Shown: piece by piece, positions 1 through 64,000 of the stretch | Layout: every line of letters starts with the position of its first letter | How positions within the stretch are numbered: the first letter of the stretch is position 1 | Source of the DNA: Candidatus Xenobia bacterium | GTDB taxonomy: Bacteria; Vulcanimicrobiota; Xenobia; Xenobiales; QWHO01 | Length of the DNA stretch: 64,000 nucleotides | Direction: 5' to 3' | Assembly: GCA_045863235.1 (NCBI GenBank) | Contig: BTUM01000019.1 | Location: 18,691-82,690, forward strand | Program-made: the position numbers and the translations under genes | Notes under the pieces: model-generated | Told to the model about the DNA's origin: nothing | Seen by the model: the letters and a program-made list of their open reading frames with translations, nothing else | The model's database searches: none

Positions 1-37
1 CCGCTGAGAAGAAAATTCTTCCTTCTCGTCAGCCCGA

Positions 38-2089
38 TTATTCGGCCGCCGCGGCAGCCGCCTTGGCCTGAGCGATGACGCCCTCGGCCACCGTGGGCGG
101 GGCCTCCTCGTAGTGGCTGAACTTCATGTTGAATTCGCCGCGACCCTGAGTCATGGAGCGCAGGTCGATCGAGTAGCGCAGCATCTCCGATGCCGGAACG
201 TTGGCCTTGACCATCTGCAACCCGCGACCGATGGGCTCCATGCCGAGAATACGCCCCCGCTTGGAGTTCAAATCGCCCATGATGTCGCCCATGAAGCTCT
301 CAGGAATGATGACCTCCACCTCCGTGATGGGCTCGAGCAACACGGGGTTCGCTTTGAGAGCCCCTTCCTTGAACGCCTTGGCGCCCGCGATCTGGAAGGC
401 CATGTCGGAGGAGTCGACGTCGTGGTAGCTCCCGTCATACAGGGTGACGCTCATATCCACCACCGGATAACCAGCCAGGAAGCCGTCCTTCATGGCATTC
501 TGGACGCCCTTGTCGACCGATGGGCGGAAGTTCCCCGGAATCACGCCGCCGACGATCTTGTCGATGAATTCGTAACCCTCGCCGCGAGCTTTGGGAGCGA
601 GCTCGAGCCAGACATCAGCGAACTGGCCACGTCCGCCGGTCTGCTTCTTGTGGCGGCCCTGAATCTTGACCGTGCCACGGATGGTCTCCTTGTAGGAGAC
701 CTTGGGATGCTCGAGCTCGACGTCTACGCCCGCCCGCTTGAGGCGGTTGACGCAGATGTCGATCTGCACATCACCCACGCCCTTGAGCAGCGTCTGACGA
801 ATCGAGTCGTCGCGCTCGACCTGCAGGGTGGGGTCCTCGGCCAGGATGTCGGCCAGCTTGCTGGAGAGCTTGTCCTCGTCTGCCTTGGACTTGGGATGGA
901 TGGCCTGCACGAAGTACGGCTTGGCGAACTTGATGGACGGAATGACAACCTTCTTGTCCTTGGTACAGAGAGTGTCGCCGGTCCGGGTTCCTTCCAACTT
1001 GGCTACCAGGCAGATGTCCCCGGCCGCAGCCTCTTCCAGGGGCTCCTGCTTCTTGCCGCGCAGAGTGAAGATGTTGGCCACCTTCTCGGAGCGCTCTTTG
1101 GTGGAGTTGTAGTATTCCCCGTTGGGCTTCAAGGTTCCCGAGAAAACTTTCATGTAGCTCAGCTTGCCCAGATACTGATCGGAGGTGGTCTTGAAGACCA
1201 GACCCGAGAAGGGCCCGGCGGGGTCGATCTTGGGGTCGGATTTACCTTCCAGCGGGTTGGGAACGTAGCGCAGGATGGCGTTCAGCAAAGGAGCCACGCC
1301 TCGAATATGGATAGCCGAGCCGCACAGCACGGGGACGATCTGGCCCGACTGGATGCGGCGCAACAGGCCGTCGCGCATCTCCTCGTCGCTCAGCTCCATG
1401 GTCTCGAGGTACTTTTCCATCAGCTCTTCCGTGGCCTCGGCCGCTTCCTCGGCCAGCTTTTCACGGTAGGTCTGGATGCGCTCATTCATATCGCCCGGGA
1501 TGGGAATCTCCTGAGGCTTGCCCTTGTCGTCGAACTTGTAGGCCTTCTGAGTGACCAGGTTGACCACCCCGGAGAAAGTGTCGGCGGTACCGATGGGCAG
1601 CTCGATGGGGACCAGACGGCTGCCCGAAAGTTTCTCGCTGCAGTCATCCAGGCAGCGGTAGAAGTCGGCGTTCTCCTTGTCCATCTTGTTGAAGAACATG
1701 ATGCGCGGCATTCCAAGCAGCTCGGCCTGGCCCCACACTTTCTCCAGGCCAACCTCGACCCCGGCCACGGCAGAGGCCAGCAGCACCAGGCCTTCGACCA
1801 CTCGCAGCGAGGCGGTGATCTCATACTGGAAGTCAAAAAAGCCCGGCAGGTCGAGCACGTTGATCTTATGGCCCTCCCACTCGACCGGCGCCAGGGCGGC
1901 GTAGATGGTCATCCGCCGGCTGACTTCCTCGGGATCGAAGTCGAGCAGGCTGTTGCCATCATCCACTTTGTGAAAGCGATCAGCCCCACCCGTGAGGTAA
2001 AGGATGGAGTCGGCCAGCGTGGTCTTTCCCGAGGCCTGGTGACCATAGAGTCCTACGTTGCGAATCTGTTCTGTGGAATACTTCTTCAC
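38..2089 (-). CDS. Elongation factor G family GTPase paralog (divergent, likely non-canonical)
   Basis: 683 aa. G1 motif is GHQASGKTT and switch I is RRMTIY. The G3 motif reads VLDLPGFFDF where canonical EF-G has IDTPGHVDF. Domains II-V follow. GTG start at 2087-2089 preceded by GAGGGAGGG. Confidence 0.8.
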   Translation of the reverse strand: MKKYSTEQIRNVGLYGHQASGKTTLADSILYLTGGADRFHKVDDGNSLLDFDPEEVSRRMTIYAALAPVEWEGHKINVLDLPGFFDFQYEITASLRVVEGLVLLASAVAGVEVGLEKVWGQAELLGMPRIMFFNKMDKENADFYRCLDDCSEKLSGSRLVPIELPIGTADTFSGVVNLVTQKAYKFDDKGKPQEIPIPGDMNERIQTYREKLAEEAAEATEELMEKYLETMELSDEEMRDGLLRRIQSGQIVPVLCGSAIHIRGVAPLLNAILRYVPNPLEGKSDPKIDPAGPFSGLVFKTTSDQYLGKLSYMKVFSGTLKPNGEYYNSTKERSEKVANIFTLRGKKQEPLEEAAAGDICLVAKLEGTRTGDTLCTKDKKVVIPSIKFAKPYFVQAIHPKSKADEDKLSSKLADILAEDPTLQVERDDSIRQTLLKGVGDVQIDICVNRLKRAGVDVELEHPKVSYKETIRGTVKIQGRHKKQTGGRGQFADVWLELAPKARGEGYEFIDKIVGGVIPGNFRPSVDKGVQNAMKDGFLAGYPVVDMSVTLYDGSYHDVDSSDMAFQIAGAKAFKEGALKANPVLLEPITEVEVIIPESFMGDIMGDLNSKRGRILGMEPIGRGLQMVKANVPASEMLRYSIDLRSMTQGRGEFNMKFSHYEEAPPTVAEGVIAQAKAAAAAAE

Positions 2090-2259
2090 TCTGAGTCCCT
2101 CCCTCAGCTAGGCAAGTGCGTGTGAGAACGTTGGAGCGCGAAAAATCCGCGTCACCTGGCCCGCAAGCCAGTTCTGGCGCCGCTGAGCCACCGACAATTC
2201 CAGCGCACGGCGAAGAATTCCTTCACATCAGCCGTGCGGGGAGAAACTTTGTGCGACCT

Positions 2260-2643
2260 TCAATCGAGCAGGGCCACGACCTCGATCTCGAGGCGAGCTC
2301 CCCGCGGCAGGCCGGCCACAGCCACCGTGGAGCGAGCCGGGGGCGGAACCGGCAGGTACTCTCCGTAGACCCGGTTGACCTCCGCGAAATCGTCCATCGT
2401 GACAAGGAAGATCACGGTCTTGACCACGCCCTCCAGAGAGCTTCCAGCCGCACCCAACACGGCCTTCAGATTCTCCATCACACGACGGGTCTGAGCCTCG
2501 AGGTCGCCCTCCACGAGCTGGCCGGTGGCCGGGTCGAGGGGGATCTGACCCGAACAGAACAGCAGGTTGCCGGCTCGCACGGCCTGCGAGTAAGGGCCAA
2601 TGGCGGCCGGAGCGTGGGGGGTGGAAACGGCGCTGCGGTTCAT
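2260..2643 (-). CDS. RidA/YjgF/TdcF family reactive-intermediate deaminase
   Basis: 127 aa. Carries the ...GPYSQAV..G.LLFCSGQIP... motifs and a C-terminal ...ARSTVAVAGLPRGARLEIE... segment typical of RidA. Confidence 0.85.
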   Translation of the reverse strand: MNRSAVSTPHAPAAIGPYSQAVRAGNLLFCSGQIPLDPATGQLVEGDLEAQTRRVMENLKAVLGAAGSSLEGVVKTVIFLVTMDDFAEVNRVYGEYLPVPPPARSTVAVAGLPRGARLEIEVVALLD

Positions 2644-3455
2644 GATGAGATCATTCCTCCGATCGGTTTTCGTTGGAGGCTCGCCAGGCGGCGGGCCTCC
2701 AACAGGGTGGGCAGGTCATCCACATTGAACGCGCTTTCGGCAAAGGGGGTCTCGATGCCGGCGCAGGCCACTCCACCCAGCACTCGTTTGCCCGCTTGCT
2801 CGGCCCGCCGAATGGTCAACCGGCCGAACAAAAACGCGAGCACCGGGCCCAGGCCCAGGATACGGGCCAGAGCCAGGGGATTCTTGCGCTGGCGCGTCAC
2901 GGCCACCAGGGCCGTTTGGACACGCTCGAGCACGCAAGGGCGGATCAGAAAGAGCCCCGTGCCGCAGAAGGTTCCCTCGGCCAGTCGGGCCCAGGTGTGG
3001 TGGAGCCCCGGATAGGCGCGCTCGGAATGCTCACGGCGCAAGAAACCATACCAAACGTCCACCTCGGGGCGACGGCGACAGCGATCCACAAAATCCGTCA
3101 CCGCTTCCGGCGTGAGAAAGGCCAGGTCGCCAGTCACCGAAAGCACGGGCTGCTCGGGATCGCGGGCCTGGCGCAAGCCGTTGGCGAAGGATTCGAGGAT
3201 GCTGGCCCCGGCCTGCACCACCGCGTCGGCCGCCCCGAACCAGGCCGGGTCAAGCTCCCCGGCCGGGACGGGACTGACCAGCACCACCCGGTCGACCCGC
3301 ACCGAGGCCTTGAGCGCCTGCAGGGGGCGCGCGGCCATGGGAGCCTCGCCGATTCTCACCAGGCCCTTGCCCGCCGGTTCGACCTCGCCCGGGGGCAGGT
3401 GGCCGAATCGACCGCCTGCCAACACCTGAGCGTCCACTCGAGCAGGAAAGCTCAT
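2640..3455 (-). CDS. MobA-like nucleotidyltransferase (NTP_transf_3 family)
   Basis: 271 aa. N-terminal VLAGGRFGHL...GKGLV glycine-rich NTP-binding loop and an internal TGDLAFLTPEAV motif. Overlaps ispE and ridA by 4 nt each. Confidence 0.55.
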   Translation of the reverse strand: MSFPARVDAQVLAGGRFGHLPPGEVEPAGKGLVRIGEAPMAARPLQALKASVRVDRVVLVSPVPAGELDPAWFGAADAVVQAGASILESFANGLRQARDPEQPVLSVTGDLAFLTPEAVTDFVDRCRRRPEVDVWYGFLRREHSERAYPGLHHTWARLAEGTFCGTGLFLIRPCVLERVQTALVAVTRQRKNPLALARILGLGPVLAFLFGRLTIRRAEQAGKRVLGGVACAGIETPFAESAFNVDDLPTLLEARRLASLQRKPIGGMISS

Positions 3456-4312
3456 CGCGGGCCCCGGAATCGAGTGCAGGTCACGCGCCCCAGACCGGCC
3501 AGTCGGGCGGCCACGGCCGCTCCCCCGGAGGTGAGCAGGCCAAAGAGGCAGGAACCGCTGCCCGAGAGCAGCACTCCCTGGCAGCCGGCTTCAAGCATCG
3601 ACTGGCGCAGCTCGGCCAGCCGAGGTTCGAGACGGGTTGCTGGAGGCTCGAGATCGTTGGCCAGGCCGGCCACCAGAGCGGCCAGGTCTCGCTGCTCCAA
3701 CGCCCTGACCACCCGCTCGGCGGCTCCCGGGGCGACCCGGACGGGCTGCTCGTCCCAGGCGCGATAAACTGGTCCGGTGGCCAGAGCGAAGGGCGGCTGC
3801 AGGACCACCACTTCGCAGGCAGGAGGAGCGGGCACCGCCTGCAGCAGGTCCCCCCGGCCCTGACCGCGGGCAGCTCCGCCCCGAATGCCAAAGGCCACGT
3901 CCGCCCCCAGCTCGGCCCCGATGCGCTCGAGCTCAGCGGGGGAATGGCCCAGGGAGAGCAGTTCGTTGGCTCCCACCAGGACGGCAGCAGCATCGGCGCT
4001 TCCACCTCCCAGGCCGGCGCCTGCCGGGATGCGCTTGATCAGGCGCACACTCAGCTCGACCCCCAGTCGATTCAGGGCTCGAACGGCCAGATTCTCCTCG
4101 GGGGGGCCCAGCGAGAGGCCGCCCTCCACCTCGTTGACAACCTCGAGACCCGAGCCAGAGGACAGTTCAACCTCGTCGTACCAATCCAGCCAGGCGAACA
4201 CGGTATCCAACCTGTGATAGCCACCCGGTAACAAACCGAGCACCTCCAGGGCCAGGTTCACCTTGGCCGGCGCCTCGACGGTCAACACGGCCAGGCTACT
4301 CGCCCTCTTCAT
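3452..4312 (-). CDS. ispE: 4-diphosphocytidyl-2-C-methyl-D-erythritol kinase
   Basis: APAKVNLALEVLG N-terminal motif and the GHMP kinase loop PAGAGLGGGSADAAAVL. Start taken at the internal Met (MKRASSL), not the ORF's first M at 4342. Confidence 0.85.
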   Translation of the reverse strand: MKRASSLAVLTVEAPAKVNLALEVLGLLPGGYHRLDTVFAWLDWYDEVELSSGSGLEVVNEVEGGLSLGPPEENLAVRALNRLGVELSVRLIKRIPAGAGLGGGSADAAAVLVGANELLSLGHSPAELERIGAELGADVAFGIRGGAARGQGRGDLLQAVPAPPACEVVVLQPPFALATGPVYRAWDEQPVRVAPGAAERVVRALEQRDLAALVAGLANDLEPPATRLEPRLAELRQSMLEAGCQGVLLSGSGSCLFGLLTSGGAAVAARLAGLGRVTCTRFRGPR

Positions 4313-6275
4313 CCTCGGACTTCGGAGAGGGGGTGATCTCATAGACCAGCGGTGTGTTGGCGACCTGAGAGACTTCGCGGGCCACCGCCAGCACCTGGGC
4401 GTAGTCTTGCACGGGGATCCATGGCTTTTTCACCACCAGCCGACTGTAAAACCAGGCTTCCCGACCCTCCTGGCGCGAGGTGAGCAGGAACGAGACATAG
4501 TCATTGTCCACCTGCACCGAGCCCGGCATGGACAGGATCTTGCTTCCCTCGGGCAACATCAGGTGCACCTGGCTGTCATCGCGGAAGGGATGGTCGAACT
4601 GCAGCGGATGCTCGCGGTCAGCCGGACTGTTCGCCAGAGAGGCGATGCGCTGATCGAGTTGGATGGGGATGCTCACCTGGCGTTTGTTGCCCTCGACCGC
4701 TACGTAATCCGGCACGATCAGCGTCATTCCCAGCGGAAAGCCCGGCCCGGCCGGCTCCTTGTCCGGGAAGTAACGCTCGTGAACCTGGGCCAGAGGGGAA
4801 TAGCTCTGGGCGATGGCTGCGAAGAGCGAGCGCAGAATGGTATCCCGCCGACCCCGGTCGGAGCTCGCCAGGGCGCGCACGGCTTCCCGCAGGAAGGTGG
4901 CCGACTCCCCATACTGCTGCTTGGAGATGGCCAGCTCGGCGCTGCCCTGCTCGTCCACTCTGGCCTCGATCTTCGTCTCGTCGCGATTCACGTCGAAGGC
5001 ATCAACGCTGGCATCGGCCAGACGAGGGCCCTCGGGACCCAGAAAGAGGGCCGCCCGCCCCTGGAAGCCGCCCGGAGGCCCCGAAATCAGCTGACCCGGG
5101 TGGGCCGGGTCGAACCAGAAGGGCTTGCCGCCAACATCGGGCAGATAGAGCAGCACGCGACCCACAGAAGTCGGCTGAGGGAGCAATCGGGCCACCTCTT
5201 CGGTTGGCTCGGTAAAGGCCAGCACAGGCTGGGTTCGGAACCCGGCGAACTCGAGCATGGCCGAGACCAGGATCGAGGTGTCCATGTAAGACAGGACCGG
5301 CTCGTCGATCAAATCACTGACCTTGTTGGGCAGGAACTGCTCGTAAGACAGGTCGACCTGCTTCTTGGAGGCCACGACCCAGTCGAGAATGGCCTGAACC
5401 CGAGCCGTGGGCGTGGCGGCAGTGGGGAGCAAACCCGAGGTGATCATCCCCAGTCGGGGTCCACCCGCCGAGTTCTCCCGCCAACTGGAATAAAACCAAT
5501 CGCCCAGCTCGTTCCAGGATTTGAAGCTGGACAAGTCCACCCGCCTGAGCAAGGATTCCGCCTCGGGCATGGCCGGCTCGGTGCGCAGAGCGGCCTGATC
5601 GCTCACCTGCCAGCGCAACACCTGGCTTTGATCGGCCACGGAGCGGGCCGGCCGCGAGGGCACCAGGCCCGGGGCGGCCCAGTGCACGTCGGTCCCCAGC
5701 GGGCTCTTCACGGTGAAAATCGAGACCAGCAGCGGCTCGGGGTTCTGAACATAGGAGGTGGCCCACCAGGCGTTGCGATAGTGGGGCTTGCGGGTTGTCG
5801 TCAGCTTGTATTCCAACACCGACCCGGGCGCCAGCTTGGGGAACTCGAACTCGAAACGGCGATAATCGCCGTAAACTTTGGATTTAGGCAGCAGAGGTGC
5901 GTCCACCACCGAATCGGGCTCGAGATCGTGCACCACCTGGTCGGGCCCGATGACCCGGGCCTCGTGCAAGGTGACCTCGCCATATCCCTGGCGGTAGACT
6001 CGGACCAGCGTCTGATGCGGCTCAATCCCCTCGCTGGTAAGAATCTTCACGATGTCATATTCGCTGTAGGCCGTGGAAGCGTCGCTCTTGAGCTCGAATC
6101 CGATATCATCGTAGAGAATGATGGCCGCCGCGTCGGGGAACTGCTGAGGGCCCGGAGAATTGACGAAGCGGCTGTCCTTGCGAAGCAGCGTACGCCCGGG
6201 CTGGCCCTGAACCGAGCCGCAAAGACCAACCGAAAAGAGCAGTGCCCCCACTAACCAGACTCGTCCTCTAAGCAT
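4296..6275 (-). CDS. Secreted DUF3857 + transglutaminase-like domain protein
   Basis: 659 aa. Signal peptide MLRGRVWLVGALLFSVGLCGSVQG. N-terminal DUF3857-like region, a transglutaminase-like core and a C-terminal acidic tail. Confidence 0.6.
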   Translation of the reverse strand: MLRGRVWLVGALLFSVGLCGSVQGQPGRTLLRKDSRFVNSPGPQQFPDAAAIILYDDIGFELKSDASTAYSEYDIVKILTSEGIEPHQTLVRVYRQGYGEVTLHEARVIGPDQVVHDLEPDSVVDAPLLPKSKVYGDYRRFEFEFPKLAPGSVLEYKLTTTRKPHYRNAWWATSYVQNPEPLLVSIFTVKSPLGTDVHWAAPGLVPSRPARSVADQSQVLRWQVSDQAALRTEPAMPEAESLLRRVDLSSFKSWNELGDWFYSSWRENSAGGPRLGMITSGLLPTAATPTARVQAILDWVVASKKQVDLSYEQFLPNKVSDLIDEPVLSYMDTSILVSAMLEFAGFRTQPVLAFTEPTEEVARLLPQPTSVGRVLLYLPDVGGKPFWFDPAHPGQLISGPPGGFQGRAALFLGPEGPRLADASVDAFDVNRDETKIEARVDEQGSAELAISKQQYGESATFLREAVRALASSDRGRRDTILRSLFAAIAQSYSPLAQVHERYFPDKEPAGPGFPLGMTLIVPDYVAVEGNKRQVSIPIQLDQRIASLANSPADREHPLQFDHPFRDDSQVHLMLPEGSKILSMPGSVQVDNDYVSFLLTSRQEGREAWFYSRLVVKKPWIPVQDYAQVLAVAREVSQVANTPLVYEITPSPKSEDEEGE

Positions 6276-6319
6276 TCTTGAAAACCGTTCCTCTGCGCCG
6301 GTCGGCGGCCCTGTGTTGC

Positions 6320-7279
6320 TCAGCCGGGGCCCGCGTAATGACAGGCGACCTGATGTCCGCTGGCCTTCTCCACCAGGGCCGGAATCTCTTCTTTACAGAC
6401 CGCGCTGGCCAGCGGGCACCGCCCGACGTAGGGGCACCCGCGACCGGAGCTGCTCCCGGTCAGCAGTTGCATCGGCTCCCCCGAACGCCGGCCGGGGTCG
6501 GGGAGCGGCGCAGCCGCCATCAAGGCCCGGGTGTAGGGATGGAGAGGGGCCGTGCAGACCGCCTCGGCAGGGCCCTGCTCGACCAGCCGCCCGCGATAGA
6601 GGACGGCTACGCGCTGGCTCACCATGCGCACGACGGCCAGATCGTGGGCGATGAACAGCATGGAGAGACGACGCTCCTCCTTGAGGTCAAGCAGCAGGTT
6701 GAGCACCTGGGCCTGCACCGAAACGTCCAGGGCCGAGACTGGCTCGTCGGCCACGATCAACTCGGGCTCCACGGCCAGGGCCCGGGCGATCCCGATGCGC
6801 TGGCGCTGTCCTCCCGAGAACTGATGGGGGTAGCGCTGAGCGTGCTCAGGCCGCAGGCCGACTCGCTCGAGCAGCGCCCGAACCCGGTCGGGAATCTCGG
6901 CCCGCGGAGCCAGTCCGTGCAGCAAGAAGGGCTCGGCCAGAATGGTCTGAATCGAATGGCGGGGATTCAAGCTGCTGAAGGGGTCCTGGAAGATGAACTG
7001 GGCCTTGCGACGGAAGGAGAGCAGGTCGCGCCGGGCCAACAGGTCTTCGCCCTGAAAGTAGAGCTCGCCCGAGGTCGGCTCCAACAGTCGCAGAGCCATC
7101 CGGGCCGTGGTGCTCTTGCCCGATCCCGACTCGCCCACCAGGGCCAGCGTCTCGCCCGGCTCGACCACGAAGCTCACTTGATCGACAGCCCGAACCGGTG
7201 AGCCCCCCCCTCCGAACATCCCGCCCCCGGAGGCAAATGTTCGGGTAAGCCCACGTGCTTCCATCAAGGGACCGCTCAT
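6320..7279 (-). CDS. Oligopeptide/dipeptide-type ABC transporter ATP-binding protein (OppF/DppF-like)
   Basis: Walker [10 protein letters not shown], signature LSGGQRQR, Walker B LIVADEP, and a C-terminal oligopeptide/Cys-containing tail GCPYVGRCP. ATGA start/stop overlap with the upstream ATPase gene. Confidence 0.85.
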   Translation of the reverse strand: MSGPLMEARGLTRTFASGGGMFGGGGSPVRAVDQVSFVVEPGETLALVGESGSGKSTTARMALRLLEPTSGELYFQGEDLLARRDLLSFRRKAQFIFQDPFSSLNPRHSIQTILAEPFLLHGLAPRAEIPDRVRALLERVGLRPEHAQRYPHQFSGGQRQRIGIARALAVEPELIVADEPVSALDVSVQAQVLNLLLDLKEERRLSMLFIAHDLAVVRMVSQRVAVLYRGRLVEQGPAEAVCTAPLHPYTRALMAAAPLPDPGRRSGEPMQLLTGSSSGRGCPYVGRCPLASAVCKEEIPALVEKASGHQVACHYAGPG

Positions 7280-8253
7280 GCCACCTGGTCCGCGAAGAAG
7301 CAAGCGCTGAAATGGCCTGCCTCCAACTCGGCCAGGGCCGGCCGTTGGCTATGGCAGCGGTCTTGAGCCATGGAACAGCGGGGAGCGAAGGGACAGCCGG
7401 CGGGCAGAGCGCGCAGGTCGGGAGGCTGGCCCGGAATGGTTGGCAGACGGCCGGGAGCGCGGTCGAGACGAGGGACAGACGCGATCAGGCCAGCCGTGTA
7501 GGGGTGCCGGGGCTGGCTGAAGAGACGGCCCGTGGCAGCACGCTCGACAACCTGGCCGGCATACATGACGGCCGTCTCGTCCGACTCCTGGGCCACCACT
7601 CCCATGTCGTGAGTGATCAGCAGCACGGCCGAGTCCGACTGACGTCGGATTTCGCGCAACAGGGCCAGAATCTGAGCCTGAATGGTGACGTCCAGGGCCG
7701 TCGTCGGCTCGTCCGCGATCAACACCGCCGGGTCGCAGGCCAGCGCCATGGCGATCACGACCCGTTGCCGCATTCCACCCGAGAACTGGTGAGGATAGTC
7801 GTCCACCCGGAGGGCCGGCTCGGGAATCTGGACCCTGGCCAGCAGCTCGATGGCAGCCTGGCGCAGAGCGGTGCCGCGCAGACCCCGATGCACCGCGAGT
7901 GGCTCGGCCACCTGACGCCCCACCGTCAGCACCGGGTTGAGGGCCGTCAGGGGGTCCTGGAAGATCATCCCCAACCGGTTGCCACGCAGCCGGCGCAACT
8001 CCGACGGGGGGAGCTCGCGAAGATTGCGGCCCTCGAACTCGATGACGCCATCCTCCACCTTCCCGGGGGGAGCGATCAGCCCGAGGATAGACATCGCGCA
8101 AACACTCTTGCCCGATCCCGACTCGCCCACCACCGCTAGCGTTCGACCGGGATAGAGCTCAAAACTGACTCCGTCGACCGCGGTCAGCATCCCCTGCTCG
8201 GTAGCAAACCGCGTGGTCAGGCCCCGCAGGGCCAGCACTGGAGTCTGGCTCAC
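7276..8253 (-). CDS. Oligopeptide/dipeptide-type ABC transporter ATP-binding protein (OppD/DppD-like)
   Basis: Walker A GESGSGKS, signature FSGGMRQR, Walker [13 protein letters not shown]-terminal CPFAPRC. Start set at GTG 8251-8253 ([12 protein letters not shown]), preceded by AGGAGGG. The longer 432-aa ORF N-terminus overlaps the Zn-ribbon gene and is rejected. Confidence 0.8.
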
Positions 8254-8588
8254 TTCCCTCCTGTGACGCTCTTGATGATCTTGTTGACCGGCTTCTTGAC
8301 CGAGTCGGGCACGTGGGGCCAGGCGAAGTAGCCGCCCACCAGCAAGAGGATCAAGATCACCGTCTTGATCAGGGCCGCTCGCTGGCGCTCGGCTGCCAGG
8401 GCCGCCTCGTCGGCCCGCAGCTTGGCCATCTTCTCGGCCGAGGTAATGCTGTTCTGATGGCACTGATCGCTGCAGAACTTCCCCTCGGGCGTGGTGTAGG
8501 TGCACTCCTCGCAGATCGGCTTGAGGCACGATTTGCACTTGGTATCGGTCGGCCGCTCCTGGTGCTTGAGACAATGTGATTGTGCCAT
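8250..8588 (-). CDS. Zinc-ribbon (B-box / zf-HC2-like) single-pass membrane protein
   Basis: 112 aa. Cys/His cluster HCLKH..CKSCLKPICEEC...CSDQCH, then a coiled-coil stretch, then a TM helix ILILLLVGGYFAW and a short tail. TGA stop overlaps the GTG start of the downstream ATPase. Confidence 0.6.
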   Translation of the reverse strand: MAQSHCLKHQERPTDTKCKSCLKPICEECTYTTPEGKFCSDQCHQNSITSAEKMAKLRADEAALAAERQRAALIKTVILILLLVGGYFAWPHVPDSVKKPVNKIIKSVTGGK

Positions 8589-8591
8589 GCT

Positions 8592-10523
8592 TTACTCCAC
8601 CATCGTGATCGAAGTCGCGCCGGGGCCCAACGGGATCCGGCGGTCCACCGTCTCGCGGGTGGCGCTGACGACGACCACCTCGCCCTGCTCGGTAACGGCC
8701 CAGATCTCGTCTCCCTGCAGGGTGGCGGCCGTCAGCTTGCCCCCTACGGTGACCGCTTTTGACAGGCTCAGCTCGACCGGGGAGAGGGGACCGAGAGTGC
8801 CGCTCTCGTTGACCACCCAGATCTTCTGGCCGTCAGGAGGAACGAGAATGGCGAACGGGCGCGTTCCACCCGTGTCGCGGCCCGTCCTGAGCGCCTCGGC
8901 GCAATTTGGCAGGCGGTAGCTCTGAACGTGACCATCCACGGGCAGAGCCACCAGCAGATTGGACTTGTTGGCCGAGAGCGCCAGCGCTCCGGCACCGGCC
9001 AGGGGAACCTTGAGCAATTCCTTGACCACCGGATAAGGCTCCACGCAGACCAGCTCGTTCCCCGTGAGGCTGGAGAGGTAGAGCTTCCGGCCGCTGAGGT
9101 CCGTGCCGCCCTCGAGAGAAGGAGAGGCACCCGGATCGGGCACGGGAGCATCCAGAGCCATCCCCTGGGCGTCCCTGCCCAGGGCCACCAGGCCAACCAT
9201 GGCGTCCTTGCGCTTGAGCGGGCCGTCCTTTTGCTCGGGCAGAGCTTTAGGATCGAGCGAGACGATGGACACCTGGCCCATCTCGGAGTTCAACAGATAG
9301 AGCAGTTGGCCCGAGGGGTCCATGAGCAAGCGCCGGCAACCCGGGTCGATCTTCAATTCGCCCACGATGCGGTTGCTGCGCGTGTTGATCAGCTTGAGGA
9401 AGCCATTCTCTGTGGAGGCAAAGAGCTTCTTCCCGTCCGGGCTGGAGACCACGGCAAGAAACTTGTCCTGCTCGAGAGGGATACGGGTCAAGACGGTCTT
9501 GTCGGCCCGATTGACCACATAAATGGCGTTACCGCAAGCCACGTAGGCGGCAGCTCCTTGCCTGGCAAGGATGGGGGGGTTGAGCAACTGGTTGGAATAC
9601 CATAGCAAGGCGAGCAGGCCCACCACTTCCAGGGCCACCAGGTAGACCGGCTGCTTGAGAAAGGCCCACAATAGATTCTGCCAGGCGCGCGTATAGCTGT
9701 AGCTCCAGCGGGCGAAACGGGCCAGACCAAAGTTGATTCTGCGGACCTCCACCTTCTCTTGCACGGGAGGGTGGAGCACGTCGTTAAGGTTCTTTTTGAG
9801 CTCTTCGAAGGAGAAATAGAGCCCCTTGTCCTCGGCCGACAGACAACGGTTGATGACCTTGGCGAGCTCGGGGCTGACCGGGTCGGACTGCGAGCAACCA
9901 AAGGGACCGGGCTCCTTGCGGGCCAGAAAGAAAAACACTGTCTCCCCGAACTTGCGGATGTCACTTGCGATGACCGAGGCCTGAGCGGAGAACTCGGGCG
10001 CGTCCTCGTCGCCCAGGAAGCGGTCGAGACCGTAGTTGATCAGCTTGAGCTTGCCTTCCGAGTCGACCATGATGTTGGACGGATCGAGGGCGTCGAAGAT
10101 GAACGGTTTGGGGCGATTGTGCAGGTAGTGCAGCGCGTCGCACAGAGCGATGCCCCACTCGAGCACCTGGGGCTCGGGCTGGCCCTTCACGCTCATCTCG
10201 AGCAGGGTCTTCATGGTGATGCCATCGACCCGCTCGAGCACCACATACTGACGGCGCCCTTCGGAGAAATGGTCGAACATCTTGGTCAGGCCTGGATGAT
10301 CGAACTCGCGCAACACCTCCATGGCCTCTTGCAGCTGCCGGGTGCGCTCGGTCACCTGCTCCTCGCTCAAGGAGGGGTGCGGGATCATCTCTTTGAGAGC
10401 GAATTTCTGATCGTCGGAGGTGCGCTTGGCCACATAGACGCCCCCCTTCTCGCCGAAGGTAAGGGTCTTGACGACCACGTAGCGGCCTTCCGCGAGCTCC
10501 TGGCCAGGGAGTAGCTCTTTCAT
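8592..10523 (-). CDS. Ser/Thr protein kinase-like pseudokinase fused to TM segment and C-terminal beta-propeller
   Basis: 643 aa. Kinase fold with Gly loop and FALKE lysine. Catalytic loop reads FDALDPSNIMV where HRDLKPxN is expected. The DFG motif is replaced by NYG. A TM segment (LVALEVVGLLALLWY) is followed by YVTN/PQQ-like propeller repeats. Confidence 0.75.
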   Translation of the reverse strand: MKELLPGQELAEGRYVVVKTLTFGEKGGVYVAKRTSDDQKFALKEMIPHPSLSEEQVTERTRQLQEAMEVLREFDHPGLTKMFDHFSEGRRQYVVLERVDGITMKTLLEMSVKGQPEPQVLEWGIALCDALHYLHNRPKPFIFDALDPSNIMVDSEGKLKLINYGLDRFLGDEDAPEFSAQASVIASDIRKFGETVFFFLARKEPGPFGCSQSDPVSPELAKVINRCLSAEDKGLYFSFEELKKNLNDVLHPPVQEKVEVRRINFGLARFARWSYSYTRAWQNLLWAFLKQPVYLVALEVVGLLALLWYSNQLLNPPILARQGAAAYVACGNAIYVVNRADKTVLTRIPLEQDKFLAVVSSPDGKKLFASTENGFLKLINTRSNRIVGELKIDPGCRRLLMDPSGQLLYLLNSEMGQVSIVSLDPKALPEQKDGPLKRKDAMVGLVALGRDAQGMALDAPVPDPGASPSLEGGTDLSGRKLYLSSLTGNELVCVEPYPVVKELLKVPLAGAGALALSANKSNLLVALPVDGHVQSYRLPNCAEALRTGRDTGGTRPFAILVPPDGQKIWVVNESGTLGPLSPVELSLSKAVTVGGKLTAATLQGDEIWAVTEQGEVVVVSATRETVDRRIPLGPGATSITMVE

Positions 10524-10656
10524 ACCAGGGGAATGTTCTCAATCTCTCATGCCGGATCCTGCCCGTCAAAATGGCTTAAAAACTCGCATAACGGCCCCAG
10601 CTCTTGAATCGGGCTCAAAGCGGGAAACTCCGCCGAGGGTCCGAACTCCGCCCGCC

Positions 10657-11589
10657 ATGGCGAGCTTTCTGCTCAAGGAGCTGGCCCGGCGGGTGGAGGG
10701 GTCCGTGCTGGGCGATGGCGAGTTGACCATCACCTCGGTGAGCGGCCTGGAGGGCGTGCAGCCGGGCGGGCTGACTTTCATCGAGGAAGCCGGCCGGCTC
10801 GCGGAGGCCGAAACCAGCGGAGCGGTCGCCGTCATCGCCCCTCCGGATGTAGAGTCGAGCCACCTCGCCGTGCTGCGCACACCCCGACCGCGCGTCGCAT
10901 TCGCGCGCCTGTTGGCGCTCTTTCACCCCCGCCCGCCGGTGCACCCGCTCATCCATCCAACCGCCTTCATCCACCCGCAGGCGCGGGTGGCCGCCACCGC
11001 CCACATCGGTCCCTTCTGCTCAGTAGGAGCCGGGTCGGAGGTGGGCGAGGGTGTCGAACTGGTGGCCCGTGTCACCCTGGAAGAGGAAGTCATCCTGGAG
11101 AGGGGGGTCTGGCTGCAAGCCGGGGTGGTCGTCAAGCGGGGCGCGCGGCTTGGCCCGGAATGCTCTCTGTTACCCCACTCGGTGGTGGGTCCGAGGAGCG
11201 TTCTGGGCCCCCGAGTCGAGACGGGCGCTCGGGTCGTCATTGGAGCCGAGGTCAGCATCGGAGAAGGCAGCAAGCTGGATAACCTGGTCCTGGTAGGAGC
11301 TGGCTCGAAGTTGGGCCGCCACGTGCTGATGGTGGGACACAGTATGGTGCTGACCGGCTGCGAACTGGGCGACTACAGTGTCGTGGCCGCCCAGTCGGTG
11401 GTTCTGCCGGGCGTGAAGCTGGGGGCCCAGGTGCAACTCGCGGCTCGCTCCTTTGCCGATCAAGACCTTCCCAAAGCGGGCACCTACTCGGGCGACCCGG
11501 CCCAACCTCATCGTCAGGAGATGGTCTTCAAGGCCCTTCAGGGGAAGGCTGCCGAGCTCTGGCAGGGCTTAAAAAGGGTCCGCAGGTAA
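10657..11589 (+). CDS. lpxD: UDP-3-O-acylglucosamine N-acyltransferase
   Basis: Left-handed beta-helix hexapeptide repeats with the LpxD N-terminal domain (LKELARRVEGSVLGDGELTITSVSGLE..). Start taken at MASFLLKE. Confidence 0.8.
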   Translation: MASFLLKELARRVEGSVLGDGELTITSVSGLEGVQPGGLTFIEEAGRLAEAETSGAVAVIAPPDVESSHLAVLRTPRPRVAFARLLALFHPRPPVHPLIHPTAFIHPQARVAATAHIGPFCSVGAGSEVGEGVELVARVTLEEEVILERGVWLQAGVVVKRGARLGPECSLLPHSVVGPRSVLGPRVETGARVVIGAEVSIGEGSKLDNLVLVGAGSKLGRHVLMVGHSMVLTGCELGDYSVVAAQSVVLPGVKLGAQVQLAARSFADQDLPKAGTYSGDPAQPHRQEMVFKALQGKAAELWQGLKRVRR

Positions 11590-12313
11590 GGGCCAGCAGG
11601 ATCCAACCCAGAATCCCCGAGAGCGGATCGCCTGACAGGCCCCAGAACCAGGAGCTGTCCAACCGTCCCGGCGGGTCGACGATCTGGATGAAAACCCAGG
11701 TGGTGTGGACCCCGATGGCCATCCAGAGTGAGCCGGTTCGTTCGACCAGAAGAGCCAGGAAGATTCCGGCCAGCACCAGAGACACTCCGAAGGCCAGTTT
11801 CCACTCGGTTGTTCCAGGGCGAAACAGATGGAGAACCGCAAAGAAGAGGTTCACGCCCAGATAGGCGGCCGGTCGCCCCCACTCCTCGCGGGCCACCTGG
11901 AACAGGTAGCCGCGGAACACGACCTCCTCGGCGATGGCCATGAGCGGTGCCGCGATCAGCGCCGCCAGAAGGGGGGGATCGGGGGGCGGGGTCCAGCGAC
12001 CGAAGAGGGTTAAGATCAACCGCGAACCAACGATCATCCCCGTGCCCAGCAAGATTCCGGTGGTGAACAGGCGCACCCAGCCCGGGCGCATTGCCAGGCT
12101 GGCCGAGCCCGGCCGCGGACCCCAGCGCCGCCAGCTGTAGGAGGTGCTGAAGAGCAGCCAACAGTAAAGGGCGATCAGATAGCCGTCTTTCCAGGCGCGT
12201 GGCCCGTGGCGACTGAGCAAAATGGTGGGCTCGCCCAGAATCAGTCCCGGGATGAGCCAGGCCGCCACCCAGCCAACGGCCAGCAGACCCAGGAAAGCGC
12301 CGATCCGTTTCAA
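11528..12313 (-). CDS. CPBP (CAAX) family intramembrane metalloprotease
   Basis: Multiple TM helices, the EEVVFRGYLF motif and a downstream FxxxH motif. Its 3' end overlaps lpxD convergently. Confidence 0.75.
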   Translation of the reverse strand: MKRIGAFLGLLAVGWVAAWLIPGLILGEPTILLSRHGPRAWKDGYLIALYCWLLFSTSYSWRRWGPRPGSASLAMRPGWVRLFTTGILLGTGMIVGSRLILTLFGRWTPPPDPPLLAALIAAPLMAIAEEVVFRGYLFQVAREEWGRPAAYLGVNLFFAVLHLFRPGTTEWKLAFGVSLVLAGIFLALLVERTGSLWMAIGVHTTWVFIQIVDPPGRLDSSWFWGLSGDPLSGILGWILLALTCGPFLSPARARQPSPEGP

Positions 12314-13467
12314 GGAGGTGGTTGGCCGTGGGCCAGCGATTCTATCCAGGCCGCCATCCGGGCCGCGCCCCCCGGCGGACCCATGCGCTCACGTCCCACC
12401 GCGCCGCGCCGGTGACGCTCCTCAGGGTCGCGCAGCAGCCTGGACAGAGCGGCGACGATGACTTCGGGACGGTCCTCCACCACCTCCACAGCCTCCCCCA
12501 AGAGGCCCTTCTGGCGGAAACGATACCAGCTCATCCTCTTCTCGCCGCCGGGCCCGTAGGCAAGTACCGGCAACCCCTTGCCGGCGGCCTGCTCGTTTGC
12601 CGTTCCGGCCTGGCCCAGCACGAGCTGGCAGTGAGCCAGCACATCTCCCAGGACTCGCCGCACCAATAGCACGGAGGGCAGACCCTCCCGGCACAGCTCG
12701 CCCACCATGCCACGCTCGGTCGGAGAAGCATTCAGCTGCCACCCGGGGGGAACCAGCCGCTCCAATTGAAGACTATCAGCCACGACCACCACGGCCCGCG
12801 CCCGGTCGCCCCCCTGCCAGAGGAGCCCGTAGACGTCGAGCATCCGGGCCAGTTCGGCGTACGCCTCCACCCGGCTGCCCGGGAAGAGAGCTATCCAGGG
12901 CAAGTTGCCGTTGAGGGGCAGATCGATGCCGGTGGGCTCAAGAGCGTCCATCATCGGGTTTCCCACCCAGGCCGCTCGAATGCCCGCTCGACGCAGGTCG
13001 GCCGCGGTCGGCTCGTCGCGGGTCAGCACCCGATCGGCCAGTTGCCGCATAGCCAGTCGCTCGAACCAGGAGTAACGATGGTGGACGACCGACTTGGCGG
13101 TGCCGATGAAGAGGAGTGGTCGCAACCCTGCAAAGGCGTTGAGCAGGGCAAAGACATCTCCCACCACCACGAAGAGCTGGTACTGGCGCCGCACCTGGCG
13201 CAAGAAGCGAAACTGGCGCAAAAGCAGGGTGAGCAGACCACTGCGGAGATCGCGGGTGATGTGACTGAGCGGAGAATCGTTGACCAGCCCCCCGCTGGGC
13301 ATCGGAGCCTGGCGCGGTCCAACCAGCGGTAGCACGCCCTGATAAGCGGCTCCCTGACCCACCGTGGGCATGGCCTCAGCCTCGACCCGATTCAGACGCG
13401 ATCCGATCAAGCTGGCGATCGCATCCTCGCCGGCGCCGTTGGAGATGAACAGCACCCGGGGGCGCAT
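12310..13467 (-). CDS. Lipid-A-disaccharide synthase-related glycosyltransferase (LpxB-like paralog)
   Basis: 385 aa GT-B-like protein with an N-terminal VLFISNGAGEDAIA motif resembling the LpxB-related family. Distinct from the canonical lpxB at 16639-17802. Confidence 0.55.
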   Translation of the reverse strand: MRPRVLFISNGAGEDAIASLIGSRLNRVEAEAMPTVGQGAAYQGVLPLVGPRQAPMPSGGLVNDSPLSHITRDLRSGLLTLLLRQFRFLRQVRRQYQLFVVVGDVFALLNAFAGLRPLLFIGTAKSVVHHRYSWFERLAMRQLADRVLTRDEPTAADLRRAGIRAAWVGNPMMDALEPTGIDLPLNGNLPWIALFPGSRVEAYAELARMLDVYGLLWQGGDRARAVVVVADSLQLERLVPPGWQLNASPTERGMVGELCREGLPSVLLVRRVLGDVLAHCQLVLGQAGTANEQAAGKGLPVLAYGPGGEKRMSWYRFRQKGLLGEAVEVVEDRPEVIVAALSRLLRDPEERHRRGAVGRERMGPPGGAARMAAWIESLAHGQPPP

Positions 13468-14247
13468 TCAGGCCACCAGGGCTGGGGAGTGTAACCGATA
13501 CTCCAGTTGCCCTGACCCCAGACGCAACTCGGCCAAATAACGGCTGTGGCTCCCGGCCTGCACGATGGGTACTCCCCCCACCCGATGAGGCTCTTCCAGC
13601 ACGGTGTGGCTGTGGGCGCCTAAAATCAGGTCGACTCGGGGCAGTCGGGGCGCGATCCGGCAGTCCACCTCAAATCCCAGATGGGAAAGGAGCAAGACCA
13701 GGTCGCAACGCGGGCGCATCTCCTCCACCAACTGGGGCAGACAATCCTCGGGCTGAAAGAATCGTAGCCCGAAAAGGCGTTCCCACAGCGAGCCATGGGG
13801 ATACTGCACCACCGTGGCCCCGATCAGCCCCACTTTCAAATCCTCGACCTGAAACTCCAGCACCGATTGCCACAGATCGTGATGGGCGTTTCGCAGGTCG
13901 ATCAGGTTGGCGGCCAGCAAAGGAAAACGACGCTGGTCTCGACGCCAGCCCATCACCCGGCGCAGGTAATGGAGTTCGCGATTGCCCATGGCCATGGCGG
14001 CGAAGCCCAGCTCGCGCATCTGATCGAGGACCGGCTCATGACGCCGGTACACAGTGTTGGAGCCGCAGAGGGCATCGCCCCCATCCAGCAGCAGGGTGCG
14101 GGCGTCGCGCGGCTGGCGAGCCAGCAGGTCCAGACTGGCCGTCCGGCCATGCATGTCGTTGGTGTAGAGCAGCCTCAGGTCGGCCACATCAACCCCGGGA
14201 GAGCTTTCCGAGCACCAGGGGGAGTGAGGATCCGAGCAACCAGCCAA
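13468..14247 (-). CDS. Calcineurin-like metallophosphoesterase
   Basis: Metal-binding motifs LLYTNDMHGR, DGGD and GNRE. A possible GTG start at 14185-14187 overlaps the stop of the upstream gene. Confidence 0.7.
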   Translation of the reverse strand: MAGCSDPHSPWCSESSPGVDVADLRLLYTNDMHGRTASLDLLARQPRDARTLLLDGGDALCGSNTVYRRHEPVLDQMRELGFAAMAMGNRELHYLRRVMGWRRDQRRFPLLAANLIDLRNAHHDLWQSVLEFQVEDLKVGLIGATVVQYPHGSLWERLFGLRFFQPEDCLPQLVEEMRPRCDLVLLLSHLGFEVDCRIAPRLPRVDLILGAHSHTVLEEPHRVGGVPIVQAGSHSRYLAELRLGSGQLEYRLHSPALVA

Positions 14248-14767
14248 CGGCCGCGCCCAGAAACGACCCCGTAACTTGATACAGAGCCCAGCAACCGAGC
14301 GCCCCGCCGGCCCAATTCATGACGAAAGCCAGAGGGGAGAGAAAGATGGAGAAGCCCAGCGCCCCCCCCAGAAGTCCTCCCCCCAACCCCGACAGGGCGC
14401 CCGCTCCCAGGTTCAGCAGGCGACTCCCCAATACTGCCCCCTCCCAGGAGGCCAGGGCAAGCCCGGTCAGGGCGGGGGGAGCAGGCGGATTGAGATTGGC
14501 GCCGGTCAAGAAGGCAGCGAGAAACCCGCACAGACCGAATCCCACGATGGAAAGCAAGCGCTGGCCGGGGGTGATGCCGGGAGATCCGGCGGGCTGGTCC
14601 TGAACGCCTCCAATAGGGGCGTCCTCCTGCTCCTGGCCATCCTGTGCCAGTTGGGCTTCGAGCTCCTTGCGCTTGCGTTTCTTCTTGCTCACAGCACTGT
14701 CCCTGTCAAGCGCAGCTTCCAGAGCAGGATGCTCCAGGCCACGGTCAACCAGGCGAAGGTCGACCAC
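14189..14767 (-). CDS. Hypothetical Gly/Ala/Leu-rich membrane protein
   Basis: ORF with a charged N-terminus (KKKRKRKELEAQ) and then several hydrophobic glycine-rich segments. No recognisable family. Confidence 0.35.
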   Translation of the reverse strand: MVDLRLVDRGLEHPALEAALDRDSAVSKKKRKRKELEAQLAQDGQEQEDAPIGGVQDQPAGSPGITPGQRLLSIVGFGLCGFLAAFLTGANLNPPAPPALTGLALASWEGAVLGSRLLNLGAGALSGLGGGLLGGALGFSIFLSPLAFVMNWAGGALGCWALYQVTGSFLGAAVGWLLGSSLPLVLGKLSRG

Positions 14768-15273
14768 TCAAAACGTAGAGCCGTCTTGAGGCAGAAGGTG
14801 CCTTCCCCGCCGGACCAGCCGGTCAGGCGAGGCAGCAGGGCCGGCACGCTCCGGCAATACTGCTCATAGGTCTCGCCAAACTGCTTGCGCAAGAAGCCCT
14901 CTTCCAGCGGGATGATGGTCGTGTAGATGCCCGTGTGAATGCCAACCGCCGCCAGGAAGACCCAGGGACCCACCGAGCCCATGCCGGCTGTGGCCGCCAG
15001 GGCCACCCCGGCCCCGTTGAGCAGGTTGCCCAGATAGAGGGGATTGCGTAGATAGGAGTACGGCCCGGCGGTGATCAACCGGGGCGCGTCGAGGTACTGC
15101 CGGCGAGTGGGAAGCCCGGTGTAGCCCAGGGCCCACAGCCGGAGAAGCTCGCCCATGAAAGCCAGGCAGGCGCCCAGCATCAGGCCGGTCGGGCTGGGGC
15201 GGCTGTAGTAGAGCACCAGCACGCCGGTGACTCCGGCCAGGGCTCCTCTCCAACGAAACACAAATTCACGCAT
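14689..15273 (-). CDS. ICMT/PEMT-family membrane methyltransferase
   Basis: TM helices plus the C-terminal GPYSYLRNPLYLGNLL motif typical of isoprenylcysteine carboxyl methyltransferase-like enzymes. Start taken at the internal MREFVF. Confidence 0.7.
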   Translation of the reverse strand: MREFVFRWRGALAGVTGVLVLYYSRPSPTGLMLGACLAFMGELLRLWALGYTGLPTRRQYLDAPRLITAGPYSYLRNPLYLGNLLNGAGVALAATAGMGSVGPWVFLAAVGIHTGIYTTIIPLEEGFLRKQFGETYEQYCRSVPALLPRLTGWSGGEGTFCLKTALRFEWSTFAWLTVAWSILLWKLRLTGTVL

Positions 15274-16504
15274 ACTGCTTTGCCAGGGGCAGACCGAGGG
15301 TCTCGAGAATTTGGTCCGCCAGCCTTTCCCCCGCACCCGGAGCTCCCATCAGAACGCGCAACTCGCGGGAGAGCTGCGCGCGACGCTCGGAATCTCGAGC
15401 CAACTCCTCCAGAACGCTTATCAACGGCTCCAGAGAATCCTGCAAGAGCACCTCGGGAACCAGCTTGCGCCCGGCCCTGAGGTTCGGTTGCGCCACACCG
15501 TGGGGAAACCTCAAATACTCCCTCAGCCGGAGCTGTTCCTTCCAGGCTCCGAGAGGCATCAGGTCGAGCAGCCCCCCCAGGCCTCCGCGCGGGAGCGGAG
15601 CGCGAGTCGATAGAACCAGCACCATCGGGCATCCTGCGCAGGCGAGCTCAGCCGTATTCGTGCCCGGGATGGTCAGGGCCAGATCGAGCGCTCCCATCGA
15701 CTGGTGGGGCCTGCCCTGGGTCAGTGCGATCTCCAGGCCGGCGCGAGTTCTCAGGCTCTTCAGACCGAACTGGCCCGAGCTGCGCTCCAGTCCCAGGTCG
15801 ATGGGGTGGTCCAGTGCCTGTTGGGCGGCCGCCAGGCTGACGAAGGGCGAAAGAACCAGCAAGAACTGGAACTCCGGGTGGCTGCTGGTGAGCTTCTCAG
15901 CAACGCGCAAAAAGAGCGGCAGAGCGGCCCGCAGATGGACTGCGCGCGAGCCCGGGAAAAGTCCCAGCACGGGCCGGTCCATTGCCAGGCCCAGCGCCTG
16001 GCGCGCACCCTCCCGACTCTCGGGCAGGGACACACCGTCCACCATCAGGTTGCCCACGCAAACGATGCGCTGAGGGGCTACCCCGCGCGCGACCAGGGGG
16101 GCGACCAGCTCCGGACTGGGCACGGCCACACGCTGGAAAGCGCGGGCCTGACGGCTTGGGCGCACCGAGTAGGCCAGACCGGGCACGCCCCAGAGGTGGG
16201 CCAGACGGCCGGCCTGCCACAACTCTCCGCCCAGGAAGACGACAATGGCCTGCCTGGAAGGCCGGAAACCAGACATCCCCAGCAACAGGCGCAGAGTCTC
16301 TCGGGGAGCCAGGACGCTGGTCAAGCCAGGCAACTGGCCAGCATACTCCATTTCGCGACCGCTGGCATAAGGACAGGGAACCAGGGCCACGTGCAGACGA
16401 AGATCGCTCTGGCGAGCCAGCAGGGCCTGGCTGGTGACGCGCACCCACGAGGAGAGCTCGCCCGGCGAATTCGAGGTCATGATGATGTCGGGCATCGCGA
16501 GCAA
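15266..16504 (-). CDS. Lipid-A-disaccharide synthase-related glycosyltransferase (second LpxB-like paralog)
   Basis: 412 aa GT-B-like protein. N-terminus IIMTSNSPGELSSWV is analogous to the 12310-13467 paralog. Confidence 0.5.
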   Translation of the reverse strand: MLAMPDIIMTSNSPGELSSWVRVTSQALLARQSDLRLHVALVPCPYASGREMEYAGQLPGLTSVLAPRETLRLLLGMSGFRPSRQAIVVFLGGELWQAGRLAHLWGVPGLAYSVRPSRQARAFQRVAVPSPELVAPLVARGVAPQRIVCVGNLMVDGVSLPESREGARQALGLAMDRPVLGLFPGSRAVHLRAALPLFLRVAEKLTSSHPEFQFLLVLSPFVSLAAAQQALDHPIDLGLERSSGQFGLKSLRTRAGLEIALTQGRPHQSMGALDLALTIPGTNTAELACAGCPMVLVLSTRAPLPRGGLGGLLDLMPLGAWKEQLRLREYLRFPHGVAQPNLRAGRKLVPEVLLQDSLEPLISVLEELARDSERRAQLSRELRVLMGAPGAGERLADQILETLGLPLAKQYA

Positions 16505-16638
16505 TGTAGTGCATTTGCGGCCGCTTGTCGACCAGGCCCCAGCAGCTCCTCGCGGAATTCTGCATCACTCCGCCAGCAGTCCGGCTATCTTCGGAGGTGC
16601 TAGGGCATTGGCGCGGCGCCCCTACAGTGCTGAGCAGG

Positions 16639-17802
16639 TCAACGCGCGGGACTGTATCGACTCTGCAGGAGCCCTTCGACGTGGTCAGCCACCCGGCCGA
16701 TCACTCCTGGCTCACCCACCGAGGCCCGGGCCCGATCCAGGCACTCCAGCATGCGCTCGCGCTCCGGTCCCTCCTCAAAGAGCCGGATGGCCTCACGGAC
16801 CAGGTTCTCGGGGGTGGCCGTGGTCTGCAAGAACTCCGGCATCACGTCCTCGTCGAGCACCAGGTTGACCAGGCCGAAACGGTCCACCCGCATCAGCTTG
16901 AGGCGGCGCAGCAACCGATAGAGGGCCCAGTCGAAAGAGCTGCCTTTATAGAAAACCACGTGGGGAATGCGCAGGAGAGCCGCCTCCAGGCTGGCCGTTC
17001 CGCTGGTAATCAGGGCCACGCGCGAAGCGGCCAGAGCCTCCCTCGCCTGGCCCTGCAAGACGTGAAGATAGGGCGGCGTGGTGCCCAATTGCCGGGCCAG
17101 AAACGGCGCCAGCCGGGGGGTGGCGCAGGGGATCAGGAACTTCACGTCCGGATAGCGCTGACGCAACAGAGCGGCCGCCTCGAGCAATACCGGAGTCAGA
17201 TAGCGCAGTTCCTGGATGCGGCTCCCGGGTAGCAACGCGACATAGCGGCCGGGCTTCAGTCCCAGGGCCTGCTGGGCCTGTTCCAGCGGTCGGGGGGGAC
17301 CGATGATATCCACCAGCGGATGGCCGAAAAAGCCAACCTCCAGACCGTTCTTGCGGTACTGCTCGGCATTGAAGCGAAAGGCCGTCACCACGCTGGTAAC
17401 CCGCTGGTGGATCTGGTGAAGTCTCTTTGAGCTGCGGGTCCACTGAGAAGGCGGGAAGTAATACATCGTCCTGATCCCGTGCCGCTGTGCAAACCCCGCC
17501 AACCGGTAGTGGGCGGCCGGACTGTCGATCACGATCAGCAGGTCAGGGCGCACCTCGAGCAGCAGTTTGCGCATCTTCCGGTAGGCAAGCAGCAAGGTGG
17601 GGATCAGCCCGATGGCGGCGCTCGGACCGATCACGCCCCAACCGGTGCTGTCGATGAAAACCTCGACTCCGGCCGCCCTCATGGAGTGTCCTCCCGCACC
17701 GAGAATGCGCATCTGGGGGTGACGACGCTTCAATTCGGCGGCCAGAGCGGCGGCCTGCAGATCGCCCGAAGGCTCGGCCGTGCTGATGACCAGCGTGCTC
17801 AC
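16639..17802 (-). CDS. lpxB: Lipid-A-disaccharide synthase
   Basis: N-terminal ISTAEPSGDLQAA motif (the LpxB AGExSGD box), GT19 fold, about 387 aa. Confidence 0.85.
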   Translation of the reverse strand: MSTLVISTAEPSGDLQAAALAAELKRRHPQMRILGAGGHSMRAAGVEVFIDSTGWGVIGPSAAIGLIPTLLLAYRKMRKLLLEVRPDLLIVIDSPAAHYRLAGFAQRHGIRTMYYFPPSQWTRSSKRLHQIHQRVTSVVTAFRFNAEQYRKNGLEVGFFGHPLVDIIGPPRPLEQAQQALGLKPGRYVALLPGSRIQELRYLTPVLLEAAALLRQRYPDVKFLIPCATPRLAPFLARQLGTTPPYLHVLQGQAREALAASRVALITSGTASLEAALLRIPHVVFYKGSSFDWALYRLLRRLKLMRVDRFGLVNLVLDEDVMPEFLQTTATPENLVREAIRLFEEGPERERMLECLDRARASVGEPGVIGRVADHVEGLLQSRYSPAR

Positions 17803-17930
17803 GGGCTTGAGGAGAAGGTGAGAGTGACCATCCCGCGCCTTGACCCGGGCTGAATTTGCACGCGCGCGACTGGGGACAATCTGTTGAACGACGCCGCGCC
17901 AATTCCTGAAGGGGTCAACGCACGGCGCCT

Positions 17931-18755
17931 TTAGACCCCGGCGGCTTCGGCCGCCAGAGTGCGGCCGTTGATGCCCTGACCCTCGCGGCGAATGCAGACG
18001 CCCTGTCGGGAGGGGTTCTCGAGGAATCGGATCAGGTGCCCGGTTTCGTTATTGGAAGGAATGGTACGGCGCATGGCATCGACGGCCTGGGACAAATTGA
18101 GGCCCGAACGCAGCATCAACTGGTAGCACCGTTTGAGGTCGTGGCGCACCTCGCGGGGGATCCCTCGTCGCTGCATACCGCGGATGTTCATCCCGTAAAT
18201 GCGGGCCGGTTGCCCGTCTACCAGAGAGAAGGGGGGCACGTCCTGGATGACCTTGGCCAGGCCGCCCACCATGGCCAGTCGGCCGATGCGAACGAACTGG
18301 TGGAAGCCACTCATTCCCCCGAGCACGGCCTGATCTTCCACGTCCACGTGGCCGGCCAGTCCAACCGAGTTGGCGATGACGATCTGGTTGCCCAGCGTGC
18401 AGTTATGAGCCACGTGCGTATAGGCCATAATCAGGTTGTCGTCGCCGATGGAGGTGACGCCCTCGGGCTCATAGGCGCGATGAATGGTGACATACTCACG
18501 GATGATGTTGCGGTCGCCCAGGCGAGTATACGCACGGTCGCCACTGTAGCGAAGGTCTTGAGGAGCCACCCCGATGACCGCACCGGGCCAGATCTCGTTC
18601 TCCTGGCCGATCTCGGTCCACTCCCCGATCACGACCGAGGAGTGGATGCGGGTGCCACGACCGACCTTCACGTTGGCGGATACAATGGAGAACGGACCCA
18701 CCTCGACGTCTTCGCCAAGTTGGGCCCCCGGATCGACAATTGCCGAGGGATGCAC
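17931..18755 (-). CDS. lpxA: Acyl-ACP--UDP-N-acetylglucosamine O-acyltransferase
   Basis: MHPSAIVDPGAQLGEDVEVGPFSIV hexapeptide beta-helix and the LpxA C-terminal helical domain. Confidence 0.9.
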   Translation of the reverse strand: MHPSAIVDPGAQLGEDVEVGPFSIVSANVKVGRGTRIHSSVVIGEWTEIGQENEIWPGAVIGVAPQDLRYSGDRAYTRLGDRNIIREYVTIHRAYEPEGVTSIGDDNLIMAYTHVAHNCTLGNQIVIANSVGLAGHVDVEDQAVLGGMSGFHQFVRIGRLAMVGGLAKVIQDVPPFSLVDGQPARIYGMNIRGMQRRGIPREVRHDLKRCYQLMLRSGLNLSQAVDAMRRTIPSNNETGHLIRFLENPSRQGVCIRREGQGINGRTLAAEAAGV

Positions 18756-18783
18756 TCTAGTCAGAGCAGCGCCACTCCTCTCG

Positions 18784-19812
18784 CTAACCCGCTAACGCGA
18801 TCAAATCTTTCGGCAGCGGAGCCTTGGACTTGACGATTTTCATTCGGGCCAGAACCTGCATTGCAAGCTCAAGTGCTCGTTTGCCATCCTCGCCGGTCAC
18901 CAGCGGGGTTTTGTGGGTGGCCACGCAGTCGGCAAAGTGACTCAATTCGAGGCGAAGCGGCTCTTTCTTCTCAAGCTGGACAAACTCGGGAGCCATCGGA
19001 TAACCGTTGGAGGGTGGGCGCAGAATGGACAAATTCTGGTTGATGAAGTCGAGGCAGAGTGTCCGGCCCGAGTCTTCGGTGACCTTCAGTTGACGCAACC
19101 GCTCTCCGCTTACCCGGCTGGCCATCAGGCTGGCGGCGGTTCCGTTCTTGAAGAGCAGATGCACCTGGGCGATGTCCTCGAAGTCGGAGTAGACGGACAC
19201 GCCCACCGCATTGATCTCCACCACGGGCGAATTGACCAGGTTGATGAGGATATCCAGGTCGTGGATCATGAGGTCCCAGACAACCCCCACGTCGAGGTTC
19301 CGGTTGGTCGGGTAGGAGAGTCGGTGCGACTCGAGGTGAATGGGCCGACCCAGGACTTCGCGCAGTTTGCCCACCGCAGGATTGAAGCGCTCCAGGTGGC
19401 CCACCTGAAGCACCAGGTTGCGCTTCTTGGCGTAGTCCACCAGGCGCTTGGCCTGAATCAGATCCACGGTGATGGGTTTCTCCACCAGAACGTGAATGTC
19501 GCGAGCCAGAAACTCCATGGCCAGCTCGTAATGAAAGATGGTGGGGGCAACGATGTTCACGGCTTCGACCCGCTCGAACAGGTCGCGGTAGCTGTTGAAG
19601 AACTGGGTATGAAACCGGTCCGAGCAGATGCGACCGCGGGCCTCGTTGACATCGACGACGCCGACCAGCTCGGTCTGGGGAAGCTCGGAATAGACCCGGG
19701 CATGGTGCACGCCCATGTTCCCGATGCCCACCACTCCCACTTTGACCGGTTCCAAGACTTTGCGCCTCCTTCGTCCTGAGGCCCCGCTCCTCAACGGCGA
19801 ATCCCTTGCCAC
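18784..19812 (-). CDS. Gfo/Idh/MocA family NAD(P)-dependent oxidoreductase
   Basis: Rossmann VKVGVVGIGNMG near the N-terminus, the Gfo/Idh/MocA EKP motif (VLVEKPI) and a C-terminal alpha/beta domain. The true start may be an internal GTG. Confidence 0.8.
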   Translation of the reverse strand: MARDSPLRSGASGRRRRKVLEPVKVGVVGIGNMGVHHARVYSELPQTELVGVVDVNEARGRICSDRFHTQFFNSYRDLFERVEAVNIVAPTIFHYELAMEFLARDIHVLVEKPITVDLIQAKRLVDYAKKRNLVLQVGHLERFNPAVGKLREVLGRPIHLESHRLSYPTNRNLDVGVVWDLMIHDLDILINLVNSPVVEINAVGVSVYSDFEDIAQVHLLFKNGTAASLMASRVSGERLRQLKVTEDSGRTLCLDFINQNLSILRPPSNGYPMAPEFVQLEKKEPLRLELSHFADCVATHKTPLVTGEDGKRALELAMQVLARMKIVKSKAPLPKDLIALAG

Positions 19813-19894
19813 TCGCGGGAGTGCCCCGCAAGATCTGCTGGTCGAGTATTTCCCAAAACTTCGCCGGATGCCAGGGAGATCCTGTTAAAATCCT

Positions 19895-20374
19895 TCACGA
19901 TTTTGTGACCGTTCCGCCATCCAGGGCGCCTGGAGAAAGCCCTGCTCCGACACTCACGGGCACGGTCTGGGAATTTGAATGCGCTTCCAGAGTAAAATCG
20001 CCCTGCATGGCCGTCTTCTCTTCAACCAGCGCCTGACACCGCAGCCGATAGCGCTCTCCTTCCCGTTCAAGCAACTCGACCTGCAGGTCGAGTCGGTCGC
20101 CCGGAACGACCTGGCGCCGGAATTTCAGGCGCTCGATGCGCACCACTCGAAAGCCACGGCCCAGGAAGATCCAGGCCAATTGCAGCAGGCTCTCGATTTG
20201 CAGCACCCCGGGCATAACCGGAAAGTGCGGAAAATGGCCCCGAAAGTACGGCTCATTGATGGTGACGTTCTTGTAGCCGGTAGCGCGTTTCTCGTCAAGC
20301 TCCAGAACCCGATCCAAGAGCAGGCATGGGTAACGGTGGGGCAACCTCTTCCTGATTTCGCTCATCTCCAACAT
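19895..20374 (-). CDS. fabZ: 3-hydroxyacyl-ACP dehydratase
   Basis: LPHRYPCLLLDRV..EPYFRGHFPHFPVMPGVL hot-dog fold motifs. Confidence 0.9.
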   Translation of the reverse strand: MLEMSEIRKRLPHRYPCLLLDRVLELDEKRATGYKNVTINEPYFRGHFPHFPVMPGVLQIESLLQLAWIFLGRGFRVVRIERLKFRRQVVPGDRLDLQVELLEREGERYRLRCQALVEEKTAMQGDFTLEAHSNSQTVPVSVGAGLSPGALDGGTVTKS

Positions 20375-21200
20375 CGGTCGGGTCCTCCTTCAGTACTTTG
20401 CCCACCAACTCGACATGCAAGCGGTGGCCGGCCTTGACCGCCACCACCCGGGCCATCAGATCGCATCCAAGCAGTGCCAGATCCCCCACCAGGTCAAGAC
20501 ACTTGTGACGCACGGGCTCGTCGGGAAAACGAAGCTCTGAGGTGTAGCCGTCGGAACGGATCACCAGAGCGTTGGACAGATCTCCCCCCCTGGCCAGACC
20601 CCTCTCGAGCAGGGCCTCGACCTCCTCCATGAAGCCATAGGTGCGAGCCGCAGCCAATCCTGAGAGGAAGCTCTCCGGGGTAGGCGTGTGATGAACCTGC
20701 TGGTAGGTGATCATCGGATGCTGATAATGCAGCGAATACTCCAGCCGCGCCTCGGCCGCAGGCAGAGCCAGCACCAGGGCGTTCTCGTCGCCCACCCAGA
20801 GAGGTCGCGTCAGCACGTGCCGGCAGGCGGGCCGCTCCTGGCCAACGACGCCGACGGCCAGAAAGGCCTCCGCGAACGGCAGAGCAGAGCCGTCCAGAAT
20901 GGGCACCTCAGGGCCCTCGATCAAGATGCGGAGGTTGTCGAGTCGAAGACCCGCGCAGGCGGCCAGCAAATGCTCGACGGTGCTGACCGAAACCCCCCCG
21001 GCCGAGAGCACGGTGCAGCGCTCGACTGAGCTCACCCGGGCGTGCAAGGCGGGGATCTCCTGACCGTGACGAACGAACACCCGACCGGAGTCGACGGGAG
21101 CCGGCAGTACTTCAACCCGGGCCAACTGGCCCAGGTGAATGCCCACCCCCTCGAAGCGCACCGGGGCAGCCAGTGTTTGCTGGGGCCTGCTCACTTCCAT
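20295..21200 (-). CDS. lpxC: UDP-3-O-acyl-N-acetylglucosamine deacetylase
   Basis: QQTLAAPVRFEGVGIHLGQ N-terminus and HxxEH-type zinc motifs (VEHLLAACAG). Start taken at the internal MEVSRPQQTL. The 3' end overlaps the fabZ start by about 70-80 nt in a different frame. Confidence 0.85.
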   Translation of the reverse strand: MEVSRPQQTLAAPVRFEGVGIHLGQLARVEVLPAPVDSGRVFVRHGQEIPALHARVSSVERCTVLSAGGVSVSTVEHLLAACAGLRLDNLRILIEGPEVPILDGSALPFAEAFLAVGVVGQERPACRHVLTRPLWVGDENALVLALPAAEARLEYSLHYQHPMITYQQVHHTPTPESFLSGLAAARTYGFMEEVEALLERGLARGGDLSNALVIRSDGYTSELRFPDEPVRHKCLDLVGDLALLGCDLMARVVAVKAGHRLHVELVGKVLKEDPTDVGDERNQEEVAPPLPMPALGSGSGA

Positions 21201-22999
21201 TCGGTCCCTCCCGGAACTTGCAGAGGACCGGAGGTAGTCGGCTCGCCCTGCCCCGTCACGTCGTGCCATTGCAGTTCGGCCGGGTAACTCGAGGAGGCCT
21301 CGGGGAAGGTCAGCAGACGCACGACCTTCTTTTCGCCCGGCCCCAGGTCGAAGTGGCGAACCAGGCTTGGCGGAGCGCCTTGCGGCTTGCGAAAGGGGGT
21401 TTCATAAACCTTGCCGTCGATGAGAAACGAGCCGGCGGCGGGTCCGTTCAGAGGCAGAAAATAGAGACCCACCCGGACCGGGAAGGGGCGCGGATTGATC
21501 AGTGTCGTCTCCAGCCGATAAAACACCCCGAAATTGCCGGTGTTGGGCAACCCGGTTTCGAAGTCGATCAGCCAGGGATCTTCTCCGAAGCGCACCCCGA
21601 CCGGGGCTCCCCCGGTGCGAAACTCGAGCTCTTCTTCGAAATATGGCTGGGCAAAGACGCCGTGGGGGTGAATCTTGAAAGGGTTGAAGGGGGCGCCCAG
21701 GTGGGGCAACTTCTTACCGTCGTTGAAGCTGGGGGCCAGCTCGGTGCGCACTTCGACCTCCAGCGACTCGCCTTCCAGAATGCGGAGGTTGGCAAAGCCG
21801 GTCACCAGAGCCTGGGTGCCAACCTCATGGGCAGCCAGCTCCAGCTTCGTCCGCGGCGGCATGGTGAGCACGTAACCAGCGCCGTCCCCCTCTTGCTCGA
21901 GAAATCGCGTGGCCGAGGTGTGCCCTACCAGAACCTCGTTCCGACTCGGACCAGCGTACAGCGTGTTGACCAGCACCTTGACTGCCTGGTCGTTGGGGTT
22001 CTCCAGATTGACCCACAGGTTGCGCTTGCCTTTGGAGATGTTTTTATGGCTGTACATCAGCCGGCTGGGCTCTTTCTGGCTGAACTTGTATTGCAGCAGG
22101 ACCCCATCCACGTCAACGAGTTCGGGGCGATTGGAGACCAACAGCAAGTTGGCCTCGACCGGCTCGACGTCCAGGCTGCTGACCACAACGGGCAGGCTCC
22201 TGGCGACAGGATAATAATCCTCGCTGCCTTCGATCTTGATAGGCACGGTCAGTCGCATCATCTGGCCGCGCGGGACGGAAGGGAGCTCGCTCAAATCCCC
22301 CCCCACGCTCATCACACAGCCCGGACGCACCCGGGCCTGCACATAGGCTTCCCGCAAGACCCCTTCGGCCACCACCGCGCCCGGGGCTGGATTGCCCACC
22401 ACCTGGACGTTGACCACCTCGGGCAAGGTTCCGGCCCAGTCCTTGACGTGGACGAAGAGATAGGCCTGACCCTGGCCTCGACGCACCTTCAAGCGGGTCT
22501 TGCCCACCCGCGATCCGGTCAGGGTCAAGAGCCCGGTCTCATCGACCGCAGCCTGGACCACCCCGTTGGCGTCCTCCACCTCGATGGGCCCTTCGGCCAG
22601 GCCGGTCACCTCGATCGTGCGCGCCTCGCCAACGGGCATAACCACTCGCCCGGGAGAAAGTCGCACCAACCCATCGGCGACCAGCTCGTGCAGGTTGTTG
22701 GCCCAGCGCAGAGCCAGCTTGAGGGGGTCGCTCTGGTTGGCCGCGGCCATGCTCCTGGTGACCTCGACGATCAGCACCCCGCCCCAGAGAATGGTGGCGC
22801 CATTCTTACTCTTGACGACCTTGATGCCTTCGGGGTCGGCCCCTCGCTCGAGTTGCGCTTCGATGCGCCGGGACACGGCTTCGGCCTGCTCGGCGCTTTC
22901 CAGTCGCATCACGACTCGATCGCCCAGAGTGACTTCCTGGGCCAGACCAGGCAAAGCCAGGGCCAGGAAAAAGACCATAACCAGGACCCGAACGCTCAC
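21191..22999 (-). CDS. Secreted hypothetical protein (602 aa) embedded in lipid A cluster
   Basis: Signal peptide MSVRVLVMVFFLALALPGLAQE. No recognisable enzymatic motifs. Beta-rich composition. Confidence 0.55.
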   Translation of the reverse strand: MSVRVLVMVFFLALALPGLAQEVTLGDRVVMRLESAEQAEAVSRRIEAQLERGADPEGIKVVKSKNGATILWGGVLIVEVTRSMAAANQSDPLKLALRWANNLHELVADGLVRLSPGRVVMPVGEARTIEVTGLAEGPIEVEDANGVVQAAVDETGLLTLTGSRVGKTRLKVRRGQGQAYLFVHVKDWAGTLPEVVNVQVVGNPAPGAVVAEGVLREAYVQARVRPGCVMSVGGDLSELPSVPRGQMMRLTVPIKIEGSEDYYPVARSLPVVVSSLDVEPVEANLLLVSNRPELVDVDGVLLQYKFSQKEPSRLMYSHKNISKGKRNLWVNLENPNDQAVKVLVNTLYAGPSRNEVLVGHTSATRFLEQEGDGAGYVLTMPPRTKLELAAHEVGTQALVTGFANLRILEGESLEVEVRTELAPSFNDGKKLPHLGAPFNPFKIHPHGVFAQPYFEEELEFRTGGAPVGVRFGEDPWLIDFETGLPNTGNFGVFYRLETTLINPRPFPVRVGLYFLPLNGPAAGSFLIDGKVYETPFRKPQGAPPSLVRHFDLGPGEKKVVRLLTFPEASSSYPAELQWHDVTGQGEPTTSGPLQVPGGTEWK

Positions 23000-23919
23000 T
23001 GGCGATCTCCCAGCAGGCGCTCGAGCTCCTTGAGCGCCTGCGGCAGCCGGTGAAGAGCGGCATACACCTCGACCGCTTCCTTCCTGTCACGCCCCGGGTA
23101 CCCGGCCAGAACCGCGCCCGGAGGCACCTTCTTACGCATCGAGCCGCAACGCGGCAAAAGCTCGACCCCGTCACCAAGCTCTACATGGCCGAGAGTTCCG
23201 CTCTGCCAGCCCAGACGGCAATCCTGCCCGATGTGGGCCGAACCGGGCAGGCCAACCTGCTCGCCGATGACGGTCCGGTCGCCAACCTGGACGTTGTGAC
23301 CGATCTGAGTCAGGCTGCCAATCCTCACCTCGCGGCCGATCCGGGTGGTCGTGGTGGTGGCCCGGTCGATGCACACACCGGACTCGATGACCGAGTCGTC
23401 GCCGACCTCCACCAGACCCACCTGAGGAATCTTGAGGTGCTGGCCCTGGTCCACCACGTAGCCGTAACCGTCGCTGCCCAGAATGGCACCCGAGGCCACT
23501 CGAACCCTGCGACCCAGGCGCACTCCTTGCATCAGCACGGCCCCCGGCTCGAGCAAGCACTCCTCGCCGACCTCAACGCCGGCGGCGACGAAACAGCACG
23601 GCCCGACCAGCACGCGGTCACCCAGGCGAGCACCGGGCTCGACCACGGCCCCGGCTCCGACGGTAACCCCCTCGCCCAACCAGGCCTCGGCCGACACGGC
23701 TGCTCCCGGCACCAGGGTGAGACAGTCTCTGAGACGCTGGTAAAGCTGCTCGTCGCCCTGGAGCTCGACCCCCACGGTAGCGTCCCCACCTGTGCTGCCA
23801 GGAGGACCCAGCCCCCCCGGGCGGGCTCCCAGGCAGCTGATGCGCAGTTCGGGCTGGTCGGTAGTAGCGCCGAATTCTCGGGCCAGATCGACCAGACGCC
23901 AGGGTGGACCGTTTAGCAA
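22996..23919 (-). CDS. lpxD: UDP-3-O-acylglucosamine N-acyltransferase paralog
   Basis: Hexapeptide beta-helix with the LpxD C-terminal helix. This is the second LpxD-family gene in the window. Confidence 0.8.
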   Translation of the reverse strand: MLNGPPWRLVDLAREFGATTDQPELRISCLGARPGGLGPPGSTGGDATVGVELQGDEQLYQRLRDCLTLVPGAAVSAEAWLGEGVTVGAGAVVEPGARLGDRVLVGPCCFVAAGVEVGEECLLEPGAVLMQGVRLGRRVRVASGAILGSDGYGYVVDQGQHLKIPQVGLVEVGDDSVIESGVCIDRATTTTTRIGREVRIGSLTQIGHNVQVGDRTVIGEQVGLPGSAHIGQDCRLGWQSGTLGHVELGDGVELLPRCGSMRKKVPPGAVLAGYPGRDRKEAVEVYAALHRLPQALKELERLLGDRQ

Positions 23920-23946
23920 AGGCGATATCCTCGCACGGATGGTCAG

Positions 23947-24390
23947 CTACTTCTGGTTCAGCTTGATGAGGATGTCGGTGGTCACATTCTCACCGCTCGT
24001 GTACTGCACGGCGGGCAGATGCATGGTATCGATCACGACCACGTCCAGCCCCCGCTCGCGGGCCACCTGCTCGGAAGCCTGGGTGATGCGCCGGTAGGCG
24101 TCTTCGTAAAACTTGCTCGAGCGAGCCTGCCACGACTTGGAGGCCCGCTGGATGCGGTCGTTGAGGTCCTTCAGCTTCCGCTTGTCAAACTCTTCCCTGG
24201 ATTGGGGAATGCTGGAGAGAAAGCTCCCCGTCTCCGCTGCCCAACTCAAGTTCATGTCACGAAACTCGGGCATCTCGCTGACCACACGCTCGGTATTGAC
24301 GACGCCGACCTTCAGCTTGCGCGGCTCGCCCTGACCGCAACCGACGACCAGCAACACCAGGCTCAAGAGGACGGCTCTGGTCATGCTCAT
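23947..24390 (-). CDS. OmpH/Skp family periplasmic chaperone (lipoprotein-type signal)
   Basis: 147 aa. Signal with LLVVGCG lipobox. OmpH-like N- and C-terminal motifs (KVGVVNTERV ... LDVVVIDTMHL). Confidence 0.75.
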   Translation of the reverse strand: MSMTRAVLLSLVLLVVGCGQGEPRKLKVGVVNTERVVSEMPEFRDMNLSWAAETGSFLSSIPQSREEFDKRKLKDLNDRIQRASKSWQARSSKFYEDAYRRITQASEQVARERGLDVVVIDTMHLPAVQYTSGENVTTDILIKLNQK

Positions 24391-24875
24391 TTCTTCTTCT
24401 CGGGCGCCTTCGGCGGAGTTTGCTGGAGTTTGAGCTCCAGGTCCTGGGTGATGCTCACCGCGCCATACTCCACGGTGGGATAGCCAGGCGTGTCCACCAA
24501 CACGAGGTCGATGCCCTTATCCTTGCTGACCGCCTCGGCCGCCTCGCTGATGTGCGCGAAACGGGTCTTGAGGAACTCCTGAGTCTTGGTGAACCACTTC
24601 TTGTCCAGCTCGGCATTCATCTGGCGGAACTTGCTCAGATCGGTCTGGCTAAGATTGCTCGGGCCTCCGGCCTCGCGAATGCGGGCGTTGATCTTCTTCT
24701 GCAACTCGACCCGGGCCTTGGCATAGTCGCTGGCCATCTTCTGATAATCCGGGTCGCTCTGCACCAGCGAAACGGTGTTCACAGTTCCGGTCGTCAATTT
24801 GCCCGTGGGGCTGCAACCGACCAGAGCCAACAGCCCCAGCGCCACCCCCAACAATGCCGTGCGTTTCATAAACAT
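24387..24875 (-). CDS. OmpH/Skp family periplasmic chaperone (lipoprotein-type signal)
   Basis: 162 aa. Signal LLALVGCS. Motifs TGTVNTVSLV ... IDLVLVDTPGYP and a Lys-rich tail. Confidence 0.75.
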   Translation of the reverse strand: MFMKRTALLGVALGLLALVGCSPTGKLTTGTVNTVSLVQSDPDYQKMASDYAKARVELQKKINARIREAGGPSNLSQTDLSKFRQMNAELDKKWFTKTQEFLKTRFAHISEAAEAVSKDKGIDLVLVDTPGYPTVEYGAVSITQDLELKLQQTPPKAPEKKK

Positions 24876-24879
24876 CCTC

Positions 24880-26304
24880 CTAGGGCGATTCGGGCCTGGC
24901 CTTGGTCTTGATAGCGACCATCGCGTAGTCAGTCAGATCGACACAGCCACGATTCTCAACGTAGGTGCCGATCACAATGTCGATCTTCTGCTTCTTGGCC
25001 ACTTCGCCGATGTCGCCCTTGAGGTCCGCCACCATCTTGTCGAAAAGCTCGTTACGCTGTGTCTGGAGCTTGTCACGCTGCTCCTCGAGCACCTTGATCT
25101 TCTCCCTGGTGGCTGCCGAGAGTCCCTCTCGGGCATTGGCCTGCACGGCCTTCTTCAGCTCTTCTTGCTGCTTCTCAATGCGGGCCTTCAGCTCTTCCGA
25201 CTTTGTCTTGAGCCGGGCCACGGCCACACCCTGCTCGGCTTCCATCTTCTGGCGAGCGGCAGCCGCTTCGGCCTCCATCTTGGAGCGCAGCTCATCTTGC
25301 TTCTTGGCGATCATCGCCTTGATCTCCGGTGTCAAGGTGGGCTGCTTGGGGCGAGGGGCCGGGGGAGGGGCCCCCGCGCTGGCAGGCAGAGCCCCGATCT
25401 GGCCCTCGACCTCGCGATTGACTTTGTCGATGGCGGCTTTGGTTTCGGCCGCCTGGCGGGCCTCGGAATCGGCCCGGAAGGTCTTGAAGCTGCCCTCGAG
25501 CTCGGCACGCTTGGCGTCCTTGAGCCGCTCTTCCTCGTCCGAGATGGCCTCGAGCTGGGCCTGCAGGTCGGCCTGCTCGGCCTCGTCCTTGGCCACCTGA
25601 ACTTTCAGCTGAAGGTTCAGCTTCTCTTGCTGATGGGTCTTCATGATCTCGTCTTCGTACGCGGCGATCTCCGAGTCGATGCGGGCTCGCTCGGCCTCGC
25701 GCTGCTCGCGGTGCACTTTCTCGACCTCGAGCTTGATGGCTTGAACCTTGCGCTCGCGCAGGAGCAAGAGGTTCTTGCGCTGCTCGCCGAGAGGCGCCGG
25801 CATGTTGACTGGCTCGGCCGGCGCGGCCGCTTCAGGAGCGTTCTTCTTGATGTAGGCTTCGAGCTCTTTCTGCATCTCGGCCGAGCCCTTGGCTGCCTCA
25901 GCATCGAGCCGGGCCTTCATCTGATCGGAGAGCCCTGCCATCTCGGCCGCGATGGCCGCCTGCTCGGCCTCCATCTCGGACTGCGCTCTCATGAGCTCTT
26001 TCTTGTACTTCTCCTGGGCGGCTCTCAGAATGTCATCGCGGTCCTGCATAGGCGCGAACTCGATCTCTTGCTTGAGCCCGGCCAGTTGCTCGTCGAGTTG
26101 GGTCAAGCGCTCGTAGTCAGGATGAGCCTTGAGCAGGTTGGAATAGTCCACCACGCCCAGCGTGCCGCCCAGGGCCTCACGGACCGCAGCCTGCTGATCT
26201 TGAGCCCCCACCGGAGTCGCCAGAAAGGCGCCCGAGGCCAGGACCGAAACCAGCGCCAATCCACTCCCCCAGCGCAACCATGCGGATCGCAAAGTGTTGT
26301 GCAT
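24880..26304 (-). CDS. Extended coiled-coil OmpH/Skp-like protein
   Basis: 474 aa. Signal peptide. OmpH-like N-terminus (LGVVDYSNLLKAHPDY) and C-terminus (IDIVIGTYVENRG). The roughly 350-aa middle is Glu/Ala/Lys/Gln-rich coiled coil. Confidence 0.6.
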   Translation of the reverse strand: MHNTLRSAWLRWGSGLALVSVLASGAFLATPVGAQDQQAAVREALGGTLGVVDYSNLLKAHPDYERLTQLDEQLAGLKQEIEFAPMQDRDDILRAAQEKYKKELMRAQSEMEAEQAAIAAEMAGLSDQMKARLDAEAAKGSAEMQKELEAYIKKNAPEAAAPAEPVNMPAPLGEQRKNLLLLRERKVQAIKLEVEKVHREQREAERARIDSEIAAYEDEIMKTHQQEKLNLQLKVQVAKDEAEQADLQAQLEAISDEEERLKDAKRAELEGSFKTFRADSEARQAAETKAAIDKVNREVEGQIGALPASAGAPPPAPRPKQPTLTPEIKAMIAKKQDELRSKMEAEAAAARQKMEAEQGVAVARLKTKSEELKARIEKQQEELKKAVQANAREGLSAATREKIKVLEEQRDKLQTQRNELFDKMVADLKGDIGEVAKKQKIDIVIGTYVENRGCVDLTDYAMVAIKTKARPESP

Positions 26305-26317
26305 GACCTTGCCCTCC

Positions 26318-27250
26318 TTACGGACTGCCGGGAGCTTTGGTGTTGGCGGCCGGAGTGCCCTTGCTGCCAGTCTTCTTCAGGAAGGTATCCACCACTTCGT
26401 TGGTGAGGTTTCGCCCTCCATACATGACGTGCACTTTGTCGAGCACCAACGAAACGTTGTTGGCCTCCGCCGCCTCGGACACCGACTGATTGACGGCTTG
26501 CACGAGGGGGGCAACCTCGGATTCCTGGCGAGCTTCCATGCGCATCATCAGCTCCTTCTGGAGATTCTCCACCTCTTGCTGACTGCGACCCTGGGCTTTC
26601 TTACGGAACTCCTCGCCCAGCTCATTCTTGAGGGCGGCGAGCTTGAGGTCCACCTCCTGGAAGGCCTTCAGGTTGCGCACGACATCCTGGTCGAAGTAGG
26701 CGATTGGCGAGTCCTTGGTATCATCCTCGGCCGGCAGCTTGAGCTCGGCCTTGGAGGTGAATTGAGACTTGACTTCCTCGGTGATGTCCTCGACCCCATA
26801 GACCACGATGCGCTTATCCAGCACGACCTTGTAATTCTTGTTGCGAGCCACGATGGCGATGGCCGCCTCGGCCCGGGTCTGCAACGGCTGGAGGGTCTTG
26901 TTTCGCTCCTGCTGCAGCTCCAACTCGAACTCGGAGGCCTTTTCACGCACCTTGCGGGCACCCTCCTCGTTACGCGGTTGGGTGGCGGCAAACTCCTCCA
27001 GCTTTTTGGTGTATTCGGAGTTTTTCTTGTCCAGGTGCTCGCGCGCCTTGGTGAAGTCCTCGAGCTGGTAGATGGCGTCCGAGTCGAGCGAGGCTACCTT
27101 CTTGACGGGCGAGCCGACACCGCCGCTCCTGAGCACGAACCAACCGGCGGCGATGGCCACCAGCAGCAGGACGAAGCCTGCGATCAAAGGGATCTTATTG
27201 GAGCCTCCGCCGGACGAGGGGGATGTCATCGTGGTTTCTCCGTCTTGCAT
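26318..27250 (-). CDS. Membrane-anchored tandem double OmpH/Skp-domain protein
   Basis: 310 aa. N-terminal TM anchor (IPLIAGFVLLLVAIAAGWFVL). Two successive OmpH-like units, each ending in a YKVVLDKRIVVYG / VSLVLDKVHVMYG motif. Confidence 0.6.
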   Translation of the reverse strand: MQDGETTMTSPSSGGGSNKIPLIAGFVLLLVAIAAGWFVLRSGGVGSPVKKVASLDSDAIYQLEDFTKAREHLDKKNSEYTKKLEEFAATQPRNEEGARKVREKASEFELELQQERNKTLQPLQTRAEAAIAIVARNKNYKVVLDKRIVVYGVEDITEEVKSQFTSKAELKLPAEDDTKDSPIAYFDQDVVRNLKAFQEVDLKLAALKNELGEEFRKKAQGRSQQEVENLQKELMMRMEARQESEVAPLVQAVNQSVSEAAEANNVSLVLDKVHVMYGGRNLTNEVVDTFLKKTGSKGTPAANTKAPGSP

Positions 27251-27452
27251 GCGAAATGGACCTCCTCAAGAGCCGGGGGCTTTCGCGCCGCCGCCCGCCA
27301 GAACGATGTCTCACACGCGGGTGAGCTTTGGGTTATCGGTAGTCTATCCGTTTCCGCTCGGCTGTCAACAGTCCGACCAGGAACAATCAGGCAACCGTTA
27401 CAGCAACGGACGCAGAAGGACTTGAAAAAGTTCCCAACTCAGCTGGGGTTTT

Positions 27453-30005
27453 TCAGAACGACTGGCCGATGCCCAGACTGGCCCGACCGCCGTCTTCTCC
27501 GAAGGCGTAGTCGATGCGGATGACGCCCAGCCCGAGGCTGGGGAACACGATGCGAAGACCGGCTCCGACGTCAGCTTTGAGGGCGCCCGAGGTGACCCCC
27601 GGAGTCCAGGCATTGCCGGCGTCAGCAAACACAGCCCCACGCAAGAACTTGATGCGGCCGATTCCGAAGCGATACTCGGCGTTCAGCACCACGAAGCGGG
27701 TTCCGAAGAAGGCGTTCTCACGATAGCCACGCAACGTGTCCGTGCCACCCGCGAAGAAGAACTCCGAAACCGGGGCGTTCCCGTTCAGCATTCCGGCCCA
27801 GGCCCGCATGGCCAGGGTCGAGTTGCTACCGAACGGAATGTAGGAGCGGCCCTCGGCGACCAGCTTCGTGTAGCTGAAATCCCCACCCAGACCGGCAAAG
27901 GCGACCGAGCCGTTGGCAAAGTTGCCCACGGTCGGATTGAAAACATCGTCGCGCGTGTCGTAGAGGGCCGAGACGGCCAGGCTGTTCAGATCGCCATTTC
28001 CAATGCCCACGGGCACGAACAGCGATTCTGGATCCTGGGTAATCTCGATGGTCTCGCGGCGGAAGGTCAAGAAGCCGCGGAAGTCGTCGGTAAAGGGATG
28101 TCCGTAGGTGATCGTGCCGCCATAGCGGCGATCATCATACAGGGCGAACTGATCGGGATTCCCGCCGATGACCGGCTGGCGTAGCCCGGAAACTTCGTTG
28201 AGGAACAAGGAGATGCCGATGGAGTCCTGGTTGTCGTTGATGGCCGGATCGAAGTAGCTCAGGCCCAGAGCGCTGATGTTGGCACCGCGCTGCCACTGGA
28301 CGCTGACCGACTTGCCCTGGCCGAAGAGGTTGCGGTCGGAGAAAGAGATGGCACCGGTGATGCCCGGTCGCACCGCGCCCGAGCCGCCACCGGCATAACC
28401 CACGCCGATGGTGGCCAGGCCCGTCTTCTGCTCTTCCACCGCCAGAACGAGCACCACCTTGCCCGGCTCGGTGCCAGGCTCGGGCTCGATATTGACTTTC
28501 TTGAAGTAACCGAGGTTGTTGAGACGCTCGAGGTCCTTTTGAATCTTGCGCCGCTGCAAGACCTCACCGGGCTTGGTGCGCAGATTCCTGGTGATGGTGT
28601 CGGTTTCGGTCTTGGTGTTGCCCTCGACCCGAATCTCTTCCACCACAGCCTCGAGCACCTTGAGGGTCACCGCGCCCTGATCGGGATCAAGCCGCGGACG
28701 GATGGTATCCAGAATGTAGTCGTTCTTTTCGTACAACTCGGCAACGCGAGCACTGTCTTCTTTGATGGTCTTCTGGTTGAAGAGCTCGCCGACTCGGGTC
28801 TGAACCAACGAGCGAACCTCTTGCTCCGGAAAAACGGTCACACCCTCGATGCTCACGGATTGAACCAGCATGCCATCCTTGATAGTGAGGGCGAGGGTTC
28901 CCTCGCCCCACTTCAAGTCGACCACGTGAGTCGGGGTAAGCAGGTAGCCGAGGTCCTCGTTATAGTACTTATTGATGTTCTGAATGTCGGCGTGCAGAGT
29001 GCGAGTATTCAGAATCTTGCCAGCCCTGGTCTCCATCAACTCGACGATCTTTTCGGTGGGAACCACCTGGTTACCACTGATCACCACCTGGTTGACCATC
29101 GGATTCTCGAGCACCCGGAAGATCAGTCGCACTCCTCCGGGAGCGCCACGCGTATCCAGGCGCACGTCGGTGAAGTAACCCAGATCGAAGATAGCCTGCA
29201 TGTCACGACGCAGCCGCGGCTCGAGCACCGGATCACCGATGCGGGTCGAGACCACCTGCAACACCTCTTCCGTGGGAACCTGAGCGTTGCCCTCGATCTC
29301 GATATTGACCACGCGGGGCGCGGCGGACTCGGGTGGCTGCTCCTCTCCCCCGGGGGTCGGGGTCTCCTCCGAGCCCGGAGCCACGGCGGCCGAATCCACT
29401 GGCAGAATGTCGCGACCGAGCGGAGCCTGAGCGTAACGGGCCGACGAGACGATCATCTCGCGATTGGCCCCCAGGGTAAAAATGACCGAAACCGTGTCGC
29501 CCGCCTTCAATCCTTCGGCCAACTGGCTGTCGGGCGAAACCAGGAAGATCATGTCCCTCTCGCTGCCATCGGCAGCCTTGCCGCGCACACTGAGTTTTTC
29601 GTCTTCGAGCAACAGGACCTGACCGCTGAAACGATAGGTGCCCTCGGGCAGACTGTCGGCAGCGGGGCTCTCCGCGGGAGGCGTTCCTTCGCCGGCCGGC
29701 GCAGCACCCTCACCTTCAGTCGGCTGAGGCGGAGCCGCGCCATCGCCCTCTGGCGGCTGAGGGGGCGCCCCGCCGGGCTGGGGAGGAACGGCGCCCTCAC
29801 CCTCCGCAGGCTGGGGAACCGGGGCCTCAGGCGAGGCCCCCTCCTCCCCGTCGGCCGCGGGCTGAGCCGGAACCGCCTCTTCTTCGGCGGCTACCACCCC
29901 GGACTCGGACGCTCCGCCACCCGGCAACTCCTGAGCCAACACCCCCACGGGCAAGCTCATAAAGAGCATGGCAACCACCAGGGCGAGGCTAATTTTCTTC
30001 TTCAT
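27453..30005 (-). CDS. bamA: Outer membrane protein assembly factor BamA (Omp85) with N-terminal Pro/Glu-rich extension
   Basis: 850 aa. Signal peptide, about 200 aa of low-complexity PPQP/EGEGA repeats, POTRA domains, and a 16-strand barrel ending ...IDYAFGEDGGRASLGIGQSF. Confidence 0.9.
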   Translation of the reverse strand: MKKKISLALVVAMLFMSLPVGVLAQELPGGGASESGVVAAEEEAVPAQPAADGEEGASPEAPVPQPAEGEGAVPPQPGGAPPQPPEGDGAAPPQPTEGEGAAPAGEGTPPAESPAADSLPEGTYRFSGQVLLLEDEKLSVRGKAADGSERDMIFLVSPDSQLAEGLKAGDTVSVIFTLGANREMIVSSARYAQAPLGRDILPVDSAAVAPGSEETPTPGGEEQPPESAAPRVVNIEIEGNAQVPTEEVLQVVSTRIGDPVLEPRLRRDMQAIFDLGYFTDVRLDTRGAPGGVRLIFRVLENPMVNQVVISGNQVVPTEKIVELMETRAGKILNTRTLHADIQNINKYYNEDLGYLLTPTHVVDLKWGEGTLALTIKDGMLVQSVSIEGVTVFPEQEVRSLVQTRVGELFNQKTIKEDSARVAELYEKNDYILDTIRPRLDPDQGAVTLKVLEAVVEEIRVEGNTKTETDTITRNLRTKPGEVLQRRKIQKDLERLNNLGYFKKVNIEPEPGTEPGKVVLVLAVEEQKTGLATIGVGYAGGGSGAVRPGITGAISFSDRNLFGQGKSVSVQWQRGANISALGLSYFDPAINDNQDSIGISLFLNEVSGLRQPVIGGNPDQFALYDDRRYGGTITYGHPFTDDFRGFLTFRRETIEITQDPESLFVPVGIGNGDLNSLAVSALYDTRDDVFNPTVGNFANGSVAFAGLGGDFSYTKLVAEGRSYIPFGSNSTLAMRAWAGMLNGNAPVSEFFFAGGTDTLRGYRENAFFGTRFVVLNAEYRFGIGRIKFLRGAVFADAGNAWTPGVTSGALKADVGAGLRIVFPSLGLGVIRIDYAFGEDGGRASLGIGQSF

Positions 30006-30266
30006 TGGTCAACTCCAGAGATCGGCGGAAAAGCCCGTCACTTCGCAAAAGTCGGCGGCCCTTTCGACGACCGAGAAAGGTGTCCTGCCCTTCAACAGGC
30101 TTGAAACCTTTCACAGTTGGCTCATTGTATGCATGGCTCGGTCCGGGCGCAACCCCAATTTTCTGTTCGCCCTCTCGGCTGACATTGAATTTCTTTCCAC
30201 ATCAAAAGAGAACTCCCTCCTGATGGGAAAACTCGGACACGAACCGGCGGAGGGGGTGGCCGGATC

Positions 30267-31373
30267 TTGTGCGAAAGGGCTCCAATGAGGCGGTTTGGAG
30301 CCCTTCTTCTGGTGCTGACCTGGGTCGCGCAGGCCCAAGAGCCGCCCGGCTCGGTGCGTTGGAGCTACAAGCTGCCCTTCCCGGTGCGCAGCCTGGCCGT
30401 GAGCGAGCAGGGCGTGGCCCTGGTCGGCTCGGACTTTGGCAATTACCTGCACGCAGTGGACGTATTACCTGGAACCTTTCTCTGGAAGAGAGACCTGGCC
30501 GGCTCCATCTGGAGCCCGGCAGTCGTCACTCAGGAAGCGGCCTATCTGGTCCCCAACGCGGCGGCCCTGATTGCGCTTCGTATCGAAACCGGGGACGTAC
30601 TGTTCTGGTTGGGACCCCGCTTCCCATCAGGGGACCGTCCGCCCTGGCAGAACAAAGCCCCTCCCGCCGTGGGCCCTAACCGGATCTGGCTGGTCTCCCT
30701 CAACGGCACGCTCTGCAAGCTTGACGCCACCGGGAAACCGCTGGGACAGACAGAGCTGCAAGGCCTGAACCAGACGGACCAGTTTTGGAGTCGCCCGGCC
30801 CTGGCAGGCGACTCGCTGTTCATCGGCTCCATCCGTGGTCGCCTTCACCGGGTGGCCAGCGAGACCTTGCGACGCAAGGAGACGATTGAGCTGGGAGAGG
30901 ATATCCGAGCCGATGTAATCGCTCGCGACGACCGGCTCTATGTTTCTACCGTCAACGGCTCACTGTATGCCTTTCGAGCCGACCCGGAGCGCACCGTGCA
31001 ACTCTGGAAACTTTCTCTACGCAGCCGAGCTCCTGGCGGCAGCACCGGGCGTTCACCCGTCATTCCACTGGTAATGGAGGACCGCTTGCTGGTTGCCAGC
31101 CGCACCGCCGCCTATTGCCTGGACCGGCGAACCGGCGGCATCCTCTGGAGAAGGGAGGTCGAATCCGGAATCGCCGCCCCCCTGACCCTGGTCAAAGACC
31201 GGGTGCAACTGGTCACCGGTCAGGGAGAACTGGTCTCATTGGCACTCGCCACCGGACAGATGCTGGGAGGAGTCCCCCTGCGTGGCATCCCCACGGCCGG
31301 CCCTCTGGCCTGGGGAGAAGTCGTGCTGGTAGGTTTCTCGGATGGGATGCTCCAGGCGGTAAGCCCGCCCTGA
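30267..31373 (+). CDS. PQQ-like beta-propeller repeat protein (BamB-like)
   Basis: Signal peptide with AQA cleavage site. Repeated W..(D/N)G.L.A.D..TG..LW motifs. Confidence 0.7.
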   Translation: MCERAPMRRFGALLLVLTWVAQAQEPPGSVRWSYKLPFPVRSLAVSEQGVALVGSDFGNYLHAVDVLPGTFLWKRDLAGSIWSPAVVTQEAAYLVPNAAALIALRIETGDVLFWLGPRFPSGDRPPWQNKAPPAVGPNRIWLVSLNGTLCKLDATGKPLGQTELQGLNQTDQFWSRPALAGDSLFIGSIRGRLHRVASETLRRKETIELGEDIRADVIARDDRLYVSTVNGSLYAFRADPERTVQLWKLSLRSRAPGGSTGRSPVIPLVMEDRLLVASRTAAYCLDRRTGGILWRREVESGIAAPLTLVKDRVQLVTGQGELVSLALATGQMLGGVPLRGIPTAGPLAWGEVVLVGFSDGMLQAVSPP

Positions 31374-31381
31374 AAGCGCTT

Positions 31382-32755
31382 TTACATCACTGCTAGCAGG
31401 CGATAGAGCTCGGTGGCCGCCCGGATCCCCCCGAAGAAGTGACGCAACTCGAACTTCTCGTCGGGCGAGTGAATGCCGTCATCGGGGTTGCCCAGGCCCA
31501 ACAGCAGGGTATCCACCCCCAGCACACGACGAAAGTCGGAGACAATGGGAATCGCGCCTCCGTGCCGACTGAAGAGCGGTTCCACCCCAAAACCGGCTCG
31601 GACCGCCTGACGAGCGGCCTCGAAGAGCGACTCATGCCGACCTTCGCGGCGCAAGAGGTAGGGATGCCCGGTGTCGCCCGGCACGAACTCGAGCTCGGCC
31701 CAGGCCGGACACTGCCCGACGAACCACTTGCGCAGGCACTCCATGAGATGGGCCGGCTCCTGGTCGGCCACCAGCCGGGCACTGAACTTGGCACTGGCAG
31801 TCGCGGGCACGATGGTCTTGCTGCCCTCGCCCTGGTAGCCCCCGGTGATGCCATTGCACTCCAGGGTGGGACGAAACCAGCGCCGCTCATTGGTGGTAAA
31901 GCCGTGCTCCCCATGCATGTGGGCCCCCAGCCAGCTCTGGTAGGCGTCCTCATCAAAGGGAAGATTGAAGAGCGACTCGCGCTCCCATTCCTCGGCCTCC
32001 AGAACGCCATCGTAGAAACCCGGGACGGTCACGCGATTGCGGTCGTCGTGCAGAGCGGCGACCATGGCTGCCAGCGTATGAATGGCGTTGGGCAGAGTCC
32101 CTCCGTAGACGCCCGAATGCACATCTCGGTGGGCCACCCGCAGGTGCACCTCGAACACCACAATCCCGCGCAGACTGTAGTGAATCGTAGGAATCCCCTT
32201 GATGGATGTGCTGGTGTCGGACACCACCGCCAACTCGGGAGAGAGCTCTCCCTTCAGTCGCTCGAGCAACTCAACCAGATGCGGGCTGCCAATCTCCTCC
32301 TCCCCTTCGATCAGGAAGGTCAGGTTGACCGGCAATCCGCCCGTCGTCTTCAACAGCGTCTCGACAGCACAAACGTGCGCAAAGAACTGGCCCTTGTTGT
32401 CACAGGCTCCCCTGGCGTAGATCCGATCGCTCTCGACCCGGGGTTGAAAAGGAGGGGAGGTCCACAGCTCGAGCTCATCGGCAGGCTGCACGTCGTAGTG
32501 CCCATACACGAGCACTCGCGGCCTGCCCTCCACGACCGGGCCGTGAGCCACCACGGCCGGATGCCCGGGGGTCTCCTCCAGGCGAGCATTCAGGCCCAGG
32601 CCTCGCAAGCGCTGCTCCACCCAGCGAGCACAGCGCAGCAAATCGGCTTTGCGCTCGGACTGAGTGGAAACGGAAGGGATGGCCAGGAGCTCCTTGAGGC
32701 CTTCCAAGAACGACTCTCGATGCTGGTCGAGGTAAGCAGAAATGGCGTCGGACAT
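31382..32755 (-). CDS. M20 family dipeptidase/peptidase
   Basis: ELLAIPSVS, HYDVQP and GACDNKG motifs plus a dimerisation domain. 457 aa. Confidence 0.85.
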   Translation of the reverse strand: MSDAISAYLDQHRESFLEGLKELLAIPSVSTQSERKADLLRCARWVEQRLRGLGLNARLEETPGHPAVVAHGPVVEGRPRVLVYGHYDVQPADELELWTSPPFQPRVESDRIYARGACDNKGQFFAHVCAVETLLKTTGGLPVNLTFLIEGEEEIGSPHLVELLERLKGELSPELAVVSDTSTSIKGIPTIHYSLRGIVVFEVHLRVAHRDVHSGVYGGTLPNAIHTLAAMVAALHDDRNRVTVPGFYDGVLEAEEWERESLFNLPFDEDAYQSWLGAHMHGEHGFTTNERRWFRPTLECNGITGGYQGEGSKTIVPATASAKFSARLVADQEPAHLMECLRKWFVGQCPAWAELEFVPGDTGHPYLLRREGRHESLFEAARQAVRAGFGVEPLFSRHGGAIPIVSDFRRVLGVDTLLLGLGNPDDGIHSPDEKFELRHFFGGIRAATELYRLLAVM

Positions 32756-32968
32756 AACGTGTTGGGACGTTACGCGCTGAAGGTCTTCCGTTCCTTCGGG
32801 GAGCGCCTCTCGGCGCCACTTTCAGCACTCCACCTGGTTTCGGGCCGTTCTTCCGGAGACCGTTCCGGTCCATCGGATCAGTTTGTTAAAATTTCTCGCA
32901 AAATTGGCAGGATCCGGGGATGGTTTCGCAGTAATGTGGCGACGCTGAAAATATCGGGAGGGTGAACC

Positions 32969-33472
32969 GTGGTCCAAGTTACACAGACTGACCGCTACCC
33001 CGGTCGCAAGATCTGGTTCGGAGCCCTGGATGATACCGTGGATGGCTTGAAACTCCACGGACGGGTGAAAATGAAGCCGACGCTTCTGCGCACCGCTCCC
33101 GACTATTGGACTCGCGTGGAAGCCGAAGAGATCCTCTATCTCGACGGACGCGGCGACGTGATTCACTGGGCTACCGTTCGAGGGCTCCTGCCCGATCTGG
33201 ACAGCCGCAGTTTCGAGGATGCCCTCGACCGGGCCACCCGCATCGGAGTCTTCGTTCGCATCTCGAGCCAGTGCGCGGTGGCCCCAAGCCGCATTCAGGG
33301 CCTGCTGCGGGTTCCCGAAGGCCAGTACCAGGTGGAGATGGAGTCTCCCTTTGGAGAAACGGTCATGCTGCCGCTCGACCGGGCCCGCATTCCGGAATTG
33401 GAAGAGTGCCTGGAGGTGCTCTCCGCCGGCAGTTGCCTGCTCTTTGCCGATCCCGAGGACTTCGAGGACTAA
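32969..33472 (+). CDS. Hypothetical protein (167 aa)
   Basis: GTG start preceded by GGGAGG with 7-nt spacing and an AT-rich promoter-like stretch upstream. Co-directional with fabI. No family recognised. Confidence 0.5.
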   Translation: MVQVTQTDRYPGRKIWFGALDDTVDGLKLHGRVKMKPTLLRTAPDYWTRVEAEEILYLDGRGDVIHWATVRGLLPDLDSRSFEDALDRATRIGVFVRISSQCAVAPSRIQGLLRVPEGQYQVEMESPFGETVMLPLDRARIPELEECLEVLSAGSCLLFADPEDFED

Positions 33473-33520
33473 TCCCCCCTCCCCCGAAGGAACGTGCCCA
33501 TCTCTCTGGAGGACGTTCCC

Positions 33521-34288
33521 ATGATGCTCTTGGAAAATAAGCGGGGTCTCGTTTTTGGCGTGGCCAACAACATGTCGATCGCCTGGGCCATCGCGCAAGA
33601 AGCCCACCGTCAGGGTGCTGAACTCGGTTTTACCTACCTCAACGAAGCGCTCGAGAAACGCATGCGCCCCCTGGCCGAGAGCCTGGAAGCGAGCCTGATC
33701 CTTCCCTGCGATGCCAACAAGGACGAAGACCTCGACGCGGTGTTTGCGGAGGCGGGCCGCAAATGGGGCAAGCTCGACTTCGTCTTGCACGCCATCGCTT
33801 TCGCCCAGCGCGAGGACCTCGACGGGCGTTTCGTGGATACCTCGCGTGAGGGGTTCCGCATAGCCCTGGACACTTCCGCCTATTCACTGGTCGCCATGGC
33901 CCGCCGAGCCGCTCCCCTGATGACCGAGGGAGGCAGCCTGCTTACTCTGACTTATTACGGGTCCCAGAAGGTGGTGGCCAACTACAATGTGATGGGGGTA
34001 GCCAAGGCCGCCCTGGAAGCCAGCGTTCGCTATCTGGCGGCCGATCTCGGGCCTCAGGGCATCCGTGTCAACGCTGTCTCGGCCGGAGCCATCAAGACTC
34101 TTTCCGCCAAGGGAATCCGCAACTTCAACGAGATGCTGAAGGTTTCAGCCGAGCGCAGCCCCCTGGGCCGTAATGTCGCTGTGGACGAAGTGGGCAAGGC
34201 TGGCACCTTCCTGCTCTCCGACTATGCCAGCGGCATCACGGGCGATATCCTGTATGTCGATGCCGGGTGGCACGTCCTGGGGATGTAG
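33521..34288 (+). CDS. fabI: Enoyl-[acyl-carrier-protein] reductase (NADH)
   Basis: GVANNMSIAW..., the SDR fold, and the Y..K catalytic region characteristic of FabI. Confidence 0.9.
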   Translation: MMLLENKRGLVFGVANNMSIAWAIAQEAHRQGAELGFTYLNEALEKRMRPLAESLEASLILPCDANKDEDLDAVFAEAGRKWGKLDFVLHAIAFAQREDLDGRFVDTSREGFRIALDTSAYSLVAMARRAAPLMTEGGSLLTLTYYGSQKVVANYNVMGVAKAALEASVRYLAADLGPQGIRVNAVSAGAIKTLSAKGIRNFNEMLKVSAERSPLGRNVAVDEVGKAGTFLLSDYASGITGDILYVDAGWHVLGM

Positions 34289-34293
34289 ACTCC

Positions 34294-34959
34294 ATGGAGC
34301 CGACTCCGCCGCCGCCCGAGAACGAGCCACCTCGCAGACAGGACCCGCGTACCACGGCAGTTCCGATGCGCGAGTTCAAGCGCACCAAGCGCTCCACTAC
34401 CCTGGCTGACCTGTGGATCCCCCTGGTAGCCCTCGGACTGGCGGCCACCATTTTCTACCTGCAATTCCAGCGCAAACTGATCGCTGACGTGCTGGCGGTG
34501 AACGATACCAGGTCCAAATTGACCCTGCAACTCAACCTCGAACGTCTGCCGCTCGAGCCCGGCGAGTCCGGAAAAATGCGGGTCTTCCACGTCGGGGGCG
34601 AGTCGCTGGAGGTGCTCAGCGGGGGAGGCACCACGGAGTCCATCTATCTGCCCAACACCAGTCCCGCCTGGGTGATCTACAATGTGGGAGGTGTAGCCAA
34701 CCTCTTGCTGGTGGACTACACCTGGGCCTATCGAGCCGATGGTGAGCGCAACACGGCTGGCCCCCAGTTCAAGGTGGTGGCCAACCTGAAGGCAAACAAG
34801 CTGTTTACCTGCGGGGCAGCCGAGGTGCTCGGCCCCGACGAGAAGCTGCCCCAACGCTATCAGGGCAAGCGCCCGCTGCTCAAGGTCGAGCGCGTCCCCA
34901 CCTCGGCCCTGGAGTTTCCCGAAACCTATCTGCGCGAGCAGTTGGAGAAGATCCGATGA
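34294..34959 (+). CDS. Hypothetical membrane-anchored protein
   Basis: Pro-rich N-terminus and a single TM helix (LWIPLVALGLAATIFYL). No recognisable family. Tightly packed between fabI and pta. Confidence 0.45.
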   Translation: MEPTPPPPENEPPRRQDPRTTAVPMREFKRTKRSTTLADLWIPLVALGLAATIFYLQFQRKLIADVLAVNDTRSKLTLQLNLERLPLEPGESGKMRVFHVGGESLEVLSGGGTTESIYLPNTSPAWVIYNVGGVANLLLVDYTWAYRADGERNTAGPQFKVVANLKANKLFTCGAAEVLGPDEKLPQRYQGKRPLLKVERVPTSALEFPETYLREQLEKIR

Positions 34960-35897
34960 GCTTTCTGGACCAATGTCGCGATCGGGTGCGCGGACAGGGG
35001 CTGCGCATCGTCTATCCGGAGGGAACCGAAGAGAGGGCCCGCCGAGCAGCCTCCCAACTCGCCGCCGAGGGCCTGGCCCGGCCCATCCTGCTGGGCTCTC
35101 CCGAGCCATTGGCGGGGGTGGAGCTGCGCACACCCGATGGAGAGTTCGCGTCGACCTACTATGAGTTGCGCCGCCATAAAGGAATCACTCTTGAACAGGC
35201 GACCGAGCGAGCGCGCTTGCCCCATTACTACGCGGCCCTCATGGTTCTGAGCGGCCAGGCCGACGGAATGGTGTCCGGGCTCAACTCGGCCACCAAGCCG
35301 TTCCTGCCGGCTTTCGAAGTGATCAAGCTGGCCCCCGGCTACCGACGCGCCTCCTCGGTCTTCCTCATGGTCTGGCCTGAGAAGACCTGGTTCTATGCCG
35401 ATTGCTCCGTCAACATCGCCCCCGACCCGGCCACTCTGGCCGACATCGCCCGGGCGACGGCCGCCACCGCCCGAGCCTTCGGGGTAGAGCCCCGAGTGGC
35501 TTTTCTCTCCTTCTCGACGCGCGACAGCGCCGAGCACCCTCTGGTCGACCACGTCAAGGAGGCGGTGCGCCTCTGCCGGGAGGCTGAGCCGAGCCTGGCC
35601 GCGGACGGCGAGATGCAGTTCGACGCCGCCATCCTGCCCGAGGTAGCCGCTCGCAAGTGCCCCGGCAGCCCGGTAGCTGGCCGGGCTAACGTGTTCATCT
35701 TTCCCGACCTGGACGCCGGCAACCTCGGCTACAAGATCACCGAGCGCCTGGGCGGAGCCGCGGCGGTCGGCCCCATCTTGCAGGGTCTGCGCCGGCCGGT
35801 CAACGACGTCTCGCGCGGCTGCTCGGTGCAGGATCTGGTGGACGTCGGAGTCATCACCGCGATCCAGGCTCTGGCTCTGAAGGAGTCGATGGTATGA
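34956..35897 (+). CDS. pta: Phosphate acetyl/butyryl-transferase (short Pta/EutD-type)
   Basis: RIVYPEG..., the SGL.S motif, and a C-terminal GxxxNDVSRG phosphotransacylase signature. Confidence 0.85.
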   Translation: MSFLDQCRDRVRGQGLRIVYPEGTEERARRAASQLAAEGLARPILLGSPEPLAGVELRTPDGEFASTYYELRRHKGITLEQATERARLPHYYAALMVLSGQADGMVSGLNSATKPFLPAFEVIKLAPGYRRASSVFLMVWPEKTWFYADCSVNIAPDPATLADIARATAATARAFGVEPRVAFLSFSTRDSAEHPLVDHVKEAVRLCREAEPSLAADGEMQFDAAILPEVAARKCPGSPVAGRANVFIFPDLDAGNLGYKITERLGGAAAVGPILQGLRRPVNDVSRGCSVQDLVDVGVITAIQALALKESMV

Positions 35898-36343
35898 AAC
35901 ACCTGCTGCTCTGTCTCCTGTTGATGAGCGCGGCCTGGGCCGGACCCACCTACGAGTTGGTGGGCGCCACGGCCACGCCCACAGCCACGGCCGAGGTCTG
36001 GCGAGCTGAAGTCGAGGGCAAGTTGGTGGTCGTCCTCAAGATCAAAGAGGCTGGCAAGGAGGGTGAGGTCAACTTTGCCATCGAGCCCGCCCAACTGCCT
36101 GCTTTTGAGAAACATTGCGAGACTTTGCTCCAAGAGCGCACCTCTCTCAAGTCAGGTGCCGTCCAGGTCGTGTCCACGATGAAGTCAGGAGCCAACTGGA
36201 TCGACTTTGCCCGCGTTCGGGTGGGCAACTCGAGTCCGTGGCGTGTCCTCGTGGTTCACGAAGGCAAACAGGAACGAAGTTTCGTGCTGGACAAAACGAG
36301 CTGGTCCAGCCTCAAGAAGCTGACCAGGAAAGCCAGTCCGTAA
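35894..36343 (+). CDS. Secreted hypothetical protein (149 aa)
   Basis: Signal peptide MKHLLLCLLLMSAAWA. No family recognised. Confidence 0.45.
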   Translation: MKHLLLCLLLMSAAWAGPTYELVGATATPTATAEVWRAEVEGKLVVVLKIKEAGKEGEVNFAIEPAQLPAFEKHCETLLQERTSLKSGAVQVVSTMKSGANWIDFARVRVGNSSPWRVLVVHEGKQERSFVLDKTSWSSLKKLTRKASP

Positions 36344-36857
36344 CCGGGAGCCGCTGCGGAAACGAGCGGTGCAACAGGGCGATCACCCCGATTGGAGTCA
36401 TGCGGTGATAGACCCGGTTGACGGGCAGAATCCGCACGTTGGGTCCGCGCTTGCAGTGGTCCATGCAGCCCACCGGCTCGATGACGATCTGATCACCCTG
36501 AGGATGGCGTGAGAGAGCGTCCTGAAGGGCTGCTTTCAGCTCGCGAGCTCCACCCTGACAACAGTTCTTGTGCATGCAGATCTGGATCTTGCCGATCCGC
36601 CCGGTCTCAGGGACGTTCAAAGCTCCTTCGACCAGTGGGATGATCAGACGGGCAACCAGTTGCCCTGCTGTCTCGTCGACAAAGATGCGGACTCGCCGCC
36701 CTTTGGTCAACCCGGGCTCAAAACTCTGGTGCAGGCCCGGGGGGAGTTGAATGCGTTCCACGACGGTCATGGTCTTGAGCCAGAAACTGGCTGGCTCTTC
36801 CTCGTTCAAAGCGGGACAGAAGCCGAGGATGCTTCCTTCTAGGATCGTTTGTGACAT
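36312..36857 (-). CDS. Thioredoxin-like [2Fe-2S] ferredoxin domain protein
   Basis: Cys motif CMHKNCC ... CMDHCKRGPNV of NuoE/Trx-like 2Fe-2S ferredoxins. Carries an N-terminal extension. The true start may be internal. Confidence 0.55.
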   Translation of the reverse strand: MSQTILEGSILGFCPALNEEEPASFWLKTMTVVERIQLPPGLHQSFEPGLTKGRRVRIFVDETAGQLVARLIIPLVEGALNVPETGRIGKIQICMHKNCCQGGARELKAALQDALSRHPQGDQIVIEPVGCMDHCKRGPNVRILPVNRVYHRMTPIGVIALLHRSFPQRLPVTDWLSWSAS

Positions 36858-36948
36858 CAGTTGGGTTAGGTTAGAAAATCCTTCTCCTTAGGTTCACCTA
36901 AATTCCTACCACAGAGGTCGTGTTCTGTCCAGAGGCGAAGGCCGACCG

Positions 36949-37674
36949 GTGATCGATATCGAGCGCGCAAGCAAGTCCTATCAAGGACGCGAGGCGCTGC
37001 ATCCTATCTCCCTCACGGTCCCGGCCGAGCGGAGCCTGGCCTTGATCGGGCCCAGTGGCTGCGGCAAGAGCACCCTGATGCGACTGGTGGTAGGGCTGAT
37101 CCGCCCCGACAGTGGGCAGATCAGCGTGGACGGCATCCCCATGACTCCGAGCACAGCCCGGGAGTTACGTCTGCGGATGGGCTACGTGATTCAGGACGGG
37201 GGGCTCTTTCCCCATCTCACCGTGGCTCACAACGTCACCCTGATGGCCCGCCAGTTACGCTGGGAGAAGGCGCGGATTCAGGAGCGACTGAGCCATCTGG
37301 CAGAACTTGTGCAGCTGCCCCCCGACCTGCTCGGACGCTACCCCGCCCAGTTGAGCGGCGGCCAACGCCAGCGGGTGGGCATCATGCGAGCCCTGATGCT
37401 CGATCCGAAGGTGATTTTGCTGGACGAGCCGATGGGGGCTCTCGACCCCATCGTGCGCAGCCATCTGCAAGAGGACCTCAAGCGCATCTTCCGGGACCTC
37501 AAGAAGACCGTTTTGATGGTGACACACGACATGGGCGAGGCCGCTTACCTGGGCGACGAGATCGCCCTGATGCGCGACGGTGCGATCGTCCAAAAAGGCC
37601 CCCTGGACGACCTGCGCCAGCGTCCCGCTGACGCCTTCGTCAGCGACTTCCTCAAGGCCCAGAGGGTGCAGTGA
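36949..37674 (+). CDS. Osmoprotectant-type ABC transporter ATP-binding protein (OpuCA/ProV-like, short form)
   Basis: Walker A GPSGCGKST, signature LSGGQRQR, Walker B LLDEPMGALD. Confidence 0.85.
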   Translation: MIDIERASKSYQGREALHPISLTVPAERSLALIGPSGCGKSTLMRLVVGLIRPDSGQISVDGIPMTPSTARELRLRMGYVIQDGGLFPHLTVAHNVTLMARQLRWEKARIQERLSHLAELVQLPPDLLGRYPAQLSGGQRQRVGIMRALMLDPKVILLDEPMGALDPIVRSHLQEDLKRIFRDLKKTVLMVTHDMGEAAYLGDEIALMRDGAIVQKGPLDDLRQRPADAFVSDFLKAQRVQ

Positions 37675-39161
37675 GACACTGGCTCTTGTTGTTGATCGCC
37701 CTGCTCAGCTTGCCCGTCTGGGCCGACCCGCCCGTCAAGATCAGGATCGGCTCGAAGGCATTCCCAGAGTCCTGGATCCTGGGCGACGCGCTGACCATCC
37801 TGGCCCGCGAAGCCGGTGCCGACGTGGTGCACCAGGACAATATGGGAGCCACCCAGATCGTTTACGAAGCTCTGCGCCAGGGCAAGATCGACGTCTATCC
37901 AGAGTATACCGGCACGATCTCGGAGGTCTTCCTCAAGGATCTGCCCCACCCGACCACCGGGGTCATGCTCGACGCTTTGGCCCGGGACCGCATCGGGATG
38001 AGCTATCCGCTGGGTTTCAACGATTCTTACGGAATCGCCGTGCGACGCGAAGTCCATGACAAGCTGGGAGTGGTGACCCTCAGCGATCTGGCCCGTCACC
38101 CCGAGCTGATCCTCGGCCTTACGCCCGAATTCGTAGGTCGCAAGGATGGCTGGGCCCCCCTTCAGGCAGCCTACGACCTCAGACCTCAGCAACTCAAGCA
38201 GATGCAGCACGAGCTGGGCTACCAGGCACTCTCAGCTGGCAAGCTGGACGCGGTGGACGTCTACACCACCGACGCCCAGATCGCTCGCCTCAACCTGGTG
38301 GTATTGCAGGACGACAAGCAGTTTTTTCCACGTTACGATGCGGTGCTACTCTACCGCGCCGACCTGCCTCGCAGGGCCCCGGACGCCTGGGGGGCCATGC
38401 TGCGCCTGATGGGGCAGATCAACGAAGAGCAGATGATCGCCGCCAACGCCCGAGTGGTGCTGGAGAACCAGACGTCGCAAGAGTCTGCCCGCATCCTGCT
38501 CAAGGAGTGCCTGGGGCAGGAGAGCGCGCCCCTGATCGCCGTGCGGGGCTGGGACTGGAGCTCCATCGGGACCAATACCCTGCAGCACCTCTACCTGGTC
38601 GCCGCCAGCCTGCTGGTGGCCATCGCCATCGGGATCCCCCTGGGAGTGCTGGCCTCTCGCTCACCGCTGCTGGCTTCCATGACCCTGACGGGTACCGGGC
38701 TGCTGCAAACCATCCCGTCGCTGGCCCTGCTCGCGTTCCTGGTACCGATCATGGGCGTGGGCCTGTGGGCCGCCCTGACAGCTCTGTTTCTTTACAGCTT
38801 GCTCCCCATCGTCCGCAACACCTATACCGGCCTGACGACCATCCCGGGAAATCTGGCCGAAGCCGCCGAGGCCATCGGGCTGACACCCCTGTCCCAGTTG
38901 CTGGTCGTCCGACTGCCCATGGCCTCTCCCTCCATCCTGGCAGGCATCAAAACCAGCGCCGTGATCAACGTGGGCACGGCGACCCTGGCCGCCCTGGTGG
39001 GAGCCGGGGGCCTGGGTCAACCGATCCTGCAGGGCATCGCCCTGATCGATACGCCGATGATCCTGCAAGGGGCCATTCCGGCCGCTCTGCTCGCCCTGGC
39101 GGTTCAGGGCGGCTTCGACCTGCTGGAACGATTCGTCGTGCCGCGGGGTTTACGGCTTTGA
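37671..39161 (+). CDS. Fused substrate-binding / permease protein of glycine betaine-choline type ABC transporter
   Basis: Signal peptide, then an OpuBC/ProX-like binding domain of about 290 aa, then a 6-TM ABC permease domain with an EAA-like loop (EAAEAIGLTP). Confidence 0.8.
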   Translation: MRHWLLLLIALLSLPVWADPPVKIRIGSKAFPESWILGDALTILAREAGADVVHQDNMGATQIVYEALRQGKIDVYPEYTGTISEVFLKDLPHPTTGVMLDALARDRIGMSYPLGFNDSYGIAVRREVHDKLGVVTLSDLARHPELILGLTPEFVGRKDGWAPLQAAYDLRPQQLKQMQHELGYQALSAGKLDAVDVYTTDAQIARLNLVVLQDDKQFFPRYDAVLLYRADLPRRAPDAWGAMLRLMGQINEEQMIAANARVVLENQTSQESARILLKECLGQESAPLIAVRGWDWSSIGTNTLQHLYLVAASLLVAIAIGIPLGVLASRSPLLASMTLTGTGLLQTIPSLALLAFLVPIMGVGLWAALTALFLYSLLPIVRNTYTGLTTIPGNLAEAAEAIGLTPLSQLLVVRLPMASPSILAGIKTSAVINVGTATLAALVGAGGLGQPILQGIALIDTPMILQGAIPAALLALAVQGGFDLLERFVVPRGLRL

Positions 39162-39165
39162 TTCC

Positions 39166-39221
39166 CTAGCAGAGTGATGCAAGAGTTCCTCGAAAGGGCT
39201 TTTGCATCAGCCTGCTACGCG
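39166..39221. repeat. Conserved convergent-junction hairpin element, copy A (putative bidirectional terminator / REP-like)
   Basis: 16-bp inverted arms (tagcagagtgatgcaa / ttgcatcagcctgcta) around an 18-nt loop. Shares about 30 of 35 bp with the 60.1-kb copy. Ends at the TAG stop of the minus-strand gene. Confidence 0.6.
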
Positions 39222-39934
39222 TAAGCGGTCGACTTGGCCGCGTTGTAAGTAGCCCAGTGGCTACCCTGGCCGTTGGCGATGGCCCAGGCGCACACCAGAG
39301 CCTGCTGGCGCCAGTCCATCCAGTTGAGCTCACCCAGGCCTTCCCAGGCCTTCGGGTTGGCGGCCTTCGCCTTGGGAGCCATGCTCTTGAAAGTCGGCTC
39401 GATGAACTGGAACATCCCCTTGGAGGGGGTTCCCTTCTTGGCGTTGGAGTCCCAGTTGTTGACCGCGTCAGCCTTGAAGTTAGACTCGCGGCGCGCGATC
39501 TCTTTGAGGACTTTGGGATCGGCCCCGTAAGCCGCGGCGGCACTCTGAATGAAACTGTCGATCTCGCCCTGGTCCTTGGGCTGGGCTGAGGCGTTGGCGC
39601 TGCTGGCCCCCGAGCTGCCAGTGCTGGCCCCCGAGCTACCGCTGCTGCTGCTGCTGCTGCCGGTGCTGCCCCCCGACGACCCCACCGGAGAGTTGCCACC
39701 AGCGCTGGCCAAACCCTTAGCCAGCTGGGCCATCTGCTGATTGGACTGGCCCACCATTAATTGAGCCAGCAATTGGAGCATGCTCGATTGCATAGCCATC
39801 ATCTCATAGTTGAAGCCGAGCAGGCTGCTGCCTCCCAGGGCTCGCGCGCTGGCCAGGCCAAGGTTGCCTAATGCGCCGGTCCCGGGAAGGCCAAGGTTCT
39901 GAGTCAGGGGACTAAGTGCGGAAATTGCGTCCAT
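39215..39934 (-). CDS. Lytic transglycosylase (SLT) domain protein with Ser/Gly-rich linker
   Basis: C-terminal ESNFKADAV..SNAKKGTPSKGMFQF SLT motif, which matches the ES..A.S.GA.GLMQ pattern. A central poly-Ser/Gly tract is encoded by a (GCT)n run. Confidence 0.65.
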   Translation of the reverse strand: MDAISALSPLTQNLGLPGTGALGNLGLASARALGGSSLLGFNYEMMAMQSSMLQLLAQLMVGQSNQQMAQLAKGLASAGGNSPVGSSGGSTGSSSSSSGSSGASTGSSGASSANASAQPKDQGEIDSFIQSAAAAYGADPKVLKEIARRESNFKADAVNNWDSNAKKGTPSKGMFQFIEPTFKSMAPKAKAANPKAWEGLGELNWMDWRQQALVCAWAIANGQGSHWATYNAAKSTAYA

Positions 39935-40029
39935 CGTTCATCCTCCTGCTCTCAGATTAGCCAGTGGGCGACAGAAGGAGCAGTCAGCAAAAATGAACTT
40001 CGTGTAACAGCTGTGTCCTGGGAGTGAAC

Positions 40030-42096
40030 TTATTGCTTGGGTCCCAGCTCAACCAGCAGCGCTTGCGCCCCATACAGCCTGTCCAGTGCCTCCAGCACGG
40101 CCTTGGAATGGACGGCGATGTGGCGCGCCTGCTGGTCGGTATAAACGAAGTTGCGCACCAACCCGTAGCGGTTCCGGTCAAAGTTGATCCCCACCAGCTG
40201 GCCGGCCCGGTTGATGACCGGACTGCCCGAATTGCCCCCGATGGTGTCAGCCGTGGAAACGAAGTCGAAGGGGGTTTGCAGGTTCAAGCGAGCCTTGCCC
40301 TCCAGCCAGCGGACTGGCAGTTGGAAGGGAGCCGCGTTATGATGTTCGGCAGCCAGTTGGAAGGCCTCGCCGAAGGTCGTGAACCAGGGAACCTCCTTGC
40401 CTCCAACCTGATAGCCCCCCACGCGACCGTAAGCCAACCGCAAGGAAAAGGTGGCGTCGGGGGCCATGGTGGGACCATCGAGGGTGAACATCCCCCGGGC
40501 GATCTGGGCGTAGGCACGCCGCTCAGGCTCTTCGACCTCGCTCTCCATGCGCTTGCGCAGGGCGCGGGAACGCCCATCCACGGCCAGTGCCAGCTGGATC
40601 ATGGCATCCTTCTCCCGGGCCAGGGAATCCGCGTCCAGACCGGCCAATCGCTTGCGCTCGGCCACTTCGAAAAGACGCGTCCCGGCAACCAGCTCGGCCG
40701 CCCGAAGCTCGGGCGAGAGAGGACCCAGAGCCTGGCGTAGAGTGGGCTCCTCGCCGCCCAGCACCTCGGCCGCGAAAGTCAGCGAGTCGGCCAACCGGAC
40801 CCTCTCCAGGTCGGGCTCGATCGGTGCCGGTGAAAACAGGGTCAATTCGAGTGACTCCAGCGCCGTGTCCCGGTATTCGCGCAACCGCTGGTCGCTGGGT
40901 AGCGGACGCTCGGCAGCCAGACGCACCAGATGACGTGCGATGGCAAACAGCTCCGAGTCGAAGGCGTTGGCCTGCTCGAAGAGGGAATGCTCGCGCTCGA
41001 AGGAGGTCAAAGCCTTCTGGCTGCGCGCAATCTCCTGAAAGGCCAGATTGGCCTCCGGCAGCTGGCGCTGGAAGCGCTCTTGCAGGCTCTTCTGAGCCGC
41101 CCGTTTGGCGGCCATGATGTTGTCGTTCAGGAGGCCCTGGAACTGGCCGGCGTAGGCTTTGCGAGCATTGGCGACGCTGTAGAGCTCTCCCTGAGCCTGG
41201 CGAGCCTGCTCGGGACCAAGCTGGGCATACTGAAGCAGGTTGGCCTCGGCATGACGGACCCGGGCCAGCCGGTAAGGCAGCGTCAGGTCGCGCAGGTGCT
41301 CGAGTCGCTCGACGGTATCCAGGCGGTTGGTGCGGCCGGGATTACCGACCACGAAGACCAGCTCGCCGGCCTGGGGCCCGGCCGGGTTGAAGGGTAGAAA
41401 ATCGGGCGTAACAGCCGGCTTGCCGTTCTCGTAGACGCGAAAGAAGCACACGTCGAAGTTGTAGCGCGGATACTCGAAATTGTGGGCATCTCCCCCGAAG
41501 AAAGCGATGGCTTGCTCCGGAGCCATCACCAGCCGCACATCGGTGTACTTCTTGAAGCGGTAAAGGTGATAAGCGCCGCCCTGATAGAGGGTGATGATGT
41601 CGCTGCGCAGGCCGGTCCGGTCGGCCGACTCCTTCTCAATTGCGGCCATGGCTGCGCTGCGCGCCCCGGCCGCCTGGTCGGGGGGTATGCCTGGCTTGAC
41701 GGCGGCCTCCACGCGCTCGGTCACGTCCTCGATCTCCAGCAAAACGTTGAGCTCGAGGTCGGCGCAGGGCAACTCTTCGGCCCGCGTCCGGGCCAGATAA
41801 CCCTGCTGCACCAGGTCTCGCTGGGGGGTGCTGAGCTTCTGGAGAGCATCGGCCCCGATGTGATGATTTGTGACCACCAGGCCCTCGGGACTCACGAACG
41901 AGCCCGAGCCTCCGTTGTTGAAGCGAACCGCCGCCCGCATCACCCGCTGCAGCCAGGCATCGGTCAGCTCGAAACCATAGTCGCGCTTGATCCGCTCTTT
42001 AGGAGGAGCGTTCAGCAGCCACATGCCCTCGTCGGCCTGGCCAGGGGCCGTTAGTGCCAGAGTCAGGCTCAGCAGAGCGCCCAGCAAGACCTTCAT
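40030..42096 (-). CDS. S46 family dipeptidyl-peptidase (DPP7/DPP11-like)
   Basis: Signal peptide followed by DEGMWLLN, VTNHHIGA (His), and serine-protease D/S motifs. 688 aa. Confidence 0.85.
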   Translation of the reverse strand: MKVLLGALLSLTLALTAPGQADEGMWLLNAPPKERIKRDYGFELTDAWLQRVMRAAVRFNNGGSGSFVSPEGLVVTNHHIGADALQKLSTPQRDLVQQGYLARTRAEELPCADLELNVLLEIEDVTERVEAAVKPGIPPDQAAGARSAAMAAIEKESADRTGLRSDIITLYQGGAYHLYRFKKYTDVRLVMAPEQAIAFFGGDAHNFEYPRYNFDVCFFRVYENGKPAVTPDFLPFNPAGPQAGELVFVVGNPGRTNRLDTVERLEHLRDLTLPYRLARVRHAEANLLQYAQLGPEQARQAQGELYSVANARKAYAGQFQGLLNDNIMAAKRAAQKSLQERFQRQLPEANLAFQEIARSQKALTSFEREHSLFEQANAFDSELFAIARHLVRLAAERPLPSDQRLREYRDTALESLELTLFSPAPIEPDLERVRLADSLTFAAEVLGGEEPTLRQALGPLSPELRAAELVAGTRLFEVAERKRLAGLDADSLAREKDAMIQLALAVDGRSRALRKRMESEVEEPERRAYAQIARGMFTLDGPTMAPDATFSLRLAYGRVGGYQVGGKEVPWFTTFGEAFQLAAEHHNAAPFQLPVRWLEGKARLNLQTPFDFVSTADTIGGNSGSPVINRAGQLVGINFDRNRYGLVRNFVYTDQQARHIAVHSKAVLEALDRLYGAQALLVELGPKQ

Positions 42097-43001
42097 CGCA
42101 AGCTATCCTTTCGGGTGAGTCGGGCGACTCCGGGAGCGGGCCGCTCGGTCAGCACTTCACGGCGGAACCGAAACAGCTCGGCCGGGCGACCGCGCGTTCG
42201 AGTGCTGGCACCGGTCCCCTCGACCAACCCGGCATTCTCCACCAGACGCCGAAAGTTCTGCTTGTGCAGCCGCACTCCCGCCAGAGCCTCCACGGCGCTC
42301 TGAAGCTGGAAGAGGGTGAAGACCTCCGGCAAGAGCTCGAAGATCACCGGACGATATTTGATCTTGCCCCGGATCCGCCCCAACGCGGTTGCCAGCATGC
42401 GGCGATGATCGACGGCCATAGCCTGACCAAGCCGCTGCATCGGCTCGGCTGCCTCGGCCACCAACCGGGCCTCGTACAGGAGCTCGTATCGCTCCAGGAC
42501 GCGCTCCTCGTCCCAGGCCGCCCCGCTCAAACCGAAAGCGATCAGGGCTCGCTCGCGACGAGCGGGCTGGCCATGCGACCACTCCCGCATCGAAAGCTCG
42601 ATCTCCTGGAGGATCTGCGGCCGACCCTGGCGCCAGTCTTCCCAGGGCAGGAAGCCGTAGACCGCGGCCCAGTGAGCCGAGAAGGCCGGGGCCACGGCCA
42701 TCTCTCGCACCAGCGCCAGATACGCTACCGCCAGCGAGCGCTCACCCGTTTCCCGCTCGCGCGGATCGCGAAAGCGGTCGGCGAAGGTATAAAGTTGCTC
42801 GACGTAGCCCACCTCTAAACCCGCCCGGGCAAGTACCCAGCGACGCAGAGCGCGTTCCAGGGTTGTGTCGCCGGTCGGGTCAAGAGAGCCGAAAGGAAGC
42901 GCTTCGACCGATTCCAGGTCGCGCACGGTCAGCACACGCGGCTGCTCGCCAGTCACCGCCAGGATCACGGCCGTCAGACCTACGTCGATACGATCGGTCA
43001 C
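42093..43001 (-). CDS. NrtR-like Nudix-related transcriptional regulator
   Basis: N-terminal Nudix fold and a C-terminal winged-helix region (KQNFRRLVENAGLVE..RGRPAELFRF) typical of NrtR. Confidence 0.65.
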   Translation of the reverse strand: MTDRIDVGLTAVILAVTGEQPRVLTVRDLESVEALPFGSLDPTGDTTLERALRRWVLARAGLEVGYVEQLYTFADRFRDPRERETGERSLAVAYLALVREMAVAPAFSAHWAAVYGFLPWEDWRQGRPQILQEIELSMREWSHGQPARRERALIAFGLSGAAWDEERVLERYELLYEARLVAEAAEPMQRLGQAMAVDHRRMLATALGRIRGKIKYRPVIFELLPEVFTLFQLQSAVEALAGVRLHKQNFRRLVENAGLVEGTGASTRTRGRPAELFRFRREVLTERPAPGVARLTRKDSLR

Positions 43002-43007
43002 GATGGA

Positions 43008-43757
43008 TCAGGGAGCTGACTCGATCGGCACCGTCTCAATGTCTACCCGGTTGGTCTTCTCATCATACTGCACTTTGACGGTATATTCGTGGTTACCGGG
43101 CTTGAGGGGTACCGTGACCTCGACCTTGTTCAGCCGGCTGCCGGTCGTCAGGCGCTGAATCTTGCCGTTGTTGTTGATCACCATCGTGTTAAGAAAGTCA
43201 GGGCCGACGCCGGTGTAGAGATACGGTTCCCCCCAGGCGGCTCCATGAGTTCCCTCGTAACGATCGGGCCGGATGCGGAGCTGCAACAACTGCATTTTGG
43301 CGACGGACACTCGAACCAGTTCGGGAGTCTCACCAGAGCGGATGGTGTCGCTGGTATACAGGCAGCTACCGTCCGCCCAGACTTCGAAGACCGCCGCCCT
43401 GCCCTCGGGCGTGCCGGTGACGTAACCAACTCTGGCCTCGAAGGCGTCAAACTTGCCATCGAGCTTGTAGGTCATAACGGAATCGTGAGCCCCTCCGAGA
43501 CCCTGGATGGAACCAGCCACGCTCTCGTCGCCCTTTCCCATCTTCACGCGGTTATAATCCCAGACCGCATTCTCGAAGGCCTCGCGGGGCATGTGCACGA
43601 CCGGTGTCTTAGAAAGCTCGGCCCGAGCTGAACCGGCGCCCAGCGCCAGGACCAGGGCCAGGCCGAGCAAGAAGTGCTTGAGCATAAAGAACCCTCCCAG
43701 TTGAAGAACCGCCGGTCTCGAAGTTAGCGACGACAGGAGCGGTCTAAAAATTCTCAA
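43008..43757 (-). CDS. Secreted NPCBM-like beta-sandwich domain protein
   Basis: Signal peptide (probable start at the internal MLKHFLLGLALVLALGAGSARA). Central region resembles NPCBM carbohydrate-binding modules. Confidence 0.45.
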   Translation of the reverse strand: MRIFRPLLSSLTSRPAVLQLGGFFMLKHFLLGLALVLALGAGSARAELSKTPVVHMPREAFENAVWDYNRVKMGKGDESVAGSIQGLGGAHDSVMTYKLDGKFDAFEARVGYVTGTPEGRAAVFEVWADGSCLYTSDTIRSGETPELVRVSVAKMQLLQLRIRPDRYEGTHGAAWGEPYLYTGVGPDFLNTMVINNNGKIQRLTTGSRLNKVEVTVPLKPGNHEYTVKVQYDEKTNRVDIETVPIESAP

Positions 43758-43928
43758 CCGGTCGAACCTGTCACGCGGCCACTCGGCCGGCGCCCCGAGG
43801 TCAAAACTGTTGAGCGTTAAGTGATGAAGGCTCTGCCCATCCTTCGGGCGCCTCCAAACAAATCCAGCGGTGCAGGCTTCTGCAAGACCTCATCACTTCA
43901 CTTCAGTTCTTGGACTTGAGAGCGATTC

Positions 43929-45263
43929 CTATCGCTTCTTGGAGCGAGTCTGCCACTGCATGACCTCGCGCCCCTGCCGCCTCAGCTGCTCGTAACCCTC
44001 GGTGTCGCTACGGCGCCACACCCGGGAAAGATCATCGAGCAACCGCGCCAGGAAGGTGCGGTCGACCTGGGGAGTGTCGCTGCCCCCCGATTGGCGCCAC
44101 AGGGTCGTACGGGGTCCCTCTCCAGTCTGCTCGGAGTAAACGCCGTTGCGCCCTCGCTCGATGGAAGCCTCCACCCGCTCGTCGCGCTCGGGGGCGAGGC
44201 GCAGAAAGGCCGGCAGCGAGCGGTCCGGCTGCCTGGCGAGAAGATACAGCCCCATGCGAGCCCGAGTGGCCAGACCGTCCTCCCCCAGCGCCAGCGCCAG
44301 ACCCAGACCCGAGAGGTAGTGCTGGCGGGCGGCCGTACTCAACTCGGGTCCCAGCGAGCGGGATGTCTCGGCCTGGTGCAGATGGTAGCGAGCCAGGCCC
44401 AGACCGTAATCGTGCTCTCGCTTTAGCCGCAGGGCCCGCTCGAGAAAGGCCGAGGCTTCGTCGAACAGAGCGCTGCGTGTCTCGATGCTGGGCCCGTCGA
44501 ACTCGTCCAACTCGCTTTCTTGGGCCCTCCGCAGGGCCATCCAGCCCAATCGGTAGAGAATATCCGATTCTTGCTTACGGTTGTTCATTCGCCGGTAGCC
44601 CTCGGAGGCATAGCGATACCATTCGCGAGCCTGCTCGTTGGCGTGCCGGGTCTCGTAGGAATTGGCCAGCTGCAAGGTGACATGCGTCTCCAGCTCGAGG
44701 TGGCCGCGTCCCCCTTCATCGAGGGCTTTCTGGCAGGTTCGAATGGAGTCGGCCACCCGTCCCAGGTCGTAGAGCACGCTGGCCGTGTTGAACAGGGCGG
44801 CGGCTCGATTGTAAGAATGCTCCAGCCTTTCGTAGCGGGAGGCAGCATTGCGAAACAGACGCAAAGCCTCGGTCTTCTTGCCCTGCCGATCGAGCAGGAT
44901 TCCCAGTTCCATGCAGAGTTCGGCGGCGCGCAGGGGCTTGAGACGACTGCGGCGATACTGCTCGAACAGCCTGCGCATCGCCAGAATGGCTTCTTCCTGA
45001 AGCCCCTCGGCTTCCAACCAACGAATGCGCTTTCGCTCCAACCGATAGAGCAGCTCGGCCTGCTCGGAGACGACTTCCTCAGCCAGCATCAGCCAGCGCC
45101 GAGCGGCCGTACGGTGGCCCTGGGCCATCAGCACGTCCACGTGGGCCAGCGCCTGCTCCAAGAGCTGCGTCTTCGCCTCGGGGGTGAGGTCTTGTGCGAT
45201 TTCCCGGCGGCGCTCCGCCTCCATCGGGATCAGGTCCCGCCACTGAAGGTCGTCCCTCGTCAT
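43929..45263 (-). CDS. TPR repeat protein
   Basis: 444 aa. Multiple 34-residue helical repeats with W/L/G/Y/A/F/A/P periodicity. Confidence 0.65.
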   Translation of the reverse strand: MTRDDLQWRDLIPMEAERRREIAQDLTPEAKTQLLEQALAHVDVLMAQGHRTAARRWLMLAEEVVSEQAELLYRLERKRIRWLEAEGLQEEAILAMRRLFEQYRRSRLKPLRAAELCMELGILLDRQGKKTEALRLFRNAASRYERLEHSYNRAAALFNTASVLYDLGRVADSIRTCQKALDEGGRGHLELETHVTLQLANSYETRHANEQAREWYRYASEGYRRMNNRKQESDILYRLGWMALRRAQESELDEFDGPSIETRSALFDEASAFLERALRLKREHDYGLGLARYHLHQAETSRSLGPELSTAARQHYLSGLGLALALGEDGLATRARMGLYLLARQPDRSLPAFLRLAPERDERVEASIERGRNGVYSEQTGEGPRTTLWRQSGGSDTPQVDRTFLARLLDDLSRVWRRSDTEGYEQLRRQGREVMQWQTRSKKR

Positions 45264-45416
45264 ACCTTCCCCTCGGGAGAGCTTTCACGGGGCAGGTGGC
45301 CCTGACCCGCTCTCCATTATAGCACAGGTGTCATCCGGCAGGAGAAGCACCGGTTGAAAAGAACTCGTGGCAGATTTTTTCGCCCTTTTCGTGTATGCCT
45401 CAAGGAGAATGATACG

Positions 45417-46712
45417 TTGAAAACCTGGAATGTCCTCATCCAGCTGGCTTTGATCGCAGCCTTTTGCGCTCTCTGCTTCTGGTGGCTCTACGATGCACCC
45501 AACCACCGGCTGCGCCTGAAGCTCGGTCTGGACCTGCGCTCGGGCTCGCACATCGCCGTGCAGCTCATCCCCACGCCCGATGACCAGGGGAATATCATTC
45601 CCATCAACGAGCTGGTGCGCCAACAGACCATCCAGGTGTTCGAACGACGGCTCAATCCCGATGGCACGCTGGAGATCTTGATCACCCCCGAGGGCGTCGA
45701 CCGCCTGATCATCGAGATTCCCGAGATGACCGACAGCCAGAAGGCTGAGCAAATGGTCCAAAAGGTGGCCAAGCTCGAGTTCAGGCGCCGGGTGCCCAAC
45801 ATCGCCAAGGGCATCGTGGAGTGGAAAACCGTCATGGACGGCAAGTACATCAAGCGAGCCATGCCCGAGAGCAACATGGGCGGGGGCTGGGTGGTGGCCT
45901 TCGAGCTGACCGACAAGGGAGCCGACATCTTCGGCAACATCACCGCCGAGATGGTGGGCCAGCCGCTGGGCATCTTCTTCGACGGCCAACCGGTGGGCCC
46001 GGGGGCCACCGAGGCCGAGAAGCTCGAGCGCCAGCCCATCGTGCAGGAAGCCATCCGGGGGGGTCGCGGCCAGATCAGCGGCAGCTTCTCCGTGGAGCAG
46101 GCCCAGGAGCTGGCAACCTACCTCAACTCGGGCACGCTGCCTGTAAACGTCAAAGTACTCAGCTCCTTCACGGTCAGCCCTACCCTGGGCAAGGAATCGC
46201 TGGACTCGAGCGTCATGGCTTTCGGCGGCGGTCTGGGCATCATCGTGCTCTACATGATCTTGTATTATCGCTTGCCAGGCATCTGCGCCAGTATCGCGCT
46301 GGTGGCCTACGCGCTCATCGTGCTTGCCTCCATGAACATACCCGGCATGGAGTTCGTTCTCACGCTGCCCGGCATCGCAGGCTTCATCCTGTCCATCGGC
46401 ATCGCGGTGGATGCCAACGTGCTGCAGTTCGAGCGCCTCAAGGAGGAGCTGTGGCACGACAAGTCGGTGGGAACGGCCACCGACGTCGGCTTTGCCAGGG
46501 CCTGGTCGTCCATCCTGGACGGCCACGTCACCACCTTCATCGGCGCCTTCATCCTGTATGCCTTTGGTACCGCGACGGTCAAAGGCTTTGGAGCCACACT
46601 GATGATCGGAACGGTATGGAGCCTGATCACCGCCGTCTACATCACCCGCATGCTTCTCGAGTTCTTCATTTACGTCGCCAACGTCAAGAATCGCTGGCTT
46701 TACGGAGCCTAG
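45417..46712 (+). CDS. secD: Protein translocase subunit SecD
   Basis: N-terminal TM, periplasmic domain, and a C-terminal 5-TM SecD/SecF core (GLGIIVLYMILYYRLPG...). TTG start at 45417 preceded by AAGGAG. Confidence 0.85.
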   Translation: MKTWNVLIQLALIAAFCALCFWWLYDAPNHRLRLKLGLDLRSGSHIAVQLIPTPDDQGNIIPINELVRQQTIQVFERRLNPDGTLEILITPEGVDRLIIEIPEMTDSQKAEQMVQKVAKLEFRRRVPNIAKGIVEWKTVMDGKYIKRAMPESNMGGGWVVAFELTDKGADIFGNITAEMVGQPLGIFFDGQPVGPGATEAEKLERQPIVQEAIRGGRGQISGSFSVEQAQELATYLNSGTLPVNVKVLSSFTVSPTLGKESLDSSVMAFGGGLGIIVLYMILYYRLPGICASIALVAYALIVLASMNIPGMEFVLTLPGIAGFILSIGIAVDANVLQFERLKEELWHDKSVGTATDVGFARAWSSILDGHVTTFIGAFILYAFGTATVKGFGATLMIGTVWSLITAVYITRMLLEFFIYVANVKNRWLYGA

Positions 46713-46722
46713 GAGCTAAGTC

Positions 46723-47910
46723 ATGGATACCACCAAGATGATCGAAGTCGCCCTTTGGGCGATCATTCTGACGGCCATCGTCACCTGGGGCCAGTCGTTC
46801 CGCAAGAAGACGCGCGACCTGATGGGGAATCGACGCTACTTCTACTATGTCAGCGCCACTCTGGTAGTGGTCGGGCTGGGAGGAATCCTCATCCGGGGCG
46901 TGCAGCTCGGACTTGACTTCACCGGGGGCACGCTGGTCGAGCTCTCCTCGCCCCAGATGCTCACCGTCAACCAGGTGCGCGAAGCGATGGCTGACCCCCG
47001 GGTTGACGGCCAGAGCCCGGGCAGCGTGCCCATCGCCGACCTCCAGGTGCAGGTATCGGCCAGTCTCATCCCGGGCCTGGGCAAGGACGGCCAGCCAGCC
47101 CAGAAGATCATCTTGCGCATGAAGCGCCAGGGCAACGAAGAGCCAGCCCTGAGCGCAGATCAGACCCAGATGGTGGTCACCGTTCTGGGCGAGAAGCTCC
47201 AGACGACCTTGTTGCGCGAGGAGCGCATCGGGTCTACCATCACCGGCGAGCTGCAGATGAACGCCATCATGGCCCTCGTGATCACGCTCGGGCTCCAGCT
47301 CATCTACATTTATTTCCGGTTCGGGGGCCAGATGCGTTTCGGCCTGGCCGCCGACATCGCCCTGGTCCATGATGTGGTAATCATGCTGGGCATCTACGCC
47401 CTGGCCGGACGTCAGGTTGACTCGCCCTTCATCGCCGCTTTGCTGACCGTAACCGGCTATTCGGTGATGGATTCTGTGGTCATCTTCGACCGCATTCGCG
47501 AGAATCTCCGCATCACCAAGAACGCCACCTTTGACGAAGTGGTCAACCTTTCGGTGAACCAGACCATGACTCGCTCCATCAACACCACGCTGACGCCCAT
47601 CCTGACCCTGCTGGCCATCTACTTCTTCGGGGGCTCCACCCTGCAGAACTTCGCCTTCGCGCTGCTGGTGGGGATCTTCGCAGGCGCCTATTCGTCCATC
47701 TGCCTGGCCTCGCCCCTGCTGATCGAGATCGACCACTACGCCACCCGCAAGGAGAAGGAGCGGCTGGCGATGCGGCGCGAGCTGGCCGAGCAGAAGGCGG
47801 GCGAGCGCAAAAAGCGTGAGGTCACAGTGCGGCCCGAGGAGCTGGATCCCGTCGAGCAAGCCATGCAGGGTGCGGCCAGCGGCAAAAGACGGGGGCGACG
47901 TCGCCGCTGA
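46723..47910 (+). CDS. secF: Protein translocase subunit SecF
   Basis: GLDFTGGT motif and 6 TM helices. The C-terminal basic tail is unusual. Confidence 0.85.
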   Translation: MDTTKMIEVALWAIILTAIVTWGQSFRKKTRDLMGNRRYFYYVSATLVVVGLGGILIRGVQLGLDFTGGTLVELSSPQMLTVNQVREAMADPRVDGQSPGSVPIADLQVQVSASLIPGLGKDGQPAQKIILRMKRQGNEEPALSADQTQMVVTVLGEKLQTTLLREERIGSTITGELQMNAIMALVITLGLQLIYIYFRFGGQMRFGLAADIALVHDVVIMLGIYALAGRQVDSPFIAALLTVTGYSVMDSVVIFDRIRENLRITKNATFDEVVNLSVNQTMTRSINTTLTPILTLLAIYFFGGSTLQNFAFALLVGIFAGAYSSICLASPLLIEIDHYATRKEKERLAMRRELAEQKAGERKKREVTVRPEELDPVEQAMQGAASGKRRGRRRR

Positions 47911-47912
47911 GC

Positions 47913-49049
47913 TTGATCCCCGAGCGCGTCCCTCATCCGGTCGATCGAATGAAGATCCTGGCCAGGATGATCCACATCACCTCGCATCTGAGCGACCTGG
48001 AATCCCTGCAGGAAATCCTGATGGACCACTTGCTGGAGCTGGTGGGAGCAGAGCGGGGCTTCCTGATGCTGGTCGACCCCGAAAGCGGCGCGCTGGAATT
48101 CTGCACGGCTCGCAACTTCTCTAAGGAAAGCCTGTTCGAGTCTGAGTTTCAGGTAAGCCGTAGCATCATTTTCGAGACCTTCCGCAGCCGAGAGGCCGTG
48201 CTGACCTCCAATGCCCAGGATGATGAGCGTTTCCAGAGCGCGATCAGTGTCCAGGAGCTCGGCTTGCGGGCGGTCATGTGCGTACCGGTGGTCGTGCAAG
48301 ACGAGGCCATCGGAGTGCTCTACGTCGACAACCGCTTGCGGCTGGGAGCCTTCGAGACAGAGGACCTCGAATTCATGAAGACCTTTGCCGATCAAGCCGG
48401 GGCCAGCATCCACCGAACCCGCCTGACCCGGGAACGAAACCGACTGGCCCAGCTGTTCAGTCGCTATGTCAGCCCCGAGGTGGTTGGCGAGTTACTGGCC
48501 CGCCCGCACGACGCGCTCAGCGCCCAGCGGCGCCGGGTCACGGTGATGTTCGTGGATCTGCGCGGCTTCTCGGCCCTCTCCGAGCAGCTTCCCCCGGCCG
48601 AGCTCCTGGACATGCTCAATGAATACTACGAGGGCATGCTCGAGGTACTGTTCGCTCACCGGGGCACCATTCTGTCCTTCCTGGGCGACGGCTTGCTGGC
48701 CGTCTTCGGGGCTCCGTTGGCCATGGAGCAACAGGAGTTGAGGGCCATTCAGTGCGCCAGGAATCTGATTCAATGGGGAGAAACCAGACAGGGGCTGAAG
48801 TTTGGGGTGGGTATGGCCACCGGCGAGGCGGTCGTAGGGGATCTGGGGGGCTCTCAGAGAAGAGACTACACGGTCGTGGGCGACCCGGTGAACACCGCCG
48901 CCCGACTCGAAAAACTCACCAAGAGCAAGGGGGTTGCGGTGCTGGTGGATGAGGAGACCTACCGCTCCAGCGGCCTGACGGGAGGAACCAACCTGGGGGC
49001 AGAGCTTCTGGCTGGCAAGTCCAATCCGGTCTCCCTCTGGGCCGTGTGA
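47913..49049 (+). CDS. GAF domain-containing class III adenylate/guanylate cyclase
   Basis: N-terminal GAF domain. CHD domain with RRVTVMFVDLRGFSAL..GDGLLAVFGAP... Starts 3 nt after the secF stop. Confidence 0.8.
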   Translation: MIPERVPHPVDRMKILARMIHITSHLSDLESLQEILMDHLLELVGAERGFLMLVDPESGALEFCTARNFSKESLFESEFQVSRSIIFETFRSREAVLTSNAQDDERFQSAISVQELGLRAVMCVPVVVQDEAIGVLYVDNRLRLGAFETEDLEFMKTFADQAGASIHRTRLTRERNRLAQLFSRYVSPEVVGELLARPHDALSAQRRRVTVMFVDLRGFSALSEQLPPAELLDMLNEYYEGMLEVLFAHRGTILSFLGDGLLAVFGAPLAMEQQELRAIQCARNLIQWGETRQGLKFGVGMATGEAVVGDLGGSQRRDYTVVGDPVNTAARLEKLTKSKGVAVLVDEETYRSSGLTGGTNLGAELLAGKSNPVSLWAV

Positions 49050-50338
49050 AACGCGGCCTGGTCGTGCTGGCTTTGACCGCTCTGCAGGCCTGTGGCCCTC
49101 CTCCCCCGGACCCGGCCCTGCACATGGCTCCCGACACCCCTCTGAGCGAATCGGCCTACGTCGCCTCCGATCGGGGCGGCCAGCTCTGGTTCCGACTCTA
49201 CCGGCGAGGTGACCCCTCGGACGAGCCCTTTCGCCCCAGCGGCGTGAGCGCCCCTGGCCGCATCCGAATTCCAGAAGGACACCTGGTAGATCTGGAGGTG
49301 CGCGGTCGCATCGGTCCCTTCCAGCTGTTCCGCGCCACCCAGGGCCGCGTCCAACCAGAGTCACACGTTTCCCTGGTCAGTGTGGTGGAGCTCGATTGGA
49401 ATCGCATCCTGGCCCTGGGACTGGTCAGCCTGGCCGGCCTCTCGGGAGCGCTCTGGCTGATCCTCGCCAGCCGCCTGCGCCACCGGGAGAATCAGGCACT
49501 GGAGCTCGAGGTCGAGCGCAACCAGGCTGAAGAACGGGCTCGGCGGGCCGAGTCGCGCACCGGTGGTGATCCCATTCGGCTGGGGCCGTACCGCATCCTG
49601 GAACGGCTCGGCCAGGGCGGGCACGCGGTGGTCTACCTGGTCGAAGACGAGTATGGCGACCGCTTCGCACTGAAAATTCCCAGCCAGCCCTCCCAGCGCT
49701 TCCAGCGAGAATGCGAAATCTTGCGGGAGCTGCGCCACCCGGGCATTGTGCGCTTGCACAGCTTCTCGGTCGCAAGCCAGGACGAACCGGCCTACATGGT
49801 GCTCGAACCGGTCGAAGGGGAGAGCCTGCTCGAGCGACTCGAGCGGCCCATGGCCCCTGAGGAAGCGGTGCGCATCGCGCGCGAGCTGCTGCAGGCGCTC
49901 GAATATGCTCATCAGGCCGGGGTCGTTCATCGCGACGTCTCGGCCGGCAACGTGCTCTTGACCGCTCAGGGAGTGCGCCTGCTCGACTTCGGGCTGGCCC
50001 GCCAGGATCTGCAGGTCACCCTGACGGCCCCCGACCAGACCCTGGGAACCCCTGCCTACGCCGCCCCGGAGCAGATCGACAGCCACACCGTCGACGCCCG
50101 GGCCGACCTTTTTGCGGTGGGCGTGTTGCTCTATCAGATGCTGACCGGGCGGCTACCCTGGCAAGAGCGCGACGCCGTCAAGCTGTTCCTGGCCAAGAGC
50201 AGCACGCCGCCGCCTCCTCCCAACCAGCTCAACCCGATGATTTCACGGTCGTTGAGCGAGCTCGTCATGGACCTGTTGCGGGCTGACCCCGCGGATCGAC
50301 CCGAATCGGCCGGGGCCGTGCTGAGGCGGCTGAGCTGA
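49046..50338 (+). CDS. Membrane Ser/Thr protein kinase with N-terminal extracytoplasmic domain
   Basis: Signal-like N-terminus, an extracytoplasmic region of about 100 aa, and a TM helix. Cytoplasmic Hanks kinase with FALKIP, HRDVSAGN, DFGLAR and APE motifs. 4-nt overlap with the cyclase gene. Confidence 0.8.
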   Translation: MKRGLVVLALTALQACGPPPPDPALHMAPDTPLSESAYVASDRGGQLWFRLYRRGDPSDEPFRPSGVSAPGRIRIPEGHLVDLEVRGRIGPFQLFRATQGRVQPESHVSLVSVVELDWNRILALGLVSLAGLSGALWLILASRLRHRENQALELEVERNQAEERARRAESRTGGDPIRLGPYRILERLGQGGHAVVYLVEDEYGDRFALKIPSQPSQRFQRECEILRELRHPGIVRLHSFSVASQDEPAYMVLEPVEGESLLERLERPMAPEEAVRIARELLQALEYAHQAGVVHRDVSAGNVLLTAQGVRLLDFGLARQDLQVTLTAPDQTLGTPAYAAPEQIDSHTVDARADLFAVGVLLYQMLTGRLPWQERDAVKLFLAKSSTPPPPPNQLNPMISRSLSELVMDLLRADPADRPESAGAVLRRLS

Positions 50339-51555
50339 TGGCAACTTTCCGCTACCGGGCTTCGGGCGCAGGGGGAGCGTTGAAGGAGGGGGTGCTGGAG
50401 GCAACCAGCAAACAGGATGCTTCCCGCTCCCTGCTGCAACGGGGCCTGATGGTCCTCGAGCTGAAAGAGGAGCGTGCTGCCGCTCCTCGCCAGCTGGTGG
50501 CCCCACCGGTCCCCCGGGCGATCGTCGCCCCGCCCCCTCGACTGACCCGGCTCTCGGCCATGGAAGCCGCGGTGCTGTTTCGCCAGCTGGCGGTCATGTT
50601 CCAGGCCGGCCTCTCGCTCTTTCGGGCAGTCACCTGCCTGGCCCAGCAGGCTGAGCGGCCCCGCCGGCGCCAGGCACTGGAGCTGCTGGCCGCCCGCCTG
50701 GCCGAGGGCTCCTCGCTGAGCCAGGCCATGGAGCTCTCCGGGCTCTTTTCGCAACTTGAGATCGGGGTGATGAAGGCGGGGGAGGAGTCGGGTATGCTCA
50801 GCGTCCTGCTCGAGCGACTGGCCCGGCTTCAAGAGCTGGAGTTGGCCTTTCAGCAACAGGTGAAGGCCCGCCTCAGCTACCCGGTTGGCGTGGCCGCAGC
50901 CATGGTGGTGGCCGCCTCGCTACTGACCATCTTGATGGGCCGAGTCGTCGCCTCCATGGGGAGCCTGGCCGAGGCCAGCCCCTTTCTGAGGTTGATCCAA
51001 CAACCCTGGCTGCCGGCCCTCATGCTGCTCGTCCCGCTAGCTCTGGGCTGGTTGGCCTGGTGGGGTTGGAGGGGCTCCTCCACCCGGGCCAGCATGGAGC
51101 GCGTCTTGCTGAGGTTTGCCGTGGTCGGGCCCCTGCTGCGCCGGGCCGAGTCAGCCCGCATCTGCCGTATTCTGGCCGTGCTGGCTTCCAGCGGACTGCG
51201 GGTGGATCGCAGTCTGAGCCTGGCCGCCGGCACGACCGGGAGCCCCCTGGCACGCGAGGCCCTCGAGGTCGCTCGCCGCCATCTGGTGGCGGGTGAAGGG
51301 CTGGCCGCCGCTCTGGCGGCAAGCGGCTATTTTCCGCGCGAGGTGATCCAGATGACCGCGGCCGGCGAGAGTTCCGGGCGGCTGGGGCCGATGCTCTCCA
51401 AAGTGGCCGAATATGCCGACCTTCAGGTTACCCAGTTCCTGGAGGCTGCGGTTACGGCCCTGGAGCCGCTGCTACTGAGCGTGCTCGGCTTTCTGGTCGG
51501 ACTTACCATGCTGGCCATCTTCGGGCCCCTTTACGGAGCTCTGGGCAGACTTTGA
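50338..51555 (+). CDS. Type II secretion system F (GspF/PilC/TadB-like) platform family membrane protein
   Basis: Two T2SS-F repeats (..AVLFRQLAVMFQAGLSL.. and ..CRILAVLASSGLRV..) with flanking TM helices. TGATG stop/start overlap with the kinase gene. Confidence 0.75.
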   Translation: MATFRYRASGAGGALKEGVLEATSKQDASRSLLQRGLMVLELKEERAAAPRQLVAPPVPRAIVAPPPRLTRLSAMEAAVLFRQLAVMFQAGLSLFRAVTCLAQQAERPRRRQALELLAARLAEGSSLSQAMELSGLFSQLEIGVMKAGEESGMLSVLLERLARLQELELAFQQQVKARLSYPVGVAAAMVVAASLLTILMGRVVASMGSLAEASPFLRLIQQPWLPALMLLVPLALGWLAWWGWRGSSTRASMERVLLRFAVVGPLLRRAESARICRILAVLASSGLRVDRSLSLAAGTTGSPLAREALEVARRHLVAGEGLAAALAASGYFPREVIQMTAAGESSGRLGPMLSKVAEYADLQVTQFLEAAVTALEPLLLSVLGFLVGLTMLAIFGPLYGALGRL

Positions 51556-52089
51556 CAGGCTCTGCTTGAGGCGAGCCGGCATGGGGTCGATGGGGTCGAG
51601 CTTCATCGCCGCATCGAACTGCTCGATCGCCTTCTCAGGCTGCTCCAGACGCACGTACACCAACCCCAGCGTGGTCCGAAACTGACTGATTCCAGGGTGG
51701 ACCCGACAGGCTTCCTGGAGCACCTCGATCGCCCTGTCGGGCTGCTTGCTCAGAAGGTAGCAGTGGGCCAGCAGGTCCCAGGCGGCCAGATAGTCGGGGC
51801 ACAGGTGGATGACCTGCTCCAGATGCTCGATCGCTTCCGGGAGGTGCCGATGATGCACCTCGTCCTCGGCCTGGGCATACAGGCTACGCGCCCGGTCAAA
51901 ATCGCGCCACTGGGCCTGCGCCCGGAGACTCATCGCCAGCGCGATCGGCAGGAGAAGGCAAAAGATCCCGATACTCAGGGCGCGTCGCCGCGACCCGGCT
52001 GGTGCTACTCGCATTCTGACAAGATTCGCCGCACCCGAGCCCCGGCCTCTCATGGAATGAGCCTTCCGTGCTGAAGCCTTCCGGGACAA
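51472..52089 (-). CDS. TPR repeat protein (membrane-anchored)
   Basis: TM helix followed by TPR-like repeats. Its 5' end overlaps the 3' end of the convergent GspF-like gene, so the true start is probably internal. Confidence 0.5.
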   Translation of the reverse strand: MSRKASARKAHSMRGRGSGAANLVRMRVAPAGSRRRALSIGIFCLLLPIALAMSLRAQAQWRDFDRARSLYAQAEDEVHHRHLPEAIEHLEQVIHLCPDYLAAWDLLAHCYLLSKQPDRAIEVLQEACRVHPGISQFRTTLGLVYVRLEQPEKAIEQFDAAMKLDPIDPMPARLKQSLSKSAQSSVKGPEDGQHGKSDQKAEHAQ

Positions 52090-52105
52090 CCCTCAGCACT
52101 TCACT

Positions 52106-52867
52106 TCAACGGCCGGCCCTGGCGCGCAGATCGACTCGCACCATGGGGACTTCGATCTCGCCCTCGTGGTCGCCCAGGAGCTGGTCGGTGAAGCTTTCCA
52201 GCTCGAGCTCGGTGAGCCGCTCCACATAGGGGCGCCAGCCCGCCTCAAACCAGCTTTTGAAGGCCTGGCGCGAGGCCAGGCGCCCGGTCCGAGAGATCAG
52301 CTCCAGCCGCTCCACTTTCAGATCGGTCAGAGCCCGCTGGAAGGGTTCGAGCCCCAGAAAGGTCCAGGGCATCTCGAAACCGGCGAACGCCTCGCGCCAG
52401 GCCGGCGAGCTTCGCAAAGTCTCCACCCGGTCCAGCCAGAAAGCCATGTTCCCCTGGCCGCCCAGTTGGACCCGGAGCAGTCCGCCCGGATTGAGCAGGC
52501 GACCCATGCGGGCCACGGCCGCGGGAGGATCGCTCAGCCAGTGCAGGCAAGCAAACGAGCAGACCAGATCGAAGCCCGGTGTGAACTCGAGCGAAGCCGC
52601 GTCGGCCACTTCAAAGCTCAAACCAGGTCGAGCGTAATTGCGAGTGGCAAAGTCCACCATTTCGGGGGCCAGATCCACACCCACCACCCGGGCGCCAGGA
52701 CAGCGTGCGGCGAGTTCCGCGGTCACCCGTCCACTTCCACAGCCAACATCCAGAATCGAGCCCACGGCCGTCAGGTCGAGTTGCTCGAGCACCTCCTGCG
52801 CAAGACCGAACTGGACCTGGCTGTGCTGGTCATAACTGGCCGGATTCCACACTGTGGGCCTCATCAC
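52106..52867 (-). CDS. Class I SAM-dependent methyltransferase (trans-aconitate methyltransferase-like)
   Basis: NPASYDQHSQVQ and the ILDVGCGSG motif I. Confidence 0.8.
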   Translation of the reverse strand: MMRPTVWNPASYDQHSQVQFGLAQEVLEQLDLTAVGSILDVGCGSGRVTAELAARCPGARVVGVDLAPEMVDFATRNYARPGLSFEVADAASLEFTPGFDLVCSFACLHWLSDPPAAVARMGRLLNPGGLLRVQLGGQGNMAFWLDRVETLRSSPAWREAFAGFEMPWTFLGLEPFQRALTDLKVERLELISRTGRLASRQAFKSWFEAGWRPYVERLTELELESFTDQLLGDHEGEIEVPMVRVDLRARAGR

Positions 52868-52886
52868 CGAGGTCCCCGAGAAGGGG

Positions 52887-53945
52887 TCACGGAGTCCAGT
52901 CGTCTTGCTTCTTCACCGACTGGCAGAAGGCTGCCAGCAAACGCACGCAATTGTCGAGGTCGTCAAGCTCGAGCATCTCGCAAGGATTGTGCATGTAGCG
53001 CAAGGGGATAGAGAGCAGTCCGGCTGCGACTCCTGCCCTGGAAAGCTGAATGACGTTGGCGTCGGTTCCGGTACCCCGAGGATTGGCCTCGACCTGATAG
53101 GGAATCTTGCCCGCCTCGGCCACCTCGACCAGACGCTGGAAAACGTGAGGATTGACGTTGGGGCCCCGAGCGATGACCGGGCCCTTTCCCATCTGGATGT
53201 CTCCGTGGCGCTTCTTGTCCGAGTCAGGCAGGTCGGTGGCATGGCAGACATCAATGGCGATTCCGATGGTGGGATTGATCCCGTAGGCGGCCGTCTGGGC
53301 CCCGCGTAACCCGATTTCTTCCTGCACCGCCGAGACTCCGTGCACCGATGCCGCCAGCTTCTTGCCCTTGAGCGAGCGCAAAGTCTCGGCCACGACATAG
53401 AGACCGCAGCGGTTGTCGAAGGCTTTGGAAGCAGCTCGACCATTGCGCAACAAGGTGAGACTGGCATCCATCGTAACCGGGTCGCCCAACTTGACCAGCT
53501 CGCGTGCCTCGTCACCGGAAGTGGCCCCGATGTCCACCCACATCTTGTGCAACTCGGACTTCTTCTTGCGCTCTTCCTCGTCCATGAGGTGGATGGCGCG
53601 CTTACCGAAAACGCCGGGTATGGAGCCCGAGGCGGTGTGCACCAGCGCCCGCTGAGCCACGATCACCTCGGCGTCCCAGCCCCCCGAGGCCACCACGAAG
53701 AGGTAGCCCTTGTCGTCGATGTACTTGACCAGAAAGCCGATCTCATCGGAGTGACCGTCGAGCATGATGCGGGGATTGCCCTTGGGGTTGGCGACAGCGA
53801 TCACCGAGCCCATCAGGTCGGTGCGCATCTCCCCCACCTGGCCCTCCAGGCGAGCACGAAAAACTTTCTGAACAGCCTGCTCATAGCCGGGCGTGCCGTG
53901 CGACTCAACGAGCTGTTGAAGGAACTCCAGGGCGCCCTTCTTCAT
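52887..53945 (-). CDS. M42 family metallopeptidase (FrvX/glutamyl aminopeptidase-like)
   Basis: GTPGYE ... MLDGHSDEIGF ... motifs. 352 aa. Confidence 0.85.
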   Translation of the reverse strand: MKKGALEFLQQLVESHGTPGYEQAVQKVFRARLEGQVGEMRTDLMGSVIAVANPKGNPRIMLDGHSDEIGFLVKYIDDKGYLFVVASGGWDAEVIVAQRALVHTASGSIPGVFGKRAIHLMDEEERKKKSELHKMWVDIGATSGDEARELVKLGDPVTMDASLTLLRNGRAASKAFDNRCGLYVVAETLRSLKGKKLAASVHGVSAVQEEIGLRGAQTAAYGINPTIGIAIDVCHATDLPDSDKKRHGDIQMGKGPVIARGPNVNPHVFQRLVEVAEAGKIPYQVEANPRGTGTDANVIQLSRAGVAAGLLSIPLRYMHNPCEMLELDDLDNCVRLLAAFCQSVKKQDDWTP

Positions 53946-56407
53946 CGCTGGATGGTCAAGAACAGCTCGCTCATCTCAGCCGAGGGCGAGATGTTCAACT
54001 CGTTCTTCATGATCTGGGCGCAGCTTTGATACTGGCGGGCGGCCTGCTCGGGCTTGCCCTGCTCCACGAAAGCCCGCATCAGGCAAAGGTGCGCTTCCTG
54101 GTGACAGTTGTCGATCTTGAGCAGGCGCTGGGCGTAATCGTTGCTGACCTCGTAGCGCTCTTTCTCGAAGAAGTAGGTCATCAGGCTCTCGAGCACCTCG
54201 GTATACTTCATCTCCAGCTCTTCGCGGAGCAAGATGGACCAATCAGCGTAGTAGCCTTCCATGAACTCACCCTGATAGAGGCCTTCAGCCTTCTGGAAGG
54301 CGATGATGGACTCGTCATCGCGCCCCTCGCGCTCGCGGGCCTGACCAAGCTCGTACTGTCGCTCGAACTCGGCCACGTCGAAGAACCAGGAACGGTCCAC
54401 ATTGAATCGATAGAAGCCTTTGCGGGCAAGCACCACGCGGTCGGACTCCCCGGTGAAGACTGCTTCCAACGCCTTGCGCATGTGCGAAAGAGCGGCGTAA
54501 AGAGATTGGCGGGCCTTCTCGGGCGGGTGATCGGGCCAGAACAGGTCCATGATCTTCTCGTCTGGGATGTCTCGGCCCGAATGCACCGCCAAATAAGCGA
54601 ACAGGTACTTCGACTTGCGGGTCTTCCAGAGCTTGTCGCCCACCTCCTGGCCGCCCGCGAAGACGCGGAACTTGCCAAAACCATACAGCGAAAGGGGCGG
54701 AGCCTGCACCGCACCGGCCACACCTTCCTTGGGGGACAAAAGCTCCATCACCCGCTCGCGAGTGTTCGCCTGGACGTCGGCCAGGAATGGCTGGACAGCA
54801 TCAAAGCCCAGTGATTGCAGCATGCGGTCGACCGCTGGCGACTCCTGGGCGGCAAATTCGAGCAGCAGCGGAATGGCCAGGTGACGCTGCTGACGCAGCG
54901 ACTGCTGGAGCCCGTACTTCTCGACGGTCTCGGCAGCCAGGTCGACCTGCGCCCTGGCCTCAGCGGCCTGATTGTTCTTGTGCAGCACCTTGCCACGATA
55001 AAGAGCGGTGGAGGCCAGCTCAGGCTGGTGCTCCCACACGGTGAAGATCTCGCGAGCCCTGTCGAGGTCTTCCAGAGCCGGCGCAACTTCTCCCTGTACG
55101 CCCCGGACCAGGCCTCGGACAGCCTGGGCCTTGCCGGTGCGCAGCTGGCTCTGACCGATGGCGGCCTCCACGGCCTGATCGGCGTAGCCGCGCGCGTCGT
55201 CCACGCGACCGCGGTGCAGGTGAGAAAGCGCCAGGCCGACCAGCGCCTCGGAGCGCAAACCGCCCGCCGCCTCCGGCAGCAGCTCCAAAGCGCCCGAATA
55301 GGCTTTCCCCGATATTTCAAGGTCGCCAGCCGACAGGTAGGTGCCTGCCAGGCCCAGCATCAGCTCCACCTGCCGCTCCTTGGAGAGGGCCTCCTCGCGA
55401 ACTTCCTCGTCGTCCTCGGCCGTTTCGTCGGTGGCCTCTTCGTCGGCAGCCAGCATCTTGAGGAACTGATTGACCAGGTCCGGGTCGAAGTGGGTGCCAG
55501 CCTCCTTCTCCAGGATCTGGCGAGCGTCGTGGTGGCTCAAAGGCTCGCGGTGAGGGCGCGCGCTGATCATGGCATCGTAAGCCTCAGCCACGCAAAGAAT
55601 GCGCGATTCCAGAGGAATTTGGGTACCCTTCAGGCCCTGCGGGTGTCCCGAGCCATCGAACCATTCATGGTGGTGCAGCACGATCCGGAACACTTCTCGC
55701 AGACTCCCCAGACTGCTGAACAAAGTCTGGGATTGCTGGCTGGAGGCCTCCTGCAGTTGCTGCTTTTCGCCCTCGTCGAGCATCTCTTCGGTCTTGTCCA
55801 GGAAGGCTTTTTTCTGGCCGATGGTGCCCACGTCATGCAAGAAGGCAGCCAACTCGAGCACCTCGAGCCGGTTGCGGGAAAGCCCGGCCGCCTTGCCGAT
55901 CTTCAGAGAGCTCTCGGCCACGCGGCGCGAGTGACCGCTGAAGTGCTCGTCGCGCTCCTCCACGCCCTCGGCCAGCAGTTTGACGATGGCCGCAAAATCG
56001 CGCCACTGCTGCTCGAGACCCTGAGAGAAACTCTTCTGCAGCCGATAGGACTCCAGGCTGCGCTTGACGCTCTGCACGAACTGCTTGTCGTCAAAGGGCT
56101 TCATCAAATAGTCGTCCACGCCCATCTTGATGGCGCGAATGGGCACGTCGGGACTGGCGTAGCCGGTGATCACGATGGAGCGGGTATCGGGCTGGTCGCG
56201 TTTGAGGTTGGAGATCGTCTCCAGACCGTCCATTTCGGCCATGCGGACGTCACACACCACCAGGTCGAAGGATGTCTCCTTCGCCTTCTGAATGGCGTCC
56301 AGCCCCGAAGACGCGGTGGTTACATCGTAACCCTCGTCCGTAAGCAGAATCTCCAAGGCTGCAAGCATCAAGGGGTCGTCTTCGACCACCAGGATCTTCT
56401 CCGGCAC
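53942..56407 (-). CDS. Multidomain response regulator: REC + HD-GYP + TPR + C-terminal SARP (OmpR-type wHTH + BTAD)
   Basis: REC domain with phospho-acceptor (VCDVRMAEMDG). HD-GYP domain (HHHEWFDGSGHPQGL). TPR region. C-terminal FGKFRVFAGGQEV...KSKYLFAYLAVH...RVVLARKGFYRFN winged helix, then a BTAD helical domain. Confidence 0.75.
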   Translation of the reverse strand: MPEKILVVEDDPLMLAALEILLTDEGYDVTTASSGLDAIQKAKETSFDLVVCDVRMAEMDGLETISNLKRDQPDTRSIVITGYASPDVPIRAIKMGVDDYLMKPFDDKQFVQSVKRSLESYRLQKSFSQGLEQQWRDFAAIVKLLAEGVEERDEHFSGHSRRVAESSLKIGKAAGLSRNRLEVLELAAFLHDVGTIGQKKAFLDKTEEMLDEGEKQQLQEASSQQSQTLFSSLGSLREVFRIVLHHHEWFDGSGHPQGLKGTQIPLESRILCVAEAYDAMISARPHREPLSHHDARQILEKEAGTHFDPDLVNQFLKMLAADEEATDETAEDDEEVREEALSKERQVELMLGLAGTYLSAGDLEISGKAYSGALELLPEAAGGLRSEALVGLALSHLHRGRVDDARGYADQAVEAAIGQSQLRTGKAQAVRGLVRGVQGEVAPALEDLDRAREIFTVWEHQPELASTALYRGKVLHKNNQAAEARAQVDLAAETVEKYGLQQSLRQQRHLAIPLLLEFAAQESPAVDRMLQSLGFDAVQPFLADVQANTRERVMELLSPKEGVAGAVQAPPLSLYGFGKFRVFAGGQEVGDKLWKTRKSKYLFAYLAVHSGRDIPDEKIMDLFWPDHPPEKARQSLYAALSHMRKALEAVFTGESDRVVLARKGFYRFNVDRSWFFDVAEFERQYELGQAREREGRDDESIIAFQKAEGLYQGEFMEGYYADWSILLREELEMKYTEVLESLMTYFFEKERYEVSNDYAQRLLKIDNCHQEAHLCLMRAFVEQGKPEQAARQYQSCAQIMKNELNISPSAEMSELFLTIQR

Positions 56408-56564
56408 GGTGCCTCCCCAGTCACTGGTAAGTCGGTCCGACCGGCGACCGGACCGAGCATCCTACTGATCCCGAGTTGAAATTCTTTGGCAATTCCCCTT
56501 CTCAAGGCGAAGTCCTCCCTGCCCGGCGGGCTCCCGACAGGGGGCCCAGGGGAGGGAAGGATAT

Positions 56565-57752
56565 TCAACCAACCTGAGCGGGCTCGCGTCGAACCTCATC
56601 CTCATAAGCTTGAATCCCGGTGAGATGGCGCCCCAGAATCAACTGCTGAATCTGGCTGGTTCCCTCGTAGAGGCTGGCCACCCGGGCGTCGCGCCAGAGC
56701 CGCTCCGGGGCAAACTCGTTGGAATAGCCGTAGCCACCGTGGATCTGGATGGCTTTGTCGGCGGCCCGCTTGGCCACTTCGCTGGCATAGTACTTGCACA
56801 CCGAGACCTCGATGGTGCTCTTGCGGCCCTCGTTCTTGGCCATTCCGGCCTGGTAGACCAGCAACCGGGCGGCTTGCGTCTCGACATAGAGGTCGGCCAG
56901 CATCTCCTGCACCAATTGGAAGCCCGCGATCGGTTTGCCGAAGGCTTCCCGCTCCTTGGAGTATGCGACGCTGCAATCCAGGGCGTGCTGAGCGATGCCG
57001 ACGCAGCCGCTGGCTACGCCGTAGCGCCCATTATCCAGAGCGCTCATGGCGATCTTGAAGCCCTGCCCCACCTCGCCCAGTCGGGCTGAATCAGGCACCC
57101 GCACGTTCTCGAGGAACAGCTCGCCCGTGTCGGAGGCCTTCAAACCCAGTTTCCCTTTCATCTTCTGAGTCTGGAAGCCGGGCGACTTCGTCTCCACCAG
57201 GAAAGCCACCATCCCGCGATGCTTGGAGCCCGGCTCGGTCTGGGCGAAGATCAGGGCCAGATCAGCCCAGGTACCGTTGGAGATCCAGACCTTCTGGCCG
57301 TTCAAGATCCAGTCCGATCCCTGGCGCACGGCCCGGGTGGCCAGGTTGCCCGCATCCGAGCCCGCTCCAGGCTCGGTCAGGCCAAAGCAGCCGATCCACT
57401 CGGCCGAGCACAGGCGGGGCAGGTAGGTTTTCTTCTGCTCCTCGGTGCCCCAGGCCAGAATCGTCAGCTCCACCAGCGACATCTGCACCGACAGCGTGGT
57501 GCGCACCGAGGAGTCGGCGTAGCCGATCTCTTCGAAGACCATTGCCTCGCTGATATAGTCCAGGCCGGCCCCGCCGTACTGCTCGGGCACCGGAACACCC
57601 AGAAAGCCGAGCTTGCCCATCTCGTTGAGCAGCTCCCGGGGATAGGCCTCCTCGATGTCCCAGCGGCGGGCGTGAGGCAAGATCTTATCCCGCGCGAAGC
57701 TACGCGCGGCATCGCGGATCATTTTTTGTTCGGAAGTCGGGTTGAAGTCCAT
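56565..57752 (-). CDS. Acyl-CoA dehydrogenase (glutaryl-CoA dehydrogenase-like)
   Basis: ACAD N/M/C domains, GLTEPGAGSD, the catalytic Glu region and YEGT. Confidence 0.85.
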   Translation of the reverse strand: MDFNPTSEQKMIRDAARSFARDKILPHARRWDIEEAYPRELLNEMGKLGFLGVPVPEQYGGAGLDYISEAMVFEEIGYADSSVRTTLSVQMSLVELTILAWGTEEQKKTYLPRLCSAEWIGCFGLTEPGAGSDAGNLATRAVRQGSDWILNGQKVWISNGTWADLALIFAQTEPGSKHRGMVAFLVETKSPGFQTQKMKGKLGLKASDTGELFLENVRVPDSARLGEVGQGFKIAMSALDNGRYGVASGCVGIAQHALDCSVAYSKEREAFGKPIAGFQLVQEMLADLYVETQAARLLVYQAGMAKNEGRKSTIEVSVCKYYASEVAKRAADKAIQIHGGYGYSNEFAPERLWRDARVASLYEGTSQIQQLILGRHLTGIQAYEDEVRREPAQVG

Positions 57753-57801
57753 GGTGGCGCGGCCATTCTGGCAGGCCGGTGAGCCCTCCTGCCGAAGGCA
57801 G

Positions 57802-58539
57802 GTCGCCGTGCGTCTGACCGAGCTGACTTACACCCGCTTCGAGGCACTCGACCGCTCACGCTGCGTGGCCCTCCTGCCGGTGGGAGCCATCGAGGCCCAC
57901 GGCCCGCACCTGCCCCTTGGCACCGATGGGGTGATCGCCGAGGCCATGGCCGGGCGGGCGACCGAGTTGCTGGCCCACGAGGGATATACGGCGCTCATAC
58001 TTCCCACGATGGACTTCACAGTGGCCGGGTTTGCCCGGAACTTTGCCGGCACATTCAGCTTCCGGCCCGAGACCGTGCGCCTGCTTTTGCAGGATCTGAC
58101 GGCCGAGCTCTCGCGTTGGGGTCTGGCCGCGCTGGGAGTGGCCAATGCCCACCTTGACCCACTTCACCTGAAGTGCCTGCAGCAGGGCTTGGCGGATGCC
58201 CCCCTCCCGGTGGCCTTCCCAGACCTGACCCGTAAACGTCACGCCACCCGCCTGAGCGAGGAGTTCCAGAGCGGGGCATGCCATGCCGGCCAGTACGAGG
58301 GCTCTATCGTGCTTGCTGCCCGACCCGAGCTGGTCGAGCTGGCCACGGCCCGAGCCTTGCCCGACAATCCGCGCTCGCTGGTGGACGCCATCCGCGCCGG
58401 AATCTCCAGCTTCGAGGAAGCGGGAGGCCCACAGGCCTACTTTGGCTCCCCTCGCGGCATCAACGCCCCGGAGGGTCACGAGAGCATCGCCACGCTGGCG
58501 AGCATCCTGGCCGAGGAGCTGCTGGCTCTGCTGCGATGA
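57802..58539 (+). CDS. Creatininase family amidohydrolase
   Basis: LTELTY..ALLPVGAIEAHGPHLPLGTD motif. Start set at an internal GTG because the ATG ORF start would overlap the divergent ACAD start. Confidence 0.7.
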   Translation, partial: VAVRLTELTYTRFEALDRSRCVALLPVGAIEAHGPHLPLGTDGVIAEAMAGRATELLAHEGYTALILPTMDFTVAGFARNFAGTFSFRPETVRLLLQDLTAELSRWGLAALGVANAHLDPLHLKCLQQGLADAPLPVAFPDLTRKRHATRLSEEFQSGACHAGQYEGSIVLAARPELVELATARALPDNPRSLVDAIRAGISSFEEAGGPQAYFGSPRGINAPEGHESIATLASILAEELLALLR

Positions 58540-58582
58540 AGCGCCTGAAAGGAAGACCGGGGAAGGGCCTGAAGTGTTCCTC

Positions 58583-58954
58583 ATGAGACTCTTGACGCTG
58601 ACCTTCTGCCTGCTGCTGACGGCCGCCGTGCTGGCCGAAGGCTTCACCACCAGGGTTCGCTTCCAGGCGGGAACCAGCGGCGCCAAGCTGCAGGGGGCCG
58701 TGGCCCGCGGTGAGGAGAACACCTACATTCTTGGCGCGACCGGTGGACAGACGATGGCGGTGAAGATCAGCTCGGTCGAAGGCAACGCCGTCTTCCACAT
58801 CATCGGCTCATCGGGCAAGCCGCTGGCCGGCGCCGAGCCAGGCAAGGATGCCACCCAGTGGCAGGGCCAGTTGCAGCGCGACGGCGACTATCGCGTGGTG
58901 GTCGGGGCCACCCGGGGCGGGGCCGAGTACACGCTGCAGATCAGCATCAAGTAG
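58583..58954 (+). CDS. Small secreted hypothetical protein (123 aa)
   Basis: Signal peptide MRLLTLTFCLLLTAAVLA. Beta-rich. No family recognised. Confidence 0.45.
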   Translation: MRLLTLTFCLLLTAAVLAEGFTTRVRFQAGTSGAKLQGAVARGEENTYILGATGGQTMAVKISSVEGNAVFHIIGSSGKPLAGAEPGKDATQWQGQLQRDGDYRVVVGATRGGAEYTLQISIK

Positions 58955-58956
58955 GC

Positions 58957-60045
58957 TTGGGCGTTCCCCGCCTGATCGGGGTCGATGCCCTGCGGGGCGT
59001 TGCCGCCCTCATGGTGTTGCTCTATCACGGCTGGTTCGGTCCGCTGATCAACCAGGTCAGCCCGGAAGCATTCTGGCTGGCCTATCCCAGCTGGCAGGGC
59101 TTCACCGGGGTGCACCTGTTCTTGCTCCTCTCCGGGTTCTGCATTCACGCGCGGGCGGCCAGCGCCGGCCGCGCTCGCCCCTTCCTCGTCTTCTGGCGAC
59201 GTCGGCTGACCCGGCTCTATCCCCCTTACCTGGCCGCCGTCGGTCTGAGCTTTCTGGTGCTGAGCGGGCCGGGCCAGAGAGAGCTCTGGATCGCCCTGGC
59301 GATCCACGCCACCTTTCTCCTCCCCTTCTTCCCCGTGACGCTCTGGAACTCGGGGAATATCGTGTTCTGGACCCTGGCCCTGGAAGAGCAGCTCTATCTC
59401 CTCTACTCCCCATTTCTCTGGCTGCGCAAGCGATTGTCGCTGACGAGGGTCGTCGCCGTGGTGCTGGGGGCGACCCTGCTCTACCGAGCCGCAGCCGTCT
59501 ACTGGATGCAAGCCCGCACGCCGATGTGGTCGACCCCGGTCGAGTTTCTGGGCGCTCTGCCCGCTCAGGGAGGAGCAGCCTGGCTGACGCTGGGCCCGGC
59601 CCGCTGGTTCGAGTGGGTGCTGGGGGCGGCCCTGGCCGAGCGCTACTTTCAGGGTAAGCTCTACTTCTCGAGAAAGGCCGGTCTGCTGAGCCTGCTGGCC
59701 CTGGCCGCTGCCCTGGCCGGTCAGTGGTCTCAGCCCGGCTGGGTGCTCACCGACCCCTGCTGGGGGCTCTTCTACCTGGGGGTCTGCGCCTGGACCTTGA
59801 CCCGGGAGCCCGAGCGACTGAGCGCACGGCCCTTGTGGAAGGCGGCCAGTCAGGTTGGGCTCTACAGCTACAGTCTCTATCTGGTGCACGTGCCGGTGCT
59901 GGATTTGCTCCAGCCCGTACTCGGGACGCTCGTTCCGCAGGCTCTGGCGCTGCCGCTTAGTTGCCTGCTGGTACTGCCCTGCGCCTACCTGTTCTACCTG
60001 CTCTTCGAACGACCCGCCCTGGAATGGAGCCGCCGGCTTCGCTGA
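58957..60045 (+). CDS. Acyltransferase 3 (OafA/YrhL-like) family membrane O-acyltransferase
   Basis: IGVDALRGVAALMV, multiple TM helices, LLSGFCIHA, RRRLTRLYP. TTG start chosen immediately after the upstream stop. Confidence 0.75.
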   Translation: MGVPRLIGVDALRGVAALMVLLYHGWFGPLINQVSPEAFWLAYPSWQGFTGVHLFLLLSGFCIHARAASAGRARPFLVFWRRRLTRLYPPYLAAVGLSFLVLSGPGQRELWIALAIHATFLLPFFPVTLWNSGNIVFWTLALEEQLYLLYSPFLWLRKRLSLTRVVAVVLGATLLYRAAAVYWMQARTPMWSTPVEFLGALPAQGGAAWLTLGPARWFEWVLGAALAERYFQGKLYFSRKAGLLSLLALAAALAGQWSQPGWVLTDPCWGLFYLGVCAWTLTREPERLSARPLWKAASQVGLYSYSLYLVHVPVLDLLQPVLGTLVPQALALPLSCLLVLPCAYLFYLLFERPALEWSRRLR

Positions 60046-60077
60046 GCGGCCGGACTTCTCAGACCCTGGGAGCAGCG

Positions 60078-60145
60078 CAGCCTGCTACTCAATCTGTTGA
60101 GCGCAGGACCTCTTCGAGGACTTTTGCATCACTCTGCTAGGCGGC
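60078..60145. repeat. Conserved convergent-junction element, copy B
   Basis: cctcttcgaggacttttgcatcactctgctaggcgg matches copy A (cctcgaaagggcttttgcatcagcctgctacgcg). It likewise contains the TAG stop of the minus-strand gene, and a small GC hairpin plus TTTT reads into it from the plus-strand gene. Confidence 0.6.
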
Positions 60146-60469
60146 AGGCGGGTTCTCGAGCCGTTCGAGCCGGCGATGAATGGCCTCGATCTCGCTTTCT
60201 CGGCGGGCCGATTCAGCCGCGATGAGCCCCCGCAGAAAGTCGGTCATCTCAAAGGAGCGCTGCTGATAGCTCTGCAGACCCCTGGCCAACTCCTGGTGGG
60301 AACGTTCCATTCTGAGCATCAGCTCACGAAGCAGGTCTCGGTGGTCTGTCAGAGCACCCATGACCAGACTAAAATCTTGAGCCTGGGCCTGACGGAGCTC
60401 TTCGATACGCTGATCCATCAACTCCAACCGGTATTCCATGGAAGCAACCTCCTGAAAGCATTCTACCAA
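60137..60469 (-). CDS. Hypothetical coiled-coil protein (110 aa)
   Basis: Heptad-rich sequence. No family recognised. Its stop codon lies inside the conserved repeat element. Confidence 0.4.
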   Translation of the reverse strand: MVECFQEVASMEYRLELMDQRIEELRQAQAQDFSLVMGALTDHRDLLRELMLRMERSHQELARGLQSYQQRSFEMTDFLRGLIAAESARRESEIEAIHRRLERLENPPAA

Positions 60470-60609
60470 CCACCACCAGGAGAGGAAAGAACTTCCTCTG
60501 ACATTGTTGCCAGCTGTTACCGAGCCTTGAACTCAACTTTGCCGCACCGTGAACGAAAGATGAACACTCCTGAAGGAACCCGACCTTCAAACGCTAAAGG
60601 CGCAGGCCC

Positions 60610-61005
60610 ATGCTCACCCCTGTCAACCCGGACACCCTGGCCAAACCGCGCGGCTACTCCAACGGCCTGCTGGCCCCGGCAGGCTCGCGCCTGCTGTTCA
60701 TCGCCGGCCAGGTCGGCTGGGACGCGCTGGGCCGCTTCGTCAGCACTGACTTTGCCGAGCAGTTCGACAAGGCGCTCGAGAACGTGCTCGAGGTCGTCAA
60801 GGCGGCAGGGGGAGGGCCCGAGAACCTGGCACGCCTGACCCTCTACGTGCTCGACAAGGCCGAGTACAATGCGGCCACCAAACGGGTGGGCGAGTTCTAC
60901 CGCGCCCGCATGGGGCGCCACTACCCCACCATGGCCCTGCTCGAGGTCAAAGGCCTGCTCGAGTCCGAGGCCCGGGTGGAGATCGAAGGGACCGCCGTGC
61001 TGTGA
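60610..61005 (+). CDS. RidA/YjgF family protein (second copy)
   Basis: YSNGLLAP..LLFIAGQVG ... and the C-terminal EVEV motif. Confidence 0.8.
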   Translation: MLTPVNPDTLAKPRGYSNGLLAPAGSRLLFIAGQVGWDALGRFVSTDFAEQFDKALENVLEVVKAAGGGPENLARLTLYVLDKAEYNAATKRVGEFYRARMGRHYPTMALLEVKGLLESEARVEIEGTAVL

Positions 61006-61793
61006 TCGCCCCCCAACACTTCCTCTATCAGCTCGAGGAGGGCGTTGCCACCCTCACCCTGAACCGACCCGACCGGCTCAACGCGCTGACTTTCGATGTC
61101 TACCGCGAGCTCAAGGAGGTCTTTCTGGCCCTGGATACCGAGCCGGGCGTGCGAGCCATCGTTCTTACCGGCGCGGGGCGCGCCTTCTGCTCGGGCGGGG
61201 ACGTGGAGGACATCATCGGAGCCCTGTTCGCGCGTGACTTCGAAGGCTTGCTCGACTTCACCCGGGCAACCGGTGACCTGATCCTGGCCATGATCGAGTG
61301 CCGCCGTCCCATCGTGGGCGCCCTGAACGGCACCGTAGCCGGGGCTGGAGCGGTGATGGCCACGGCCTGCGACTTCCGGGTGGCCTCCGAAACCGCCAAG
61401 ATCGCCTTCCTGTTCACCAAGGTCGGTCTTTCGGGCGCCGACATGGGAGCCACCTGGCTGCTCCCCCGTCTGGTCGGGCTGGGCCGGGCCAACGCCATGC
61501 TGATGACGGGAGACTTCACCAGCGCCCAGGAGGCCCTGGCCATCGGGCTCTACCACCAGGTGGTCAAGCCCGAGGAAACCCTGGCCGCGGCCACCGCTCT
61601 GGCTCGCAAGCTGGCGGCCGGACCGGCCTTCGGCCTGGAGATCACCAAGAAACTGCTCTACCGCGAAGCCCACATGGACCTGCGCTCGGCCATGGCCGCC
61701 GAGACCGAGATCCAGGCCGCCTGTATGCTGCACCCCGACTTCCGCGAGGCCTACGAAGCCTTTACCTCCAAACGGAGCCCCGCCTTCCGGTGA
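61002..61793 (+). CDS. Enoyl-CoA hydratase/isomerase (crotonase) family protein
   Basis: LTLNRPDRLNAL...AFCSGGD oxyanion-hole motifs. Confidence 0.85.
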   Translation: MIAPQHFLYQLEEGVATLTLNRPDRLNALTFDVYRELKEVFLALDTEPGVRAIVLTGAGRAFCSGGDVEDIIGALFARDFEGLLDFTRATGDLILAMIECRRPIVGALNGTVAGAGAVMATACDFRVASETAKIAFLFTKVGLSGADMGATWLLPRLVGLGRANAMLMTGDFTSAQEALAIGLYHQVVKPEETLAAATALARKLAAGPAFGLEITKKLLYREAHMDLRSAMAAETEIQAACMLHPDFREAYEAFTSKRSPAFR

Positions 61794-62947
61794 TCGACAC
61801 CGGCGCCGTCGAGGTCTTCCTCACCGCCGAGCACCGCCAGGCGGCCGACCGCCTGGGCGCTTTCTGCCGGCAAGAGTTGGACCAGGTGGCCCCCGAAACC
61901 GACGCCCAGGCCCGCGAAACGGCCCGCCTGGTGCTGGGCAAGCTGGGCCAGGGCTGGCTGGCCACCGCCGTGCCGGCCCGATTTGCCCGGGCCGAGATGC
62001 CTCAGGACGCGCGCGGGCTCTGCCTGGTGCGCGAGAACCTTGGCTACAGCTCGCCGCTGGCTGACGCCGTATTCGCCCTGCAGGGGCTGGGCTCGACCCC
62101 CTTGGCACTGGCCGGAACCCCGGCCCAGCAGGAGCGCTGGCTTCCGGCCGTGGCCCGAGGCGAGGCCATGGCCGCCTTCGCCATGACCGAGCCCGAGGCC
62201 GGGTCGGACGTTGCTTCCATGCGCACCAGCGCCCGTCCCGAGGGAGACTCCTGGCTGCTCGAGGGCCACAAGACCTTCATCTCCAACGCCGGCATCGCCG
62301 ACTTCTACGTGGTCTTCGCCCAGACCGACCCCGCCCTGGGCAGCCGGGGTATCGGCGCCTTCCTGGTCGAAAAGAACAATCCCGGTCTTCTATTCCTGGG
62401 GCCGCAGGTGATGAGCGCCCCGCACCCGCTGGGAAGTATCGGCTTTGAAGCCTGTCGGGCCGAGCTGATCGCCCGCGAGGGCTTCAAGCTTGGCATGCGC
62501 ACCCTGGACGCCCTGCGCGTCTCGGTGGCCGCCGCCGCCTGTGGAATGGCCGCCCGGGCTCTGCACGAGGCCCGTCGGCACGCCCTCAAGCGCCAGCAGT
62601 TCGGCAAGCCCCTGGCCGAGTTCCAGCTGATCCAGCAGAAGCTGGCCCAGATGGCCATCGGCCTGGACGCCTCCCGCCTGCTCACCTATCGGGCCGCCTG
62701 GCTCAAGGACCAGGGGCGCGAGCGGCTGACCAGCGAGGTGGCCATGGCCAAGGCTTTTGCCACCGAGACGGCCCAGCAGGTCATCGACGCCGCCATGCAG
62801 GTGTGCGGAGGGGTGGCCATGCTCAGCGACCATCCCGTGGAACGGCTCTATCGAGCCGTGCGGAGCCTGCGGATCTACGAGGGAACGACCGAGATCCAAC
62901 ACCTCATTCTGGCCCGGGAGCTGTGTAAAGATGTGGACCCCGCCTGA
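61790..62947 (+). CDS. Acyl-CoA dehydrogenase
   Basis: AMTEPEAGSD, ACAD fold and the IYEGTTEIQ C-terminal motif. GTG start in a GTGA overlap with the crotonase stop. Confidence 0.8.
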   Translation: MIDTGAVEVFLTAEHRQAADRLGAFCRQELDQVAPETDAQARETARLVLGKLGQGWLATAVPARFARAEMPQDARGLCLVRENLGYSSPLADAVFALQGLGSTPLALAGTPAQQERWLPAVARGEAMAAFAMTEPEAGSDVASMRTSARPEGDSWLLEGHKTFISNAGIADFYVVFAQTDPALGSRGIGAFLVEKNNPGLLFLGPQVMSAPHPLGSIGFEACRAELIAREGFKLGMRTLDALRVSVAAAACGMAARALHEARRHALKRQQFGKPLAEFQLIQQKLAQMAIGLDASRLLTYRAAWLKDQGRERLTSEVAMAKAFATETAQQVIDAAMQVCGGVAMLSDHPVERLYRAVRSLRIYEGTTEIQHLILARELCKDVDPA

Positions 62948-64000
62948 GCGCATCAAGCACGAGAAGCCCGAAGGCGGCTGGCCGGACGCCCGGACGGCCG
63001 CCTCAGCCCGGCTGTTTTCTCCCGTCCAGGTCGGCCCGATCCAGCTCGAGCAGCGAACCTGGGTGCCGGCCATGGTTCCCTGGCGCGCCACCGAGGAAGG
63101 CTTCGTCACCCCCGACGTGGTCGACTGGTACGCTCGCTTCGCGGCTGGGCGGCCAGGGGCCCTGGTGGTGGAAGCCACCGGCGTGCGCGACATTCCCAGC
63201 GGACCGCTTCTACGCATAGGCCACGACCGCTTCCTGGAGGGCCTCAAAGAGCTGGTCCAGGCAGTGCGCGAAGCGAGCCAGGGTCACACCAGGCTCTTCA
63301 TCCAGCTGATCGACTTTCTGTCCATCCGTCGCCGACCTGAGCCCGCCAAGTTTTTCGCCCGCTTCCTGGAGTTGACCGAGCGCCACCGCTCCCACTTCCC
63401 CGGTCTGAGCGACGAGGCCATCCGCGAGCATCTCGCCGCTCTTCCCGATCCTGAGCTCGACCGCTATCTCGACGAGCGCGAGTTGGAGTCGCTGCGCTTT
63501 GGCTGGCGCGAGCGCATCAGCGACCTGGACAAGCCCCACATCCTGGAGCTACCCCGGGTGCTGCCCGACATCTTCGCCCAGGCCGCCCGGCGGGCGCGGG
63601 AGGCCGGCTGTGACGGCATCGAGTTGCACTACGCCCACGCCTACACCATGGCCAGCTTCCTGTCAGGGCGAAACGATCGCCCGGATGGCTACGGCCAGAC
63701 CCGCCAGGGCCGCATCCGCCTCCCCCTGGAAGTCTACCGGGCGGTGCGCCAGGCGGTGGGCTCCGACTTCGTGGTGGGCTGCCGCTATCTGGCTCACGAA
63801 GGCATCGAGGGCGGCTATGCGCTCGAGGATGCCGCCTTCTACGGCCAGGAGCTGGCCCGGGCCGGCATGGACTTTCTCTCGCTCTCGCGGGGGGGGAAGT
63901 TCGAGGACGCCAAGCAGCCCCCTGTGGGCTGGTCGGTCTACCCCTACACCGGACCGAGCGGCTACGAGTGCATGCCCACTGTGCTCTCCGACCAGAAAGG
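62931..64000 (+). CDS. Old Yellow Enzyme family NADH:flavin oxidoreductase (5' partial, runs off window)
   Basis: Open frame from ATG 62931 to the window end with no stop. N-terminal LFSPVQVGPIQLEQRTWVPAM resembles the OYE FMN-binding start. It is absent from the ORF track only because it has no stop. Confidence 0.65.
   Translation, partial: MWTPPERIKHEKPEGGWPDARTAASARLFSPVQVGPIQLEQRTWVPAMVPWRATEEGFVTPDVVDWYARFAAGRPGALVVEATGVRDIPSGPLLRIGHDRFLEGLKELVQAVREASQGHTRLFIQLIDFLSIRRRPEPAKFFARFLELTERHRSHFPGLSDEAIREHLAALPDPELDRYLDERELESLRFGWRERISDLDKPHILELPRVLPDIFAQAARRAREAGCDGIELHYAHAYTMASFLSGRNDRPDGYGQTRQGRIRLPLEVYRAVRQAVGSDFVVGCRYLAHEGIEGGYALEDAAFYGQELARAGMDFLSLSRGGKFEDAKQPPVGWSVYPYTGPSGYECMPTVLSDQK

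Follow-up and report, generated by a model that had tools for sequence, protein, structure and literature searches.

Introduction

Both the stability of the outer membrane and recognition by the innate immune system depend on the structure of lipid A. Several described systems resemble the locus reported here. GnnA/GnnB systems occur in Acidithiobacillus ferrooxidans, Leptospira, Campylobacter, and rhizobia. Leptospira interrogans has LmtA, a lipid A 1-phosphate methyltransferase of the ICMT/Ste14 type, and Leptospira also carries lpxB1/lpxB2. Pairs of LpxD1 and LpxD2 are found in Francisella and Leptospira; in Francisella, both members reportedly function and differ in the length of the chain that they add. 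LpxH is a cytosolic binuclear metallophosphoesterase of about 240 aa. Its His-to-Arg substitution in the GNH(D/E) block has been reported as unique to LpxH, and the arginine holds the phosphate of lipid X (PMC5016852; PMC3087551).

The region analyzed here, from an uncultured bacterium of the Eremiobacterota (Vulcanimicrobiota, formerly WPS-2), is an operon for lipid A synthesis by the Raetz pathway; its nearest homologs carry the labels Candidatus Eremiobacteraeota or Vulcanimicrobiota. Unlike the hosts of the GnnA/GnnB systems, this organism belongs to a phylum placed in Terrabacteria (kingdom Bacillati) with no lipid A chemistry on record; a literature search turned up no study of lipid A in Eremiobacterota. 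A preliminary description of the same DNA had called the gene set Leptospira-like. The parts list is indeed similar, but orthology is implied only for GnnA. The broader conclusion of a non-enterobacterial lipid A chemistry was a fair one. Judging from sequence, we consider it probable, though well short of certain, that this is a GnnA-type operon serving a GlcN3N lipid A, in which a methyltransferase, a metallophosphoesterase, and a split LpxD would have the tentative roles discussed below.

Organization of the Operon

The window, i.e., the whole 64-kb stretch of DNA that was analyzed, contains between about 11.5 and 30 kb a single tightly packed minus-strand lipid A operon. It is made up of bamA, four skp genes, lpxD, a gene of unknown family, lpxC, fabZ, a Gfo/Idh/MocA gene, lpxA, lpxB, and accessory genes. 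Related organisms share this gene order in nine or more independent contigs, so the arrangement is not due to chance. The genes of the general framework are the following:

27453-30005, minus strand: bamA with Omp85 and POTRA repeats (Pfam Omp85 and POTRA)
26318-27250, 24880-26304, 24387-24875, and 23947-24390, minus strand: four tandem Skp/OmpH-like chaperone genes (Pfam OmpH)
21191-22999, minus strand: conserved 602-aa protein with an N-terminal hydrophobic segment resembling a signal peptide
20295-21269, minus strand, start probably near 21197: lpxC (Pfam LpxC, 295 bits)
19895-20374, minus strand: fabZ (Pfam FabA-like domain)
17931-18755, minus strand: lpxA (Pfam Hexapep and Acetyltransf_11; PDB LpxA matches up to 231 bits)
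14189-14767, minus strand, start probably 14692 (167 aa): small glycine-rich membrane protein with a basic N-terminus and predicted hydrophobic segments
11528-12313, minus strand: CPBP/Rce1-like intramembrane protease (Pfam Rce1-like, 63.5 bits)

LpxA, LpxC, LpxB, and FabZ are all encoded in the operon. The lpxD-lpxC-fabZ-lpxA-lpxB core recognized earlier is present and lies in one operon, except that the gene of the 602-aa protein separates lpxD from lpxC. A Gfo/Idh/MocA oxidoreductase gene (18784-19812) does occupy the slot between fabZ and lpxA, and a membrane methyltransferase gene of the PEMT/ICMT family (14689-15336) does lie inside the cluster, both as previously described. The genes for a metallophosphoesterase, the glycine-rich membrane protein, and the CPBP protease are additions to that earlier description.

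The outer-membrane/lipid A gene block is headed by bamA, whose position is the same in seven related loci (L001, L003, L004, L006, L007, L089, and L091). The Skp/OmpH genes also have orthologs in related loci; together with bamA (23947-30005) they lie upstream of the lpx genes in the same orientation. The CPBP protease gene is the last of the operon, with orthologs in L001, L006, L094-L097, and L114. The window copy of the 602-aa protein has no family match in Pfam or NCBIfam. Its orthologs (33-77% identity) fill the lpxD-lpxC slot in all related loci, two of them with a weak DUF3370 match, and the dN/dS of the gene is 0.03-0.04. The slot of the glycine-rich protein (dN/dS 0.07-0.11) is taken by a gene of 110-191 aa in L001, L003, L004, L006, and L007.

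The GnnA Ortholog and a Proposed Relocation of GnnB

The oxidoreductase gene that had been singled out as GnnA-like is located as follows:

18784-19812, minus strand, start probably near 19755 (323 aa), since the homologs have 323 aa: GnnA ortholog of the Gfo/Idh/MocA family

The profile comparison proposed in the preliminary description gave UDP-GlcNAc 3-dehydrogenase (NF040723) as the best NCBIfam family with 258 bits, the inositol dehydrogenase model reaching 114 bits; NF040723 is an archaeal model, and 258 bits falls below its own cut-off of 450 bits. The best solved structure is 7bvj, the GnnA of A. ferrooxidans (186 bits, 36.6% identity across 298 residues), followed by another Gfo/Idh/MocA structure at 75 bits. 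The protein has the Pfam GFO_IDH_MocA and C-terminal domains, the first including the N-terminal NAD-binding Rossmann domain expected of a GnnA. With 7bvj it shares, residue for residue, the motifs VEKP and DLMIHDLD, which contain the EKP and D-x3-H signatures. All 54 of the GnnA-invariant positions, defined by A. ferrooxidans GnnA and six DegT-linked homologs, are kept. Purifying selection on the gene is very strong: comparison with two close relatives gave dN/dS values of 0.016 and 0.012, a more distant relative gave 0.079, and no other gene of the operon has values this low. With a DegT gene adjoining in sister lineages, these data bear out the GnnA-like assignment: as far as sequence can tell, the oxidoreductase is a true ortholog of GnnA, an NAD-dependent UDP-GlcNAc 3-dehydrogenase.

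As in the known GnnA/GnnB systems, gnnA lies within the lpx cluster, and sister lineages possess a DegT-Gfo pair in which the DegT aminotransferase gene is immediately upstream of the gnnA ortholog. Unlike in those systems, the cluster has no GnnB partner, and neither a DegT-type gene nor a remnant of one was found across the 64-kb window. The order fabZ-DegT-Gfo-lpxA occurs in L003, L007, L089, L090, L112, L119, and L124, and the short contig L008 reads DegT-Gfo-lpxA-lpxB. L091 is the mirror case, with DegT retained and Gfo gone. From this pattern, GnnB appears to have left the cluster in the lineage of the window while it adjoins gnnA in sister lineages. GnnB would then be encoded elsewhere in the genome. 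With a GnnA ortholog and such a relocated GnnB, the organism would make UDP-GlcNAc3N, and 2,3-diamino-2,3-dideoxyglucose carrying amide-linked 3-acyl chains would form at least part of its lipid A backbone. The LpxA sequence does not separate the use of UDP-GlcNAc from that of UDP-GlcNAc3N.

It is also conceivable that GnnB was lost rather than moved, that the lipid A is ordinary and GlcN-based, and that the GnnA homolog was repurposed, either oxidizing another nucleotide sugar or supplying a 3-keto sugar to another pathway. Besides the lack of a DegT gene in the window, DegT is missing from five independent loci sharing its cluster type, and the loss coincides with the split LpxD and the added genes. 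Homolog searches with the nearest DegT sequences listed, among their best 120 matches, no clade attributable to the DegT-less genomes and no match on large contigs with the cluster type of the window, including a 1.16 Mb scaffold; this is weak evidence for the absence of GnnB from these genomes. We regard such a loss as unlikely. A repurposed enzyme is hard to reconcile with the full set of invariant positions, with the lowest dN/dS of the operon, and with a gene still in the exact fabZ-lpxA slot, and we know of no use for the 3-keto product of GnnA without transamination. L091 demonstrates that the pair can also split the other way, Gfo having moved off while DegT stayed. Furthermore, Mesorhizobium loti has an unlinked gnnA and gnnB, and Mesorhizobium is among the genera listed as GlcN3N makers (PMC5644692).

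Two Incomplete LpxD Proteins

Two lpxD-like genes were identified:

22996-23919, minus strand: LpxD1 (NF002060, 220 bits against a cut-off of 207, profile positions 105-337 only)
10549-11589, plus strand, start probably 10657: LpxD2 (Pfam LpxD N-domain; NF002060, 165 bits, below 207)

Both paralogs mentioned in the preliminary description thus exist, but the second is not a member of the minus-strand cluster: it lies on the plus strand, almost entirely outside 11528-23919, and is convergent with the operon, sharing 62 bp at its 3' end with the operon's final gene. LpxD1 retains the left-handed beta-helix that carries the catalytic His (QIGHN), as well as the C-terminal helices, and aligns with residues 101-338 of E. 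coli LpxD (138 bits). Its uridine-binding N-domain has shrunk to a remnant of about 67 aa, and in the orthologs of L004 and L006 (236-237 aa) this domain is wholly absent. LpxD2 keeps the full uridine-binding N-domain; according to the alignment, its beta-helix is without the catalytic His, a second His, and the 19-aa active-site loop. Neither protein combines an N-domain, a beta-helix with the catalytic His, and C-terminal helices in a single chain. One complete LpxD is present in every DegT-bearing locus.

The proposal that the pair signals mixed or amide-linked acylation finds no support, as the uridine domain is lost in one copy and the catalytic His and loop in the other. For the same reason, that each is without a different essential part, LpxD1 and LpxD2 were rejected as two active enzymes. 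The likeness to the Francisella and Leptospira pairs is therefore confined to the presence of two lpxD-like genes in one genome; here, in contrast to Francisella, each copy is incomplete. We tentatively suggest that the function of LpxD is divided between a catalytic LpxD1 without the uridine-binding domain and a non-catalytic LpxD2 retaining it, perhaps joined in a mixed trimer. Such a split may have come about by complementary degeneration.

There is a nearly even chance that the two proteins do not cooperate at all. LpxD1 would then work alone in the fashion of LpxA, and LpxD2 would be a pseudoenzyme or an unrelated acyl- or acetyltransferase. Enzymes of the LpxA type do bind UDP-sugars without a uridine-binding domain. 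In addition, LpxD2 is encoded on the opposite strand, did not turn up within 10 kb in L006, and evolves faster than LpxD1 (65% versus 77% identity to the respective L001 orthologs). What speaks for cooperation is that the losses are exactly complementary and co-occur in all three lineages in which both genes were seen (the window, L001, and L004), together with the complete LpxD of the DegT loci. Moreover, purifying selection acts on each half of LpxD2 (dN/dS 0.12-0.15 in both).

The LpxB Family and the Membrane Methyltransferase

The cluster contains three LpxB-family genes and a methyltransferase gene placed among them:

16639-17802, minus strand: lpxB, canonical lipid A disaccharide synthase (TIGR00215, 241 bits, above the cut-off of 190)
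15266-16504, minus strand: LpxB-like paralog (TIGR00215, 59 bits over residues 148-297)
14689-15336, minus strand, start probably 15273 (194 aa): ICMT/PEMT-superfamily membrane methyltransferase, a remote relative of LmtA (Pfam PEMT, 41.5 bits)
12310-13467, minus strand: lipid-A-disaccharide synthase-related protein (TIGR03492, 259 bits, cut-off 219)

The LpxB-like paralog resembles LpxB in the nucleotide-binding half only and is fused to LpxB in L004 (762 aa). The TIGR03492 gene is always directly downstream of a metallophosphoesterase gene in lpx clusters, a conserved adjacency. Extra LpxB-family genes beside canonical LpxB are also known from Leptospira (lpxB1/lpxB2) and the TIGR03492 family; the extras here differ in being of two kinds, one of which goes with the methyltransferase and the second with the metallophosphoesterase.

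The methyltransferase has the core of an ICMT/PEMT-type polytopic membrane enzyme, with the motifs GPY..RNP.Y.G and EE..L...FG and predicted hydrophobic segments; like LmtA, it is a small polytopic membrane methyltransferase of this superfamily. The earlier LmtA-like assignment finds weak support. The LmtA model TIGR04571 is the best NCBIfam match (55 bits) and also the best-scoring named family for four orthologs, but the scores of these proteins, 42-67 bits, stay far below the cut-off of 325 bits, so the enzyme is no ortholog of LmtA and falls outside its family. Among its 150 nearest representatives, all match the LmtA profile (best E-value 4.5e-36), none with a score like that of a true LmtA; 143 also match ICMT, and three contain an LpxB-type domain. 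Another difference from LmtA is the link to an LpxB-like domain, which in relatives becomes a fusion (L089, 609 aa; L090; L093, 587 aa). To our knowledge, LmtA has no such link.

Because of these fusions and the position of the gene, which in dozens of loci is flanked by lpxB-family genes on one side and the metallophosphoesterase on the other, we tie the methyltransferase to lipid A. It might work jointly with the LpxB-like protein to modify a lipid A intermediate, its target most plausibly being a phosphate, as for LmtA. A generic ICMT/PEMT-superfamily enzyme that merely travels with the cluster and methylates a non-phosphate group (for example, a sugar-acid carboxyl, the head group of a phospholipid, or a protein) has a substantial probability, if somewhat less than one half. 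The low LmtA scores, the Pfam assignment to PEMT, the frequent ICMT matches with no true LmtA among the representatives, and the absence of the gene from the simplest cluster type (L003 and L007) are in line with such an enzyme. Against a mere traveler stand the consistent rank of LmtA as top named family, the LpxB-like fusions of several lineages, and the same slot kept in dozens of loci.

The Metallophosphoesterase

The gene preceding that of the TIGR03492 protein encodes a candidate for the hydrolase step:

13468-14247, minus strand, start probably near 14190: stand-alone 5'-nucleotidase/UshA-type metallophosphoesterase in which GNRE replaces GNHE

A PDB profile search with this protein retrieved CD73 (1e-27) and UshA (5e-24) and no LpxH structure at E<=10. 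LpxH models gave no match at E<=0.01, and LpxG is not matched by sequence. By sequence, the protein thus lies outside the LpxH family, with 5'-nucleotidase, UshA, and SoxB as its nearest relatives. It nevertheless shares with LpxH the metallophosphoesterase blocks with Arg for His in the GNH(D/E) block, a size of about 240 aa, and a gene in a lipid A cluster. Residues D31, H33, D58, N89, R90, H189, H212, and H214 are invariant in seven orthologs. Neither a signal peptide nor a membrane segment was predicted, which suggests that the enzyme is cytosolic, like the LpxH step. Since the protein belongs to the 5'-nucleotidase/UshA branch, its LpxH-type arginine would be convergent. In a set of 80 metagenome loci, lpx or kds (Kdo) genes adjoin the metallophosphoesterase in 74, and GNRE occurs in 78, the scan pattern itself having selected for GNRE.

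The metallophosphoesterase is a candidate new UDP-2,3-diacylglucosamine hydrolase, which might cleave UDP-2,3-diacyl-GlcN(3N) to the lipid X analogue used by LpxB. The combined proposal, that it is a fourth, independently recruited hydrolase of this kind beside LpxH, LpxI, and LpxG and that LpxD is split into cooperating catalytic and uridine-binding subunits, is put forward with reserve, and we hold it to be credible rather than probable.

The metallophosphoesterase may instead be a nucleotide or UDP-sugar hydrolase, or a phosphatase of the lipid A/Kdo pathway, the true LpxH, LpxI, or LpxG being encoded elsewhere. We give this a considerable likelihood that does not reach an even chance. Its overall likeness is to the N-domains of 5'-nucleotidase and UshA and not to LpxH; in half of the metagenome loci its neighbors are kdsD, kdsC, and ArnT-like transferases rather than lpxB; and the genome beyond the 64-kb window may encode a classical LpxH, LpxI, or LpxG. 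UshA itself, however, is known to cleave UDP-sugars at the same bond. Every metal ligand is retained, the predicted location is that of the LpxH step, and the gene directly follows lpxB in lipid A clusters showing no LpxH, LpxI, or LpxG. Finally, the invariant His-to-Arg change is the one reported as unique to LpxH (PMC5016852; PMC3087551).

Significance

From the very strong selection on a GnnA ortholog, lipid A of the amide-linked (GlcN3N) type is predicted for the Eremiobacterota, a widespread soil phylum. The metallophosphoesterase, if its proposed role is true, would fill the hydrolase step in Eremiobacterota and in those lineages that have the family beside lpxB or kdsD-kdsC. It is a concrete and easily tested candidate; LpxG was reportedly identified through complementation of E. 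coli lpxH. In general, the putative split LpxD and the fusions between LpxB-like proteins and the methyltransferase provide testable leads on how the enzymes of lipid A biosynthesis assemble and evolve.

Gene Order of the Lipid A Operon

The lipid A genes of the window (G+C of ~64%) form one long minus-strand block in which the gaps are very short or the genes overlap, as determined by ORF listing, codon-position G+C, and family scans.

Features of the lipid A operon in transcription order, and the convergent LpxD2 gene
27453-30005, minus strand, bamA, first in transcription order
23947-27250, minus strand, four Skp/OmpH genes
22996-23919, minus strand, LpxD-like gene (LpxD1)
21191-22999, minus strand, gene for a 602-aa protein
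minus strand, lpxC, fabZ, Gfo/Idh/MocA oxidoreductase (18784-19812), lpxA, and lpxB, in this order
15266-16504, minus strand, LpxB-like gene
14689-15336, minus strand, PEMT/ICMT methyltransferase
14189-14767, minus strand, small membrane protein
13468-14247, minus strand, metallophosphoesterase
12310-13467, minus strand, TIGR03492 'LpxB-related' gene
11528-12313, minus strand, CPBP protease
10549-11589, plus strand, second LpxD-like gene (LpxD2), convergent with the operon

The genes named in the preliminary description are thus present in one operon, except that the second LpxD gene is on the plus strand and mostly outside the range assigned to the cluster. The 3′ ends of LpxD2 and the CPBP protease gene share 62 bp (11528-11589); in L001, a contig of a close relative, the same convergent overlap is 122 bp. 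Gene order in L001 and three further relatives (L094-L096) is identical to that of the window, and the proteins are 87-98% identical. Family scans across the whole 64 kb detected no LpxH, LpxI, LpxK, WaaA, or DegT genes, and a promoter/terminator scan gave no signal above chance. One of the four tandem Skp/OmpH-like genes encodes 474 aa with a long additional N-terminal region; the number of such genes in related lineages is three or four. Homologues of the oxidoreductase occur in hundreds of metagenome-assembled genomes, and those named belong to Candidatus Eremiobacteraeota, Vulcanimicrobiota, or Candidatus Bruticola, plus a few Armatimonadota. A literature search found no paper on the lipid A of Eremiobacterota.

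Several other genes of the window were noted. A BamB-like PQQ beta-propeller gene (30267-31373, plus strand) adjoins bamA on the opposite strand. A kinase gene (8592-10523) flanks the operon, a position conserved in L001 and L094-L096; another Ser/Thr protein kinase gene directly follows a GAF-adenylate/guanylate cyclase gene with a stop/start overlap (47913-50338, plus strand). Overlapping genes for a MobA-like nucleotidyltransferase and a GHMP kinase (2640-4342, minus strand) could be a sugar-activation pair. An Acyl_transf_3 (OafA-type) membrane acyltransferase is encoded at 58858-60045 (plus strand).

GnnA Orthologue and Its GnnB Partner

The GnnA-like oxidoreductase of the preliminary description is borne out. 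In NCBIfam it scores highest against UDP-N-acetylglucosamine 3-dehydrogenase (258 bits, E 1e-76), with inositol dehydrogenase second at 114 bits. Against all solved structures the best match is 7bvj/7bvk (186 bits), the next Gfo/Idh/MocA structure scoring 75 bits. The protein is 36.6% identical to 7bvj across 298 residues, and 7bvj is named as GnnA in a preprint that used it as a modelling template. At seven related loci (L003, L007, L089, L090, L112, L119, and L124) a DegT/DnrJ/EryC1 aminotransferase gene lies directly between fabZ and the oxidoreductase gene, and on the short contig L008 it is directly upstream of the latter. This arrangement in sister lineages corresponds to a GnnB-GnnA pair at the position that the oxidoreductase gene has in the window. 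Across A. ferrooxidans GnnA and six homologues linked to DegT, 54 aligned positions are invariant, and the window protein has all 54. Its dN/dS is the minimum of the operon: comparisons with two close relatives give 0.016 and 0.012, and one with a more distant relative gives 0.079. Taken together, the family and structure scores, the DegT neighbour in sister lineages, the invariant positions, and the lowest dN/dS mark the gene as functional and as a GnnA orthologue.

Neither a DegT gene nor a DegT remnant is found in the 64 kb window, and DegT is also missing at four other loci of the same cluster type (L001, L004, L006, and L093). A profile scan of genome contigs with a GnnB alignment gave, among the matches listed, generic DegT genes from unrelated phyla, a result uninformative for this genome. 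Two large homologue searches with the DegT proteins of L007 and L008, after clustering, revealed among the matches listed no clade assignable to the DegT-less genomes, a weakly negative result. The DegT clades examined are either inside other lipid A clusters or in DegT-Gfo pairs elsewhere. At L092 (8001-10038) a DegT-Gfo/Idh/MocA pair stands by itself, away from lipid A genes, and adjoins a PEP mutase-like gene. The sister-locus DegT itself receives a generic sugar aminotransferase placement in NCBIfam and the PDB, both of which lack a GnnB model or structure.

The GnnB partner is more likely to have moved than to have been lost, because locus L091 (7564-10071; Eremiobacterota genome GCA_021107945.1) shows the mirror of the window arrangement: fabZ-DegT-lpxA with the oxidoreductase elsewhere. 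Unlinked gnnA and gnnB are also on record, in Mesorhizobium loti (PMC5644692). The very strong selection on GnnA and the arguments for a relocated GnnB suggest that the organism probably makes GlcN3N lipid A. LpxA scores 213 bits against the GlcNAc3N-specific Leptospira enzyme 3hsq and 231 bits against its best structure, a comparison that does not discriminate substrate.

Complementary Losses in the Two LpxD Genes

The two LpxD paralogues were compared in one alignment with the LpxD of E. coli and the sole copy found in sister lineages. Both the catalytic histidine (QIGHN) and the loop GxDGFGY...KIPQxG are present in LpxD1. Of its uridine-binding domain, 67 residues are left in the window and L001 and none in the relatives L004 and L006 (236-237 aa). 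LpxD2 has a complete uridine-binding domain, with both histidines gone and the loop deleted by 19 residues. The losses are therefore complementary in the alignment. A single complete LpxD is encoded at all four loci where both a DegT and an LpxD gene could be seen. LpxD2 is not a pseudogene, since its dN/dS of 0.11-0.15 reflects purifying selection in both halves. A mixed trimer of LpxD1 and LpxD2 would be an attractive explanation. The two LpxD genes noted previously do exist, but their complementary losses are unlike the situation in Francisella, whose two LpxD enzymes are both reported to be active, each adding its own chain length. Leptospira also has two lpxD genes.

All related clusters encode the 602-aa protein in the interval from lpxD to lpxC (33-77% identity; dN/dS 0.03-0.04). 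The protein matched no known family, and two orthologues match cyanobacterial DUF3370 weakly. It lacks hexapeptide repeats, which rules it out as a second LpxD. An N-terminal hydrophobic segment has a signal-peptide-like appearance. A single-sequence AlphaFold model had a pLDDT of 32, too low to use.

Methyltransferase and LpxB-like Protein

The preliminary description called the methyltransferase LmtA-like. LmtA_Leptospira is indeed its best named family, but the score of 55 bits is far below the cut-off of 325; generic ICMT follows at 32 bits, and four orthologues likewise have LmtA as top family (42-67 bits). Among 1.84 billion representatives, searched exhaustively, 7984 relatives reach E ≤ 0.001. 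The nearest 150 of them all match the LmtA profile (best E-value 4.5e-36), and 143 match ICMT too. These scores, together with the 55 bits, rule out an LmtA orthologue. In L089, L090, and L093 the LpxB-like protein carries the methyltransferase as a C-terminal fusion (609 and 587 aa), and an LpxB-type domain is also found on 3 of the 150 nearest representatives. L004 has a different fusion, of the LpxB-like protein with LpxB itself. Given the fusions, it is a reasonable reading that the methyltransferase acts on lipid A; phosphate as its target would be only an analogy.

Metallophosphoesterase

The small membrane protein encoded immediately upstream is glycine-rich with a lysine/arginine-rich N-terminus, and its slot holds a gene of 110-191 aa in five related loci. 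The metallophosphoesterase itself groups with the N-terminal domains of 5′-nucleotidase, CD73, and UshA (E 1e-27 to 5e-24) and has no match to LpxH in profile searches. Neither a signal peptide nor a membrane segment is predicted, and a single-sequence AlphaFold model had a pLDDT of 44, too low to use. The metal ligands are all invariant in seven orthologues, and the GNHE block reads GNRE. Among metallophosphoesterases this His-to-Arg change is described for LpxH only, whose arginine is salt-bridged to the phosphate of lipid X (PMC5016852; PMC3087551).

A metagenome scan for the family returned 80 loci. Since the scan pattern itself included GNRE, the presence of the motif in 78/80 follows from the selection; this does not apply to the gene neighbourhoods. 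Neighbours are lpxB, TIGR03492, or other lpx genes at 35 loci, kdsD, kdsC, and ArnT-like transferases at 38, and both at one; of the 63 loci whose flanks reach 1.5 kb or more, 61 have lpx- or kds-type neighbours. Distant members (32-39% identity; L163:6507-11861, L132:5316-7629, and ~36 more metagenome loci) lie in a conserved order of kdsD (SIS+CBS), kdsC (HAD), metallophosphoesterase, and two PMT_2/ArnT-like transferases. The metallophosphoesterase-TIGR03492 pair is independent of the GlcN3N genes, because loci L122 and L128 have no GnnA and their cluster (bamA...lpxD-lpxC-fabZ-lpxA-lpxB) still ends in lpxB-metallophosphoesterase-TIGR03492. No literature mention of TIGR03492 was found. We read the metallophosphoesterase as a candidate for the hydrolase of UDP-2,3-diacylglucosamine that came from another superfamily branch, a reading to which we give somewhat less than even odds.

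Comparison with Leptospira

Leptospira has GnnA, a methyltransferase of the ICMT type, paired lpxD genes, and additional lpxB genes. The parts list of the window operon is similar, so the 'Leptospira-like' label holds at this level, but GnnA is the sole orthologue. GlcN3N lipid A is a known chemistry, here predicted for an unstudied phylum. New in the operon are a metallophosphoesterase with GNRE, an LpxD split over two genes, and, in relatives, LpxB-like/methyltransferase fusions, which provide directly testable predictions.

What the first reader, a model, noticed from the sequence alone, without database searches (positions are those of the whole stretch)
13468..14247. Metallophosphoesterase in the lpx cluster is a candidate for the missing UDP-2,3-diacylglucosamine hydrolase step
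The window has no LpxH or LpxI homolog. A calcineurin-like metallophosphoesterase (DMHG / GDD / GNRE motifs) is embedded between lpxB-family genes. Chlamydial LpxG is a metallophosphoesterase that performs this step. This gene may therefore be a non-orthologous LpxH/LpxI replacement.
Basis: inference. Interest (0 to 1): 0.6.

Follow-up and report, generated by a model that had tools for sequence, protein, structure and literature searches.

The report
Candidate fourth lipid-X-forming hydrolase
A small cytoplasmic metal-dependent phosphoesterase inside the lipid A operon of an Eremiobacterota-like bacterium is a strong, still untested candidate for the enzyme that cuts UDP-diacylglucosamine to lipid X, because related gene clusters carry either this gene or the known enzyme LpxI, never both.

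Summary
The ORF is real. It is probably 239 aa, from GTG 14187 to the stop at 13468. It keeps all seven metal ligands of the calcineurin-like fold.

It is not LpxH, LpxG or LpxI. By sequence and predicted fold it is a stand-alone N-terminal domain of the 5'-nucleotidase/UshA (UDP-sugar hydrolase) lineage. It lacks a signal peptide and the C-terminal substrate domain.

- The gene lies in lipid A clusters (lpxA-lpxB-...-MPE-TIGR03492) in more than 50 loci labelled Eremiobacterota, Xenobia, Melainabacteria or Firmicutes. In Armatimonadota it lies next to Kdo genes.
- Clusters built around the same TIGR03492 gene hold either lpxI (12 loci, no MPE) or this MPE (no lpxI), never both. This reflects one evolutionary switch, not many.
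- Motif III is GNRE in 96 of 97 members. The His-to-Arg change was reported as unique to LpxH, where the Arg binds the lipid X phosphate.

One natural MPE::TIGR03492 fusion also exists.

Two things are untested. I could not check whether these genomes lack lpxH elsewhere, and no activity is shown. Confidence is about 0.6. If true, it is a fourth, independently recruited UDP-diacylglucosamine hydrolase.

The parts
13468..14247 (-). The metallophosphoesterase (MPE). The probable true CDS is 13468-14187 (GTG start, 239 aa). It is a stand-alone 5'-nucleotidase/UshA-type N-domain with motif III GNRE.
   Evidence: Invariant D31 H33 D58 N89 H189 H212 H214 plus R90 E91 in 28 sequences. AF2 mean pLDDT 90.4.
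12310..13467 (-). TIGR03492 'lipid-A-disaccharide synthase-related' GT-B protein. Its ATG abuts the MPE stop codon. It follows the MPE in 52 of the 80 MPE-anchored genome loci and is fused to it in P0222.
   Evidence: 259 bits, cutoff 219.
14189..14767 (-). Small Gly/Ala/Leu-rich ORF (192 aa), probably a membrane protein, upstream of the MPE. tblastn found it only in six close relatives (L001-L004, L006, L009). No family hit.
14689..15336 (-). PEMT/ICMT-family membrane methyltransferase with weak LmtA-like similarity (LmtA is the lipid A 1-phosphate methyltransferase).
   Evidence: PEMT 41.5 bits. (LmtA_Leptospira 55 bits, far below its cutoff of 325). Conserved next to the MPE or next to LpxI.
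15266..16504 (-). Second LpxB-like GT19 paralogue ('LpxB2', 412 aa).
   Evidence: LpxB 46.8 bits over residues 148-297 only. Conserved in both MPE-type and LpxI-type clusters.
16639..17802 (-). lpxB, lipid A disaccharide synthase. It is the consumer of lipid X.
   Evidence: TIGR00215 241 bits, cutoff 190.
17931..18755 (-). lpxA. It is separated from lpxB by 128 nt, so there is no room for an lpxI gene.
   Evidence: 338 bits, cutoff 226.
18784..19812 (-). Gfo/Idh/MocA oxidoreductase, GnnA-like (UDP-GlcNAc 3-dehydrogenase-like).
   Evidence: 258 bits to the archaeal UDP-GlcNAc 3-dehydrogenase model, below its cutoff of 450.
19895..20374 (-). fabZ
20295..21269 (-). lpxC
   Evidence: TIGR00325 229 bits, cutoff 187.
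21191..22999 (-). Conserved 602-aa ORF with no family hit, between lpxD and lpxC.
22996..23919 (-). lpxD (first copy).
   Evidence: PRK00892 220 bits, cutoff 207.
11528..12313 (-). CPBP (Rce1-like) intramembrane protease, the last gene of the operon.
10549..11589 (+). Second, divergent lpxD-like acyltransferase, convergent with the operon.
   Evidence: LpxD N-domain plus hexapeptide repeats; 165 bits, below the cutoff of 207.

Best explanation
The gene most likely encodes a cytoplasmic, dimetal (probably Mn2+) UDP-2,3-diacylglucosamine pyrophosphatase. It would be a functional analogue of LpxH, LpxG and LpxI.

**Proposed mechanism.**
- A metal-bridged hydroxide attacks the alpha-phosphate of UDP-2,3-diacyl-GlcN (or its GlcN3N analogue, given the GnnA-like gene).
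- This releases UMP and lipid X.
- The neighbouring LpxB then condenses lipid X with a second UDP-diacylglucosamine.
- The family-specific Arg (R90, GNRE) replaces the catalytic His of 5'-nucleotidases. As in LpxH, it would clamp the beta-phosphate that stays on lipid X.

**Origin.** The enzyme was recruited from the N-terminal catalytic domain of the 5'-nucleotidase/UshA lineage, whose members already cleave UDP-sugars. It lost the signal peptide and the C-terminal nucleotide-binding domain.

**Shown here:** fold, metal ligands, the Arg substitution, operon placement and exclusion with lpxI.

**Inferred:** substrate, site of attack, metal, and any partnership with the TIGR03492 protein.
For: **1. 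Synteny.** In 52 of 80 MPE-anchored genome loci the gene lies inside lpx clusters directly upstream of TIGR03492, often as lpxA-lpxB-MPE-TIGR03492.
- L088 shows bamA-skp-lpxD-lpxC-fabZ-lpxA-lpxB-MPE-TIGR03492-waaL-like-lptC-lptB-lptFG.
- L081, L084 and L086 show the same core.
- In 27 Armatimonadota-type loci it instead follows KdsD and/or KdsC-like genes (13 loci) and precedes ArnT-like GT-C genes (18 loci).

**2. Displacement.** TIGR03492-anchored clusters are either lpxA-(PEMT)-lpxI-lpxB-lpxB2-TIGR03492 (12 loci, none with the MPE) or lpxA-lpxB-(lpxB2)-(PEMT)-MPE-TIGR03492 (none with lpxI).
- Among loci holding both lpxA and lpxB, the HMM annotation gives 52 MPE only, 11 LpxI only, 0 both and 1 neither. 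The 'neither' locus is L041, whose MPE was merged into the lpxB reading frame; tblastn finds it, which makes 53.
- In the unbiased TIGR03492-anchored subset the split is 6, 10, 0 and 0.
- lpxA and lpxB are adjacent in MPE-type clusters, with no room for lpxI.

**3. Active site.** All seven dimetal ligands are invariant. Motif III is GNRE in 96 of 97 members, whereas ordinary 5'-nucleotidases have GNHEFD (P0289, P0342). [quoted passage not shown]

**4. Chemistry.** The nearest relatives include UshA, a UDP-sugar hydrolase that makes UMP plus sugar-1-phosphate. This is the same bond cleavage.

**5. Location.** The protein has no signal peptide or transmembrane segment and starts about 5 residues before motif I. 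This fits a cytoplasmic substrate.

**6. Coupling.** The stop and start codons of the MPE and TIGR03492 genes abut. One natural MPE::TIGR03492 fusion (P0222, 650 aa) sits in an lpxC-fabZ-gnnA-lpxA-lpxB-PEMT-[fusion]-lptC operon.
Against: - No activity data exist.
- I could not scan a whole genome, so lpxH, which is usually unlinked to lpx clusters, could exist elsewhere in MPE-type genomes.
- The LpxI-type clusters form a single clade in the TIGR03492 tree (one Fitch change). The exclusion is therefore one evolutionary event and could be a lineage effect.
- The protein lacks a visible acyl-chain-binding lid such as the helical insertion domain of LpxH (secondary structure; PMC5016852).
- One member (L088) keeps GNHE.
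- The gene is placed after lpxB beside TIGR03492, not at the lpxI position. The tight coupling to TIGR03492 could mean it serves that enzyme's unknown reaction instead.
- The fusion is seen on one contig from one sample only.
Confidence: 0.6

Rival explanations
1. The MPE is a lipid A/LPS-pathway phosphoesterase with a different substrate. It would work with the TIGR03492 GT-B protein, for example by removing a phosphate or nucleotide from that enzyme's substrate or product, or by dephosphorylating a lipid A intermediate. Lipid X would then be made by an unlinked LpxH.
For: - Tight coupling and one fusion with TIGR03492.
- The gene sits after lpxB rather than at the lpxI position.
- LpxH is normally unlinked to lpx clusters, so its absence from the loci is uninformative.
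- The LpxI/MPE exclusion is a single phylogenetic event.
Against: - TIGR03492, LpxB2 and PEMT all occur in LpxI-type clusters without the MPE. Their reactions therefore do not need it; only the presence of LpxI correlates with its absence.
- The LpxH-type Arg at motif III is hard to explain for a monoesterase.
- In Armatimonadota the MPE is separated from TIGR03492.
Confidence: 0.22
2. The TIGR03492 protein is the real replacement. As a GT-B enzyme it would hydrolyse UDP-diacylglucosamine, in the manner of PseG or the hydrolysing UDP-GlcNAc 2-epimerases. The MPE would only process the nucleotide by-product (UDP or UMP).
For: - The TIGR03492 profile hits UDP-GlcNAc 2-epimerases (E 5e-7) better than LpxB (E 1e-3) among solved structures.
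- The MPE is related to nucleotidases.
Against: - TIGR03492 co-occurs with LpxI in 12 clusters, so it is not an LpxI substitute.
- A dedicated UDP/UMP-degrading enzyme conserved in lpx operons has no precedent that I know of.
- The catalytic His of nucleotidases is replaced.
Confidence: 0.08
3. The MPE is an ordinary housekeeping nucleotidase or UDP-sugar hydrolase that happens to lie in the operon.
For: Best family matches are 5'-nucleotidase, UshA, SoxB and YfkN N-domains, and sources name homologues '5'-nucleotidase'.
Against: - All those matches fall far below family cutoffs.
- The C-terminal substrate domain, the signal peptide and the catalytic His-Asp dyad are missing.
- Synteny with LPS genes is conserved across MAGs carrying several different phylum labels (Eremiobacterota/Vulcanimicrobiota, Xenobia, Armatimonadota, Melainabacteria, Firmicutes).
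Confidence: 0.05

Closest known systems
LpxH (UDP-2,3-diacylglucosamine pyrophosphatase; beta/gamma-proteobacteria)
   Same: - Calcineurin-like dimetal fold.
- Cytoplasmic, with no transmembrane segment.
- About 240 aa.
- Motif III carries Arg instead of His (GNRD versus GNRE).
- Proposed reaction and site of attack (alpha-phosphate, giving UMP plus lipid X).
   Different: - No family-level sequence similarity: no LpxH model among NCBIfam hits at E<=10, no LpxH chain at E<=1 in the PDB profile search, and hhalign probability 0.9%.
- It derives from the 5'-nucleotidase/UshA branch.
- It has no helical insertion (lid) domain for the acyl chains.
- It is encoded inside the lpx operon.
LpxG (Chlamydia Ct461)
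   Same: It is the precedent for a non-LpxH calcineurin-like phosphoesterase doing this step (PMC4807358).
   Different: - LpxG is 37 kDa, has an N-terminal transmembrane helix and keeps GNHD.
- This protein is about 27 kDa, has no transmembrane helix and has GNRE.
- No detectable specific similarity.
LpxI (DUF1009; alpha-proteobacteria, diderm Firmicutes and others)
   Same: - It occupies the same kind of lpx cluster and is mutually exclusive with this gene.
- In several clusters the gene after PEMT is lpxI; in the others it is the MPE.
   Different: LpxI has an unrelated fold, attacks the beta-phosphate, and lies between lpxA and lpxB.
UshA / 5'-nucleotidase / YfkN / SoxB N-terminal metallophosphatase domain
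   Same: - Closest by sequence and fold: profile E 2e-27 to 2z1a, and Foldseek E about 3e-19 with TM about 0.76 to UshA, CD73 and YunD.
- UshA cleaves UDP-sugars to UMP plus sugar-1-phosphate.
   Different: - No signal peptide.
- No 5_nucleotid_C domain.
- GNHEFD (the His-Asp dyad) is replaced by GNRE[FL]H.
- Scores are far below all family cutoffs.

Membership tests
Calcineurin-like metallophosphoesterase superfamily (PF00149) | Motifs DxH / GD / GNH(D/E) / H / GHxH that provide the dimetal ligands | tested here: met
   Pfam 28.3 bits, above the cutoff of 21.5. D31, H33, D58, N89, H189, H212 and H214 are invariant in 28 sequences. The motif III His is replaced by Arg.
5'-nucleotidase / UshA family | N-terminal metallophosphatase domain of this subfamily | tested here: met
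   PDB profile search E 2e-27 to 1e-25 to 5'-nucleotidases and UshA. The top 50 Foldseek hits are all of this family.
5'-nucleotidase / UshA family | C-terminal substrate-binding domain (5_nucleotid_C) | tested here: not met
   The protein ends about 25 residues after motif V. It has no second Pfam domain, and the whole family is about 240 aa.
5'-nucleotidase / UshA family | Catalytic His-Asp dyad in GNHEFD, and secretion signal | tested here: not met
   GNRE[LF]H in 96 of 97 members. The N-terminus starts at motif I with no hydrophobic leader. Ordinary members P0289 and P0342 have both features.
5'-nucleotidase / UshA family | Score above curated family cutoffs (UshA, SoxB, NadN, CpdB, YfkN models) | tested here: not met
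   The best score is 87 bits against cutoffs of 275-2800.
LpxH | Sequence membership (NCBIfam LpxH models; similarity to solved LpxH structures) | tested here: not met
   - No LpxH model among the NCBIfam hits at E<=10.
- No LpxH chain at E<=1.
LpxH | Arg replacing the motif III His (GNRD); it binds the lipid X phosphate | tested here: met
   R90 is invariant in A1 and present in 96 of 97 members. The role of the Arg is taken from PMC5016852.
LpxH | Helical insertion (lid) domain that forms the acyl-chain cavity | tested here: not met
   The AF2 model has only the core helices of the 5'-nucleotidase N-domain, and no block of about 55 residues with four helices is inserted. The alignment to UshA covers the whole protein.
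LpxG | N-terminal transmembrane helix, GNHD motif, about 37 kDa (PMC4807358) | tested here: not met
   No transmembrane helix, GNRE motif, 239-259 aa.
LpxI | LpxI_N and LpxI_C domains | tested here: not met
   No Pfam hit. An LpxI profile built from 12 loci does not hit the window.
UDP-2,3-diacylglucosamine hydrolase (functional class) | Encoded with lpxA/C/D/B, and mutually exclusive with the other hydrolases in the cluster | tested here: met
   No locus holds both the MPE and LpxI: 52 MPE only (53 counting L041 by tblastn) and 11 LpxI only. This reflects a single phylogenetic switch.
UDP-2,3-diacylglucosamine hydrolase (functional class) | Genome-wide absence of LpxH, LpxI and LpxG | not testable with these tools
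   Only the window and flanks of up to 10 kb around loci could be read.
UDP-2,3-diacylglucosamine hydrolase (functional class) | Hydrolysis of UDP-diacylglucosamine to lipid X; complementation of an lpxH mutant | not testable with these tools
   This requires experiments.

The most novel reading that the evidence does not exclude
The family is a fourth, independently evolved class of UDP-diacylglucosamine hydrolase, used across Eremiobacterota, Armatimonadota and Melainabacteria-labelled lineages. In this reading it works as a two-part enzyme. The LpxB-like TIGR03492 GT-B protein is translationally coupled to it and sometimes fused. It would take the place of the lost 5'-nucleotidase C-terminal domain, either presenting the UDP-lipid to the dimetal site or channelling lipid X onward.
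Probability: 0.15. Interest if true: 0.8.

Novelty: new variant of a known kind. Interest (0 to 1): 0.62.

Why it matters
**The gap.** The fourth step of lipid A synthesis is the one step of the Raetz pathway known to be carried out by unrelated enzymes: LpxH, LpxI and LpxG. Some lineages, including cyanobacteria and Dictyoglomi, have long been reported to hold lpxA/C/D/B with no known hydrolase (PMC3087551).

**What this would add.** A fourth solution, recruited from the UDP-sugar hydrolase/5'-nucleotidase lineage, would:
- fill that gap for several poorly studied diderm Terrabacteria phyla;
- correct pathway reconstructions that score their LPS synthesis as incomplete;
- provide a natural experiment in convergent active-site evolution, because it carries the same His-to-Arg change as LpxH.

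**Testability.** Complementation of a conditional E. coli lpxH mutant would test it directly.

**Limit.** It does not obviously solve the cyanobacterial case. No oxygenic cyanobacterium appeared among the listed homologues.

Tried and rejected
- **Cyanobacteria.** I asked whether oxygenic cyanobacteria carry the family. Searches with the window protein and with a Melainabacteria-labelled homologue listed none. A TIGR03492 search also listed none. Only the best 120 hits are shown, so absence is not proven.
- **Literature.** I looked for a described fourth class, or for LpxH status in Eremiobacterota or Armatimonadota. Nothing was found. Metzger & Raetz 2010 (PMC2914816) is not held.
- **Apparent LpxB::MPE fusion in L041.** I rejected it. 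The junction translates to Arg-rich, wrong-frame-looking sequence, so it is probably an indel in the assembly.
- **TIGR03492 as the real hydrolase.** This is unlikely because it co-occurs with LpxI.
- **Independence of the exclusion pattern.** The NJ tree of TIGR03492 shows one clade of LpxI-type clusters. I therefore do not quote a Fisher p-value as evidence.
- **tblastn with E. coli LpxH (sequence from memory).** It found nothing in 1.33 Mb of loci plus the window. This is a weak test.
Full report
**Observation**

The minus-strand ORF at 13468-14247 is real. It matches Pfam Metallophos above the gathering score (28.3 against 21.5 bits) and has hundreds of homologues of about 240 aa.

An alignment of 28 members (A1) shows these residues to be invariant: D31, H33, D58, N89, H189, H212, H214. 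These are the seven dimetal ligands of the calcineurin-like fold. R90 and E91 are also invariant.

'GDD' is not; the sequence reads DGGD.

Homologues start about 20 residues later. The likely start is GTG 14187, one base after the upstream stop codon, which gives 239 aa. The stop codon TGA directly abuts the ATG of the next gene, so the genes are packed as one operon.

**Context in the window**

The minus-strand operon reads, in order:
- lpxD (22996-23919)
- a 602-aa ORF with no family hit
- lpxC, fabZ
- a GnnA-like oxidoreductase
- lpxA
- lpxB (16639-17802; above the equivalog cutoff)
- a second LpxB-like gene ('LpxB2', 412 aa)
- a PEMT/LmtA-like membrane methyltransferase
- a small Gly/Ala/Leu-rich, probably membrane, ORF
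- the MPE
- a TIGR03492 'lipid-A-disaccharide synthase-related' gene (259 bits, cutoff 219)
- a CPBP protease

A divergent lpxD-like gene converges on the operon. BamA lies at 27453-30005.

Pfam/NCBIfam scans of about 58 window ORFs of 159 aa or more found no LpxH, LpxI, LpxK, WaaA or second metallophosphoesterase. Where ORFs on the two strands overlapped, one ORF per gene-sized stretch was scanned.

The nearest relatives of the window (91-97% protein identity) are MAG contigs labelled Eremiobacterota or, probably wrongly, 'uncultured Burkholderiales'.

**What the protein is**

- With NCBIfam its best matches are the N-terminal halves of SoxB, UshA-like, UshA, NadN and YfkN/CpdB models. All fall far below their cutoffs. 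No LpxH, LpxG or LpxI model appears among the hits at E<=10.
- A profile search of all PDB sequences gives 5'-nucleotidases and UshA at E 2e-27 to 1e-25, and no LpxH at E<=1.
- The AlphaFold2 model is confident (mean pLDDT 90.4, pTM 0.87). Its 50 best Foldseek matches are all N-domains of YunD, UshA, CD73 and NadN (E about 3e-19, query TM about 0.76).

The protein is therefore a stand-alone 5'-nucleotidase/UshA-type catalytic domain. It lacks three things that define those enzymes:
- the C-terminal substrate-binding domain;
- a signal peptide;
- the His-Asp dyad of GNHEFD, which here reads GNRE[LF]H.

Ordinary 5'-nucleotidases picked up by the same profile (P0289, P0342) have all three.

**The Arg signature**

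The LpxH structure paper (PMC5016852) says the motif III His is important in other metallophosphoesterases. It says the His is 'substituted by Arg' only in LpxH, in all species of known sequence. [quoted passage not shown]

This family carries the same substitution in 96 of 97 members found in the loci. The one exception, L088, keeps GNHE.

It does place DxH, GD and GNRE opposite DLH, GD and GNRD.

So the substitution arose independently in a different branch of the superfamily. I read this as convergent adaptation to a pyrophosphate substrate whose distal phosphate remains on the product. That reading is an inference.

**Conserved neighbourhood**

A scan of one genome per GTDB species gave 282 confirmed matches. 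I read the best 80 and annotated them by tblastn.
- In 52 of the 80 the MPE is directly followed by TIGR03492 and lies in an lpx cluster.
- The short form is lpxD-lpxC-fabZ-lpxA-lpxB-MPE-TIGR03492.
- The long form inserts gnnA, LpxB2 and PEMT.
- Labels include Eremiobacterota/Vulcanimicrobiota, Xenobia, UBP9, Melainabacteria (L029) and rumen MAGs.

Further contexts show the same core:
- L081, on a 7.6-Mb contig: lpxB-LpxB2-PEMT-MPE-TIGR03492.
- L084, L086.
- L088: bamA-skp-lpxD-lpxC-fabZ-lpxA-lpxB-MPE-TIGR03492-waaL-like-lptC-lptB-lptFG.

In 27 Armatimonadota-type loci the gene is elsewhere but still LPS-linked. It lies after KdsD (SIS+CBS) and/or a KdsC-like HAD phosphatase in 13 loci, and before ArnT-like PMT_2 glycosyltransferases in 18.

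**Displacement of LpxI**

A TIGR03492 homologue from a Bacillota-labelled MAG (L083) lies in lpxC-...-fabZ-lpxA-lpxI-lpxB-LpxB2-TIGR03492, with no MPE.

I then fetched 80 metagenome loci anchored on TIGR03492, which is unbiased with respect to MPE and LpxI. I annotated all 169 sequences held, the 168 loci plus the window, with profiles.
- Twelve loci carry LpxI and none of them carries the MPE.
- All MPE loci lack LpxI.
- Among loci holding both lpxA and lpxB the HMM counts are 52 MPE only, 11 LpxI only, 0 both and 1 neither.
- The 'neither' locus is L041. Its MPE was merged into the lpxB reading frame, and tblastn finds it, making 53.
- In the TIGR03492-anchored subset the counts are 6, 10, 0 and 0.

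LpxB2, PEMT and TIGR03492 occur in both types, so only the hydrolase differs. In several LpxI-type clusters the order is lpxA-PEMT-lpxI, and in MPE-type clusters it is PEMT-MPE.

There is an important caveat. In a neighbour-joining tree of TIGR03492 the LpxI-type clusters form one clade, which is one change by Fitch parsimony. The pattern is a single switch, not repeated independent replacement. A lineage effect cannot be excluded.

**Link to TIGR03492**

- The two genes are translationally coupled in the window.
- The exhaustive representative search found one 650-aa protein, P0222. It is the MPE (with GNRE) fused to a TIGR03492 domain that is 39% identical to the window's (E 4e-80).
- P0222 is encoded in lpxC-fabZ-gnnA-lpxA-lpxB-PEMT-[fusion]-lptC (L082). 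It is a single contig from one sample.
- TIGR03492 is a GT-B protein whose profile hits UDP-GlcNAc 2-epimerases slightly better than LpxB. Its reaction is unknown.
- Because it co-occurs with LpxI, it is not itself the LpxI substitute. It may consume lipid X or bind the same UDP-lipid.

**Mechanism proposed**

- Shown: a cytoplasmic dimetal phosphoesterase with intact ligands, encoded in the lipid A operon and exclusive with LpxI.
- Inferred: it hydrolyses UDP-2,3-diacylglucosamine (or the GlcN3N analogue) at the alpha-phosphate to UMP plus lipid X. R90 would hold the beta-phosphate, and LpxB would use the product.
- Unknown: how the acyl chains are bound. There is no LpxH-like lid. The TIGR03492 partner or the membrane surface may provide that function.

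**Limits**

- I could not read whole genomes, so an unlinked lpxH in these organisms is not excluded. This is the main reason confidence stays near 0.6.
- The held literature describes only three classes, LpxH, LpxI and LpxG, up to 2025-2026. It notes lineages with lpxA/C/D/B but no hydrolase (PMC3087551).
- No oxygenic cyanobacterium appeared among the listed homologues.

**Verdict**

If the function is right, this is a new variant of a known kind: a fourth recruitment for the same step, from the UshA/5'-nucleotidase branch.

Noticed in passing
window 12310-13467 and 15266-16504; L083-L168: Two extra LpxB-family (GT19-like) paralogues, TIGR03492 and a roughly 412-aa 'LpxB2', accompany true lpxB in both MPE-type and LpxI-type clusters. 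Their reactions are unknown. The TIGR03492 profile hits UDP-GlcNAc 2-epimerases (E 5e-7) better than LpxB (E 1e-3) among solved structures. The lipid A or core of these lineages may have an unusual sugar backbone.
   Followed up: partly
L019 7573-9504; L084 4290-6257; L144 3865-5889: LpxB2 and the PEMT/LmtA-like methyltransferase lie in one uninterrupted reading frame in three loci. In L084 this is called as a single 638-aa gene. This suggests a functional link between the two.
   Followed up: partly
window 21191-22999 (-): A 602-aa ORF between lpxD and lpxC has no Pfam or NCBIfam hit, yet it is conserved at that position in many Eremiobacterota-type loci at 45-92% identity. It may be an uncharacterised envelope or LPS protein.
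   Followed up: no
window 18784-19812, 22996-23919, 10549-11589: The window has a GnnA-like UDP-GlcNAc 3-dehydrogenase and two LpxD-type acyltransferases. No GnnB-type aminotransferase was seen in the scanned ORFs. This hints at a GlcN3N-containing or mixed lipid A backbone.
   Followed up: no
L088 7218-7997: This is the only family member of 97 that keeps GNHE instead of GNRE at motif III, although it sits in a canonical lpxA-lpxB-MPE-TIGR03492 cluster.
   Followed up: partly
L041 8858-10714: lpxB and the MPE are in one frame with no stop codon. The junction translates to Arg-rich, wrong-frame-looking sequence, so it is probably an assembly indel rather than a true fusion.
   Followed up: yes
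L001, L003, L006, L010, L012, L017 (record titles): Several MAG contigs labelled 'uncultured Burkholderiales' carry this Eremiobacterota-type cluster. L001 and L003 are 96% and 91% identical to the window protein. The taxonomic labels are probably wrong.
   Followed up: no
L059 8417-13997 and 26 other Armatimonadota-type loci: The recurrent Armatimonadota arrangement is KdsD (SIS+CBS), a KdsC-like HAD phosphatase, the MPE, one or two PMT_2 (ArnT-like GT-C) genes, then a GT2 gene. TIGR03492 lies elsewhere, with lpxB, an msbA-like gene and GT2/GT4 genes.
   Followed up: partly
window 8592-10523 (-): A Ser/Thr kinase of 643 aa has a C-terminal region with weak similarity to hydrazine synthase subunit beta, so it may be a beta-propeller. 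It is conserved next to the divergent lpxD-like gene in L002 and L004.
   Followed up: no
PMC4507557 (text hit only): Deinococcus radiodurans is reported to have a 'lipid A disaccharide synthase-related' protein. As far as I recall it makes no lipid A, so TIGR03492-like proteins may not be restricted to lipid A synthesis.
   Followed up: no

Follow-up and report, generated by a model that had tools for sequence, protein, structure and literature searches.

Organisation of the bamA-lpxD locus

The window analysed is a 64,000-nucleotide stretch of a contig from Candidatus Xenobia bacterium (BTUM01000019.1). The minus strand of its positions 23947-27250 comprises four open reading frames, here termed D, L, S1 and S2, which are flanked by bamA and lpxD, the gene position of Skp/OmpH proteins. 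The genes and candidate signals of the locus are listed below.

27453..30005 (-): bamA, 850 aa, upstream of D (Pfam Omp85 153.7 bits, POTRA 150.2 bits)
27433..27447 (-): terminator-like hairpin just 3' of the bamA stop codon, 6-bp stem and T-run, a consensus pattern match only
27341..27368 (-): sigma-70-like promoter candidate, TTGACA-16-TAGACT (10/12), in the 202-bp gap upstream of D
26318..27250 (-): D, 310 aa, double Skp/OmpH protein (PF03938 72 bits in two stretches)
24880..26304 (-): L, 474 aa, acidic long-arm Skp (PF03938 25.5 bits)
24387..24875 (-): S1, 162 aa, basic lipoprotein Skp with lipobox LVGC (PF03938 27.4 bits)
23947..24390 (-): S2, 147 aa, basic lipoprotein Skp with lipobox LVVGC (PF03938 41 bits)
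22996..23919 (-): lpxD, 307 aa, 27 nt downstream of S2 in the same operon

Both flanking products score above their family cut-offs, the bamA product with TIGR03303 (BamA, 340.6 bits, cut-off 297) and the lpxD product with NF002060 (220 bits, cut-off 207). BamA begins with a long, low-complexity extension of ~230 aa rich in Pro, Glu, Gly and Ala, followed by POTRA repeats and the Omp85 barrel. The genes from D through lpxD are tightly packed, with intergenic gaps of -4 to +27 nt and the start of S2 overlapping the stop of S1 by 4 nt; lpxD, lpxC and fabZ are co-operonic with the skp genes. D and L each have a strong Shine-Dalgarno sequence ahead of the start codon, and the sigma-70-like candidate upstream of D, a pattern match only, is one site versus 0.5 expected in shuffles. 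S1 is 160 aa long when read from the ATG at 24869, the start used by public gene calls.

Five Skp/OmpH units in four proteins

The initial annotation described the array as four consecutive OmpH paralogs with five OmpH units downstream of bamA and proposed a profile search on each ORF. Such a search with Pfam OmpH (PF03938, gathering score 32.4 bits) recognised D and S2, while S1 and L fell below the cut-off and were tied in by profile-profile comparison. S1 matched S2 at 99.9%, either of the two matched the D units at 97-99%, and the two D units (D1 and D2) matched each other at 99.8%. The C-terminus of L (322-470) matched S2, D1 and D2 at 95-96%, and its N-terminus matched S2 at 93% across the first 32 columns; the middle of L (165-320) gave no match. 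Since both ends of L match and the middle does not, L appears to be a single OmpH unit split by a long helical insertion. On these sequence grounds the array is composed of five OmpH units in four paralogs, in agreement with the initial description.

Export signals were read from the sequence as a lipobox in S1 and S2, a cleavable-type signal peptide in L (aa 1-34, cleavage between VGA and QD) and a hydrophobic anchor in D. Across the D, L and S families a hydrophobic N-terminal signal is retained, although the anchor type differs between lineages, and the lipobox of S1 is kept within its family. The two lipoprotein-type forms of about 150 aa noted earlier are thus recovered in S1 and S2 (160 and 147 aa). 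Both are basic, with pI values of 9.1 and 8.8 for the mature proteins, a trait that is typical but not strictly defining of Skp and that is absent from the acidic D (pI 5.7) and L (pI 5.4). Because D and L are acidic and the tentacles of canonical Skp are basic, client binding by D and L may differ. An outer-membrane tether of the OmpM/SLH type or the Lpp type was considered and rejected, as none of the four proteins gave a Pfam or NCBIfam match to an SLH, OmpA-like or LysM domain.

The anatomy of D is as follows.

27128..27190 (-): predicted N-terminal TM anchor, PLIAGFVLLLVAIAAGWFVLR, 21 hydrophobic residues without a lipobox Cys, from sequence reading
26741..27109 (-): D unit 1, aa 48-170
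26363..26725 (-): D unit 2, aa 176-296

Scored separately against PF03938, the halves of D reached 48.7 bits (unit 1) and 36.3 bits (unit 2), both above the cut-off, which corroborates the earlier reading of two OmpH units in D. Its AF2 model (mean pLDDT 83.6, pTM 0.69) shows two strand-hairpin-strand units, each with the N- and C-terminal body strands and helical hairpin of the Skp fold. Unit 1 consists of strand 52-55, helices 64-90 and 95-137 and strand 142-145, and unit 2 of strand 183-186, helices 195-219 and 224-263 and strand 268-278; a further helix (23-40) covers the predicted anchor region. In a Foldseek search of the PDB with this model, the best nine matches were all Skp/OmpH chains (probability 0.94-1.00), including 1U2M, 1SG2, 4KQT and 8GL8, with SkpA of 8GL8 as the top structural match, and the D family profile likewise matched Skp/OmpH sequences in the PDB. 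Homologues of D (n=77) range from 193 to 355 aa, mostly 270-355 aa. Among relatives, the anchor position is occupied by a TM anchor, a lipobox or a cleavable signal.

The long arm of L

The following elements were distinguished in L.

26053..26166 (-): N-terminal body strand and first helix (TLGVVDY...), aa 47-84, from AF2 and profile comparison
25792..25842 (-): hinge 1, NAPEAAAPAEPVNMPAP, aa 155-171, AF2 helix break with pLDDT <50
25585..25632 (-): arm-tip motif, QQEKLNLQLKVQVAKD, aa 225-240, with a predicted turn at 238-240 (AF2 helix break)
25330..25392 (-): hinge 2, ALPASAGAPPPAPRPKQPTLT, aa 305-325, AF2 helix break
24895..25116 (-): C-terminal helix and body strands (...IDIVIGTYV...DLTDYAMV), aa 397-470, inside the Pfam OmpH match

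In the AF2 model of L (mean pLDDT 76.2), five long helices (64-154, 172-237, 241-304, 326-392 and 397-438) lie between strands 49-52 and 443-446, with breaks at 155-171, 238-240 and 305-325; the C-terminal body has a pLDDT <50. The Pfam OmpH match aligns residues 345-459 with profile positions 15-135. A Foldseek search with the model returned no Skp, only generic long antiparallel coiled coils with non-significant E-values. The helical insertion amounts to ~270-390 aa and the stretch between the body strands to ~387 aa, compared with ~80-90 aa for the hairpin stretch in D1, D2, S1 and S2; the sizes are therefore bimodal, rather than graded as had been suggested.

Full-length homologues of L (~400-505 aa) form roughly 60 clusters at 50% identity. 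Residues V52, H61, P62, D63 and Y64 are invariant in a 10-sequence alignment, and the top conserved 9-residue window of the family is 228-236, adjoining the predicted turn, with the NLxLK motif also visible in the elongated relatives P0157, P0167, P0188 and P0160. Enrichment of Pro and Gly at both hinges is kept across 46 family members, and the indels of the family concentrate at these two sites, which shorten together in variants of 427-444 aa (L039-L043). In the distant L proteins of the class Eremiobacteria, the indels do not fall at sites facing each other in the hairpin proposed below.

The helix lengths of L fall into pairs, 69 with 67 aa and 66 with 64 aa. Autocorrelation of hydrophobic residues along the arms gave pooled z values of +5.0 at lag 11, +6.3 at lag 22 and -3.7 at lag 14; the periodicity of the L arms is 11 residues, not heptads. 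Of the initial description of L, the OmpH ends separated by a helical insert hold; the coiled coil is to be corrected to an insert that is interrupted by two Pro-rich hinges and has a periodicity of 11 residues, not 7.

When the L profile was compared with PDB sequences, the best matches were apolipoproteins A-IV and E (E = 5e-7 to 1e-3). Together with the hendecad periodicity, a weak Pfam Apolipoprotein match and an operon shared with lpxD, lpxC and fabZ, this would be consistent with amphipathic 11-residue repeats that bind lipid in an apolipoprotein-like manner, for traffic of lipid A/LPS or phospholipid. We consider such a role highly unlikely. Assignment of L to the Apolipoprotein A1/A4/E family (PF01442) was rejected at 20.3 bits versus a gathering score of 90, and the similarity is accounted for by the shared 11-residue amphipathic periodicity and the Glu/Ala/Lys/Gln composition. 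Moreover, the arms have a strongly negative mean hydropathy (about -0.8 to -1.0), the ends of L are OmpH body segments, and the bamA-skp-lpxD-fabZ linkage is general in diderms and implies no lipid role for Skp.

Conservation of the array and comparison with known skp loci

Two independent assemblies carry identical proteins in identical gene order. Among 52 genomes of Eremiobacterota (Vulcanimicrobiota), spanning the classes Xenobia and Eremiobacteria, every untruncated locus shows the order bamA>D>L>S(1-2)>lpxD, so that the array is conserved in related genomes, as the initial annotation had asked to be checked. The orthologues in these genomes are of conserved length, with identity down to 23-33%. 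That the long and double ORFs derive from ordinary skp genes by frameshift, mis-assembly or decay has a negligible probability: nothing was found in its favour beyond the scores of L and S1 below the Pfam cut-off, and this reading is already refuted by the conservation. The intact ORFs recurring on both assemblies, the strong ribosome-binding sites ahead of D and L, the confident structure models of the two proteins and a search beneath L that found no DNA tandem repeat argue against it as well.

E. coli Skp (HlpA/OmpH; 1SG2, 1U2M) shares with the array the PF03938 family, the position between bamA and lpxD and the unit of strand body and helical hairpin, as seen in the matches of the D model to both structures. 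S1 and S2 resemble it in size and basic charge. E. coli, however, makes one soluble homotrimeric product, whereas four genes are present here and the short forms are lipoproteins; its Skp is a single unit with a hairpin of roughly 100 aa, compared with ~390 aa in L and with the two units and TM anchor of D, and D and L differ from it in being acidic.

The initial statement that most diderms carry a single skp holds for Proteobacteria, but tandem arrays are already known from Negativicutes, Halanaerobiales and Bacteroidota, and the array described here is a further variant of such arrays. Up to three tandem skp genes follow bamA in Negativicutes and Halanaerobiales, for example vpar_0528-0530 of Veillonella (PMC5007114, PMC5491611). 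As here, these multi-copy genes lie in the outer-membrane/LPS cluster of a Terrabacteria (Bacillati) diderm; compared by description, the papers report copy number alone, with no double-unit or long-arm form. Bacteroidota encode SkpA and SkpB at the bamA locus (PMC10994853), two functionally diverged paralogs in one operon near bamA like those of this array, and a SkpA trimer (PDB 8GL8) clamps the N-terminus of SprA in the T9SS Extended Translocon. Unlike D and L, SkpA is an ordinary-length single-unit homotrimer, and Eremiobacterota are not known to have a T9SS context.

The SkpA case raises the possibility that L, possibly with D, has been structurally repurposed as a fixed periplasmic scaffold or ruler that is not primarily a holdase, either as an inter-membrane spacer or as a Skp-type clamp on a disordered segment such as the ~230-aa extension of BamA. 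The best match of the D model, the SkpA trimer, forms a structural part of its translocon; the helical segments of L are tightly conserved in length with indels at the hinges, as expected of a ruler, its tip motif is conserved, and BamA offers a long low-complexity extension. We nevertheless regard this reading as unlikely. No peptidoglycan-binding, SLH or membrane-binding domain was detectable in L, the anchors of D and L switch among TM helix, lipoprotein and soluble forms, which would be odd for a fixed tether, and the lengths of BamA (746-1030 aa across the phylum) and of L in the same loci (~430-500 aa) show no obvious co-variation.

Proposed assembly and function of the Skp proteins

D and L are neighbours in all loci, mostly with a gap of -4 to +30 nt. 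Direct D-L fusions were found in three clusters (P0160, P0161 and P0227; 638-652 aa) that are <50% identical to each other, giving a single chain with three body units in three divergent lineages, and at one locus the fusion is the sole skp gene after bamA. The fusions are not simply D plus L, as their unit 1 keeps the body segments and has lost the hairpin. Gene fusion demonstrates a functional linkage of D and L, not a shared barrel. The D-L fusions nevertheless suggest, at the level of sequence, mixed assemblies rather than homotrimers.

The alternative is that the classes act as independent, size-specialised homotrimers (D as a hexamer of units), with S1, S2 and D serving small barrels and L very large or multi-domain outer-membrane proteins. 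Canonical Skp is homotrimeric, with tentacles that define the client cavity, and large clients need two Skp trimers (PMC9820271). The N- and C-terminal body segments are retained in all units, the classes have been maintained separately over phylum-scale time, and the charge difference between S and D/L could mirror different clients. We hold this alternative possible but doubtful. Besides the bimodal sizes, a cavity built from hinged, strongly charged, acidic arms of ~20 nm would exceed the need of any single barrel, conservation in L peaks at the arm-tip motif, which is more in keeping with a docking site than with an unspecific wall of a cavity, and the fusions and strict adjacency point to joint action of D and L. 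From the gene data, a larger or mixed assembly fits better than size-specialised homotrimers, favoured by the constant adjacency of D and L and their fusion in three divergent lineages.

With about even confidence, we propose that the array encodes periplasmic Skp-type holdases of which D and L probably co-assemble. The operon encodes three ancient classes (S, D and L) of Sec-exported proteins of the Skp/OmpH chaperone family, a hallmark of the phylum Eremiobacterota/Vulcanimicrobiota, a cultured member of which has an inner membrane, a thin peptidoglycan and an LPS outer membrane (PMC9758169). The S class is the short, basic, lipid-anchored and E. coli Skp-like form, duplicated here as S1 and S2, which would both assemble as ordinary, lipid-tethered Skp trimers; D provides two full Skp units per chain, which in this lineage a predicted uncleaved N-terminal helix anchors to the inner membrane, and L a single unit with a helical hairpin grown to ~390 aa. 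All three classes would act as ATP-independent holdases, collecting outer-membrane proteins in the unfolded state where they leave Sec and handing them over to BamA. D (two units) and L (one unit) may form one Skp-like three-unit body, as deduced from the unit arithmetic and the gene fusion, which in this organism would be tethered to the inner membrane through D.

From the helix lengths and the topology of the model, the arm of L is predicted to be an antiparallel helical hairpin that bends in an elbow at the two hinges; 86-154 would pair with 326-392, and 172-237 would do so with 241-304. Fully extended, it could reach up to ~20-23 nm (157 outgoing helical residues x ~1.5 A), about as long as a periplasm is wide. 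The conserved tip of the arm may then dock close to the outer membrane or BAM. A bolder extension, which we consider improbable, is that a D-L hetero-oligomer of three non-identical units with an arm of ~20 nm forms a physical chaperone bridge from Sec to BAM. The tether would then sit at the inner membrane beside the Sec exit, S might cap the D-L machine, and the hinged arm of L would span the periplasm with its NLQLK tip docking to a POTRA domain of BamA or to the long N-terminal extension of BamA. If true, such a bridge would serve a phylum without the proteobacterial accessory set.

Prefoldin, the archaeal and eukaryotic cytosolic holdase, provides a precedent for the hypothesised combination of D (two units) and L (one unit). 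It is jellyfish-shaped, with a beta-barrel body and coiled-coil tentacles, and it is a hetero-oligomer in which the number of body hairpins supplied differs between the two classes of subunit; it works in another compartment and has no sequence relationship to the Skp array. The resemblance between Skp and prefoldin has been remarked on in a review (PMC9820271).

Elongated Skp-like proteins of ~370-392 aa, such as KRT76273.1 of Armatimonadetes bacterium CSP1-3, on which there is apparently no publication, combine OmpH ends with a long helical insert as in L. They are ~80-100 aa shorter and not clear orthologues of L, as the L profile matches separate pieces only; they carry a lipobox and an NLxLK-type motif in the middle of the insert.

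The Skp/OmpH gene array

Four consecutive genes, 23947-27250 on the minus strand, encode one double protein (D), one long-arm protein (L) and two short lipoproteins (S1 and S2), and are embedded in the following series.

Genes of the array and its neighbourhood (coordinates, strand, product)
27453-30005, minus: bamA, 850 aa
26318-27250, minus: D, 310 aa
24880-26304, minus: L, 474 aa
24387-24875, minus: S1, 162 aa, probably 160 aa from the ATG at 24869
23947-24390, minus: S2, 147 aa
22996-23919, minus: lpxD, 307 aa, in the skp operon
21191-22999, minus: gene for a 602-aa protein with a signal peptide, between lpxD and lpxC and overlapping both
20295-21269, minus: lpxC
19895-20374, minus: fabZ
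18784-19812, minus: Gfo/Idh/MocA oxidoreductase, between fabZ and lpxA
Farther downstream of fabZ: lpxA and two adjacent lpxB paralogs (15266-17802, minus)

The spacing is tight throughout (D-L, 13 nt; L-S1, 4 nt; S1-S2, -4 nt; S2-lpxD, 27 nt; lpxD-602-aa gene, -4 nt) except for the 202 nt separating bamA from D, in which pattern matching suggested a candidate terminator-like hairpin and a candidate promoter-like site. A GGAGG Shine-Dalgarno sequence precedes both D and L.

Family membership of the four proteins

The OmpH profile was run on each ORF, giving Pfam scores of 72 bits for D (in two stretches), 41 for S2, 27.4 for S1 and 25.5 for L, compared to a gathering score of 32.4 bits. When the halves of D were scanned apart, they scored 48.7 and 36.3 bits, each above the gathering score. 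The C-terminal third of L gave 29.1 bits against profile positions 15-135 and its N-terminal third a weak match to positions 2-105 (E = 0.12), and no OmpH match was obtained for the middle third when scanned separately. Profile-profile comparison, using family alignments built from the related loci, connected S1 with S2 (probability 99.9%), unit 1 of D with unit 2 (99.8%) and the S proteins with the D units (97-99%). In the same comparison, residues 322-470 of L matched S2 and both D units (95-96%), and residues 44-160 matched S2 (93%) over the first 32 columns, which cover the body strand and the start of the first helix; residues 165-320 matched nothing. As the ends of L match other units whereas its middle matches none, L is one OmpH unit with a hugely extended hairpin. 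The initial annotation of four OmpH-like genes with five units, including L as a single unit split by a long insert, is therefore borne out. No other ORF in the window matches these family profiles, and a phmmer search of S1 and S2 against PDB sequences returned nothing meaningful. A weak match of D to the NCBIfam model for BamJ, an FKBP-type isomerase of the Bacteroidota BAM complex (PMC12578637), was rejected as noise.

Sequence features at the N-termini suggested different modes of anchoring. Both short proteins carry a lipobox (LVGC in S1 and LVVGC in S2), as do nearly all of their orthologues. L has a cleavable-type signal here (VGA|QD) and a lipobox in many other lineages. D carries a 21-residue hydrophobic helix without Cys, here and in its closest relatives; its N-terminus carries a lipobox in other Xenobia and a cleavable-type signal in Eremiobacteria-class orthologues. 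The mature short proteins are basic (pI 9.1 for S1 and 8.8 for S2); with a pI of 5.4, L is acidic, as is D (5.7).

Structural modelling of D and L

The model of D, built from an alignment of 43 sequences (mean pLDDT 83.6, pTM 0.69), displays two units in succession, with a helical hairpin set between an opening strand and further strands in each (unit 1: E52-55, H64-90, H95-137 and E142-145; unit 2: E183-186, H195-219, H224-263 and E268-278). In a Foldseek search of the PDB with this model, the best nine matches were all Skp/OmpH chains (probability 0.94-1.00, E 6e-3 to 0.2), from T9SS SkpA (8GL8), Caulobacter (4KQT) and E. coli Skp (1U2M and 1SG2), and the D family profile also retrieved PDB Skp/OmpH sequences.

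The model of L, built from 10 sequences (mean pLDDT 76.2), runs from a strand (49-52) through five helices (64-154, 172-237, 241-304, 326-392 and 397-438) to a closing strand (443-446), interrupted by two breaks of low confidence (155-171 and 305-325) and by a shorter one of three residues (238-240). Foldseek matches of this model in the PDB were limited to long antiparallel coiled coils of a generic kind (Rad50, chemoreceptors and MukB/SMC arms) and were non-significant (E > 0.007); they are compatible with a predicted long hairpin but provide no evidence of family.

The long arm of L

In a 46-sequence alignment of the L family, three helical blocks are nearly free of indels, and Pro/Gly enrichment and indels cluster at two hinges (155-172 and 305-327). 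By length, the helices form two pairs: 86-154 and 326-392 (69 and 67 aa), and 172-237 and 241-304 (66 and 64 aa). As the two ends of the chain have to come together in the body, the modelled arm would most simply be one long antiparallel hairpin, with an elbow at the facing hinges and a tip at 238-240, a packing of helices that we infer from the model rather than observe. Matched indels were sought on the two strands of this proposed hairpin, and only the hinge lengths were found to co-vary, both hinges being shortened together in the variants of 427-444 aa; indels in the distant Eremiobacteria-class L proteins showed no pairing across it. With 157 outgoing helical residues at ~1.5 Å each, such a hairpin would reach ~20-23 nm when extended and approximately half of this when folded at the elbow.

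The insert had also been described as a coiled coil, which in the heptad sense is not supported. Single-sequence Fourier analysis gave no significant heptad signal for the four long helices, and the family-averaged z was negative near a period of 3.5 in three of the four. Instead, the full spectrum and autocorrelation of the family-averaged hydrophobic profile revealed an 11-residue repeat (pooled autocorrelation at lags 11, 22 and 14 gave z = +5.0, +6.3 and -3.7, respectively), which is most pronounced in the helix pair 86-154/326-392. This repeat accounts for the weak apolipoprotein matches returned when the L profile was searched against PDB sequences; homology to apolipoproteins was rejected, given a Pfam score of 20 bits against a cut-off of 90. 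A tandem-repeat scan of the DNA found nothing under L, and the insert is thus not a recent repeat expansion. The most conserved nine-residue window in the whole L family, 228-236 ([KR][LV]NLQL.xQ), directly precedes the predicted tip and exceeds in conservation even the body motif DLTDxxMV.

Conservation of the array across the phylum

Two independent public assemblies carry an identical L protein within an unchanged gene order. Close homologues of L are few, a word-indexed search identifying 12, named 'bacterium CPR1' and 'Candidatus Eremiobacterota', and 77 homologues of D were found, mostly of 270-355 aa. Scanning one genome per GTDB species yielded 52 loci, the informative names among which are Vulcanimicrobiota, Eremiobacteraeota, Candidatus Xenobia, UBP9, Bruticola, Baltobacteraceae and Vulcanimicrobiaceae. 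The layout bamA>D>L>S>S>lpxD>U>lpxC is the commonest (27 of the 52 loci), six loci have only one S, and the remainder are mostly truncated contigs or distant loci in which L or S was missed by phmmer. Using the L-family profile, L (437-509 aa) was recovered in three distant loci, two of which also gave a short S (133-137 aa). With these recoveries, all untruncated loci contain D (~270-350 aa), then L (~427-505 aa), then one or two S (~130-190 aa), confirming that the array is real and conserved. The phylum is placed in Bacillati, and its cultured member is bounded by an inner membrane and an LPS-bearing outer membrane and has thin peptidoglycan (PMC9758169). Many MAGs with this Eremiobacterota-specific array (loci L003-L054) have public records under the names Burkholderiales, Selenomonadaceae, Riflebacteria, Binatia, Armatimonadetes or Nitrosotenuis, and these taxon labels are probably wrong. 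The order bamA>D>L>S>lpxD offers a simple genomic marker for Eremiobacterota contigs, many of which are probably mislabelled in public records.

Relatives with other architectures

An exhaustive L profile search (clusters at 50% identity, E < 1e-3) returned 183 clusters, roughly 60 of which represent full-length proteins (400-505 aa). A further type, Skp-like and elongated (370-392 aa), possesses OmpH ends and an NLxLK-type motif in the middle of the insert; one such protein, from 'Armatimonadetes bacterium CSP1-3', bears the annotation Skp. At one otherwise typical bamA>D>L>S>lpxD locus (L057), L is 644 aa long (8001-9935), the additional residues separating the three L-profile blocks and falling in or close to both hinges.

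Three mutually divergent clusters are fusions of D and L (638-652 aa), in which the TM anchor and the body segments of unit 1 are retained, the unit 1 hairpin is deleted and the complete unit 2 leads through a ~10-aa linker into the start of L. Two such fusions lie directly after bamA (L055, 490-2406; L056, 2327-4255). The fusion at L056 is the sole skp gene after bamA; neither a short skp nor lpxD follows it, as the next gene encodes RNase Y.

The EKVNLQL motif also occurs in an L-like protein of 391 aa (P0167; MBS2037003.1, JST97_18580), which shares its locus-tag prefix, JST97, with a D-family member (P0071; JST97_27165) but is encoded on a contig different from that of locus L035. If both originate from one MAG, some genomes have an extra long-arm paralog outside the array.

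Possible function and relation to known Skp systems

Skp is usually regarded as a simple soluble homotrimer, and nearly all mechanistic work comes from E. coli. The assignment of D, L and S to the Skp family, as periplasmic proteins of three ancient classes, is secure, so the default reading of these sequences would be that they act as holdases for OMPs on their way to BamA. The strict adjacency of D and L, together with their natural fusions, argues that the two may act together. A mixed body is attractive in this respect, because two units from D and one from L would make up the three units of a Skp body. In this organism the D anchor would hold such a body at the inner membrane, from which the L arm would point outward. 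Alternatively, the proteins could form independent size-specialised homotrimers, or could bind lipid. A further alternative, by analogy with SkpA in the T9SS translocon (PMC10994853), would be a structural or ruler role.

In Negativicutes and Halanaerobiales, tandem copies of skp are documented after bamA (PMC5007114, PMC5491611), and Bacteroidota have two diverged paralogs, SkpA and SkpB (PMC10994853). In the open-access literature we found no account of a double-unit Skp, a long-arm Skp or an Eremiobacterota array, although such absence is weak evidence.

An entire diderm phylum of Terrabacteria thereby retains three distinct Skp architectures together: a covalent double unit, a unit with arms predicted to be long enough to cross a periplasm and with a conserved tip motif, and lipid-anchored short forms, the first two being fused in some relatives. 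If D and L co-assemble, they would constitute the first hetero-oligomeric Skp, a periplasmic parallel to prefoldin, and a concrete, testable membrane-tethered and envelope-spanning chaperone, bearing on the ATP-free passage of unfolded barrel proteins across the periplasm. Without such co-assembly, the array would still show, as a natural experiment, how the client range is tuned by tentacle length and anchoring.

Neighbouring genes

Searches of Pfam, NCBIfam and PDB sequences gave no match for the 602-aa protein (21191-22999), orthologues of which (~570-630 aa) occupy the same position at 41 related loci. The gene is absent from Eremiobacteria-class loci, where lpxD abuts lpxC. LpxD models match the 307-aa product of the operon lpxD (22996-23919, minus) only from approximately residue 70 onward, and a second lpxD-like gene in the window (10549-11589, plus) encodes the canonical LpxD N-terminal domain, PF04613. 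At L057 (14273-16368), a DegT-type aminotransferase gene lies beside one for a Gfo/Idh/MocA oxidoreductase, presumably resembling the GnnA/GnnB pair that makes diamino-sugar lipid A.

The first ~230 aa of BamA (29316-30005, minus), ahead of the first POTRA match, are of Pro/Glu/Gly/Ala-rich low complexity, with repeated EG.GA.PPQP-like motifs surrounding a small folded-looking segment, and the bamA ORF varies from 746 to 1030 aa over the related loci. Divergent from bamA, the gene at 30267-31373 (plus) encodes a 368-aa PQQ_2 beta-propeller of a family described in Pfam as BamB. Given its signal peptide and the absence of a lipobox, this protein may be a non-lipidated BamB-like partner.
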